Assembly (NCBI GenBank): GCA_028023455.1
Contig: JAQFVV010000006.1
Span: 11,718,001-11,782,000 of the forward strand
Origin: Epiperipatus broadwayi
Taxonomy: Eukaryota > Animalia > Onychophora
Reading direction: 5' to 3'
DNA: 64,000 nucleotides
Shown: positions 1 through 64,000 of the stretch, piece after piece
Numbering within the stretch: the first letter of the stretch is position 1
How the letters are laid out: each line of letters begins with the position of its first letter
Position numbers and translations under genes: made by a program
Notes under the pieces: model-generated
Told to the model about the DNA's origin: nothing
The model's input: only the letters and a program-made list of their open reading frames with translations
Database searches by the model: none

Positions 1-757
1 GCTCTATAGTCAAAAACCACATTGTTTGGTTATTATACAAATGTTTAAGGCGCATGTGAAAAAGATTAAAAACCTTTCTCTTTCTAATTAATATACCTTT
101 GTAATATAGGCAAATGCTCTCATTAATTAAGCTAAACTTTGTTGGAGAATTTTAAGATGGATATTCGAAACAAAAATGTAATGGAAATTCAGTAACACTA
201 TAATTTGATTCTTGTTTTCATTAATTTGACTTTAATATGTTTAAAATTATTTTAGAATGTAATTAAGTGATTAAATTGTTTGCATCATGCAATATTCTTA
301 ATAGCATTCAATTCAACTTGACCTTACTTACTGGCTATATAAACTTGTTCAAATTATTATATAATCAATTTGTAGTTTATAAGCAAAAAGTTTCAATTTG
401 AAAAAAGACAGCCCATGTTCTAAACAGTTGTTGTGAAAGTTATCACATGATCAATTTGACAGGAACTGGGGAATATAACATTTGAAGGCAGAAGCCAATA
501 TTTATTTATATATATAATCCATCTAAATAGAATAATATTTTGGAGATAATCAGAATGTGAATTTAAACTTACATTTAAATACAACAATAGCATGCACAAT
601 TTGTTTAAAATTTAAATTAATAACTAGGCTAATTTTTTGTTTGCTTGTTTTAATCTGTGGGAGATTTTTTTTTTTTTTAAGTTCATAGTTTACATGAATT
701 TTAAAAAAAATAAAATTAATATTTGAAAACAATTATAATTATTGGGTTATGTTCCAG

Positions 758-933
758 ATATTTTACTTTATTTATGAATTTGCTCAATGATTGTACTGAA
801 GCAACCGAAGATAAAGATTCTTCTCGTCAGAGGGTCCACTCAGGAAAACTTAGTGCTTTGAGGACATGCACTATTCAGGCTATGTCTAATCTTCTAAGTG
901 CCAACATTGATAGTGGATTAATGCATTCCATTA
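758..933 (+). CDS. NF1: Neurofibromin exon (first in window): YFTLFMNLLNDC...SANIDSGLMHSI
   Basis: The translation matches the recalled neurofibromin sequence upstream of the GAP domain. Acceptor ttccag ends at 757 and donor GTAAGT starts at 934. The phase-1 end joins the next exon in frame. Confidence 0.95.
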
Positions 934-1986
934 GTAAGTAAAAAATAGATGCATAGTCTAAATTATTTATTTAGTTTGACACCATTTTATATATAAGTTG
1001 TTATTTGAAAAAATATTTTGCAGCATTCGATATATATATATTAAACACTATACAAACAAGTAATAGTATTATCATTGCATTTACTTATATTATCTATAGA
1101 ATTTTTTTACAATACTTGAAATGGAAATGTTCACTGAAAAAAAATCAACCAATCTCTTGCTGAGTTGTTCGGTCAATAACATCATCAACAGCATTTTGTC
1201 TAGTTGAGATTCGGTCAAACATAACTCCAAAATTTCTATTTAAGTTCACTCACAACATTCAATATGATCCTAAATCATAAATGCTAATCTGGCGATAATT
1301 TAATGAAAGCTTTCTTTGTATCACTTTAATATTAATAAATAAGTTAGAGCTTTTAATCAAATTCATTTTCTTTGAAATAAACATTGAAGAAAGTAAGTGT
1401 AACTTTAGTGTTATATATATATATGAAAATAAAATATCTGTTGTAGATTAATTATTGTAATAATAATAAAAACAAAATATTAACAGTGTTAAATATCAGT
1501 AATAACCATTATAAAGTACAAAAATATTTTCAGTTATTTTCTTTATTGTTTCCAGTTGAAAAGGGTTAATGAAATTACTTCTGCACTTTATAATGATTAT
1601 TAGTAATATTTTTTATCACTGTTAATACTTTATAGGAATATACACCACCTAACACTATATTAGTAAATATAATCAGAACAATTAAAAGTACTAGCAAATT
1701 CTAAATTTATAAAAAAAAATTTTTTTTGCAATTCCAAACAAAACCAACAAATATATACATTGACATATAACTATCCGCAATTCAAAGGCAGCTGCTAATT
1801 ATTTCTAACATGAAAAAAATTAGGGATAATTAGCAGTTGTTTTTGAAATATGAATAGTTATATATGTGTTCATATTAGTTGATTTTGTCCATACTTTTCT
1901 CTTGAGAAAAACATTTCTCTTGGGGAAATGTATTCTTTAGGAACTATAGCCACCACTATCCTATTAGGCAGGATTGGTTTTAAGCC

Positions 1987-2420
1987 AATAAACATCACAT
2001 GATCACCATTTCTTATGCTTGCTCTTAGCTGTTATTAAAACCGGCAAAACTCTCTATATGTATTGTTCAGACCTATATAACTAAGCTGATGAGCTTGGAT
2101 TGAAAATATTATAGTGTTTTCAATTTAAGTCTCATTTTTGTAGTTAAGTAGAAATAAAAGGTGGCTGCTGGAGGGTTGCATTAGATTCTAAGATCTAGGT
2201 GCAGTGCTCTCAGATCCAAGGCTCCTCATTGACAAAGGCCACAAGCCAGAAACTAGTCTGGGGATATCGGATGAGTAGGCATTAGATGGGGATGCACAAG
2301 CCTTCTGGCATCCATTGATTACTCTGGCTTGTACTGAGTGGCAATATATATAGAGAATTTTGCCTGTTTTAATAACAGTTAAGAGCAAGCAAAAGAAAAG
2401 GTGATCATGTGATGTTTATT
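1987..2420. mobile_element. Family-1 foldback element: short inverted left arm plus long + strand arm with degenerate hammerhead motif
   Basis: Terminal inverted sequence AATAAACATCACATGATCACC / GGTGATCATGTGATGTTTATT; internal sequence shared with many other copies in the window. Confidence 0.8.
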
Positions 2421-5400
2421 TTCAATACATGTTTATATACACTGGTTATTTATTTTATATAGTATATTAATAATAATCAAATTCCATAAAATCAAATGGA
2501 TGAAAGAAGATGGTGATATTTATAGATTTATTTAATTTTAATATTTAAAATTAAAAGGTCAAGATATGATATTGATTACTGGATGTGCATAAAGTCATTG
2601 AACATTGAAGTTTATCTGTACCCCTCATCAAATATTGGCATTTCACTTTAAAGTTGCTGCCTTGAAAACTTTTTATTTAAAAATTTACAATTCTCCAAAT
2701 CTGGAACTGGTAAGAAAACTAATATTAAGAATTGTAAAAATGATTTGATTGAAATTGGATATTTTAAAAATGTGCTTGATAAGCAAATAAGAGAAATGAA
2801 AATATAAATAATGTTTATGATATATTTCTGATGTTCTTTACCATTAAATACACTCATTAATAATTTTAAAAACAAGCTTGTAAAATAATAATAAGGCACA
2901 ATTGATGTACATTCTGGATTGCCAAGTTTGTCAAGTTAGATAATATATAGAGACATGAGTAAACTTAAAAACTAGATTAGCACAATTATGATCAGCTGTA
3001 TTTTAAGGCTAAAATGTATAGTGTACATAGTTTTGAGCCTGAGAAAGCAATTAATTATTTTTTGAACCTGTTGATGCCAAAATCATTTATTGAAAGAAAA
3101 ATAATAAAAAAACTTAGAATGAAAGAGGCTTAGCAAATAATGTGAAATATGCCGTTAATACAAGAGCCAATAACGATTCCACTTATCAAGAACTGATATT
3201 TTAATTTACAATAAGCTTACATATGTAAGTGAGAACCATTTTCTTGTTATTATATTATCATATGTTGAAGTGAGAGTATTCACTATTTAAAAAACAATTG
3301 TATTTAGCGTTTTATATATATGTGATTTACTATTGTAACCGGATTGGGGCCTCACCTACTCTGGTGGTCATTTATTTCCTGATGAACATATTGCAGAAAG
3401 GAAAGAATGATTGACATTATGATGTCACCCCCCCCCCTTTCTACAATAATATTTCATGCTCGTTAGAGGATGTAGCATTAAAGAGACTGACAACAACTAG
3501 AAATTGATCTGTTTGGTTTCACCACTAGAGTTCCAGCTCACTACAACATTACTCACCCTTATCAAGTTATGCTGGACATAGCTCAGGAAACATGAGATTC
3601 CTGTGAACAAATACATTGATTGATGAATGATGCGAAATGAAACTGACAAGTAATATTAATTTTATGTAACAACAATTTATTTTACTAATAGTACTTTGGG
3701 TAAGAAAGCCTTCAAAAAGTCCATTAACAGTTCAGGTTCCTTGGATTAATTAGTCTATTTTATTGATAACTTCTCTGATGCTTAATTCCCTTGCTGATAC
3801 CCATACAGTGTCCCTCATTAATATAGTAGGTGTCTCCGTATGCCTATACATCTTTGCAAATGGAAGTTTATATTCTAGGTAGCACATGGTCAGTGATCCT
3901 GTTTGTCCAGCAGTTATATAGCAGGGACTTACATATCCTTGTGTACATCACGGATACTTTCCTTAACATTCTATAAGTTTAAATTATCATTCTATGAGTT
4001 TACATTCTATTTGTATGCGTGTATATATGTGGGTCGTAAATATGGATTAATTCCCTATGGCAATATATTCCTAGGCCGGCTCGATTTATATTTGAATCAC
4101 TCCTTTTCATTCAATCATTTAGTAGTTAATAATTATATTCGGATATATTTGCGTATTTGATTCATGTATATAGATGTATATCCTTTTCTGTACGTGAACT
4201 CACATATATAAAGTATTAATTCTTTCTCGGTTATATATTCAGCATTTACAATGTATACAAATATTGGGTTATGTCTCTTTTAAATTAATCTTCACATATA
4301 TTAAATATTTCTTTAGCAATTGCAGTTTAACAATTTTATGTGTATTATTTTATCTTCTTCATTCTAATAACACTTGTAGCAATTACATTATTCTCTCAAT
4401 AAGAAATTAACTTGGTTTATAACTATTTTCATATAAACACTGGGTTTTATCCATTACAACATCTACCTGTGTTTTAAAATTGATTCGAATATTTCATCAT
4501 TTTGTCTAATTAATTATTTTAAATAACTTTATAACTGCATTTCACTTTTCCCTTCTTCAAAATGCTTTCTTACCACATTTGCGTAAATATTATTAAATAC
4601 TTCAGATGTCAAAATAACTCTTTCATATAATAACGGATATGCATCATTATTAAGTAATTAAATATTGGTAATATCCTTATATCATAGCACCCTTACATCA
4701 ATCTTAAGAAAATATGTTTTAATAACTATCTAGAGTTTTATTACCTTTTTAAAACTCTGTGATGGTCTTCATGTTGACATTACAGCTGGATGGTACATTC
4801 TTCCCATTAAAAGAGGAATTGGTCTTTAGAGTAGAATGGTTTACATATGGTCACTTAGGCATATTTCTTCATCTTCATAATCTCTTCCATGGTGTGGGAA
4901 GGAGAGCGAGCTATTCCTACAAGCCAGCCATTTTGGCGTTTACTTGTATAAATAAACTGTTTCTTCATATTACACTATATGGTAACCTTGGGTTTTCCTT
5001 TAACTGTAGCACTTTTTTAATTACTGACCACTAACTTAGTTGGTCCAATTATTTAAACTCTTCGCTGTAGAATGACTAAATGCTGAACTGCTATTTACTG
5101 CAAAGCAATTGTTACAATCAATCAACTGTAATTTCTGGAATTGATCGATTGCTCACTTTATATTCTCCAACCCATGGTGTTTTTCAATATCCTCTTTGAT
5201 CTCACCCATTCTGACCAACATGCTTGTACAAACATGTTTACTTCCTTTATCTAAGGCAGAAAGTGACGCTATCATTATTGATAAACTAATTGTGTTTCTG
5301 TACCTTCATTTGGAAAACATTCAGCTCCAACAAATAAATATATTATATCGGTAACATTTTAATTTGAAACTGCAAATTTTTAATGTTAAAGATTTGTTAA

Positions 5401-5962
5401 ATAAATGTGTAGTTCAATTTTTAACATGAGTGGAAAAAAAAAAGATTCTAAATCACCATCAATTATTTAATATTTCTAAATTTCATTCACTGAAACAGCG
5501 TCAGCTTTTATTTTAACTTAAACCATTTTAAAATGGGGGGGGGGGAGACGACTTCAATATATATATATATGAAACAATGTGCCTGTTTTACTATATTACA
5601 TATAGATTGTTTAAATGTTTATTACAAAGTTTAAAATAAGGAACTTTGTTAAATAAAAAAATGAATATGTTTAATAAATATCTTACAATAAATAATTGGA
5701 TTGACCTTAATTTATATTTGTTACTGATTTTTTAAAAGACACAACTATTATTAGAAACTAAAAATAGTGATTTTAAATTAAAGGAATCATTTTAGGAGGC
5801 TTATGATCATCGTTTTTTTGGATGATGATGATGGATAGATAACAGCTGGTATGTATGAGTTATGATAAAAAGAACTAGAAATGTTTTCCATTAATGTATT
5901 TTGATGTAAAAATTGTAAATAGAAAATGGAGAAAAACTATTCAAAATTAATTAGTAAATCAT

Positions 5963-6532
5963 CAAACATTATATGATCACCATTCTTTACGCTTACACAA
6001 GCTGGTTATCACAGAGGCAAAACTCTCCATAGAGTAGCGCTACTCAGTGCAAGCCTGAGTAATCAATGGATGCAAGAAGGTTTGTGCATAAAATCCCTAT
6101 CTAGTGCCTACTCATCCAATATTTCCAGTGTAGTTTCTAGCTTATGGCTTTCATCAACGAGGAGCCTTGGATCTGTGAGCACTGCATCTAGATCCTAGGA
6201 TCTAATGCAACCCTCCAGCAGCCACCTTTTACTTTTTTTTAACAAACTATCAAGCTAATGAGCTTAGCTTGAAAACATTGTGTTTTCATTTTGGACTCAA
6301 AAGTTTTATAGTTAGCTAAAAAAGTAAAAGGTGGCTGTTGGAGAATTGCATTAGATTCTAGGATCTAGGTGCAGTGCTCTCAGATCCAAAGCTCCTCACT
6401 GATGAAGGCCCTTAGCTAGAAGCTAATCTGGGGATATTAGATCAGTAGGCACTAGATATGAATTTTATGCATGAACCTTCCTGCATCCATGCACCAAATG
6501 GCGCTACTGTATGGGGAGTTTGCCTCTGTGAC
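5963..6532. mobile_element. Family-1 foldback element with two long (about 220-bp) inverted arms and an about 90-bp spacer
   Basis: About 6010-6235 is the approximate reverse complement of about 6320-6532; same consensus as the other copies. Confidence 0.8.
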
Positions 6533-8318
6533 AAAATTAAGTAGCTTTATATATTTAGAAAGAATTATGGGAAAATTTATCGTATTAACAATAGGCAAGG
6601 AGGAACTATTATGAGTTTTGGAATAACTGATAAATCTACAATTGATCAACATGTCTTGAGCTATGAACTAAAAGGAAATTTTTTTTGGTAAAATTACATT
6701 ACTGGTTGTCATGTCTAAGTCTTGGAAAAGGATCTATGAATAAGACAAATTTTATAAAACTTACCATTTTGAAGTAATTTTTTACTTTGTTAAAAGTTTT
6801 TAATATAATTTAAATTCATCATAAAAAGGTGCAATAATTGCATTTTTTCTGCTATACCTACAATCTAGGTTTGAATCCTGCATGAAATAAAACTTGAAAA
6901 TTTTAACAAAAGGTTTGGAATTTTTTTTTCAAGTAATCTGCCCATAACGAAATGTCTAATTATCTTATATTGATTGGTAAATGGGTGGTTTAGGTATTAC
7001 TGGCTAAAGCGCTAAACAAGAATGGACAAACTCACACCCCATCGCTGGCAATTACCTAAATTGGTAATCCTTACTTCTTCATTATTTCCCTTTTAAGGGT
7101 GTTGGTTAAGTCTTCGTCCGGTAGTGAACTATTTAGAGACTTTACATATTTTCCTATATAAAATTTATTTTTAAAAAAAAAATCAAAAGTCTTTAGCATT
7201 ATGTGATATAATCCAAGCATCTCAACAATAATTTTAAAATAATTTATTATATTCAACATAGTCCAAGTCATGTTTCTTCAAATTTTCATCTTTATTATTA
7301 GAAGTTGAACTTGGTTCTATCAAATACTTTAAAAATGAATTTGTTTTTTTGCTGTACTTTTTTATATCTATTTTTATTTTCAATATTTTTGTTTTCCATT
7401 TCCATTAATGCATGATTCCAAGTAAAAATTTTACTCCTTTTCTGAATATTGAAATCTGATAGTTTCTCTCATTTAGAAAAAGTTTAATGTGATTCAGATC
7501 TTCATTATAAATTTTCAGAAAATATGGAGATATTTTAGGAACTTACTGATATACTTTATTAAATCTGTTTAAACAATAAAACAAACAATAGAAATTAATC
7601 TTTTTGCTTTGCTTTGCGTAGAGATATTTATCACCCTGCAATTTGTTTAATGGTAAAGTTGAAAAAAGTTCCTGGATCATGTTTGACCTGCTGACTGGAT
7701 TTCGATTGTCATGTAATCTTTCAAGCAACTAACCATATGATAAATAATAAATGTACCTTTGTTTAGAATATGATTTAATAGAATAGGTTTAATTTTTGAT
7801 TCGATTTTAATAACGATTGTCAATTATTATTTACTCACTAATTATCATCTCATAATTTGAAATTTAAAAAAGATATTTTACTTTACACTATTTGTATTGG
7901 AAAATGTTAGTTGTTATATAAGTTTGTAACAGTAAGCTGCCCACTAATGTTTAAATAAATGCATATCTTTACCAGATTTACTCTTTAGCTTTTGCTTTAC
8001 ATCTTCTATTGTAAAAGTTTGTCCTATTAATCTTGTTAAACTAATAGATTCTTCACTAATATACACCCCCCCCCCCCAATAATATATATATATATATTTA
8101 ATGATTTAACATTGTAAATTTTTTCATGAATTTTGCAAACTTTTTTTTTGGTAGATGTATAATTACGTTTATTTTTCATTTAATGGTCTTGAAGTTTCTA
8201 AAATACTCTTACATATATATTTTGTGTGTAGATACATATCCAATTATTCTCATAAGTATGCTAATGTATATCGATTTGGGTAGAATATGGTTTATGTATT
8301 TCTAATGATTAATTTCAG

Positions 8319-8530
8319 GTTTGGGTTACCAAAAGGATTTACAAACAAGAGCAGCTTTCATGGAAGTGCTGACTAAGATTTTGCAACAAGGTACAGAATT
8401 TGATACTCTCGCTGAGACAGTGTTGGTAGATCGCTTTGAAAGGCTAGTAGAATTGGTCACTATGATTGGCGACAAGGGAGAACTTCCCATAGCGATGGCC
8501 CTAGCAAGTGTAGTAGCCACACCACAGATG
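8319..8530 (+). CDS. NF1: Neurofibromin exon: LGYQKDLQTRAAFMEVLTKILQQGTEFDTLAET...VATPQM
   Basis: Highly conserved NF1 peptide; acceptor tttcag, donor GTAAAA at 8531; 212 nt = 2 + 70 codons. Confidence 0.97.
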
Positions 8531-9480
8531 GTAAAATTTCTCCCTTCTATTTATTATGTTTTACAATACTTCATTATGCATTGCTTTTTCTCTTTTCAGA
8601 AGAATAAAATGGGTGAAGTATATTTTATTGAGAAATCGTTATAAAGTAGGAAATGCTTTTATAATTTGTATGTAAATCTCTATATTTTAAATCCATCGTT
8701 TTGTAAATCGCTTGCATCTTTTATTATGTTCATAGTTTTTTTTGTTTAAAATACAAACATGAATCAATCAAATGGTTAATTAAGTAGTTGCCTACAATTG
8801 TAAAATGAGTTCATTTTATTCAGAAAATAAAGAATTATTCCAACATGCTATTTTCCTACTTTTTCATTGAATGAACAAATAAATTATCCCAGTTTGAATA
8901 ACATACTTGCCAGCTTATAGTTTACTGATATAAGCTTAGATTGTCACATCTAGCTCTTGAATGTCATATAACATGTGAAGAAGAGATAAGACTGATACTA
9001 CTTGAAAAGTTATGTTACATGCTAACCTGTGTGTTATTACTAACAATAGAATTCATCTGAAAAAATTGAATGAAATTTGAATTTTTCTAAAACAATTAAT
9101 ATTAATATTACACGAAATAATCCTACAAATAATTACTATTAAAGTACCATTATTACAAACTTTTTTGTATACTGATGATATAAATTAATTAATAATAGAA
9201 AACGGATTGATATTTTTAAAAACATTGTATTTTAATATATTATTAAAATAAAAGTTATCAACTTTGTTTTTTTTAATGTAGGCTCCATAAATTTTTTTTA
9301 CTAAAGCATTGAATACAGTATTAAATAGAAAAAACATGTTTTGTTACTCTTAATTCGAAACTTTATCCAGATGCACATTATGCTGTCAATAAATGCAATT
9401 TTCTTTTTCTGTAAAGAAATTTTTACTAGCTTATAAGTTATATTGGGATACAAGTATATTATATATACTTAACCTAGATG

Positions 9481-10649
9481 TAATTAAAGGGGATTTGATC
9501 CTAGACTTTCAAGATTTCATAATTAAAGGGGATTTGATCCTAGACTTTCAAGCTTTCGTAATTAAAGAGGATTTGATCCTAGACTTTCAAGCTTTCGTAA
9601 TTAAAGGGGATTTGATCCTAAACTTTCAAGCTTTCGTAATTAAAGGGGATTTGATCCTAGACTTTCAAGCTTTCGTAATTAAAGGGGATTTGATCCTAGA
9701 CTTTCAAGCTTTCGTAATTAAAGGGGATTTGATCCTAGACTTTCAAGCTTTCGTAATTAAAGGGGATTTGATCCTAGACTTTCAAGCTTTCGTAATTAAA
9801 GGGGATTTGATCCTAGACTTTCAAGCTTTCGTAATTAAAGGGGATTTGATCCTAGACTTTCAAGCTTTCGTAATTAAAGGGGATTTGATCCTAGACTTTC
9901 AAGCTTTCGTAATTAAAGGGGATTTGATCCTAGACTTTCAAGCTTTCGTAATTAAAGGGGATTTGATCCTAGACTTTCAAGCTTTCGTAATTAAAGGGGA
10001 TTTGATCCTAGACTTTCAAGCTTTCGTAATTAAAGGGGATTTGATCCTAGACTTTCAAGCTTTCGTAATTAAAGGGGATTTGATCCTAGACTTTCAAGCT
10101 TTCGTAATTAAAGGGGATTTGATCCTAAACTTTCAAGCTTTCGTAATTAAAGGGGATTTGATCCTAGACTTTCAAGCTTTCGTAATTAAAGGGGATTTGA
10201 GCCTAGACTTTCAAGCTTTCGTAATTAAAGAGGATTTGATCCTAGACTTTCAAGCTTTCGTAATTAAAGGGGATTTGATCCTAGACTTTCAAGCTTTCAT
10301 AATTAAAGGGGATTTGATCCTAGACTTTCAAGCTTTTGTAATTAAAGGGGATTTGATCCTAGACTTTCAAGCTTTCGTAATTAAAGGGGATTTGATCCTA
10401 GACTTTCAAGCTTTCGTAATTAAAGGGGATTTGATCCTAAACTTTCAAGCTTTCGTAATTAAAGGGGATTTGATCCTAGACTTTCAAGCTTTCGTAATTA
10501 AAGGGGATTTGATCCTAAACTTTCAAGCTTTTGTAATTAAAGGGGATTTGATCCTAGACTTTCAAGCTTTCGTAATTAAAGGGGATTTGATCCTAGACTT
10601 TCAAGCTTTCGTAATTAAAGGGGATTTGATCCTAGACTTTCAAGCTTTC
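9481..10649. repeat. Minisatellite, 30 copies of a 39-bp unit (TAATTAAAGGGGATTTGATCCTAGACTTTCAAGCTTTCG)
   Basis: First unit starts at 9481 and last at 10612: (10612-9481)/39 = 29 intervals. Only scattered single substitutions. Confidence 0.97.
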
Positions 10650-11030
10650 TACAGTCATTCACTCTATCCAATATAACGTATACACATGACCACATACATG
10701 GGAAAAAGATAAACGATCTCCAATATATGTATTTCATGCTGAACCAGCATTCCATCATTAGATTTTTAGTGATCTGGATGGCTGAAGAGTTGGACAGGGG
10801 AAAGGATTGAAGCCTCCCCATTACAGTGTGTAGATTTGCTATCTTAATGTAAACCTAGCACTGATTATATATATGTGTGGAAGATGATGATCTGGACCAA
10901 CTGATGAGTGAGTGCTGGTTCAACTTGAAATACGTTTATTGGAGATCATTTATCCTTTTCACATGTACGTGATCATGTGTACCAGTTGTATAGGATGGAG
11001 TGTATAGCTGTAGGGAGCTGGAAATTCTAG
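10632..11030. mobile_element. Foldback element with about 130-bp diverged inverted arms
   Basis: 10650-10761 is roughly 80% identical by eye to the reverse complement of 10901-11012; similarity extends to the CTAGA termini. Confidence 0.7.
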
Positions 11031-11624
11031 CTTATATAAATGTAACTTTTTAATAGCCTGAAATAGATGAAGTAATGCAGAAGTACTGAAAAACCCTAGC
11101 AAGCTATATGCACATTTTTATAGACACTTAATGTGCATATAGTTTTGTGTGTGTGTGTAGGGGGGGTAATTTATAAGTTGCAAAATATCAATTGTTATCA
11201 ACATTTTTTATTAAAGTCAAATAGCATTATCTTTAATCTCATAAGTAACAAGAATATTCCGTAGAGATATTTTTTTTCTTCTGTTTACATTACATGTTAT
11301 TGAAATAGCAAATTCTTATTTTTACTGTTTGTATTGCCTGACATTTGGATAGACACTTCTGGAAAAAAGCTTAATTTTTACTGTAATAATAATGATTTTT
11401 TTTGGAGAAAGATTTAGAAATCTTTTTAAAAAGTCATTTTAATATTTCAAATATTCTAATTAATATTATTTCGTAGATAATTCATTGTGAATTGAAATCT
11501 TTTTCATTTAGAACTATGTTTTAATTCGAGTGGTTTTATACTAATGAGATTGTGCTTGTATGTGTGAAATATTAATCATATAAATTTTTATTTGTTTATT
11601 ACCTTTTTCTTTTTTTTTCTTTAG

Positions 11625-11708
11625 GACGAATTAGCTCGAGTTTTTGTTACACTTTTTGATGCCAAACATTTATTGTATCAGTTGTTATGGAATATGTTTT
11701 CTAAAGAA
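11625..11708 (+). CDS. NF1: Neurofibromin exon: DELARVFVTLFDAKHLLYQLLWNMFSKE
   Basis: Not in the ORF track, found by reading. Long polypyrimidine tract plus tag acceptor, donor GTGAGT, 84 nt, phase 0/0. Confidence 0.96.
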
Positions 11709-13987
11709 GTGAGTTTGTGTTTTTCTCTAAACCTAATATTTTATTTTAATGAAGAATTTTGTAATTCTTAATCCATCTGCTTTTTTAAAATTCAGGATCA
11801 ACACTATAAACATTCATGTGATTTTTTTCACAAGCTTATTATTTTTGGAATTGCTAATTTTATCTCTTTTAACTTGATAATAAAGAAGGTTAAAGATGGC
11901 ACTGCTAGATGCATAATTTATTGGTTGCAGCTTTGAATCCCACATCCTCGTTGTTAAAACACTACTCTGCGACACTTGCTACAGTTGATTCTAGAGTAGA
12001 AAACTGCTTTTCTTTATATTTTACATACACACATGCCCATATTATAATTAGTTTGCTTGTTATTCATGATTTCTGTTCTAATGTGTGTTCTGTCTGAATT
12101 TGGATGATTGTTTCCACTGAATCGTGGCATACAGAAGTACTACTTGAAACCAAATTCGTAAAAAATTAAATATTGCAATATAATAAGTAAAGTGCACATA
12201 TTTCTTAGTCCAAAACAAAAAAAAAAAAGCAAAATAATTTTAATGACAATAAATTTAGCCTAACCAATATAATACAGTATAACAATAACATTAATAAATA
12301 TTTGATTATTATTAATTTCAAAACTAGGACCTGACATTGTTCATATTTTCTAAGATAGCGATGACTTGTTTATCTTTCATGTTTTAAGCAAGTAATGAGT
12401 TTATTTGTTAATAGTAATTTCAAAACTAGGCACTGATATTGTTAATATATTCTAGATATCTTTTTTACGATTTTAAGATAATAATGAGTTTTTTAACATT
12501 ATTTTTGATTAGAAAAACAGAAAACTTACATTTTCGTATTTCAACAATTTTTCATTGTTTTACTTGCTAAAACATAAATTGTTTTTAGACTTTTATATCA
12601 TATGTGTTTTGTTGTTAATGGATTAGTTTATGAAATGTGTTGTTGTGAATTGGTTTCACTGCAAAATATGAAATGATAGACTAATTTTGTATTTGGCTTC
12701 ACATATGGTCTGCATTTTTTATAAATCACTTTCATTTAACACTTATTTCTGTAAATTATTTTTTTATGGATTACTTTTTGTATTGCTTTACTATTAATTT
12801 AAATTACTTTCATGCTTTTATTTAATACGTGACTTGTTGTAACTAGATTATTTTTTGGGATGCATTTCTTAGTAAAGATTTTGATTTAATATATTTCTCT
12901 CTGTATATTAGTTTCAATGGGAAATATGAAATGACATGTTTATTTTACATTTGGCTTTATATCCGCAATTCATTTCTTATGGATTGGTTTAATTTGTACA
13001 ATTATTGCCATCAATTATTTTCTAAAGTTATTACTTGCTATAATTGTTTTGTTTGGTAAAATATAAATTGATGTACATTCACTATCAAGTATTTATATTT
13101 ATGTAATGCTTTCTTTATTGCTTTTACTGAACACATTTATTTTATCATTTAATTACTAAGAAAATACTTTTTGTATTGCTCTGTTGCTAAATTTATTCAG
13201 TAATAAATAGGTTCATTGTATTTTTTATGAATTAGTTTTTTTTATGGATTCATCTATATGGTATCATCCGGCAAGTAGATTGTCCAATTTCTGAAATTAA
13301 ATTTTCGTAAATTCTAATTATAAATAATAAAATATATACAAAATAAACTAATAAATTTTCCAAATATTTTGTTATGATTTTGTTGCTAGGTAATTTTTTT
13401 CAATTGCTTCAGCTATAATTAACCGTTTTTTTTAAGGTAATATTGTAATTACCTTCAATTAGCATTCTACTTCTTTTCTTTGAATCAGTGATTATTTGAA
13501 TATATGAGAGGAGATAAAGAAACTTATCAAAATTAATCAAATTTTTGGATTAGCCTCAAGCATACGAAACAAATGTCAATAAGTGATTTTGAGTAAAAAT
13601 AAAAGTACATTTTTAGAAAAAAAAAAGTACTGCACTTATGTGTAATCACTATGGTTAATATTTACTCAATTTTAAAATATGTAATTACTGTGATATTAAA
13701 ATTGCATGCTATATATATTATGGTAGGTATGAAATGTTTTGAATTATAAAATCGGAACTGTATTTTACATTTAAAGTTGTTTCTGTCTATAATTTTTAAT
13801 AGATTTCTTGTATTACTTTTTTTTTCCTGTGTCTGTTGTTTATATTTTCCTGTACTTTGAAAAAGGATGGATTGTGAGATTATGGTATTTGTAGATTTGT
13901 ACATTGTGTATAGCTGTGTCTTACATTAATTTTTTATTTTTTAGTATGCTTATATATTATGAACATAATATTTTAATTGTAATATAG

Positions 13988-14160
13988 GTTGAAGTTGCTG
14001 ATTGTATGCAGACTTTATTTCGAGGTAATAGTCTTGGCAGCAAAATTATGGCATTTTGTTTTAAAATTTATGGAGCTAGCTACTTACATAATCTGCTAGA
14101 ACCTCTCATACGACCTCTACTTGCTGAGCCTAACGTTAGCTATGAAGTAGATCTTACCAG
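13988..14160 (+). CDS. NF1: Neurofibromin GRD exon with arginine finger: VEVADCMQTLFRGNSLGSKIMAFCFKIYGASYL...YEVDLTR
   Basis: RasGAP arginine-finger motif LFRGNS; acceptor tatag, donor GTTGTT; 173 nt. Confidence 0.96.
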
Positions 14161-14239
14161 GTTGTTCAATTGATCATTTAATTTTAAATGATTGTGGTTT
14201 TTAGTCCATCTTACACATGATCTTTGTTCTACCTTTCAG

Positions 14240-14332
14240 ACTAGAGAAAAATGAAAACGTTGAAGAAAACAAAAAGAATCTCATGCAACTCACACAAAAA
14301 GTCTTCAACTCAATCATCTCATCAGCCGATAA
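14240..14332 (+). CDS. NF1: Neurofibromin exon: LEKNENVEENKKNLMQLTQKVFNSIISSAD
   Basis: Follows a 79-nt intron; acceptor ctttcag, donor GTAAGT; phase 2/2 keeps the frame. Confidence 0.94.
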
Positions 14333-14734
14333 GTAAGTTTTTTCATTAATTTATTATGAATGAAAGTATTTAAGCGCCTTCTATTAACTTTTTGTTTAAA
14401 TAACATACCTATTATATATTATCCTAAATTTAATACAAGACTCACAGGACTGGTTTTCATGTATTACGTTTAAACATTAAAAGAAATCCTAAAAATTTGC
14501 AAATTGCTGTGTTGTTATTATTTTAGTTATTGTTTTTGCTATTATTATTATTGGAATTTAAAGAGAATTCTCTTCTAATGATGCATTTTAATCAAATCAT
14601 CTCTTTATATTTAATTTTATGTATTTGAACAAGATTATTAAAAATGTCAAATTTAAACATAGATAAAATTAGATGTAACGGGGAGGCAAATTGATTGTTA
14701 TTATACTTGTGTTATTATTGCTATTTTATCATTA

Positions 14735-15650
14735 TTACTATTAAAATCAATAAAATATCACATGATTATTACTTGACTCAGGTTACTTGAAGTTTCAGCA
14801 GTACACTTTTTTTTTTCACCACAGCTATGCCACTTATTGTAAGCTTTAGTAAGTAATAGGTGCCATTGCTGTCCTTTCCAATATCCTCAGACTAGTTTCA
14901 TGCTTATGGCTTTGATCAATGAGAAGCTTTGGTTTTGGACCAATATCTGGACCTTTAGGATCTAGTGCACCATTTCTCGGTTTTCCATCATTTATCTTTC
15001 TGTTTCCCTATCAAACTATCAGCCCAGTTTGAAAATCATGGTTTTCGGTATAAGCCAATTTGCTTGTATAGTCATATAAAACTGAAACCAGTTCAGTTTC
15101 TATATATTATGGTGTCCTTAGATTTTTAACAACTATAAGTACCTCTGTTCTATGACCAAGAATTATAAAACCAATAAAATATTACATGATTATCAACATG
15201 ACTTCCGCTTATTCAATGTTGGTCAGCAGCATTCTTTTATCTTCAGACAATAATGCCACTTATCATAAGCTTTAATAAATAGTAGATGCAGATGATAGTG
15301 CTTAATAAATCCTTATCCACTGTTGCCCTATCCATTATCCCCAGACTAGCTTCAAGCTTATGTCATTCGTCAGTGACGAGCTTTGGATCTTGGACCCGCG
15401 CCTGAATCTTTACAATGTAGTGCATCGTTTGAGCCATCATTTATCTTTTTATTTGACTATCAAGCTATCGGTCCAATTTGACAAAAAAAAACAACAACAT
15501 ATAAATGTTTTCAATATAAGCTAATTTGCCTGGCACTGATCTGGAGATATTGGATAGAACAGTACTAAGTAGAGATATATTAAGCATTATCATCTGCATC
15601 TGTTAATTACTAAAGCTTACAATAGATGGCATAACTGTGATGAAAGAAAA
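14735..15650. mobile_element. Cluster of diverged family-1 copies: two minus-strand units in tandem (about 430-bp period) plus an inverted fragment
   Basis: AATAAAATATYACATGATTAT...GCCACTTAT...CAGACTAGYTTCA...CCATCATTTATCTTT occurs at about 14745 and again at about 15172. Confidence 0.65.
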
Positions 15651-17182
15651 ATGTGCTGCTATTGTTATTATAGCTGTTATTATCATCACCTTAATAGTAC
15701 AATTAAGTTCATTTAACTATCATTTAATCAAACATGATGTTAATGAAAATAAAAATTAATTAAATCATTAACTGCAGAGCAAAAGGCCTCTCCAACCGTC
15801 ACCCAACAAAAAACATTGAAAGAGAACACATTACTAATCAGGCCACTACTGGAGGTGAAAATTTTAGAGACTTTCTTCTCTCTTTTTTTTTTTAACCCTC
15901 TAGCTAAGAATATCTAGATATCTATTTGTAGACCAATATTAACAAGGTTAGCTGGATCATTAAAGGCACGTTATTTGAAAAAATTATCCTAAGTTAACCC
16001 AGATTGGATTTGAATTTTAGATGGTGGGCAGATGCCCAAATGATTTCTCAAATACTATGGATTATATAATTAGATATTAATAACGATTATATCTAATTTT
16101 TAGTTAAAAGTTATATGAAAATATCAATTAACTCTTAATGCAAAAAAAAGTAAAGATAAATAAGAAGTTGCACATTTAATTACGAATATAAATTTGTTAT
16201 TAATTTTAACACTTCAACAATTCCAATCAAATAACTAAAGTAACTACAACTATGGAAATTATGTTTTCACTATCTACCTGTTCAGTTTTAGTAAGTTGTT
16301 GACTGTATTTGAAATATTGTTTTATGAGTTTCTGGTCCTTGAAATAACAAAAAAAATTTTTATCATTACTTGTAATTGTGCAAAACTATGGTGGCTAAAG
16401 ATGAAATGAAGGAAATTTTCCCAGTATTAATTCTCATAGCTAAATATTTTTCAAGAACAAATATTTTAGTCTAGTGGTAGAACAGTAAACATGAGAGCTG
16501 AAGGTCCACAGATTTATTCCAGTGCTTGACTATCTTATGAACTACTGAGTGACAAACTGTTCAGTCATTTATGCTTTTCAAAATGGTTTACAAATTTATT
16601 CTGAATGAACAAGGCACAGATTCTTTGCATATGAGATACGTTTTTTAAAGTCAAATATAAATTACTTGAGACCTTCCATTCTCTTAGAATAAACTCTTAA
16701 GTTTGCAAAATCTAAAATCGCTGGAGTGCTTTCATGTTGGATATTTGTTTAGAATTTTTGAAAAATATATAAAATCAGATTAATTGCCTGCTCAAAGCTA
16801 AATTAGTCTTCATGCATGTTAGGTAGTATTATTTTTTTTATGGCAATAGCTTTACAATTTAACAGTGTGTTTCGAATGCAGTAAGTTCAGTTGATTGGAT
16901 CATCCATTGTTTTTTTTTTTTACAAAATGTTTAAAAAGACCATTAAAGTATTTATTGACTGATTTAAGAAGAAAGAAAACATAAATAACCCGAACTGGAT
17001 AGACATACAGTAGAATCAAAGAAATTGCCTAGGGGTGTTGAATAAGATGGAGTATTTCTAAGTTCCATAAATTGTAAAAAAATTATTATATGTCAATAAA
17101 TTAATTTGAAAATAAATATGATCATCATTGAAATCGCTTATACTTATCCTGGTCATATTACATTACAACAGTCTATCTTAAC

Positions 17183-17778
17183 TAGGGTGACCAGACTGGT
17201 TCGATCAAAAATCGGGACATAATGACCAATCATTTTTACAGCATTACATCTTTTTTTTTTATATATAAAACTCCATTCCTGTGTATATTCATCTTTCTAA
17301 GTACACTTCCTCTTTGGCATGTTATCTATTGTTTAGGGTTCTTAATATTCCTATTAATTTTATCACTATAGAAAACTGATATCAACAAAAAACTAGTAAA
17401 ACTACACTGTCAATCAAAGCAGGTGCAAGCGCAATTCAAATTTTAGCCTACAGAAATCCAAGTGCACATGCATCAAGGTGAGGTTGGATGCAAGAACGCG
17501 TCTAGCTTGAGATCCCAGCCATATAACGTTAAAGTGATATTTATTTTGGTGTTGGAATTTGTCTTAAGTTTTTATAATATTGTTGTAGAGATTGAAATGG
17601 ACAAAGAGTGCCAAGAAACTATCATTTTTGCAATGGATTATTTATGTATGGCAAATAATAATTATGAATATTTGAAAATCGGGGCATGCAATGGTCCCGA
17701 CAAAACATTTCGGGGATACCGGGAATGTCACCAAAATTAGGGACAAATCCTGAAAAATCAGGACGTCTGATCACCCTA
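17183..17778. mobile_element. Non-autonomous hAT-like DNA transposon
   Basis: TIR TAGGGTGACCAGA / TCTGATCACCCTA, subterminal GGGAC repeats, imperfect 8-bp target duplication ATCTTAAC / ATCTTGAT. Confidence 0.75.
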
Positions 17779-17932
17779 ATCTTGATTGAAACTAATTGTA
17801 GATTGAAAATTGACTACAACTATCTAATAAATATTGTTGCAAAAAAATAATGAGATGCAAAACTGTAATTTTATATCAGTTTTTTTTCTTTTGTGGATAA
17901 ATGTGTAATTTGTCATAATATATATTCTAACC

Positions 17933-17963
17933 TAGTAAACGAATGGGTTCTATTCGTTTACTA
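17933..17963. repeat. Perfect 12-bp stem, 7-nt loop hairpin (TAGTAAACGAAT-gggttct-ATTCGTTTACTA)
   Basis: Read directly; lies at the edge of an unexplained coding-like block. Confidence 0.85.
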
Positions 17964-20900
17964 AATCACTTTGGAAAGCCCAAACTCTTCCGTCTATGAT
18001 TCGGGTAGCAAACCCTATTTTACCTAATATAGCTCGACGTTTGGTTAGTTATATTAATTCAGCTACAGCGATATGCAGTTCAGACGAGTAGATAAAAAAT
18101 TATCATTAATAAAATAAATTAAAAGATTAGAATAAACTAACATTCTTTCCTATCCAAAACACATTCTCTGAGCTGTAAGTACTTGCACTGTTCGCAATGA
18201 TGATGATGATTTCATGTCATTGTTAATATTACTGACTAAAATAAAACATTCATTAATTTGCCAATATGATCTCAATATTTTATTATTATACAATCAGAAG
18301 TTTCAATCCTTAAGCCATGCCACGCTTGTAATATTGATCATAATGAATCAATTCTTAATTTAAGAGCACTTATAATAATGACACTAATCTCAGGGTTCTC
18401 TGTTATTTTTAAAGAAAATGCTCAGTAGTATTGTGTTGTCGCATATGACTGACATTCTGGTCGGCTATAGGAAACTTTACCTTATTTAAATTCCAGGTGT
18501 CTTCATCCACATATCAACTATTATAATATTTAACGAGATGATAACCATATTCAAGAACAACCATAATTTAGAATAATACAGCCCTTTTTAATCCAGAATC
18601 TCAGTCGAATGATGAAAAGACAAGGGTGCTTTTGTGTCCTTCCATTATCCATGACAACACAATAATTTAACTAAGATTTATTACTTAGACACTCACTTAA
18701 ATGTGTACGAAATAATGTGCAACCAAAACCTACTAGTTTGGGAATAAAGTGGTTTTACACACATATAAAATAAAATTCTTGGTCTGAAGTTTTCAATTCC
18801 ATAAATAATTCTTATTAAATTAAACTATACTGAAATATTATGATCTGCTTACAATTGTCTATCTGGTGTATTGAATTTAAGATTTCATAAATGATTTTGG
18901 ACTCAAGAAAGTATTGCAAGTATTATGCCAATACACTTTTATTTAGCACACAAGAAAAATGACTCAAAACAACTTGTAAAAGACTATAATTATTATTAAA
19001 TTTTAACAAGTTATGATTTATTATTACAGTTTAACAAAACTATCCTTTATGATTAACATAATAAACAAACATATACAATTTATTGATCCCATATGGATAA
19101 AACAAAATATAACTAACATTAATTCGTCTATACTTTAGACCTGGATTCGAACTACTTCTTCATCTTCTTTTTACATTTATGCAAATTGAATATAACAAAA
19201 TAAATATTATTATCGATACATCAACTCATCCGTTTAGTGTATCTTATATGAATGGTTACTTAACTTTATTAACTAACTATTTGTTTTAAAACAAAAACAA
19301 TTTGATTCTAGGCAATACGTACAAACGATTTTTATTATCATATCATTTAATTAAATGATAGTTTTTATTTAGATAACTTATTATAATTTATGGGTTATTT
19401 ATCAGAAGTTACACTTATTATTTTAATATTTACCTTAATAACAACTGAAGTTGTTATACACATGTATTCCTCAGTATAAGTTATATTTTGAGTGCTACTT
19501 AATCATTAACCCGAATTAAACCTAGTATTTGAACCCTCCATTGGCAAATAAAATTCTAAATCACGCAATTTTAAACTTACCTCTCCATTGACTTACGTGT
19601 GGATTACCAGCACTATTCCGCCGCACAATCCAGACATTGATCATATATACTAGCCGCTATTTTTACTAAATGGATCTTGAGGAATTAACCTCCAAATACC
19701 CGTTATCTTGCCATAACTTTCTAAACAAAACACAATATTCAACACCTTCCGTGGTGGAATTACTCTATTTTCTCATGAGGAATATGGAATAACACCGAAG
19801 GTCTGTAGAGTTAACTACTACATTAAAATAGTTTGGTGGGTCCTTGCCTCTTACTTGGGCATAATAGGAACATACACCAAATATAATCCTCTCCTGGGAT
19901 TTTAACGAATGAAATACACTAAATACGATATAAATTACTGATCGTCCTAACTCTGAGAAGGATCACTTGGGTTATAAACATACCCGAATACTAGATTTAT
20001 CTATTCCCCTCATGGAAAATAAAGCTTTTGGGGAGATCATTTTCCATCCCACAAAATAAAGACATTACAATTATTACTTATGCGAATCTTAAGCATATAC
20101 CAATGCTATATCGGGGCAAGACAAGCAAATACACTAATTACACCAAATTTATGTTCCGGGGTATACTTAGATCAACGTCTGAAATCAATGGATAACACAG
20201 AATAAACCATAATAATTTTCACCTTTGCCAAAGAAACATTCAACAAGTAATTAGTAGTCTAGTATCTCGAACTTAATTAAGTGAATGCGTTAATAAAGAA
20301 TAATTGGGAATAAGTTCCTCAATTAACATAGTATAAATTTGTTTCAAACTTTAAATAAGTAATATCCTGTATAGCACTTCTCTTTACTTACTTCTGATAA
20401 TTTTAACTAGATATTTTACCTATTAAGTATCTAAATTTTTCTTCTTTTACGCATCTAACATATAAATTTATACCCATAATTGCATATCATAAGTAAACAC
20501 ATTTTATAAAAAAAATTCCATGTCAAATATAAATTAACCTAGAATAATTACAGAAAAATACCTTTATGATTACAAGGTCATTTAAATATTACTTGACTAT
20601 ACAGCCTTTAACCTGTAGATATAAAAAAAGAATACACATAATTTTACAAATTAGTAAAAAAATCATTACTTAACAAGTGCTTATTATCTCACAGAAAAAT
20701 TTTCCATTGGGCAATTTATCCAGATGAGAACTTGATCCATCGTAGTTCAGCATTTAAAATAAGAACTTATTATTTCATTTTATAAAGTTGCCTCCATTCT
20801 GATGCACTAATAAATTAGCAAGAAAACTAGCACGTTGGATGTTAATCTTCCTTGAATTAACTGATATAATTTTGGGATCCAGAAAAATACATATTTTAAC

Positions 20901-23900
20901 ATGACGATATTTGACGATAGACGATCACATATACAATTCTTTTCTTTTACTATTGCGTTATCATTTAGCTAGCTGCTTAGGATAAAAAATCGCGATTTTC
21001 CAAATACTATTATTATAAGACTGCAGCTGACTTACGTGGTATAAAGTTTACCCTAATTGATGTATAATATAACATTATATTATGGTTATAATTAAGTCTA
21101 ATGTTTGTAGTTTTTATTCTACTCTAGGAATTGTAATTTTTCTTTAATAATGAATTCTCTGTAAAATGCACACATACAATCGATATTTGCCTTGAGAAAA
21201 TTTATATTTTCTTTTAAAAAGTACAGGTGCATAAGTAAATATCCTTTATCATTAATATATTTCTAGATAATTCAGTGAATAAAATATTTTAACGTGGGGA
21301 ATACTTGTTTTTCAAAGCCATCTTAGAAAGAGAATTTTCAGTTAACTTCCTTGGCTTTTATAATATGTCTTAAATTATAAATTCTTTATACCCAAAAGTA
21401 ATTAAATAAGGTAAAGTAACAAATCTTGATTATTTCCTGAAATTACTCTATTACTTATTTTAAATATAATGACATTTTCCGTGATTGCTGTAGTCAATAC
21501 GGTCATTTTGAACTTTAGCATAAGATAGTATAAAAAGCTTTAAAATAGGTAGATGGCAATAGAAAACAGAATATCTTATCAAATAGGATTAGCCACGCTA
21601 TATTACTAACAATTTACTGACTTATATTTATTTCTGCAATAAAAATAATAAAAAATTTGTTACCAATTTCAGTACTGTCTCCTTGTAAAACTAATGTCAG
21701 ACTAAACTTTTTCAAAATTGGCGTCTTTTAGCGACCTCTTACAGAAAAATAATCATTTAATTATAACATAAAAAAAGAAAGGAAAAAAAAATTATTACAG
21801 TCATATATTTTTCATATGATTTAAATAATTAAAGTAATTTGACAAATAATGAAAAATAATAAATATACTCAATTAATAATTAGTGATGTATATTTCTTTT
21901 AAATATGATTTTCTACAAAATAAATTATCAGAAGTTATTGTGCTTTATGACAAGACATTCATCTACTCTACCCATCCAAAATCAATTACTGTTTATGATA
22001 GGTGCTTTTATACTATATTAAATTGCTCTTATTGTTAATATTTTAATTAAATTATTCATGCTCTTCTTCAAAATGACATCAAATTACTAAATTTTTTAGT
22101 TATTTGCTTAAAACACGTTAAAGTGAGTAAATAGCATATTTTATTAATCACTTAATATTATTATTATTTTACTTTTTTATTTCCTAGAAAAGGATAGCAT
22201 TGTTTTCCTGTGGAAACGATGCTAAATAAACCAAGTGTCAATAACACTAGGTTACAATATATATATTCATTTTTTAATATTTTCTATAGATAATTTTTAC
22301 ATATTATTTTTTTTGCTATGATGGTTGTGAGGTTATGGGGGCATAATATTTTCTGCTTAGGTATAACATAAAATAATATTTATAGAATGAATGCTTCTGA
22401 TTTGTGAGTTCAGCCACAGAATGTCTTCATTATTTCTAACAGAAAAATTTATAACTTAATATGTAAATACTTTTATAAACTTAATACAATGATTTTTTTT
22501 TTGTTTCGCTTTTGTATATTTTCTTACAGCAGAAATTATGTACTTGAGATATATGGGGATAGCGTAAAGTGACAAGGACACTTTTCATTTTACACTATAT
22601 GACATCTTGCATGGAAGTGAAAATATACATCTATGTAATATTTTTTTTTTTTACAAATTAAAGATGGCAAGGAGTTAGTTAGTTAAAAATAAGTTTTACA
22701 AGACTAAGAAGAAATACCATACTTTTCTGAGTTTATAAAGAATTAAATATTGTGCCAAATTATCTGGTACTTTAGCGTTAAAAAATATTTAATTATTGAA
22801 TGTTTCAAGATTGAGAAGTCTGTCACTGATTCGTTGAAAATGGCAGATTAGTTAGAACCAATTTTGGCCAGAAATTGATGCTTAGAGAGGTTGATTGGGC
22901 ATTACAAGAATTACAGTCAGATAATTCTAACTTGCAGTAGAATCCCTTTAACTAACAGTATTGCAGTGTATATCAAATGATTTTGGTAAGAGCTTGATAA
23001 ATATAATATTTATGATAAAGCTGTCATTTCAATGCCACAACTTTCTGATTTGAAAATACAATGGGAGAACATTAACATCGCTAACTTAAAAACTGGGTAG
23101 TGCATCACAAAGTATTTTTTACAATTTTGCTAACCCTTTTTATTTTTGGAAGTTCTCAGAATAATCTCTTAATTTGACCATCTTTTTTTAATAGTAAAAT
23201 TGGTGAAATTTCATAATTTGTAAAGTCATGTCAAGGTTTAATCACAGCTGAGAAAAAATGTTGGTGTAGAACATAGACATTTTTCTTATTCAAGAATAAC
23301 CCATAGAGGCTCAACATTTAAATCACATGATACAGAAAGTTTGTAACATTATATATATATATATTTTGCCTATATTTGATGGTGTGAGCTATAGGAATTG
23401 GAGATGCCATTTTTAAAAACTAATGATTTGCATTAGATAAATGTGGTTAATTAAAATTTTTACGTAGTCTACAACTTCTGGATCATGTTTTTCAATAGCA
23501 AAATATAGTGGAAGTGTCATAGTTTGGACAACCTTTTAATGGCCTAATCTTAGCCAGTTCTTATGTTGCAAACTATTAACCGGGCTTAACTAATGCAAAT
23601 AGTACAACTCCTTCAATCAAATACAGGTTCAAGGAACATAAATATGTCTTATACCTTTTGTGTCACATGATTTAAGAAGCATCAAATTCCTATTAATCAT
23701 TTCTGAACATTAAAGGAAATGCCTATAATCTTCACTAATATCTCACAGATAAGTTATCGATTTTTTGCTTTTAGTAATATTTTAAGGTTTTTTTCAGTAT
23801 TAATATTTAATAATTCAATTTTACTTTGAATGGAAGACCTTAATAAAAATGGTATGTTACACCATTGGTAAAAATATCGCAAATATTTGTACTATTTTGC

Positions 23901-24256
23901 CCAATTTCTGTATTTATTTATTTTTAATACTAATTATTATATACAAATATTTTAAAATGAAGATTTTCATGTGTAAAATTTATAAACGTAGTTTTCTTAT
24001 TTGTGTGCATGTGCGTTTATGAACAGTATTTTTGGTTCATTCATGTATACACTTAGTTGTTGTTAAAACTATTATATTATACCTGCATTTTGATTAGCTC
24101 ACACTAGCTGTTATAATAATAATGTTAATTTTAACACTAAGCAAATATAAGCACGGAAACTGTGTTCATATTTTTTATTCATGAAAATATTTGCTTTAAT
24201 TTACATGTATTTAGTCTATATAGTTTTTTTTTTTTTGCTTGTATTTATTATTTTAG

Positions 24257-24381
24257 ATTTCCGCCTCAGTTACGTAGTATGTGCCACTGTTTGTATCAAG
24301 TTGTTGGCCATCGCTTCCCACAAAACAGTATCGGTGCTGTAGGGACTGTCATATTCCTCAGGTTTATCAATCCGGCCATTG
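24257..24381 (+). CDS. NF1: Neurofibromin GRD exon: FPPQLRSMCHCLYQVVGHRFPQNSIGAVGTVIFLRFINPAI
   Basis: Contains the RasGAP FLR motif; acceptor ttttag, donor GTAATT; 125 nt. Confidence 0.97.
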
Positions 24382-25789
24382 GTAATTGTTACTTTAAAGT
24401 TTTTTAATTGTAAGTTTGGTTGTAAATATGTGTGCATATTCTTTCACAAGATATTAATTGCAATTGTCCAGGATATAGTGATTTAATTCCATTAGAAATT
24501 GTAATTAAATAATTTAAAAGTCTATGTATTGTATTTTTGTTCATATGTGAAATCCAATCAAAACAAATTTATATTAACAAAATCTTTTAACAAGTCTGTT
24601 TATTATATTTCAATCTCTAAATATGAAAACATTCATAGCAATATAGTGCTGAATTTTACACATCTACCTCATTTTTTAGAATGCTATCTCTTTTTAAATA
24701 TGTATATGATTTTTTTAGACCAATTACGAGCAATAAAAAGAAATTAAAATTTGTCATTTTGATTATTATTTAACTATGATTAATGCAAAACATATCTTTT
24801 TAATAAAGTGTAGAGAAATTCCTCAAAGAATGCATGAAAACAGAAAGGAAATATAAATATCTCAAACAATACATGAAAAAACAGGGTTTTTGTATTTGCA
24901 ACTTTTAAGAATCATGAGAACTGACATAATCCATAAAGCATTGTAATATATGATTAGAAGTCTAAAAACATATACTACAAACTTTCAAATGAACTGTATA
25001 ATTGCTTAAAAAATATTGATACCATCTTGTCATAAATGATGATGTATTCTTATAGCTGTTGTCATTTTTATATTTTTTGCAGTATAACGAATTGCAAAAA
25101 TATGAGGATTATACACTTATAAAGTAACGATTGACATTCAAATTCTAAGCTATTTACGGATAATCTAAATACATGAATGGTACCAAATGCTGAATAATAT
25201 AAATTTTAAATGCGCACATATACACACACAAAAGACATTTCGATGTTATATACCGAGTTACCAAAAATGTATACACATTTGAAGAGACATTATGCAATTC
25301 TTTTCGAATTTGTTTTGAATTACAATAGCAATGTGTAGCATAATGTTCGCTCAAAAGATGGCATTAATCAAATGAATGCTATCATTACCATATGATAAGC
25401 AGGATAGTCAAAGAAAATAGGGAAACACAATTGTCATTTGAAGAACTCAAGACCATTTTGAAGTGATATTTGAAATTTAAGAATGTTGTGGAAGTACAGC
25501 GTCCATGGAAGCATGAGTATGCAACAGAAATTAAAATGCATGTGTACTGATATAAATGGACATTGTGATCATTGTTGCTCAAGCAATAGTTCGCCATAAT
25601 CAGAAGTGTCCAGATGCTGACTATAACTATAGAACCTCTTGTAATTGCAGAAATCAAATGTTATTTCTGTTTCATTTTTTATTATCGGTATATACTGAGC
25701 ATTAAAATTTTAATGCAGTTTTTTGTTTCTTAAAAGGTGTATACATTTTTGACATCTTGTGTATATTCAATATGCAGTATATTCATATA

Positions 25790-26757
25790 GACCTGGGTCT
25801 CGTTTTACGCGATAGATAGGTTCCTCAGAAAACACGCGCAAAAGAAATCGCACAAAAATAGATGTAACTTACCTTGAAAAAGGGGGGCTACGGACTGTGA
25901 TTTTTCAAAAATCGCATAAAAGCAAAGCACCAACGTAAAATTACTTTAAAATTCGCGCAAAAAAAAAAATAAGGAAATAAAATATGACTAATAAAAAATT
26001 TCAAATTTGAAAAAAATTGATACAAGACAAACTTTTTTTAACTATAATATTTAATTTTATTCAAAACAATATATTTTTATGCATAATTTACAGTAATTTA
26101 CATTTTTTTATACACGTTTTAATTATTATCGCTATTTTCCGATAAACAGGTTCGTTTGCAAACTGGTAAAAAATCAAATTCTTCACAAGAGGAAATACAA
26201 CTAGCGCCAACTTCACTCTCATGTTGTGTTAATGGTTTTCTGGTGACAACATAATTAGTAATTAATCTAACAACTAAAAATTAAGTTCTCATTTTTGTCT
26301 TTAATTTTTTAATTTTCAATTTTAATTGTGCCCACTGCTATTACTCACCTTTTAAAAATAAACTTGCGGACACTAAATGATTAATAATTGATTACGTTAT
26401 TTTTTAAAAAGCAAAAACAGAATGTGATTTAAAATGCAAAATTAACACGCACAATGTTTGAACAAATTTACATTATAATCTTGTAAAATTTAATGTGGGT
26501 ATACATAAAATGTGGAAATCATGATTTTAATTTCATTATTGCATAAAATCTTACTATTATAAAGCACTGAAAATATTGAAATTACTAAGATGAAAGTCGA
26601 ATTTCAATAATGTGCTATTACTTTCAATATGACATAAGTGCGCAAAATTTATTATTTAAAGTAATAGCGCATTATCGGAGTTCGACTTCCGAAGAATCAT
26701 GAATCGCGTAACTTCAAAATTGCGTTAAATAAATCCGCGTAAAACGAGACCCAGGTG
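25790..26757. mobile_element. Non-autonomous Tc1/mariner (pogo/Tigger-like) element, 968 bp
   Basis: 22-bp TIR (G/C)ACCTGGGTCTCGTTTTACGCG with TA on both flanks (25788-89, 26758-59); CpG-rich subterminal regions. Confidence 0.85.
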
Positions 26758-29343
26758 TATTTATGTTTTAATTTAAAAATTAAATGTAAACATTAGGGCA
26801 AAAAAAAATCAAATATAGAACAGTATATACTAATTTTTATATACATGAACATATAAATACTTGTACTTTTCGCATATATTTACCAATAATGTAAATAATT
26901 TTAAAAAATAAAAATAAAAATTTTGTATGGTATATATTTATCATGGTATAAAGACATTTTTAATAGTATATATTGTGATGTACACATGTTGCCATCTATA
27001 GTTCCATTTGTAGTGTATAAATAACTAAATAAAGAAAACAATTAAAGGTCTTATAGTTAATTAATAAATATATTAATTTGGATAAATGGAGAGTGAATGG
27101 ATACTTTATTAAATTTAAAAGTGAGATATTTTACTAAGTTTTATCTAATGACAATAATGCCTTATAGACTAGAAAAAAGAAAATCCCATGTTCGTAAGCT
27201 AGTATTTAAAAAAGGAAAAGAAAAAGACCGTGTTTTGTGAGTAGAAAACTTTTTTAGGAGGGAAGGAACACAGTCTTCTCATCATTTAATATCTTTATGA
27301 TTAAAAACAGAATGATTACAACAACAAATGCTTTGCTTAATTGTCATGAAACTGTAAATCTATCAAGTTTACTATGATTGTAAGGTTGGCAAAACGAATG
27401 GTTGAATATCATTTAAGGATAAAAATGTTCATGAAGCTCTACATGTGTGTCTTGTTTATCATAAGATACGCCAAGAAAAACATCATGGGACAATGGAATT
27501 TAAGCTGAAATTATATATATAAGCTAAAATTGGTAACAGATGCTAAAAGAAAAATTTCTTTTAAATTGTCTACATGACATAAATTTCATTTATTAATGAT
27601 GGTCAAAAATATAATAGTTAATTATGAGGCAGTTTTATCTTATCATTCGATATGGGCTTAAATAATCAAAAACTCACGTAATTAAGATTTAAGTCAATTG
27701 TTAAAATACTAAATTTTTTGAAAGCGATTCGAACTTAAACATAAATAATATTCTGAGTTCAAGATATAAAACATATTAAAAGAAAATGCATATAAAAGAT
27801 AGTAATATTAACATTTTATTACATTTGTTTTTTTTTATTGTGTGAGAAAGAACTTGTAATTAACCCTTTATAACTATGTGCAATAATTTTAATCATAGAC
27901 TGTTACTACTAATTGCAGTCTGGCATGGATAGATAAATTATACAGATATATATTAGATTGCAGTTGACAAAATTAGAACTATGTTCTTGGTCTTGGCTAT
28001 CTCAAAGAGATAATGTTTACTTCAATAAATTTATATTATTATGATTAATCTAAGTACTTTGATTTACCTGTTATATAAATCATTATAAAACTTTTATTAC
28101 ACAATTTATTTACAATTAAAATATTTAAAGGTATATCCCATACAATATCTCATTAGCAAATAAAATATTATTTCTTGAATTTTATCTTCTTTGCTAAGCA
28201 AAAACACTACTGTGGACCCATTGGCGCTTTACAAATTCATGAGTCCATTGCAGATATAAATCCACACTATCATTAGAACCATTTATGGATTAATTCATTC
28301 ATTTATTTATTTATTAGTCATTTTAGTTGTTAACTACAATATTTTCAGTATATTTTAGATTGCCCAAATATTAGTTGGAGAAAACTACTTGATTCCTAAT
28401 TTTATCACCTCTCTGGTCACCTGAATCCATGAATCACTTGCAGACCAATTATCCTGGCTCAACAATAATGTTTTCTATCATATTTGTGATTTCTCAAATC
28501 TGCAAGCTATTCAGTAAACAGTTTTATTTTATCCATATTTTCACTTACCATATTATTTATTATTGCCAATGACCAGTATTTAATTGTTCCATTACAATAT
28601 ATATAATACATATCTAAAATACATATATTTAATTTAAGACAGAAATAAAACTTATTATTTTTTTTTTCTTGTGATGAAAAGTGATGATGAAATCTAAAAG
28701 ATACAGTTTCTAAGGGAAATTATAAACAGGCTTGTATAAAAATATCGGCATCCATTTTGTTTTTATAATGCAATGCAAATGGACTAAAATTTATAAAATT
28801 AAAGTATTATTTTTGCTAATAACTGGGTTTTTTTTTTTTATTTAATTATTTTCAAAACAATGTGCAAGTGAATCAATGGGGTTTGAGAGTATTTTGTACC
28901 TTCAGTATTCAAAAGAAAATTGATATATAATATAAAAGTCATAAAATACATATAATATTAAAAAAAATTGGAATATCCAAAATGAATGCTAATAAAGTGG
29001 CAGTTGAATAACAAGTTATAAAAATTCTCTAGCTAACATACAGTGTTTTCACTATCTCAAAGAGCAAGTAAAATTGGTACATAAAATGGTGGAAATATCA
29101 CAAGCTAACTGTAGTAGTGTTAGTATTTTTTAATTTGATTTACATTATTCAATTGGTATTTATTCTGAATGATCTCAGTTTTTTAATTACTATATACTAG
29201 CTGTACTTGCAGCTTTCCTAGTTTTAGTAGAATAATAATAAAAATAAAAGTATAAAAGAATATAATGTAGTTTATAATTAAAATATATTTCCTATATATA
29301 TATATGTTGATACGAAGATTTTCACAGGTTGCATATATAAAAG

Positions 29344-29524
29344 ACATATTTTGCGGGTTCATCCGTGTTAAAAAATTTAAATATAGATATACTGACGTTT
29401 CGACTTGATCACACAAGTCATCTTTCTACCTTTTATCACCCAGTGGATGATTTGTGTGATCAAATCGAAACGTCGGTATATCTATATTTAAATTTTTTAA
29501 CATGGATGAACCTGCAAAATATGT
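29344..29524. repeat. Palindromic element: 79-bp arms, 23-nt spacer, degenerate hammerhead motif in each arm
   Basis: 29344-29422 versus 29446-29524 differ at 5 positions; carries the GTCGAAACGTC-type motif. Confidence 0.85.
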
Positions 29525-29613
29525 ATTTTATATACATATATATAAGAATATATTTTGAGCAGTAGTGTGTTTAATTATCTAAGTCCCATTTTCGATTTTT
29601 GATGTATAAAATA

Positions 29614-29890
29614 GCAAATAAAATTTTCCTTTACTAGTTCTCCTAATTACTCTAGTTGTACCCTCGCCTTAGTAGAAAGCTTAATAATTAAAATATGTTT
29701 ATTTTGTTTTAGATTTTGATATATTAAATTTCAAATAAAATTTTTCCTTGTTAATTCTCTCTAATACTGTAGCTGCACTCTCGCAGTAGTAGAAAGTTTG
29801 ATAATTAAAATATATTTACATATTCCATTTTTACTGTATTGACTAGTAAATAAAATTTTCCCTCGCTAATTCTCTCCATTTCTCTAGTAT
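29614..29890. repeat. Degenerate tandem repeat, about 120-bp period, about 2.3 copies
   Basis: AAATAAAATTTT.CC...CTCGC..TAGTAGAAAG.TT.ATAATTAAAATAT recurs. Confidence 0.6.
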
Positions 29891-30670
29891 GTATTTCAAT
29901 ATGCTTGCCATATTATTCTCCAATCGTTGTAATCTTTTAATTAGTGCTGCCCTCTTTTTGTGTTTTTATGATGTCATTAGAAAATGGTTTCGTTTCTGAT
30001 TCAATTTATATTGCAAATTACCACAGCTTTTAAAACAATTATATAAAACAAAAATTCATAACCTATAAAATTCTCCACAAAAAAGAAAAAGGAAAATCAT
30101 GCAAGATTCATCAAAATTGGTGCAATATTTGTTGAGATAAAAGTAACAAACAAACAAATTTTCACATTTACATAGTATTATATATTATTTATTGTTCTTT
30201 TTTTATTAGAATTATATAATCAATTTTTTTTTTTTTTATTAAAATTTTTAAAAGTACATAATATGTTTTGTTTTTTAATTTTTTATTCAAATTTATTTCA
30301 TTTCTTATCTCAGCTCTCTTCCTTTTTTTGTAAGATGTTTTATCATTTATAAGTTAATGTTTGTATCTTTGGACTGTTTTCTTATGAGAAATTTTATTAT
30401 TATTATTATTATTATTACGAATTAAACATAACAAAAAACAGATTTGTGCTTTATTTGAAAAAATTTATAAAATGAAATTAATAATTTAGTCTTTATGAAT
30501 GCTAGTAAATTATTTTATTTACTTTTTACTAAAATTATTAATACTAACTTCTGTAAATTTAGCAAAAAATACAAAACAATAAAAGTATAAAATATATATG
30601 AACACTCTTTAGATATAATATAAATAATTATTTTTTAATACTAATATTTTGTGTGATATATATATATTAG

Positions 30671-30845
30671 TGTCTCCTTATGAAACCAGTATCATTGACT
30701 GTCAGCCAACACCGAAAATTAAACGTGGATTGTTGCTCATATCTAAGATACTTCAAAATATAGCCAATCATGTGCTCTTCACTAAGGAACAGTATATGCG
30801 GCCTTTTAATGACTTTCTTAAAACAAATTTTGAAGCAGGCAGAAG
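30671..30845 (+). CDS. NF1: Neurofibromin GRD exon: SPYETSIIDCQPTPKIKRGLLLISKILQNIANHVLFTKEQYMRPFNDFLKTNFEAGRR
   Basis: RasGAP signature KILQNIANH; acceptor attag, donor GTAAAT; 175 nt. Confidence 0.97.
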
Positions 30846-30957
30846 GTAAATTTTTTTATTCATCAACATAAAGAAAAAATGTACATTTCTTTTTAATCTT
30901 GTTTATAAATGAAAGTCATAATATTATAAAAAATAATTTATATTATGCTTAATATAT

Positions 30958-31171
30958 TAATAGTTTTAACAAGGCTGTAAACCTTAGCAATGAGCGTCTG
31001 AAAAAATCGTCACTAGGGACCTCTGTAGGTCTTTAAAACACATGCTTACGCTATGAAGAAAAGAGAGAATCCCCATAGCGTAAGCATGTGTTTTAAAGAC
31101 CTACAGAGGTCCCTAGTGACGATTTTTTCAGACGCTCATTGCTAAGGTTTACAGCCTTGTTAAAACTATTA
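30958..31171. repeat. Perfect 98-bp inverted repeat with 18-nt spacer
   Basis: 30958-31055 is the exact reverse complement of 31074-31171. Confidence 0.95.
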
Positions 31172-34100
31172 CTGAAATAATAGTGAGCGTTTAATAAATT
31201 TATAATTACAACTTTAAATTATCTTAATATATTAATGTATCTTTTAAATACAGTTGTTTCTCTGTATCGAGAATATTCGATTTCAGATTTTGTGGACACT
31301 TGAAATCATAAATAATAACAATCTCTATTTAATGTATGTATTTACTTTTACAAATATACATATTAAAACATGAAATAAAATATTTAACAACAATAAAAAA
31401 AAAATAAGGATAGTGCCATTAATAAATAATATAATAATAAATTGAAAGATGTAAAGTAGCCATGTGATTGATAGAGCACACGCTGATTGCACGAGATGAC
31501 AAAGTGGCCAATAGAAATGGTTTATGAATACAAACAAGCGCATATAGAAAATTTATGAACTGAAATTTATAATATTTATTCAAACTGGTGTTAAGGAAAC
31601 TTGACAGATGATGATTCTATTGGTTCTAAAAGATCTAATGCTTAAAGAAAAATAAATAATAATATATCGATGTATCTAAATTTAAATTCATTAAGACAAA
31701 GAAATTGTAATACTCTGATTAAAGTTTTGGCATTTGAGTCACCAAATATCAATAAGGATTTCCATCACTTTTGGCCTAAGACTATTATCTTATGTTTCCT
31801 TTTTCCTCATTCATTTTTTTCTACTTTGCTGCTCTGAGAAATTTGTTTATTGTTCCATTTGGTTGATTTTTAAACTCAATATCCACGGATGATTTTCACA
31901 TTCAAGAAAATTGGAGGAGAAATTGGAGTGAAGTCGAAAACTTCTAGTCATAATGCAATGAATATGCCTAATGCTTTTAATTTAATATCAGAAATTGAGT
32001 TGAAGATTTGAAATCATTGATAATTATCAAGACAAATTATAGAAAGAATGAGTAAAGTAATTAAAGATGAAAAAAAATCAGTAAAATCAAAATGGCTGGC
32101 AGAAGGTACAACAGTAATTGCAAAGTAAAGAACAGAATCAAAGTTAAATTTTAAGGGTCTGAATAGGTAATTCCATCAAACAGCCAGAAAATAAAATGCA
32201 GTCTTATAACATTTGCCAAGTTGTTAAAAAGAGAGGCAAGAATGAAACAATAACAACTTGGGTTAATTTGCTTATAAATATCAATGGAAAATTGTAATAA
32301 AAGTAAAGGTGGGATAAAGATCTATGTAATATAAAGAAGAAGTTCTGGCCAACCTATATTCAAAGATAGCAATTAAGATATTGTTAATTGTCAGTTACAT
32401 GGAGAATAATGGTAGTTGAGATCAGGTAGATCAAAAGAGACATACTTAGACAATTTGCAAGAAAAATTCTCAAAGTGTCTTTTAAATAAACCTGTAAATA
32501 ATGCCCCTATTTTGTTATAACAATGTCAGTCTATTTTTTCAGATGAGAGATAATCACCTTTATCTGATCTATAATTTGTTATACCACTAAACATCACATG
32601 ATCACTGTTCTTTATTGTAACGCTAGCGAGATATATATGCATAAAACTACATATATATGCGTTACATGTTTTATAATTTAAAAAAAATTTATGATCGAAT
32701 TTATTCAAAAAATAGTTAAAGAAATATTATTTCAGAAGAAGTTTTCAAACGCAGTTTTATAAAATGACAAAAATGATTGTGTTATATTTTTTTTTAAAAG
32801 AGAAAGGAGTAAGTTAAGATATAAAAACTATCCTTTTTAAAGAAAACTCTTTGTTTTATAAATTAAAAATAAATTAGGAGAATAAATGTGTAAAAATAAA
32901 TCTTAGTAGATTTGGAAAAAAAAAAGATTAATTAATTTGGAATGCTAGCAAGATTACTGATTCAATTAATTAAAAGAAAACAAGTAAACTATCTCATAAA
33001 AGCGATAGTAAATTAATTTAAGAAAAGATTAGATTAAAGCAAATGTAAAAAATCAATTAAATAAAATGAAATGTAAAAATTAATTAAAAAAAAAACATAT
33101 TCAAGTTATAATCAAAATTGAAAATAATGTTGAGAAATTAAAATAATGAGAGAGAGAGGGGGGGGGATATATAAATTCACTACCATCTATAGTTTTTTAT
33201 TCCGATGTTCATTTTGTGATCAAATTATTCCGCTCTTGAGTCTTGAATCAGTCCAGGCTTTATTTTATGCTGTTACATTATTCATTGCTCTAGAGATCCA
33301 TAAATCTAAGAAAAGAATATAGCCATTCATTCCATAAGTCCTCTGCAAATCAATTGTCCCTGCCTGAACTCTTGCTGAAAACTAATGCCAAAATGGTGAA
33401 ATAGATGCTGCTGCAAACTCTCCCCCCCCCCCCCATTGTCAAATGGAAAACAAGCCCCGAAACCATCGATGGAGACCAAAAAGCAAACCGGTTGAAAACT
33501 GACAATCATGAAAACCTAGGTAAAGATATTTTGATACTTGTCTATAGACATTTTATATTTATTTTAAATGAACTTTAATTAATGGACTATTATAAAATTT
33601 AGCCTGAAATTAATTTATATTTCTTTTATGTAAAATATTATATTGTTATATTAGATATATATGTAGTTGAATAAATATTAATGTTTGATTAAATATTATT
33701 TGGTCTATTCTCTCTCTCTCTTGTTACTGCGTCACTATTAATTTAATACTATAGTTATTTTTATTTGTTAAGTAAATGTACTGGACTCTGGTTAAGAGTA
33801 TGAGCTAGCTTGGGCTATTTCAAGCACTGGATTGTGTGCCTGTCATCCGCTTGGCTGGCACCTGAGTTTGTTCCGCAAAACAAATAAAGTACTTTGGATA
33901 GCAGGGGTTTGAATTCAGCAATCGAATTGGGCCACGGTCAGGAAAAATGATCATGTTATGCTTTATATAGCTCGATCTGGCCGTGGGTATTGTTGATGGT
34001 TATGCTTGGAGAGCCAGTTCGTTCCCTTTAGTATTAAAGATATAAAAGAATAATTACCAAGAAGTTATGTAGTGAGTTTAATAATAAGCTTACTAAAGTT

Positions 34101-34221
34101 TAGATATTAAACTTAGTTAAAAGCAAGATATTAAAACTTATTAAAGTTTAGATTCCAAAAGTAATACCTTTAAAAGTTTTTAAACCCAACAAAAAGAATA
34201 AACCTTATTCGGTGGACCCGG

Positions 34222-34471
34222 TTCATTATGCTTACAAAAGCTATTTACACAGAGGCTAAACTCGCCATATACTAGTGCCACTCAATGCAAGGCAGTGTGC
34301 ACTGCTTTTAGATCCAAGGCTCCTCTCTGATGAAAGCCAGAAGCTAAAAACTATCTGGGGATATTGGATGAGTACGCACTAGATGGGATTTTATGCACAA
34401 ACCTTCCTGCATCTATTGATTAGCTGGCATGCACTGATTGGTGCTACTGTATGGAGAGTTTAGCCTCTGTA
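34222..34471. mobile_element. Family-1 element, internally deleted foldback copy
   Basis: Blocks GATCCAAGGCTCCTC, CTGGGGATATTGGATGAGTA and GCTACTGTATGGAGAGTT are shared with other copies. Confidence 0.75.
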
Positions 34472-35072
34472 ATTTGTTATACAATAATAAATCAAGTATT
34501 GATATTTCAAAAAGGGTGGAACTTTTTTGTGGCAATATTTGTTTTAATATAAAGCAATCCAGGCTTAGTTGGCATGTAAATAATTTTATGGTTTATCAAA
34601 TATGTGATGCTAGAAATACAAACTATTTCATGGAACAAATCCGAATGCATTACAAAGACAATCTACAAGCAAGATTCGCAAAGTATCATTTAAATGAACA
34701 TTATAAATAAACACACCTTTTTGTTATTTATATGTTCATTAAAATAATTAGCATTTTATCTAATTAATATTTCAAACTGTAAGCTGGCTGGCTTTATAAT
34801 AAAATAAAAACATCCAAAAAATAAAAAGTATCAGTTTTTTCCAAATATCAGATTAAACTTTTATCTGACAAAATAAATTGGCATTGATATAATAAAAGAT
34901 GGTTATTATTTACACGTTCATTTAAATTATTCTTCAGGGATCTTGCTTAAAAATTATCGTGGTAACATATTCAGACTTCAATAGATATATATCCTTAACG
35001 ATACATATTTGGTATGCCTTAAATTATTTACACGCTCATTAAAATAATTAGTATTATATATATGTTATTGCC

Positions 35073-35345
35073 AGTCATCATTGAAAGAATTAAAGAGGCT
35101 GAAGTTGAGTTGGGCTGGACATATTGATAGAAGAGATAATAATAGATGGACAGTTGAAATCTTAAACCGGATTCCAAGTGATTGTAAAAGATCTAGAAAG
35201 AGATCTCATGTGAAGTGGATGGGATGAATGGATGAAATAAGGAAGTGTGTTGGTATGATATGGGGAAGAGAGACTAGAGGTTGGGGAAGATGGATTGAAC
35301 TTGAAATTACCTTTATTCTGCAGTGGATCATTAATAGTTGAAATC
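35073..35345 (+). mobile_element. RTE-clade LINE 3' fragment (decayed)
   Basis: Translates to RIKRLKLSWAGHIDRRDNNRWT...WMDEIRK...FILQW, typical of the RTE ORF C-terminus. Confidence 0.75.
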
Positions 35346-35679
35346 GATGATAGCTCACATATATATTTACATAGCAAATCTCAATTTGAAAAAGTACATT
35401 TGTTTCCTATGCCTGTGACATGTTCAAATTTAAGCTGGATAACACTTTAAAATTTTTCTGATTCTAACTAATCTTAGGAGTTATTTTTAAGTAGCCAATT
35501 TCATAACTCGATTGATTAGTATGTGAATATTTAGCTATTTATAGTATAGGTGGAAAACTACATTAACCTCATCATTCCATCAGACCTGACGAGTACTGTT
35601 TTTTTTTTCCCCGTTGTTTCTCTGAATGACATTTGAGAGACTTTATAATGGATTATTTCTTTTTTTTTTCCATCGTATT

Positions 35680-35870
35680 TATGCCATCTAGTGTAAGCTT
35701 TAGTAATCACTAGATACTAGATATCAGTGCTTAATAAATCCCTATCCACTACTATCCTATTCAATATTCCCAGACTAGTTTCTGGCTTATGGCTTTATCA
35801 CTAAGGATTTTTGGATCTTGAAGTACCACTATCTAGCATTTATTGATTACTAAAGCTTACACTAGGTGAT
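35680..35870 (-). mobile_element. Family-1 fragment
   Basis: CCCAGACTAGTTTCTGGCTTATGGCTTT block in minus orientation. Confidence 0.65.
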
Positions 35871-36462
35871 ATAGAAAAAAAAAGAGAATTTTCTTTGAAC
35901 AGCATTTTTGTCAGAAGGAATCATGGGATGTTCGTTAGCCAATTATTTACAGACTGTTTTAACTTTATGGCTTATGTACATATGATTTTTATTATAAAAA
36001 TAAGTTTTATTGCATAAATGAAATTGAAACGAAAAGCATAAAATGATGAGGAAAACTTTTAATGACCTAAAAGTATTTTTAAATATTAGAAAATTAAAAA
36101 GTTTTAAAACTGTCAGGTCGTTAACGAAGATTGTACTGTATGGTATAAACAATTGAGGTTTTCATTCATCAGTTTTACATCTTCTTGAGCATTTTTGTCT
36201 TTTCGAACCTGTAAATTATAACTGTTTTTTTTGTTTGATTGTTACATTTTTTTATATATTTTTTTTTTATTGTCACAGATTTTTCTAACATATTCTTTAT
36301 AATTTGTCCTTTTTTTTTATAATTACAGAATTCAAGGCTAAATATTGATTACCTTTATTTAAGATATTCATTAATGCAGATGAATTTTATAATGGCGACT
36401 TACTCTTGTGAGCATGCATATTATTATTATTATCATTATAATATATTTTTTTCTTATTTAAG

Positions 36463-36609
36463 GTTTTTTGTTCAGATTGCATCTGACAGTGAAACACTCG
36501 ATTCAACTAGTCACAGCTTATCTTTTATAAGCGATGCCAATGTGCTAGCCCTTCATCGGCTTCTTTGGTGTCACCAAGAAAAAATTGGAGATTATTTATC
36601 AAGTAGTAG
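36463..36609 (+). CDS. NF1: Neurofibromin exon: FFVQIASDSETLDSTSHSLSFISDANVLALHRLLWCHQEKIGDYLSSSR
   Basis: Conserved NF1 peptide; acceptor tttaag, donor GTTAGT; 147 nt. Confidence 0.96.
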
Positions 36610-37285
36610 GTTAGTATTCCTGCTCTTAACATTGTCGCTTTCCATTTTCTGCTACCTTAAATACCACTATGTTTACATATTGCATTGTTTTCCTCATTAA
36701 TCGATGAGTCTTTAAGTCACATTTTAATTTGATGTGGATTTGACATCAGTAATATTTTTAAGAAGGCCTAGGTGGTGCTACTGTATGGAGAGTTTAGACT
36801 ACCTTAGGTAACTATAAAAGAAAGCACTTAAACTTGGTTGAGAAATAATGGATGTTTAGATGATTAAATGGTTTGTAAACTACTTTCTGCTATATATTAA
36901 GTTCTCTTTCTGAAGACAGATTGAGTAATTAAGAAAGATGATACCATGATTATGTGACCACATTTGATTATTGGTGGATATATAAACTAAATTATCTATT
37001 AGAAAATAAATATTTGTTTAAAATTAAAAAATAAGTTTACTCATAAAGATAACGTTTGTTATGAAAGCTTTGTTCATTTTATTATATTTTAGAATTTTTT
37101 TTTATTTTAAAAAAAAAACAAACTTTTATCATTACTTTTTTTTTAAAATCTTCCACATTTGCCTTTTTGCTAACTAATTAAAAAAATCACACATTTTAAT
37201 TTAGAAAGTGTTTTTTTTTTGTCATCTGTATGCATACACGCACTCTTATATCATAGTTTAGTATTTTTAAAAATTTGTATTATAG

Positions 37286-37378
37286 GGATCACAAAGCTGT
37301 CGGTAGAAGACCTTTTGATAAAATGGCAACTTTATTAGCCTACCTTGGACCACCAGAACATAAACCAATCGATTCCCA
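37286..37378 (+). CDS. NF1: Neurofibromin exon: DHKAVGRRPFDKMATLLAYLGPPEHKPIDSQ
   Basis: Near-invariant NF1 peptide; acceptor tatag, donor GTAGGT; 93 nt. Confidence 0.96.
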
Positions 37379-37465
37379 GTAGGTATTTTAATATTTTATC
37401 AGGCATGACATTTTTTTATGTATAATTTGAAATTTTGCCATTTTATGAATTAAAGAAGAGGATGA

Positions 37466-37657
<192 letters not shown>

Positions 37658-37931
37658 TAAGAACCCTACAAAATCGTCGTTAGACATAACTATCATGAGG
37701 CATTAAGTGTTACTATTTTTAAGAAGACAACACTAATAGTGCATTTGTATTTGCATATTAGTTTGATTAATTTGAAAATGTTAAACTAATTTAAAGCAGT
37801 GAAAATTATATATTGACCAATCATTTTTGATGCGTTTATAAATATCTCCCAATTAAATTTATAATTGATTACTTTTATTATATTTCAGAATATATATTTT
37901 TTGATTTTAGTCTTGTAGCTTTATAATTAAC

Positions 37932-38146
37932 TTAAAAGGTGACTGCTGGAGGATTGCATTGGATCCTAAGGTCTAGGTGCAGTAATCTCAGATCCAAGGC
38001 TTTTCACTGGTAAAAGCCACAAGCTAGAAACTAGTCTGGGGATATTGGATGAGTAGGCTCTAGATAGGGATTTTATGCACAAGCCTTCTGGCATCCATTG
38101 ATTACTCTAGTTGGCACAGGGTGGCACTACTGTATGGAGAGTTTGC
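37932..38146 (+). mobile_element. Family-1 single arm, about 275 nt downstream of the last constitutive NF1 exon in the window
   Basis: Near-complete match to the family consensus; the hammerhead core is mutated (CTGGTAA). Confidence 0.8.
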
Positions 38147-40304
38147 TACTGCTTTAAAAATATGTCTTGGGATCATTTAATGTTTTTTAGGTGTCTATTC
38201 ATGGGTTTAAGGTATATGTTCTGAAGTTGAAGGATTTGGTATGTCTAATCTAATATATAAGTGAACAAAGATGTATTAATTGAATCATATGTCTTGAACA
38301 AAGTGATAAATTTAGTTGCCAATCACATCTTTGCTCATCAGTATTTCAATTTGCATTCTTCCAATGTTATATCTTTATTGTTTATATATGTGACATACAG
38401 TTATGTTAGCAATTCATTTTTTTTTTTTTTTAAACTATCTACAATAACTTCATCATTTCTCAAAACTTCTATTCATTGTTAATGTAAATTCCATTACTCA
38501 CATCTATTAAAATAAACTGCTTATCAAAGGATGTCATGCTCATTGGAGTTTCTTTTGTTTCTTGTTCTTTATTATTATCATAGTAGAAGGGTCGTCTCAA
38601 ATGAGAATTAACTATGAATTATTAATAAATAGTGCTTGACCAAAAATATCTCCAGCTATCTTGTAGGATAAAGTATTGGTTCATCAAAGTCTTTGTTTGC
38701 TAAAGCTAGTGTAGTATCATTATGAACCTATTATGCCATCAGTCATCTTTTATACCAGTTAGGTCAGTAGAATTGTGCGTTTATGCAACTACATATCCAT
38801 CCTTAACTATACACACCAGCAATTTTGACTTCAATTCTTTGTTTCATTTTATGAAAGTATAATACTTCCTAAAAAATATTTTATACTCAACTTGAGCATA
38901 GTTTTTATGGGAGAGGAAGACCCTGTTGATGTTATAAGCGGTGTTTTAAAGAAATTGTAAATAAGTGCATTATTGCTTGTTGTTATTGAAAATAGTATGA
39001 TGGAGAATAGGAGTCAATGAAAGATTATAATTAGATAGAGTATCAAAGGCTTCCAGAAAGAAAAGTTTGTTGCAGAAGAATCAAAGTTAAAAGATGGTAT
39101 CACAAAATGTCAAACAGAATGATGAATATAGCATATTCTATATGTGGACATATTTGTGGTTCATTGATTGGTTTATATAATGGCAAAACCCATCTTTATT
39201 GTATCATCATCGTCTATCATTTGTTTTACCCTTGAAATTGTAATAGTCAGGTTCATTTGCTAAAAGCTTCTACTGACGATGATGATGATGATGATGAGAG
39301 CATGATTGAATTTGTTTAGGTTTTTTTTATACATGGTACAAAAGAATTATAGATGTGTATTTTTAACATTATTGAAAATATAATTGATAGTTTGATTTAT
39401 AGTTTTAAAGCTATAAACAAAGCCATCTTCTTTGTTTATAATGGTGTTAAAAAGTTATAAAGTTATTCTCTGTAATCTTGTATAGTGTTAAAAAATAAAA
39501 TGGCTTCATCTTACATAAAATATCAACTGACTAAAGCAGTTGTGTTTTAAAGCAGTCAGATATTTTACCACCAACCTAAAAATTAGCAATATTTTACCAA
39601 AACACAAGGGTTCAATTCTTATGGTTTAAGGTGTCTTATAAAATTTCTTGATGGTTGTAAGACTTCTTTTATGGGTATGGACAATTGTTGCATTAGTGTC
39701 TTGTATGGGTACAGGCAATGGTTGCATTAGTGCTAGAAGAGAGGAACAATTTAGTATTATGAAATAATTCATAATTTTCATTCATTCTTTACAATTTTGT
39801 TATTGACCACAATATAAATTTTGCAATACTCTAAAGTCTTATACACAAATGCATTTCTTGCTGCTAGAGAACTATCAAGAAGCCATTGTATTTGTAAAAA
39901 AGGCCTGACTACAATAATAAACATAATGAAACAACAAAACTTTCATTCATGTATAACATTTTATAAAACATGTTCTAGAATGAAAATATTATTTACCACT
40001 AGCCTCTCTTAATTTAATCTTTTCTCTGTTGCATATTAGATTAAATAACATCTAAATCACATAAAATTTGATCTAAAATTACTTTTTTGCTACCATTGTG
40101 TCTAATATCATCTGCTGAGCCTTCCATGTTGTCTAGATGATGGTAGATTATATCAGCACTACTATATAACAAGCATTAATATAAACAGATGAACATGAAA
40201 ATTATTCATGTAGACACATGCATATACATATCAAAAGCAAACCATTATATGACCATATTCAGAGACACAAAAATTAAAATTACTTATAATGAATAACTAC
40301 ATAC

Positions 40305-40465
40305 GATACCATTTCCAACATTCTTATACACTTAACAATACTATTTTTTATACCAAAACTTTACTCTTACAATTTCCATCTCTGATGATGACTGCAGGAC
40401 AGTCCTAAAGTTTTGGTGTGAAAAATAGTATTGTTAAGTGTATAAGAAGATTGGAAATCGTATCA
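40305..40465. repeat. Palindromic element with a hammerhead-like CTGATGA and stem II in the loop
   Basis: Core arms 40321-40363 / 40406-40448 differ at 2 positions; the loop holds CTGATGA-T-GACTG[cagga]CAGTC. Confidence 0.75.
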
Positions 40466-41545
40466 TCTGTAAATATAGAAATCAATACATAAAGAAAGGA
40501 GGAAGTAAAAGAAAATTGTATTACTTCCATAATGAATAACTAGTATCCAATTAACATTTAGTCTTGAAATATTTATTCTAAATGTTTTTCATAGTAGAAA
40601 CAATGATATTTTGGTCATTCTCATGTCTTATGTTCACATTAAGCTTTTCATTAGTATATCTGTTGTTTTGATTAGTTTACAAGAATGATTACAATTGTCT
40701 TTGTTAACTCATTAAAAAAAATTACCCACTTTCTAATGCACTTTCCACATTGACAATTTCGACTGCTTACCAGTTTTTTTCAGGTTTCAAGCACCAAACC
40801 TTTTAAATTACAAATTAATAGTTTTTAAAAATTGTTAATTTGTAATTTGAAAGGTTTCTTGTTTAAGATCTGAAAAAGACTGATAGGCAATTTAAACTGA
40901 CAGCAATTAAATAAAACATTGTGAAAAGTCTGTTAGAAGATATGTGATTTTTTTTAAAGCAATTTAAAGTAAGCTAAGCTATAAGAACGGAAGAGATTTT
41001 GAACATTCTTTTTGTTAAGTTCCCATTTCTTAATCAGGAGTGATGGATCCAAGAGCTAATGAATTCCTAGCTCAAAACTCAACCTGTCACAAAGATGCGT
41101 ATTACCACTTGAGCAATTAATTCGATTATTTATATAATCCATATGCCATTTAGAAATTTTTAAAATCTTAACTATTTATAATTTTTTTATACAAATAAAT
41201 GTATAATGTATTGAGATGGTTTGATCTCATTGTACACAACACAATATCTGTGTGCACATGTATTGAAATGAATACTGTCTTATTCATTTCATTGTCAGCC
41301 ATGTGATCTTCCACATGGTAGTAAGCTGGTTTTCAGTGTTGTGAGGATAGCTAATAAATATAGCAGTACAAAAGAAAGTTATATAAAATAAAAATAATGG
41401 CTTAAAATAAAGTATAAAATATAGTAAGTAATGTTCAAATTTTGGAATAAATTATTAAAAGCCATATTTTAAGATAATTATAAATAATAATAGGTTTTAT
41501 TATAAAAGTGTTCAAATTTAAGAGAAACTAATAAATTATTGTCAA

Positions 41546-41618
41546 GCGTTGGTGGTCGAGTGGTCAGCACAGCCGCCTTACAAGCAGTAGTCCCCGGGTT
41601 CGCTTCCCGGCCAATGCT
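41546..41618 (+). pseudogene. tRNA-like sequence, anticodon TAC (Val); probably a pseudogene or SINE head
   Basis: 73 nt; 7-bp acceptor stem, perfect T stem, anticodon at positions 34-36. The D stem and anticodon stem have mismatches, the T loop is TTCGCTT (A58C), there is no T-run terminator, and an A-rich tract follows. Confidence 0.65.
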
Positions 41619-43752
41619 TTGACACATGAAAGAAAAAAAAAACAAATAGCTAATAAATTATATAAACTTTGCTAAAACTATTTCTTTTATCAAAGATTAT
41701 AAGAATGTATGTAAAATTATGATGACAGGGAAGTATTGAAAACAACTCAATTAATTATACTAATAGTAAAATAAATAGATTTTAAAAGTTTATTTAAATA
41801 ATTTATATTGTGGCTTAAATAATTAGATTAAAAATAAGGTAATAAAAAAATTAACCTTGCTTTGAGATATGAGATTCGATCACAAGAGAAACAAACATTT
41901 TAGTAATTAAAATAAAATGAAATCATAAAGATGTTGAAAATGAGATTTTCAAAAATGTTATAAACAGTAGATCAAAAGTATATTTAGTCCATTTTTCTTG
42001 AAATTAATCAATCTGGATTTTTGCTTTTTTCGAGACCTTTAAATTTCATTTTTATTATTTCTAATCAACACATTTATTAATTATTATTTTGAGTTATTTC
42101 ACTGTTATTATTTAATTCTAGAATAAAATTATATCTATATATATATATCTGTAGTTGTTCACAGTAACCATGATTCTTGCAATTTCAAAATTATTTCAGG
42201 CTAATAGTAAATATGATATATACATGTATGGACAGTTATATGATTATCAATTATTTAGATGGCATTAAGGTGATAAAAGTCTTCTTTAAAGTCTATTTCC
42301 TTTGTGGTTTTTATGATAGTAGCCAGTTTATTGACGAGCAGTACCTTAATGACATCAGATGGCCAATGCATTTATGATGTTCTGTATTGATATGATGTAT
42401 GTTTACCTTTAGAGTTATTTTTAGCACTTATAATAAATAAATCAATAACTCTTATCTACCATGTAAATTATGCATACATGTATAATTTATATATCATACA
42501 GAGAAGAAAATTCGATAATAATATTATTTTGTCAAGCACGCTTTCGACATCGTGTGCCAGATTCATGGCAAACAAATTAAAGTGACTGGTTAATATTCCA
42601 ATGCATGCTCATTGGAACACTAGTATTTCTTAGATTGATGTTATTAGACTTGGCAATAAACCAGGTCTCTTTTATTCTCCTCTTCTTATCATTAGGTTCA
42701 TTGCATTAATTATTTGAGGATAAAATTGATGTCCAGCATTTCTCCTATGATTCAAGAAAACAGAATTAATTTGAAAATTCACTTTAGACCTTTTATATTG
42801 GTATTTGTATTGTAGTAAACATGTTGTCATATTAGCTGGACATGAATTTTTATCCTTAAATAATTAATGCAGTCTGAAATGAGCCTAATGATAGGAAGAG
42901 GAAGCTAAAAGAGGCCTGGTTTAATGCCAAGTCTAATAATGTTGTAAATCTAGGAAATACTAGGCCACTGAGCGTGTACTGGGATATTATTTTGGTTGGT
43001 TTAATTTGTTTACCATGAATGTTGTATGCTGTACCGAAAGTACACCCAGTTAAATATTATTATTATCATCAAATTTTCTTCTCTGTATGACACATAGTTA
43101 TACTTGTGTGTATATTTTAGCACTTATGTATGTGAATGCAGCTAAAATATTGATTGCTTTTAGAAAATGATGCCCCAAATGTGACATTGGTTACATGATG
43201 GTTCCTAAGATTTAATAGTACGTCTCTTTTAAATCAAGTCATAAGGGTTTTCTATTGAATATTGTTGACAGTTGCTGATAAACCATGCTTATCACATATT
43301 GTGTATATTGTATTCTTGTGCTGATTCTATCCTCATTTGTTGATAATTCATTTATCGATGATGATTTCCATCGCTCCTGTTACACCCTCATTCTGTAATG
43401 TTTCAATATGTGCATAACATTGATAAAAAAAGTAATCTTCCAATGAGAAATCCATAAGAATGTAATTTACAATTCACATTTTCTAAAGTCATTTTAATTT
43501 GCAAATAATAGTTTCTTTCATATCAATTGGTAATTCAGAGTCTAACCTCCACATTATGACTAATTAATTAATTAATGATACTCAAAGGAATGGATCATTT
43601 TTTGGCTGACACTGAATTAGCATTAATATATTTGTAAGTTAATTGAAATGTCTCACTTGTAAATTAGTCTTATGTTATGCGCATTTGAAGATTATTTCCT
43701 CAGAAATATTGAATATTCTTAATGCTATATATTTAATAGCTAATGTTTAATT

Positions 43753-43798
43753 AAAGGAATTATTGAAATGATTAGAAAGGAATTATTGAAATGATTAG
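43753..43798. repeat. Exact 23-bp tandem duplication
   Basis: AAAGGAATTATTGAAATGATTAG twice. Confidence 0.9.
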
Positions 43799-44320
43799 AA
43801 TATATATATATATATAGGTGGGTGTGAATTATGAAATAATTTTTGTTTGTGTGTGTGTTTTCTATACATTATTATAATTTTAAAAGTACTTTGACATTTT
43901 AGTATATGATGAAAACTTTTTATTTTTTTTTCTAATCATTTGGAGGAGTTTTGGGTTATTTTGTTAAAAACAAAATCAGATATCCAGTATTATTATGTTT
44001 CTAAATTGATTATGATTATTAAGATTTTAAAAAAATATGAAAATTATTAATACTTCATTGATTGTAGTAGTATTATAGGTATATTTTAGCCAGAAAAAAA
44101 TATTTTTTATAATATGGGGTCAGGGAATACTTCAAATAAGTCATTGCAATAATTTATCTTGTGTAATTGATTGCTCTGTTATCGTTAATATTTCTAATTG
44201 ATTTTTAAAAAAAAAATATTATTTTTTTCAAGTATATTTTAAATTATCACAGAATTTTTATAGTATTTTTTTATACAATGTATTCTTATGATGAAAGTCC
44301 ATGATCATTTCTTTCTTCAG

Positions 44321-44347
44321 CACCTATATTGAGGAATTAACCAACAG
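44321..44347 (+). CDS. NF1: Candidate 27-nt symmetric NF1 microexon encoding (N)TYIEELTN(R/S)
   Basis: Acceptor atcatttctttcttcag, donor CAG|GTATGA, length divisible by 3. Only the phase-2 frame required by the upstream exon is open; the other two frames contain TGA and TAA. Confidence 0.65.
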
Positions 44348-47300
44348 GTATGACTTTCTTAATCTTTTATCATATATTTACTGCCTCATTTTATATGATT
44401 TAACTGCTTTAAAATTTTTTTGAAAAGCGTTTGTGGTAATGGAATGGCATTGCATGTTTGTTTCTTACTTGTTCGCTAAAAATTGCTTTATGTTTGCTTT
44501 TAATTTTTATTATTGTATTTTATATTTATTTAAGAGGTGCTTATAATTATTTACAATTTTATGAAGTATATTGATAATTTTCAAATTTTTCTTTTAAATT
44601 TTATACCTATATATCTAAAATGTACACACGTATACAATCTTACATAATTTTCATTTATATTTAAATATTTTGATGCCTATTATTATATTGTTAAAAAAAT
44701 GCAATGTTTTCAATGCCTTTTTTGTTATCGTTTTGTTTCGTCAAAGCTTCGATTGGCTAGTGTCTTCTTAATGGCTTAAATTTGTTTTTCGACTTATTTG
44801 AATTTTAAAAAAATTGTAATAAAGTAAAATTATACAAAAGTTTATCCAGCATGATTTGGCGCAGTTGGTAGAACGTACAAGTTAGGATTCGATTCTGGCA
44901 CTTGAATTTCTTAAGATTCCCCAAGCAATAACGCCATTAGCATGTTTTTTATTTTATACAAAAGTTTACGTACATATTTATGTATATATTCATTTACACT
45001 TTGTCTCACTTTTTTATTTTATATGCATATGGTTTTAATATATATTATGATATATTAATTAAAATTTCAATTTTCCAATTGCTTTCAGTAATTTTTTTAA
45101 TATCATTTTTTTCTCAAAAGTTTTGATTTGCTAGCAGTCTTCACAATTTTAATTTTTTTAATACAAAGTAGCAATTAAACTTGAATTTCAAAAATAGTAC
45201 TAAATAAGATTATAATACAGAAATGCGTATATAATATATATATACATATGCATAGAAGTGTATATGTATATACTATTAGGAATAATTCTCTTTGTTGTAT
45301 TATAAAACCATCAATTGTAAATTGGATGATCAACGGATATTAGATGATAGTACTATTATATCCAAAACCTGTACTATCATATTAACATTCCCTTACTTGT
45401 TTCTGACTTTGTAGTTTTCAACAGTGAGAAACTTGAATTTTTAAGTTCATTAAGTCCAAACTTATCATTAGCTAGGTGCAAATCCAGAGATGTGGTTATA
45501 CTGGAATTGTGGTTATAATGTTACCATTATCTATTGTCCATAGATTAGTCAACTTTCAATAGATGATTTTGGAGTGGAGTGAAAATAATTGCTCTTAATA
45601 GTATGTACATTAAATGTAAACAGAAAATCATGTCACATTGTTATATACATATATTGACATGCATAAAATTAATGAATAATATTAAAGACAGAATACAATT
45701 TTTATTTTCTATGTTACTATTTTTATGTAAATATATAATAATCAAATAAAGTTGAAACTGGAAGAAGATTGCTAAACAGCTAAAAGAAAGTAAAAAAAAA
45801 CAACCAAACAATAATAATAATAATTAAAAAGAACCATTGAAAATAATAAAGCATAAAATTGTAGGTTTAAGTCAATGTACCACAATACTTAATGTGAACA
45901 GAAATAAAAAAAAAAAAGTTTGTTTTATGTCAGAGTCTTTGTTTCAGTCTTTAAGGTAAAATCGGTTAGATTTTGTTCTTGTTATTAAATACTAATTTTT
46001 AGCAGCCATTTAATTAATAGAATTGTGGCAGACAAACACATAATTAAAAATGTATATTTTTGAATTGATTTATATGTGAGATTATTTTTTCCTAGACCTT
46101 TACTGAAATATTATTTTTTCTCTCTTTGAAGCAAATTTATGGGTATAGGATTATTTTTATTCCATCCAAATAATTATACTTATGTAAACAAACTTGACAA
46201 AGTGTAAGCTCCAATCGTAGCAAATGAAACATTTGCTAATCAATCACCATATTATATTAAAAAGTGACCATTGGCTCCATAACATGTATACGTTTCAAGA
46301 AGAATTTGTCTCATCTGCTGACTAAATTGCTGCAATTATCCATGCAAATATAGCAACTGTTGTGTTATATGAATAATGATGAATCAACCTAGTTGAATAA
46401 TCAAAGCTATGATCATCCATAAATAGCCTAAATGTTTCACACATCGGATTGGAGATTACAACTTTCTAAGTTTATTTATAATCTGTTTATGTATAAACTT
46501 TACAAAATTTAAAATATTATTATATAAAAGTAAATAATACCTATAACCAGCTTACGGCATGTCTGTCATCTTCAGTAGCATTTTGTTGTTAAGTAAGTAA
46601 TATAATTTTCTTAATATATATAAATTATGGAAAGTTGGCCATTCACATAAGAATATCAATGTTATACAATCTTATGATAATTATTTTACCTATTTAATAT
46701 GATTTTGCTTTTATTGTTTAGAAGTTGGAAATATCACTTCATCATTGTGTAATGTTTTAGATGTTTCTTACAAAAAGTTTGAATAAATTTATATCGTAAG
46801 TTTCCCAATTTTTGTAAAATTGTATATATATATTATAACGATTGAAATGAAAGTGAAGATCGAATCTAACCGCAAAAACAATATCTGCACTACAAGGGCG
46901 CCATCTAGGCATTTGAGCCTAGAAAAATTTATAAAGTAGGCAGATACGCGCTGTTAAGATTCCACTTTCTTTAAATATTCCGATCGTTAGCCCAAGTCAC
47001 TAGCTCAGTGGAGACGCAGAGATAAAAATCTATATCTTAATTTATATCTTAAATATAAATAAATAAAAGCCACTGCCAGAAATTAACACATAAAAATATT
47101 TATTTACGCACATATAAAATCATTCTAAATTCGAGGAATAAATTCAACATTTTAGATTTTTCTATTAATCTTTTAATTTTACATTTAACTAAGTTTCAAT
47201 GAGTTTAATATTTTATTTAGATAGTCAAGTATGAATAGACTACATAGATTTGCATTTGAAAATAAAACATTCTATCCCTATTTAACCTTAGGCTAAAATT

Positions 47301-49304
47301 CGCAGTCAAACTGGCACCAATCCATCTGATACATTTATGTATTCAATGTAGCATGAAAATACAACAGCACAAATATACTATACTGTCAGGAATGGACATC
47401 TGAACAGTATAGTTAGAGAAAACATTGACTCTTGTCCAATACAGGAATATGACATCTGTATAGCAAGAAGAACAATAAAATAAAAACTCCATAGGAAGGG
47501 ACCGCGATCCTTTTTGCCGACTTACAATCCCATCCATAGGCAAAGGGTTGGTGCGGTGTATTTAGTGATTCTTCACGTAGCGAAACTTATACTACGTCTA
47601 CTAATTACACAAATATATCCAATCCATTGACCCAATTCAACAACGACACAAATAGCCTAAGATTACCCTCCCCTAATATAACTTTACAAATCTATATAGC
47701 CATTCACGCCCGACTTAAATTTAAATACGTTCGCACAAATGCATTTTATAAAATTTGTTTTAAAAATGTTGAGTACAGATCAGCTGCACAGATTCCACGG
47801 TCAAAAACATTACAAATTAAACACAACCGATCAAAATACAAAGTCATCGATAAACGTCACTTGCATAGGGAATATATAAATCCCATTAGCATTCATCGTA
47901 AGATGCTTGCAGTGATATTGTTGACATATATTCTAATCGAATGTGAAAACCACAACATTATCAACCGCTAACGAATCTATGCAATGTCTATACCCAACCT
48001 TAAATTTCCTCATTTAAAATTTAAACAACAAATAATTTATACAATAAGAGAAAAAAAAAAAAATGGAAATGATTTTTATCAATCGGAAAACATATAAAAT
48101 TAAACATTATTAATTGATTTTAAACTTAAAAGTCAGATAGAAGTTCATAAGCTTGAACGAAAGTTCTTAGTTATTTTTAAATTTAGAGTTCATGTCAATA
48201 TAGCTTACAGTAGAAGAGTCCAGGTTCCTGTTTTTTAATTCCCTGACGTCTCCATTGGAAGATAATGTTCTGGAGGTAGCATTAGCTGGTTCCATTCTTG
48301 TATCACGAGTCTCTAACAAAAGAAGGGGGGGGGGGGGAGCGGAAAGGGGGGGGCTGATCGATTGCTGGTTTAGCGTGAAATGCGTATATTCGAGTGAGGT
48401 TGTTTATCTTTTCAGCATATATGTGTTTAGGTTGTATCGGTGTTATTAGATAGAGTGGAGAGAGATTGGTAGTGTGAACGTCTAGCAATGACTAATTACA
48501 TATTATTTTACTAATACCCTATATTAAAAGGTTATAGTTATTATTATTGCAATATTATTTCAGCTGACTCAGTAAAGCAAAGCAACAACTTGAAATATAA
48601 TTTTTTTTTTGATAATATTTTTATGATAATTCAAACTTTTATTCTTTAATTTTTTAATATTAATATGTAAATATGGCAGACATTTTTACGTTAATAATTA
48701 TAACAATATCAAAACTATCCAGCTTAAGATAAAAACAATCTCATCCAGCAGTGATGTAGGGGCATGCAGCTCAACAGCTTTGGGTCGCTAGATATGTGCA
48801 AATTATTAAAATTGGTCCGTAATAACATGATAACAGAAATTTGGATTAATGGAAATTATCAAACAGTTTCGTTTTTATAATTCAGTGTTATACGGGAAAT
48901 GTTCAAGAATTGGAGAGAATTAGATCTTATTGTCAATGCTGCTGGAAACAGAACATGTTTCAGAAAGTTTCTAAAAATGTTACCTTTTCCTAATGTATGA
49001 CTTGAATAAATAGTGTGTATGTGGGAATTATTAAACATCTATTTTAATAAAACACATACTCTGGCAAAAATTAGACCATGTGACCAGAGACTGCTAAGTG
49101 AAACTATAAAGATTTTTAAAAGACCAAAAGCATAAATGAAAAGTGTGAATGGAAGAAAATTAACAATAGTTGGAAAAAGTTATTGGAGGATAAAGTATTT
49201 TCTAAAACTTCTCAATCAATAGAATTTGAGTATGAGGAGAAAATAAGAAATAAATAAATTAGGATTTAAAATCTCACCACATTTTTATAATTTGAGAAAG
49301 AAGA

Positions 49305-49346
49305 AGCTCTGACGAGAGTACTTGTTATTGTATTGAAACGTAAGCT
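49305..49346 (+). ncRNA. Solo minimal type-I hammerhead ribozyme motif
   Basis: AGCU-CUGACGA-G-AGUAC[uuguuauu]GUAUU-GAAA-CG-UA-AGCU. All core residues are present; predicted cleavage after A49342. Confidence 0.6.
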
Positions 49347-49800
49347 ATTTTAGCTATTATATAATTTTACTACATGGAAATAATACTATGACTATCTTTT
49401 ATCCATGAGAATATTAGAATTATTATTCAACATTAATATATATATATATTTAATTTTGTTTTATATACTTTTGAGATTCATTTTGGATTCATAGACTTTT
49501 TGCTTTGTTTAGGAATATAATTTTGATTGTTTACATAAGGATTTGATTAGCTTCTAATATGTCCCTAATAAATTTGTGCAGTAAATTAAAAAATAGAATC
49601 ATTTTTTAATATAAAGACATAATATATAATATTTGTTATTTTTCTTTTATTCTAATAATAGTACAAGCAACTAAATTTAAGTACATAGAAATAATTTTAC
49701 CAATAATTTTGATTATGATAAACAAAATAATAATGTAGTCACGATTTGTGTCAAACATTTTTCTAATATGGCAAATATTTTCAAATTATTATTATAAAAT

Positions 49801-50157
49801 CTAAACATCACATGATCACCATTCTTTATGCTTACACAAGCTGTTTACACAGAGACAAAACTCTCCACACAGTAACCCATTCAGTGCAAACCAGAATAAT
49901 CAATGGATGCTGGAAGCTTTGTGCATAAAATCCCTATCTAGGTGGTTGCTGGAGAGTTGCATTAGATCCCAAGATCTAGGTGCAGTGCTCTCAGATCCAA
50001 GGCTCCTCACTGATGAAGGCCACTAGCTAGAAAGTAGTCTGGGGATATTAGATAAGTAGGCAATAGATAGGGATTTAATGCAAAAACGTTCCTGCATACA
50101 TTGGTTACTTTGGCTTGCACTGAGGGGGCTACTGTATGGAGAGTATTTCCTCTGTGA
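49801..50157. mobile_element. Family-1 foldback element
   Basis: Starts CTAAACATCACATGATCACC; the inverted left arm is joined to a + strand arm carrying CTGATGA...GAAA. Confidence 0.8.
50004..50045 (+). ncRNA. Minimal hammerhead motif (family 1), core intact, loop III non-palindromic
   Basis: UCCUCA-CUGAUGA-AGGC[CACUA]GCUA-GAAA-GUAG-UC-UGGGGA. Confidence 0.55.
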
Positions 50158-52792
50158 GTCTTATGAAATCTAAGTGGTAATGTCATTGTTAATATTGAAA
50201 TTTAATTTGTTTTTGAAACAAATGTTTCATTGTTGTATATTTGTACAGAATAATTATATATTAGTTGCTACAATCTGATTATTAACTAAATATTTTCTGT
50301 TACTGTTTTTCAACAGATTTTTCAACTACTGTTCTTGTAAATCTTAATGTATTATTACAAGCAATGATTTTAATTCACATATTAAATGTCATGTCACTTT
50401 AGAAATTATTTCATTGGTAAAGTTTATAATAAAGATGGAAATACACCATGTAGTTACTTTTTCTACTAACTGACATTGATAAATATGGCTCATTGATGAG
50501 GACTAGTCAACTTGATGTTATCAATTTAATATGTGATCATATCAGAGACATAGATTATAACAAACATTTCTGTTAAATTTATTTCTTGGATAATTAATGT
50601 TTCGTATGATAATGTGTCCGTGGGGATATATATTGTATATCAGATCTCATATCAATTTATATTGAATAGCGTAGAATTTACCACTATCTAGATATTCATA
50701 TTTAATAAATGATGTGCAAGTAATAATGGTCAATAATGAAAAAAGTGATTAATTGATATTAAAATTAGATCTTAATCTTTTTAATATACAATTTTTTTTG
50801 TAAATCTATTTTTTTTTATTTCTTAATCTACCTTAGTTATGTATGTTGTTTTTTGAAATTAACATACATACCAACATAAATTCCAACATATATTCTTTTA
50901 AGTACATTTTCTAATTCTAAATCTCAATTTTTGATAAGAAAAATAACTACATTATTTTAGTGTATATTATAAAATATTTAGTTTTCTTAAATTTAAACCT
51001 TTCATGTTTTAATCATAATTAACCTAGTACATTACTTTCAAAAATTTATTATAAAATATTATATTAAATAGCCATTTTAATAAAGAATAACAATTCTGAT
51101 TTCTATTATCAAGTCTCACAATTACTGTTAACCATTTTTTCCCTGTGTATGAGATCACATGGCTAACCATGAAATAGATAAGACATTATTTCAACATAAA
51201 CATACACCAATATATATTTTAATTTTGCTGATATGCAAAGTATATATTGACACATAATTGTTATAACAAGAAAAGATTGATTGTTGATGAAATAAAGTAA
51301 GCAAATTTATTTTCCTGCATTTTTTTGTTTTTAATTAATGTTTCTGTAATTCAATTAATCATTTTCTAATGGTAGTATATTTTATTTATATTTTAATTGT
51401 ATTTACATTCGCGGATTAATTTATGTATGCAAAATATGTTTTAAAATTTGTAGTAAATGTAGTCTCCTTTTTTATTCATGATTTCAATATTTAGATTTTG
51501 TCTATTTTTAATAACAAATATAAAAAAAAATAAAGATATTAGAAATTTATAAAAAAATAATGTTGTAAACTGTAATTTTTATCTTGCAGTGAATCTGTTG
51601 GGAAACCTGCAATTGTAAAATATCACCAACAGACGGCTGATATAATTTTTTTAAAATTAATTTTATTAATCTTTTTCATTTTATCAATAATTTTTATCCC
51701 GAAAAGATTGATGTTGGAAGATACAAAAGTACTGTGACAGTTTTTTTATTTACTGATTTATTTTGAAAATATCTGTTTTAACTAATTTACTGTTACAGCA
51801 CCCATTGCATTTTTTTTTTAAAAAAAAATTTGGTCAGAAATAAAATCTTTTAACACAATGTATAAATAAAACATCGTATGTTGCTATACATTTAATATCA
51901 TATGCAAAGCAGTAAACTGAAAGCATAAATGAATAAAATTTAAACATTTTAAAAGTTATTTATATTTATTCATAAATTCTTAGACAAATTAGTAATAAGT
52001 TTCTTATATTCCTGATAAAATTTTGATTGAAATGATATATTGCTTTTCAAAAAATGAAAATACTTTGATCTTTTATTTTGAATGCAAGACCCATCTGAAC
52101 GAAAATATATTCAAGTATTATTACATCTTTCATAACAGGGTAAATAAATATTAGATCATGCAATAATATGTTCTTAAATGTTTGTTAAAAATAACGGTGA
52201 TAACTTATGATTTGAAAGAACTAATATAATTAAGTATGCATGCAGATAATTTTACACAAACATGCATACATTTATATGTATTAAAACGAAACATTGGAAT
52301 TAACTTTGTAATTTTATGTATGATAATAAATGAATATTTATATAGTTGGTTTATTGAAAATTGTATTGTAGAGTTAATTTTAATTTTTTGATTTATTATA
52401 TGTTATTGAGCCTGATATATATATATATATAGCCATTTACTTGCACAAATTGTGGACTAATTCAATATTTTTTTAAAAAAAATAATGTAATAATTTTATG
52501 ATCTGGAAAATAGTTTTGAATTAATTTATTGCAACAGCTATAAATTACATATTTGTAAGTGCAAGCTATATATAAGTCATGTGACATCTGGCTTGTTATT
52601 ATTACTAATATCTTATTATAGAAAGATGATTGACTATTAGTAAAGAAAAACTGCCAATTCTTTGCAAGTATTCTTATGAATTCCTATTTCTAATTTTAAA
52701 TTTATAATAAAAAAAAAGCTTTACAAAAATATATTTTAGAATAGAGATTCACAAAAAATAAAAAAATAAAAATTATAACCATGGGATTATAT

Positions 52793-53192
52793 AGTTGTAT
52801 TTATATATTGGACTATTTCCATCATCTAATACAAAGTATTGAATGTCTTTAGAAAAATTTAACTTTATTTAAATATTCCAAATACATTCAACTGTTAGTA
52901 ATAGCACACAGGTTAGTATGCATAAGTTTCAAGAGGTATTCTCTCTTCTTTAGGTGTTGCTGGCCTGTTCAGTGACAGTACTAGCATGGGAATCAAACCT
53001 GGACCTTGAGATTCAATTCCCATGGTAGTTTTGTTACTGGTCAGGCCAGCAACACTTGAAGAGAGAGGAAAAGAATATCTTTCAAAACATGTGTACACTA
53101 ATCTGTGTTCTTTTACTAATCGTTGAATGTTCTTTGAAAAGTTAAATTTTTTTAAAGACATGGTGGAAATAGTCCCATATATAAATGCAATT
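52793..53192. mobile_element. Foldback element with about 200-bp diverged arms
   Basis: GGTGTTGCTGGCCTG / CAGGCCAGCAACACT and GGACTATTTCCA / TGGAAATAGTCC pairs; centre near 53005. Confidence 0.75.
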
Positions 53193-54486
53193 AAAATACC
53201 GTTGTTCTGCTAATTTAAACAAAAGTCAAGACAACTCACTATATATCAAAGCACTTTAAGCACTTAGTAATGCCAGACATTCTCCGAGTTATTTTTGAAG
53301 TCATTTAGAAAATTCATTTATCTAATTTTAAAGGAAGAGGATATAATCACCATTCTTTAGATATTTCAAACTATTCATTAGAAAAAAGAGAAGGGAATAT
53401 CTTTTCATTTATTAGTAGAAAGAATAAAAATAGTTTTAACTTTTTAAGCCTTTAAATTTTATCTTTAAAAAAAAAACAAATCTGGAGGGGTAGGTTAGGC
53501 TTAACATTATTAATTATAAAATTGTTAATTAGACCTTCTTTGATTAATTATTTTTTGTTGTTATTCAATTATAAAATTAATCTTGTACTTTGGAGTGTGT
53601 ACATACTGAATATATATACATTGCATCTATCTAAATATTAAATCACCTCACATGATTAAGAAATTCAGAAATCGTCCACCATGAAATAAATATATTAAGA
53701 ATCCATATTTCAAAATAGCTAAAGTAGAGGGCAGTTTCGAAATTTCTTAACCATGTATTTAATATTTGGATATTTAGTTTAGTTTAGCAGTTTGCAATAG
53801 GATTATTGCATCTTATATATATGTGTGTCAAAAACGCATATTATATACCATTTGCTACTATGCAAATTTAATCATTTGCATCAAGACCAGGAACCAATTA
53901 TTATGAATAGACTGACTATTGTATTTCATTTCTGTATTTTTTTTTTTAATTAATAAACTACTTACTATAATTTTTAAAAATATTTTATCTATTATTTAGA
54001 AATAAGCTAGTTTAAAAATGAATTGAACGTTATATAATAAGGTAGTATATATAAAGATGTGTAGGGTACATTTTATTTATTCTGTAAATATAATGAGCGT
54101 GCTAATAGCTGTTTTTTTTCCCCATGAATTTAAGTTAGGTAGCTGGATTTGAATACATATAGATGTCTGAAAATTTCAGATTTTCTACTTAATACTTAAA
54201 TATTTGATAAAGTGCTGGGCTTGTACTTTAGATCTAGTATCTAAATATCCTAGCACCTCTGATGAGAACTGTTAGCCTGATACTGGTAATTCTAGATAAA
54301 GATTTTAAACGCTTTGTCTTGTAGCTAATTCTTTTGCTTATGATTATGTCACTTAGTTTAAACTTTAATAATCAGTAAATGTCTAATGAAAGTGCTTATT
54401 AAATCCCTATCTAGTGCTATCCTATGCACTATTCCTAGACTAGTGTTTTCCTGACAGTTTGTAATGAGGGTATTTTAGTTGTGTTT

Positions 54487-54616
54487 ATTTATTGGACTAT
54501 TTCCATCATCTAGTTATTGAGTATTGAATGTCTTTAGAAAAATTGAACTTCATTTAAATTTTGTAAAGACATTCAATACTCAATATTAGATGATAGAAAT
54601 AGTCCAATATATAAAT
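54487..54616. mobile_element. Short, internally deleted relative of the 52793-53192 foldback element
   Basis: Same termini (TATTGGACTATTTCCATCATCTA...GTATTGAATGTCTTTA) in inverted orientation. Confidence 0.7.
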
Positions 54617-54772
54617 ATCCCCAGGCTACTTTTTAGCCTGTAACTTTCATTAATGAAGAGCTTTGGATCTGAGAATATTGGATTAGACAGCATTAGATAG
54701 GGATTTATTAAGCACTATTGTGTGACATCTTAATTACTAAAGCTTACACTAGATGGCATAACTGATGAACAT
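54615..54772. mobile_element. Family-1 fragments adjoining the 5' end of the LINE
   Basis: GAGCTTTGGATCTGAGA, TAGATAGGGATTT and TAAAGCTTACACTAGATGGCATAAC blocks, as at about 15610. Confidence 0.55.
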
Positions 54773-54774
54773 TT

Positions 54775-56479
54775 TTGTTTGTAGTTACACAACTTATGGA
54801 GATGAGTAGGAATTCAGATAGATCGTTATATATGAGTTTTATAGATATAGAAAAAGCATATGATAGAGTAAATAGAAATAGATTATGGGTAAGGTTAGCC
54901 AATTTGGGAATGGATGAAGCTTTAGTAAATAGTATTAAGAAATTATATGAAAACAATTATTATACTTACCAATTAGGGGATATAGAATCAGTTAAAGTTA
55001 AAAATAGGATGGGATTAAGGCAAGGATGCCCTATGTCACCGATTTTGTTTTTGTTGTTTTTGAGTGAAATGGAGAAAGCAATAGAAAGACTAGGAAGAGG
55101 GGTAGAGATATCGTTAATAGGTGGCAAAGGAGTATATACTTTGTCGGGTCTTTTTTTTTGCAGATGATATCTTTTTATGTGCAGAAAGAAGAGAAGATAT
55201 GGATATTATGTTGAGGACATGTGCAAGGGTGGGTAAAGAGATGGGGATTAAATTTAGTGAAGAAAAATCAAATATAATGATTGTTAATACTGGGGAAACA
55301 GAGGATGTAGATTTTTTATTGGGGGATATAAAGTTAAGTTTGGTGGATAGATATAGGTATTTGGGAATCATCTTATGTAATCAGGAAAATTGCTTGGATA
55401 ATGGGAGAAAAAATGGGTAAATGAAGCAAAGAAAAGAAAGGGTTTGGTAAAGAAACTAACAGTATTTTCATATAATAAATATGATGTAGCTAGAATTGTA
55501 TGGAAGGGAGTTGTAGTAGCAGGGTTAACATATGGTAATGATGTGTTATGTGTTAATAAATGAGTATTAGATTACTTAGAGAAAGTACAAAGGGAAGTAT
55601 TAAGACATGCATTAGATGCAGAGATGTGGACAGCAAAGGAGGCAATTCAAGGAGAAATGGAATGGCCAAGTTTCTATATGAGAGATGCAAAAAGTAAAAT
55701 GAAAATGTTTGGTAAGTTGCAGTTTATGGATAGTAAAAGAATAGCCAAAATACTGTTTAATTGGGTTATGAGCAATAACAAGATGGAAGGTAATGCGGTA
55801 TGCAAAAGATTTGGATAAAGAATTTATATCAGTATACTTGTATAAAAGGTGGATGATTGTGTTAGGAGGATTGTTGAGTATTATAGTGGTAAGGAATGGG
55901 ATAAAAGAATAGAAGCATTAATAAAAAATAGGGAGTTGGAGAGATGGAGAAGTAGTATTGAGGGTAAGAAGAGTTTAAATATATATAGAAGTAAGCGGGA
56001 TATTGGAAGTGAGTTGATTTATGATAATAGTAAGGAAAGTAGTTTATTGTTTAAGGCTCGAACAGGAACTTTAGCAACAAGAGAATATACATGTAAATGG
56101 AAAACTATGGGAGATTTAGTGTGCAAATTGTGTAAGGAAGGTATAGAAAATATTAGGCATCTGTTGATTGAATGTAAATGCTTGAAAGCAGAAAGGGTAC
56201 AGATAATGAAGTTGTGGGAGAATAGGTATGAACAAAGTGACTATACAGAAAGTGAGTTATTAGTTTTTATGCTGGGTTTGCGAAAAGATAAGGGGGATTT
56301 AGATTTAAAGGCCATAGAGTTGACAAAGATTATGTTGTGGAAATGGGATGGGGCAGAGTATGGGAGGACTTAGAGTGGGGAATGGAAAATAAAGTGGCTA
56401 ACAGGTTTATCTGGGCATAATTGCTGAGATATTCTTGACTTTGTTTAAGGAGAAGCCAAATACATCACATCACATCACT
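54775..56479 (+). mobile_element. 5'-truncated non-LTR retrotransposon: reverse transcriptase plus C-terminal CCHC, disrupted
   Basis: RT motifs FIDIEKAYDRV, GLRQGCPMSPILF, FADD, YRYLG; C-terminal CKLC...HLLIEC. Frameshifts near 55155 and 55420 and an in-frame TGA near 55561; (ACATC)3 tail at about 56462-56478. Clade not resolved. Confidence 0.92.
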
Positions 56480-57499
56480 AAACTGGGGTCATATGATGTC
56501 TTATTGATTTTATATTAATACTTACTGTATTTGACAATCCTTTTGGTTAATCATCACTTATTATTTATGCTTTTACCTCTAAAATTTGCATCTAATATTT
56601 TTATATTTCAAGCATAATTATGCAGAATTGAATAAAAAAAAATTGCCAATGGCTTCTATGGATATTACGAACAATTAGTTGAGTGGTTAATAAAGAATTG
56701 TCATATCATTACATATATAAAGAGTTATCTATATATTTGATTTTTAATAAGTTGAAAGTGAAATCTGAGATTAAAAGAAATAATGTGACGTAATAAAATG
56801 TGATTTGTATTTATAAATTTATGTACAAGGTAAAATCCCAAAAATGTAAAATGTCAACAAATCAAAATTTTAGACAACTATCAGTTTTATTATTAACTAT
56901 ACTTATATATAATTTTTAATTATGGTTACTGATTGATTTCAAATAGAATAATAACATCACAGACAGAAAAGCATAATTTTATTCTTAATAGATATAAAAC
57001 AAATTATCTGTAGAGATTTTAAATGTTTTCAGAATGTTAGATTTGTTGCGAATTTGATCTAATGTTATATTAATAGTTATTTCCGGTTTCCACGTTTTAT
57101 AAAATGGTAACATCGCAGTCAGAATAACATTTTATACTTATTAGATACAAAACAAATTATTTTATGTAGGCATTTAAAGTTTTGAGATTTTATTCTATCG
57201 GGATTTTTGCTGAAGGACTTGCAACTATGAGTTATGCTGGGATAAACCAATTAAAGAGCATCGTTGCAAAAAAATGTTTGGCTAAAATATGACATTTAAA
57301 GATAATTTTGTGTAGTGTACATCAAATCAATAATAAGCAACTGTCTAAGATATTTGAGTAGTTATATTTGACTTGATCTAATTGAAATATAAGAGGAATA
57401 AAGCAATGAAATATCACATGACTAGCTTATATATTGTGGTATTTAGTAGCATACTGTTTTACCTTTACACCATTCATTGTAAACTGTATAAAACAGTGA

Positions 57500-57660
57500 C
57501 AGTGCTTTTCTATCCAAAACCACAGACTAGTTTCAAGCTTATGGTTCTCATCAATGAGGAGCTTTGGATTATGGAATTGTGCAACTGGACCATTGGGATG
57601 TAATATCCCTTTCGTTTAGCTCACATCATTTACCTTTATGTTATACTATCGAGCTACCAG
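57500..57660 (-). mobile_element. Family-1 fragment
   Basis: CAGACTAGTTTCAAGCTTATGG...CATCAATGAGGAGCTTTGGAT block. Confidence 0.65.
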
Positions 57661-57820
57661 AAAACTGAAGGCATATAAATATTTTAAATCTATTGTCATA
57701 TAGAAAAGAATCCAGAGCCGTTTCTCTATATCTTGGTATTCTTAGTTTTTAATAAAGTAACTTTATCGTGAGGCCGGAATTTGATAAAAGCCAATAAAAT
57801 ATCAAATGATGAATCACCTG

Positions 57821-57874
57821 ACTTTAGTATACCTATAGCTGTTTTACACTTTAGTATACCTATAGCTGTTTTAC
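57821..57874. repeat. Exact 27-bp tandem duplication
   Basis: ACTTTAGTATACCTATAGCTGTTTTAC twice. Confidence 0.9.
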
Positions 57875-57966
57875 TAGCATAATTTTTTACCTTTTTTATG
57901 CTACTTATTGTAAGCTTTAGATAGAAAGGGATAGTTGCCAAATAACTGTTTAATAAATCCCTATTC

Positions 57967-58360
57967 TAAACAAAGGCAAAACTCTTCATACAGTAGTGCC
58001 ACCCTGTGCTAAACAGAGTAATCAATGGATGCCAGAAGGCTTGTGCATAAAATCCCTATCTAGTGCCTACTCATCCAATATCCCCAGACTAGTTTCTGGC
58101 TGCTGGAGGGTTGCATTAGATCCTAAAATCTAGGTGCAGTGCTCTCAGATCCAAGGCTCCTCACTGATGATGACCACAAGCCAGAAACTAGTCTGGGGAT
58201 ATTGGATGAGTAGGCACTAGATAGGGATTTTATGCACAAGCCTTCTGGCATCCATTGATTAGTCTGTTTAGCACACGGTGGCACTACTGTATGGAGAGTT
58301 TTGCCTTTGTTTACAACAATTATGTGCTAGTATAGAGATGGTGATCATGTGATGTTTAGT
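57967..58360. mobile_element. Youngest family-1 foldback copy: 135-bp arms (57967-58101 / 58179-58313) with 3 mismatches
   Basis: Direct arm-to-arm comparison; the terminal motif GGTGATCATGTGATGTTTAG lies at about 58340-58359. Confidence 0.85.
58158..58199 (+). ncRNA. Minimal type-I hammerhead ribozyme motif (family 1)
   Basis: Stem I UCCUCA/UGGGGA, core CUGAUGA (58164-70), stem II UGAC/GCCA with one mismatch, GAAA (58184-87), palindromic loop CUAG, then UC. Predicted cleavage after C58193. Confidence 0.65.
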
Positions 58361-58384
58361 GGTTTAAATCCCTATTCTGTGATT

Positions 58385-58535
58385 TTTTATCCAAAATTCC
58401 CAGACTAGTTTTAAGCTTGTGGCATTATAGTGAGTAACTTTGGATTTTGGAACAATGCAACTGGACCTTTAGGATCTAATCCATCTTATCTCCAGATCCC
58501 ATCATTTATCTTTATGTTATACTATCAAGCTTAAA
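58385..58535 (-). mobile_element. Family-1 fragment
   Basis: CCCAGACTAGTTTTAAGCTTGTGGC...GGACCTTTAGGATCTAAT...CCATCATTTATCTTT. Confidence 0.6.
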
Positions 58536-59361
58536 ACTGTAAATACTATACTGCTAGAAAATTTATTTAATACTTAAAATAGTGAAACAGGAAATAACAT
58601 TCGTAATGACTTTAATTTTTACTTTATTTTGAATAATCTTGCAATTTTGTTTAAGTCTCAATTAAATATGTAATATTATTGATTTGCCTTATTTTATAAC
58701 CAATATAAGTTGAAAGATATGAAAAAATATTAATATTTTATTTGTTAATAGTTTGTTATTTCCCTAAATAATTTTTGATATATTTATATTGTACACATCA
58801 CCAGTAAAAATTTGTGAGAATGTTTATAACTTAAGATAATAATAGATAATTGATTATTAAACTACAATAATTTATTTTGGGTATTCATCTTTTTGATCAT
58901 AAGTGAAGTAATAGTATTTATTCAGTATGCTAGTATGAATCACAATAAAAAAAAATTTTAAAATTAAAATAATAATATTTTTATTTTGATAAAGTCTAAA
59001 GTTTATGTTTCTGATATATTTTTAATTAATGTGATATTTTAATGTAATTTTTTTGAAAATTTTTTATTTTTAGAATTTATATTTACAAAACAATAATGCT
59101 ATGAATTTTCTTTTAGCTTAATACTGAATCACTACACGCATATATAAACTTATATTGCGATATTTCTAATGTGAATAGGAATGACCACACATATGGTATC
59201 TATGAATATAAATTAAAAAGTTTAATTTCTCATACCTACATGAGTGTACTCAACTTTTAAACCAGTATGCATGCAGTCATAGAGGATTTAGAAATTTAAA
59301 TTTAGTTTGCCATATTCTGAGAAATATTGAGATTTGGACAATTAATAGAAAAGTAATACAG

Positions 59362-59720
59362 AGACTTCAGACCACTCAAAGAAGTATGAGGAAATACATA
59401 TTAGGAATAACAAAAAGTGGAAAAACCCAGTATATAGATAAGAAAACAAATAGGTGTTACTGACATTGTTGAAAGAATTAAAAGACTGAAGTGGAGTTGA
59501 GCTGGATGTATTGCTAGAAGAGAAGATAATAGATGGATAATTGAAATCTCACTGGAGTCCAAGAGATTGTGAAAGACCCAGAAAGAGACCACATGTGAGA
59601 TGGGTGGATGAAATAAGAGAGGGTGCAGGAGTGATTTTGAGAAGAGAGGTTAGAGATCAGATAAGATGGTTTGAACTTGGAGAGACCTTTATCCTCCAGT
59701 GGATTGAAAATAGTTGATGC
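59362..59720 (+). mobile_element. RTE-clade LINE 3' fragment (decayed), same family as 35073-35345
   Basis: RIKRLKWS*AGCIARREDNRW...RWVDEIRE...FILQW. Confidence 0.78.
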
Positions 59721-59895
59721 TGATATTGCGAGACACCAGTCTGATGTCTATTTTACCAAGTCATTTGCTTATGAGATCACGAATACCAGTGAGAAATGCT
59801 GAGAATTAATTTATGGATTATTTAAGAAGTATAATCACAAAAAAATAAAGTCAGATATCACATGACCTAATTTAACAAGCTTGTACAGTATTACA

Positions 59896-60174
59896 AATGT
59901 TATATATAGAGCTCGCAAATAAGCTCTTAATAAGCTTTGCAGAATATCCCCAATCCCACACTGGTTTCTGCTACTGGCGTCCTCAGTGAGGTGCTAGGAT
60001 ATCCTAGCACTTCACTCTATTAGATAAAGTGCCGGGCTTGTCCTGGTATTTTTAATCTAATGCTTGAACATCCTAGCACCTCACTGAGGATGCCAGTAGC
60101 AGAAACTGGTGTGGGGTTGGGGATATTCTGCAAAGCTTGTTAAGAGCTTATTTGCGAGCTCTATATATAACATT
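59896..60174. mobile_element. Family-2 foldback element: 105-bp arms (59896-60000 / 60070-60174), 5 mismatches
   Basis: Direct arm comparison; related fragments at about 54200-54290. Confidence 0.88.
60078..60117 (+). ncRNA. Hammerhead-like motif with G at the cleavage position (probably inactive)
   Basis: ACCUCA-CUGAGGA-UGC[CAGUA]GCA-GAAA-CUGG-UG-UGGGGU. Confidence 0.5.
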
Positions 60175-62489
60175 AAGAAGTATAAATAAATTGATATGTG
60201 TTTAGCATTGAACATCATGTTAAGAAAAGCAATAAATATTTGATATCAATGCATATAAATCATTATGACAGTTTTCTGGCTAATTGAATTTCTGCAAGTC
60301 CATAAATAATATTATTGTTCAATGCTTATTTTTGTTTTATATTTTTTTTCGTTAATCAAAAAGTTATAGATGATTACAATTGTCTTATTGCTAAGGTCAT
60401 TTATTGAGCTAGCCAATGCCTTAAGAATTGGAAATTACAAGTTATTAACTTGAATAGCATAAAAAGAATGAAGCTAGCCATAGACTAATCCCTGAAACCT
60501 TTGTAAAAATTGGCATTATTTTTGCTCAACAGAGGTCATTTAATTAAAAATTAATCATAGGAGATTTTTTTTTTTGGATTGCCATCGTGGAATTCCCAGT
60601 GTTTGTATAACTCGGTTGAGTAAAGGTGTATTTATTATTTTCAGTGCAGATTGAAGTAAATTTAGAGTTAATTTATCTTTAGATAGTTTTTCTATTTCAT
60701 CTTTGCAAATAAAAACAACTTTTTATTGAAGAGCATTTAATCATTCAATGTTAAGTAATTTGTAAAATTGTAATATTTCTCTTTTAAAATATGGTGTTTT
60801 TTAATACTTTTATTGCTTATCGTTTTAGACGTATTTGTGTTAATACATCAAACACAGCGTTTATATGTGTATTTAATGTTTGAAGATTCATAATGACTTG
60901 TATTTTACTTTTATTTAAAAGTCTATTTCCATGATTCAGTTGAATTATTAATCTTTTTTTTTTTTAAAAAAAAAATCTCAACTTTTTAAAGACATTCTAA
61001 ATACATTTAACTTTTAATAGCACACATGATAGTACTGTATATAACATAATACTAACTCATGTACTCTTATTGACAGTTAAATGTAATTTGGAAAGGTTTA
61101 AATAAAGTTTGTATTTTTTTTTTTAAAAATTAACATTTAATGAATTGATGGAAATAAATAGTTCAACTTATAATTAAAATCTTGTGCATGTGTGTACATA
61201 TAATAATTTGAAGTTCTTCCATTATTCTGTAAGTATTACAAAGACATTATAACAGAGTTTATACTTTAAATTTCAAAATTGGAATTTAGTATACTTTCAC
61301 CGACTTAATATCATACTTATGTTATCAACATTATAAGAAATTGCTGTTAATAAACATTAAAAAAATTCCATTGTTTTTTTATTGAATGCTATTGGCTGTC
61401 TGATTCATCTCGTGTTTTTTTTGTGCAATAAATCACACATAGTTGATTTTTCTTCTTTCTATCATTTCTTTCTTCACAAATAACTTCAATCTTACTTGGA
61501 TCAAGCCCATGACTGTGTGTTTTTTTTGTCATTATAAAATGCTGATATATATGTATATATGAGCAGTCCTAGACATGAGTGATTTTTTGTTTCTAAGACT
61601 CATTTGATCTAATCACTAGTATAGAACATTTATTTATTAAACAGTATATTGGGGTCAAGTATTCAACTATACTAGAGTTACAGATACATACATTTAGTTT
61701 AGTTTTCAGATCCAGGAATAAATGAGCTTCTGTTTATGAGCTGTTTAGCATTGAAGGAAGTTAATCTTATTTACTAAGTCGATTCTTTTTACTGTCTAGA
61801 TAACTAATTGTTTGTTAATTGTCACCTAAAATAATAAACATGTATATGAAAAAGATTTTATCTATATAAAATCATAATAAAAATAAATAATTAATGGACA
61901 TTTTATTTATATTATTATATATATAAAATATTAAGGTTAACAAATTATAAGTATAATAGTATTTAATTATATACATAATGTTCCAAAATTCAGCAAAATC
62001 AATTCTATCTTTACTCTTACTAAACATTTGATTTGAAGTGAAAGTCAAACTAATGTTTTTTTTACAATGGAAAAAAATAAATAAAATGAATATCTTTATG
62101 TTTTAGATGATAACTGTTTATATTTCAGTTGGGTTTTTTTTTTTTGTTTAATTTTTAATTTTATTAATTTATAAAAGTTTTATATATTTGTATATTAATG
62201 GTTTTAAAAGAAATACCATCAAGTGTAATTTTTTATTATGTTTTTAATTCCATGCATGATTTCTTCTTCACATGAAGTTTATTTGTGAACTGGTTTATAA
62301 AGAAATATACAATCAAATGATCTGGTATATCCAAAAAATTCTAATTAAGTTATTATAATTTGAATAATCATCATCATTAGAAACCATAGGCTCAATGCAC
62401 ATATGAAGCAATTCTCAGTAATATCCCCTGTAGCATGTTTTTCAAATGTTAATTTTTTTTGTCGTTGTCTGTTTTCTTGTTACCTGCAT

Positions 62490-62880
62490 TTTTCAGTTAG
62501 GATATTGACATTGTCTAGTTCATTTTCACCAGTTTGGTTTTTTCTCTTTTTATTTTTTTTCTAAGCACTGTCATCTTTGTTTGGCCTTCATTAAAAGTCT
62601 TTGATGTTGGTTTCATTGTTTCTTTATTCTATTCTATTCTCACTATATCATCTGCATATCTTGCAGTTCTTTTGTTTTCCATAAGATTTCACATAGATTT
62701 TTCCCAGTCCATATGGTTTAGTACTCAAATGCTTACAGATGCTTTTAGAAGATACTGCCACAATTTTAGAATTATAGTGATAATAGAATTTTCAAATCTA
62801 CCAGTTTTCAATGTAGACAAATTTTCTTACAATCTTCAAATCAGAGAGGCAAGCAAAGTTGTTTAAAGTGTTCACAAGAC
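62490..62880 (-). mobile_element. Decayed LINE reverse-transcriptase fragment
   Basis: Minus strand reads RYADDIV, with YADD at 62647-62658; the surrounding frames are broken. Confidence 0.5.
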
Positions 62881-63029
62881 CAAACAATTTATTACATGAC
62901 CTTAGCTTATACTTTTGCTATTCATTAGCAAATTTTTTATTATTACCATATTTATATCATCCATGCAAGCCTCAATAATTGGTAGATAGATAAGGTAAGG
63001 TGTAATAAATCTTGATTCAGTATTGTTCT

Positions 63030-63310
63030 TATCCCCAGATAAGAATCTAGCTTGTGGTTTTCATCAAATAAGCTTAGATTGAAAAAAATAAAAACTTTTT
63101 CCAGTTTGGGTTGGTAGCTTGATAGTGTAACAAAAAGTAAAAAAAAACAAACAAGCTGTTAGAGGAAGATCCAAATGTACAATTTGAAAAAAATCCAAAA
63201 ACTCCTCTGTGAGAAAAGCTGTTAGCTAGAAACCAGTCTGGAAATATTTGGATAGGATAACACTGGATAAATTTATTAAGAACTACAATCTAGCAGTCAT
63301 ATATTGATTA
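63030..63310. mobile_element. Highly diverged family-1 foldback remnant
   Basis: CCCCAGAT...CTAGCTTGTGGTTTTCATC on the left and AGCTAGAAACCAGTCTGGAAATATTTGGATAGG on the right. Confidence 0.45.
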
Positions 63311-64000
63311 CTAAGATTTGCGTTAATATAAATGAGATGAGAATAAAAGAGTTTGCTAAGTGTTTCCATGCAGGCTATATTGACGCAGATTATTCTGTTG
63401 TTAAAAAAATGGGTAATGGGTAGCACGGTCCGCAATGATTCAAGATACCATCAGATACTTAAATAAATGTTAACACTACTGATGTCATATCTAGTCCATT
63501 ATGAATGATAGCAGCATATGTGTCTCACTGAATACAACTAATTTCAAGTTTTTCCTTAAATTCTTCTATTCTGATTATTAAAAAATTATCACAACTCGGT
63601 ACAAAATTTAGAGTAGCCGATGTCTCTGTTTTCTGAATCAGCTAACGGCCAAACTTTTCCGACTTAATCCTGATTAATGGTGTTGACCACATGTTAATCA
63701 AAGGAATTAGGAATGGGAACAATAATTGAAAATAAACTAATTTTGAACGTACGTTTAGTTCTCTGTTCGAAAGGAAATTTATTTTAATGATAATACTTGA
63801 TTATTATTGATAGTTTTTTATTATTTCCCACCAATTTATTAAACAAAAAAAGATAATCTAGATTTTAGTTTATAATTTTTGTAATTCCAGATGTTAGAAG
63901 TGCGCTAAGAATTTAGTTCTTTATTATGAAGTGGTTCAAGTCACCATTAATTTTTCGCGCTTTCTTATTTTAGTTAGATGGGCAAATTTGAAAAATGCTA

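What the first reader, a model, noticed from the sequence alone, without database searches (positions are those of the whole stretch)
44321..44347. Candidate 27-nt NF1 microexon inserting 9 residues into the Sec14 lipid-binding domain
Seen: strong acceptor and donor, a symmetric phase-2 exon, and only the required frame is open. Inclusion changes RRY-K to RRY-NTYIEELTN-R/S. It sits 6.7 kb into a large intron and is absent from the ORF track. Established: short frame-preserving microexons are typically neural and modify interaction surfaces. Inference: a regulated NF1 isoform that annotation could easily miss.
Basis: partly seen in the sequence, partly recalled or inferred. Interest (0 to 1): 0.75.

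Follow-up and report, generated by a model that had tools for sequence, protein, structure and literature searches.

The report
Unproven 27-base NF1 microexon candidate
A 27-base segment deep in a very long intron of an invertebrate NF1 gene looks like a small in-frame exon, but no transcript or related species could be shown to use it, so it is most likely a chance look-alike.

Summary
The sequence observation holds. Window 44321-44347 is flanked by an 11-base pyrimidine tract plus CAG on one side and by GTATGA on the other. It keeps the phase-2 frame after the NF1 exon 37489-37656 (…ARRY-K), and only that frame is open. Its splice sites score better than 8 of 10 real acceptors and all 10 real donors of the same gene. 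A pair this good arises by chance in about 2-5% of introns of this size and composition.

The interpretation could not be confirmed. Spliced RNA contigs of four runs cross the 37656 donor, but the letters after it were not shown, and the stretch limit kept the donor and the candidate out of one call. None of 652 NF1 proteins and fragments, including many RefSeq isoform sets, has a cassette insert at this junction. Only a termite has an insert there (NFSCDR), and it comes from a tandem alternative acceptor. The candidate lacks the UGC motif and weak tract typical of neural microexons. The next NF1 exon lies beyond the window, so the intron exceeds 26.3 kb.

I give about 0.6 to an unused pseudo-exon and about 0.2-0.25 to a real, lineage-specific exon. 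This scan has not reported this before on other DNA.

The parts
44321..44347 (+). Candidate 27-nt cassette segment. In phase 2 it would read N-TYIEELTN-R. Its GC content is 0.37, against 0.20 and 0.26 in the 100-nt flanks and 0.38 in real exons.
44283..44320 (+). Acceptor region. It has an uninterrupted 11-nt pyrimidine tract (-13 to -3) followed by CAG. Possible branch points are TGAT-C (A at -17) and CTTAT (A at about -36). There is no TGC within 60 nt upstream.
44348..44353 (+). Donor GTATGA, preceded by the exonic CAG. Seven of nine positions match the CAG|GTAAGT consensus.
37489..37656 (+). Last NF1 exon in the window, encoding the Sec14 N-terminal part and ending ...FYYIARRY-K(AA|). Its donor is GTAAGA. 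Spliced RNA contigs end their match exactly at 37656.
37657..64000 (+). Intron of more than 26.3 kb that holds the candidate. No downstream NF1 exon (IGETNGDLLIYHV...) is present in it. It carries repeats, a tRNA-like element and a reverse-transcriptase ORF.

Best explanation
The segment is most likely a pseudo-exon. It is a chance pairing of a good 3' splice site and a good 5' splice site, 27 nt apart, inside an AT-rich intron of more than 26 kb, and it happens to keep the NF1 reading frame. On this reading the spliceosome normally skips it. A 27-nt exon is too short for ordinary exon definition, and it lacks the upstream UGC enhancer that recruits the SRRM (eMIC) microexon machinery. NF1 mRNA therefore joins 37656 directly to the distant IGETNGD exon, giving the canonical ...ARRY-K-IGETNGD... 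found in every relative examined.

Shown here: the sequence anatomy, its rarity, and the absence of a homologous insert elsewhere. Inferred: that it is skipped.
For: Conservation:
- No NF1 protein or fragment among 652 retrieved carries a cassette insert or a TYIEELTN-like peptide after ARRY. The set covers molluscs, annelids and many arthropods. It includes RefSeq isoform sets of up to 13 isoforms for Penaeus, Homarus, Ischnura, Schistocerca, Neodiprion, ticks and spiders.
- The only insert at this junction is the termite NFSCDR. It arises from a tandem acceptor 15 nt upstream of the next exon, not from a cassette.
- No similar peptide occurs in any frame of 60 fetched loci, and a degenerate pattern gave no hit in metagenome contigs.

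Regulatory signature:
- The UGC motif and weak pyrimidine tract of neural microexons are absent (PMC10551640).

Chance:
- The chance rate of 2-5% per intron of this size is low for one intron. It is far from negligible in a scan that reads very many long introns.

RNA:
- Contigs of all four RNA runs pass the 37656 junction without breaking there, which suggests one dominant form in each run.
Against: - The splice sites are better than those of most real exons of this gene.
- The segment is the only such pair on both strands of the 64-kb window.
- The frame is preserved and open, and GC content rises to exon level.
- The insertion point is a loop between a strand and a helix of the Sec14 domain, where a termite tolerates five extra residues.
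- The dominant transcript form across 37656 was never actually read, so inclusion is not excluded.
- No genome of a close relative could be examined.
Confidence: 0.6

Rival explanations
1. It is a real, lineage-specific, alternatively included cassette microexon. Strong splice sites would compensate for its small size. Inclusion would replace K by N-TYIEELTN-R in the loop between the FYYIARRY strand and the NGDLLIYHV helix of the Sec14 module, changing a surface of the lipid-binding Sec14-PH unit in some tissues.
For: - Its site scores exceed 8 of 10 real acceptors and all 10 real donors.
- It is unique within 128 kb of scanned strand.
- The chance probability is about 0.02-0.05.
- The frame is open and preserved.
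- It shows an exon-like GC rise.
- The insertion point is a low-confidence loop in the model.
- That site tolerates the NFSCDR insert in most annotated isoforms of the termite Zootermopsis.
- The same gene uses another small in-frame alternative event nearby, the acceptors at 37474 and 37489.
Against: No junction evidence was obtained. There is no homologue at this junction in any of 652 NF1 sequences. The UGC motif is absent and the pyrimidine tract is strong, unlike neural microexons (PMC10551640). RNA contigs do not break at 37656 in four runs.
Confidence: 0.17
2. It is a constitutive exon newly gained in this lineage and included in essentially all NF1 mRNA. The species' neurofibromin would then simply carry nine extra residues.
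For: Sites this strong would favour constitutive use if the exon is recognised at all. Each RNA run shows one unbranched contig across 37656, whose continuation was not read.
Against: The Sec14 region is extremely conserved: the neighbouring exon is 75-100% identical across phyla. No other animal examined has such an insert. Fixing a 9-residue insertion in such a segment is a priori unlikely.
Confidence: 0.07
3. It is spliced only at noise level, or it serves as an intermediate anchor that helps remove the very long intron in steps. In either case it adds no stable protein isoform.
For: The intron exceeds 26 kb, and stepwise removal of long introns is established in insects and vertebrates (general knowledge). 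The candidate's sites are competent-looking.
Against: It is not a recursive splice site. Joining 37656 to 44321 gives AA|CACC, which regenerates no GT donor. No data show any use.
Confidence: 0.1

Closest known systems
Neural microexons dependent on SRRM4 / SRRM234-eMIC (3-27 nt, frame-preserving)
   Same: The length is 27 nt. It is symmetric and frame-preserving, lies in a signalling gene with neuronal roles, and would insert into a surface loop of a folded domain.
   Different: It has no UGC motif upstream and a strong rather than weak pyrimidine tract (PMC10551640). No conservation was found, and tissue-specific inclusion is untested.
Known in-frame alternative exons of human NF1 (9a/9br, 10a-2, 23a, 48a; PMC6858644)
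   Same: They are small in-frame cassette exons of the same gene. Exon 23a is regulated in neurons according to the paper cited.
   Different: None of them lies in the Sec14 module. The candidate sits after the residue equivalent to human K1614 and is not homologous to any of them.
Zootermopsis nevadensis NF1 isoforms with ARRY-NFSCDR-IGETNGD (P0320, P0323-P0328)
   Same: The insert is at exactly the same codon and phase (K replaced by N...R), and it shows that this loop tolerates extra residues.
   Different: The termite insert comes from a tandem alternative acceptor 15 nt upstream of the next exon, in a 1.4-kb intron (L004 41680 versus 41695). It is not a separate cassette exon, and the sequences are not similar.
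Intronic pseudo-exons (decoy splice-site pairs) in long introns
   Same: It is an isolated pair of competent-looking sites deep in a very long, repeat-rich intron, with no evidence of use or conservation.
   Different: Its site scores are unusually high and the frame is preserved, which is why it stands out.

Membership tests
Neural (eMIC/SRRM4-type) microexon | Length of 27 nt or less (up to 51 in wider definitions) and a multiple of three, keeping the frame open | tested here: met
   It is 27 nt long, phase 2 in and out, and open only in the required frame.
Neural (eMIC/SRRM4-type) microexon | UGC motif close upstream of the 3' splice site, within a weak, G-interrupted pyrimidine tract | tested here: not met
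   There is no TGC within 60 nt upstream, and the pyrimidine tract is 11 nt without interruption. The criterion is taken from PMC10551640.
Neural (eMIC/SRRM4-type) microexon | Inclusion in neural tissue, shown by junction reads | not testable with these tools
   The read-laying run, limited to 6,000 letters, could not hold both 37656 and 44321. The letters after 37656 were not printed. Tissue labels of the runs are coded.
Neural (eMIC/SRRM4-type) microexon | Evolutionary conservation of the exon in related lineages | tested here: inconclusive
   It is absent from 652 NF1 proteins and fragments and from 60 loci. However, no genome or transcript of a close relative was reachable; the best exon DNA identity was about 82%.
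Cassette exon (any) | Functional acceptor and donor with transcript evidence of both junctions | tested here: inconclusive
   The site scores are high. There is no transcript evidence either way.
Recursive splice site / RS-exon | The acceptor is followed directly by GT, so that a donor is regenerated after the first splicing step | tested here: not met
   The exon starts CACC, so the junction would read AA|CACC.
Tandem alternative acceptor insert (as in the Zootermopsis NF1 NFSCDR insert) | The insert is contiguous with the downstream exon | tested here: not met
   No downstream NF1 exon exists within 19.6 kb after the candidate. The candidate has its own donor.
NF1 Sec14-PH module | The insertion point lies inside the Sec14 (CRAL-TRIO) domain | tested here: met
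   The upstream exon aligns to human NF1 1558-1614 and to residues 3-53 of the Sec14-PH crystal chains. Relatives carry PF13716 there. The AlphaFold2 model places the site between strand 54-59 and helix 72-89 (mean pLDDT is only 57).

The most novel reading that the evidence does not exclude
A lineage-specific 27-nt cassette microexon would insert nine residues (K to N-TYIEELTN-R) into the strand-helix loop of the neurofibromin Sec14 lipid-binding module. It would be recognised through unusually strong splice sites rather than the UGC/eMIC pathway. That would be the first alternative exon described inside the Sec14-PH unit of any NF1 orthologue.
Probability: 0.2. Interest if true: 0.45.

Novelty: not a real feature. 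Interest (0 to 1): 0.27.

Why it matters
If the segment were used, it would be a previously unknown way of modifying the lipid-binding Sec14-PH module of neurofibromin, whose role is still poorly understood. It would also be an example of a microexon defined by strong core sites instead of the neural enhancer pathway. As it stands, it mainly shows that excellent splice sites plus an open frame in a very long AT-rich intron are not enough to call a microexon. It also marks one specific junction that a single RT-PCR or one look at existing RNA contigs would settle.

Tried and rejected
1. Looking for the next NF1 exon in the window, by regex and by tblastn with three NF1 proteins. It is absent, so a junction from 44347 to the next exon could not be placed.
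2. Word search with the 59-aa exon. It returned only fragments of 32-103 aa, mostly genomic read-through into introns, and none had the insert.
3. Representative search, then a region search with octopus NF1 and with P0122:300-510. The aim was to catch ORFs of this species' own RNA contigs. None of the listed hits is from the species; the closest are Daphnia-like or have about 80% DNA identity.
4. Fetching contigs of P0018, P0046 and P0597. All are distant species, with exon DNA identity about 80% and GC up to 0.43.
5. Scanning metagenome contigs for a degenerate pattern of the exon with its splice dinucleotides (0 hits), and the search for related loci with the upstream exon (56 loci, none close).
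6. The termite insert looked at first like a homologous microexon. The genomic sequence shows a tandem acceptor instead.
7. A control scan of other loci using the window's base composition as background. I rejected it as invalid because GC-richer DNA inflates the log-odds, and replaced it with a background-free likelihood scan.
8. Rfam on the highly expressed repeat at about 38,000 gave no family.
9. Only single exons by reference, and natural proteins, were used. A human NF1 crystal-chain sequence (P0465) appeared among the hits and was not pursued.

Full report
What is there. The window is AT-rich (about 28% GC). On its + strand it carries part of a neurofibromin (NF1) gene. tblastn with three NF1 proteins maps ten exons between 756 and 37656. 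The last one, 37489-37656, encodes ...[55 protein letters not shown] and ends AA|gtaaga in phase 2. It matches human neurofibromin residues 1558-1614 and the start of the Sec14-PH crystal chains at E about 1e-24. No exon for the following residues (IGETNGDLLIYHV..., known from spliced fragments) occurs up to position 64000. The intron is therefore longer than 26.3 kb, and the candidate lies 6,664 nt into it.

The observation. At 44321-44347 the sequence reads tttctttcttcag|CACCTATATTGAGGAATTAACCAACAG|gtatga. In phase 2 it reads N-TYIEELTN followed by AG plus the first base of the next exon. That base is A or G in all relatives, so the last residue would be R. The other two frames contain TGA and TAA. 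The segment occurs once in the window and is not part of a recognisable repeat.

With a generic splice-site weight matrix, its acceptor scores 4.0 bits and its donor 8.7 bits. The ten real exons of the same gene score -11.7 to 9.9 for acceptors and 2.5 to 8.6 for donors. It is the only AG..GT pair 9-51 nt apart on either strand of the window with both scores at least as high.

Among 1,500 sequences simulated from a second-order model of the intron, 1.7% contain a frame-preserving open segment of equal quality. A background-free likelihood scan finds 3 segments of any length on the + strand of the window, 0 on the - strand, and 0 and 1 on the two strands of an 86-kb termite NF1 locus. That corresponds to roughly 0.05 frame-preserving open hits per intron of this size. 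GC content rises from 0.20 and 0.26 in the flanks to 0.37, against 0.38 in real exons.

The thresholds were set at the observed values, however, and a scan over many long introns will meet such cases by chance.

RNA evidence. One run search gave eight runs holding 6-16% of the words of 36400-37700, which is about the exonic share. The distance from 37656 to 44321 is 6,665 nt, so the donor and the candidate could not be in one stretch. I laid 36400-42399, anchored on the exons.

The runs are RNA. Contigs join 36606>37283 and 37378>37489 at GT..AG, and their match ends exactly at 37656. They then run on for the following lengths:
- X1 record 1: 232 nt.
- X2 record 8: 85 nt.
- X3 record 15, an 8,222-nt near full-length NF1 mRNA: 3,789 nt.
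- X5 record 22: 382 nt.

The letters after 37656 were not among the loose ends printed, so it remains unknown whether they begin with the candidate or with the IGETNGD exon. Contigs in all four runs pass the junction unbroken, which suggests one dominant form per run. No contig splices from 37656 to any site within 37657-42399. Exons of run X5 (organism B) are identical to the window. Those of organism A differ at three positions.

Relatives. I retrieved 652 NF1 proteins and fragments, as follows:
- A word search with the exon.
- A full HMMER search of representatives.
- Two further word searches.
- Two cluster listings.

The set spans molluscs, annelids, brachiopods and most arthropod groups. 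It includes RefSeq isoform sets for Penaeus, Homarus, Cherax, Daphnia, spiders, ticks, scorpions, sawflies, beetles, locusts and damselflies. After ARR[YF] almost all continue K-xGExNGDLL at a fixed offset. None contains TYIEEL-like peptides.

The only insert at this codon is ARRY-NFSCDR-IGETNGD, present in seven of nine Zootermopsis nevadensis isoforms. The termite locus (L004) shows that this is a tandem alternative acceptor: ttttag|TTTTTCCTGTGACAG|AATTGG, 15 nt apart, in a 1.4-kb intron. It is not a cassette. It does show that the site tolerates extra residues.

The window's exons are about 75-79% identical to all arthropod NF1s, without a clear nearest group. Every genomic contig I could fetch is distant, with exon DNA identity of about 82% or less. 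A degenerate pattern for the exon with its splice dinucleotides has no match in metagenome contigs. Conservation in close relatives therefore remains untested, while conservation at longer range is absent.

Regulatory signature. According to the review PMC10551640, neural microexons have weak, G-interrupted pyrimidine tracts with UGC motifs bound by SRRM4/SRRM234-eMIC. The candidate has an uninterrupted 11-nt pyrimidine tract and no TGC within 60 nt upstream. It is also not a recursive splice site, because the junction would read AA|CACC.

Structure. I built an AlphaFold2 model of the termite Sec14-PH segment from a 25-sequence alignment (A1). Its mean pLDDT is only 57. It places the insertion point in a low-confidence loop (residues 60-71) between strand 54-59 (VFYYIA) and helix 72-89 (NGDLLIYHV...). 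A nine-residue insert there is structurally plausible.

Known NF1 splicing. Human NF1 has in-frame alternative exons 9a/9br, 10a-2, 23a and 48a (PMC6858644). None lies in Sec14. Full-text searches found no report of an NF1 microexon in Sec14.

Weighing. I start from a prior of a few percent that a given very long intron hides a real frame-preserving microexon. Site quality and rarity raise the odds by perhaps twenty- to thirty-fold. The lack of any homologue and the non-neural signature lower them two- to four-fold. I end near 0.2-0.25 for a real exon, whether alternative or constitutive. I give about 0.6 to an unused pseudo-exon and about 0.1 to noise-level or intermediate use.

Its interpretation is neither shown nor excluded. 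One look at the letters after 37656 in the existing contigs would settle it.

Noticed in passing
window 37474-37489: The RNA contigs show two acceptors for the exon that ends at 37656. Runs X1 and X2 join 37378 to about 37474, adding 15 nt that encode FLCSR in the window and LLCSR in organism A. Runs X3 and X5 join 37378 to 37489. Termite and other insects carry a comparable extra stretch (LLFSSYAR) before WSS, so this small in-frame event just before the Sec14 domain appears real.
   Followed up: partly
window 37980-38150: A repeat of about 150 nt reaches summed contig depth above 10,000 in all four RNA runs. It occurs on both strands, with many variants and inverted joints. No Rfam family matches it. 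Similar translated motifs (LLYGEF..., QWM.EGLCIKSLS) recur at about 6000-6600, 34260-34700, 49800-50020 and 57957-58130.
   Followed up: partly
window 41546-41618: A tRNA-like element (Rfam tRNA, 44.4 bits) lies inside the NF1 intron. Depth is about 1,000 in run X5 only, which would fit a tRNA-derived SINE or an intronic tRNA gene.
   Followed up: no
window 9393-10673: A long, nearly perfect tandem array with a 39-nt unit, open in one frame as repeated FQAFVIKGDLILD, lies in another NF1 intron.
   Followed up: no
window 54769-56370: Open frames that look reverse-transcriptase-like on reading their translations (no family scan was run) suggest a retroelement fragment on the + strand, in the same long intron as the candidate. 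GC skew is strongly positive there (0.445).
   Followed up: no
L004 41680-41695 (Zootermopsis nevadensis NF1): Tandem acceptors 15 nt apart give the NFSCDR and K isoforms at exactly the codon where the candidate would insert.
   Followed up: yes
window 37889-37938: Two further AG..GT pairs, of 20 and 50 nt and sharing a donor at 37938, pass the background-free site thresholds. Their lengths do not preserve the frame and they abut the high-copy repeat.
   Followed up: no
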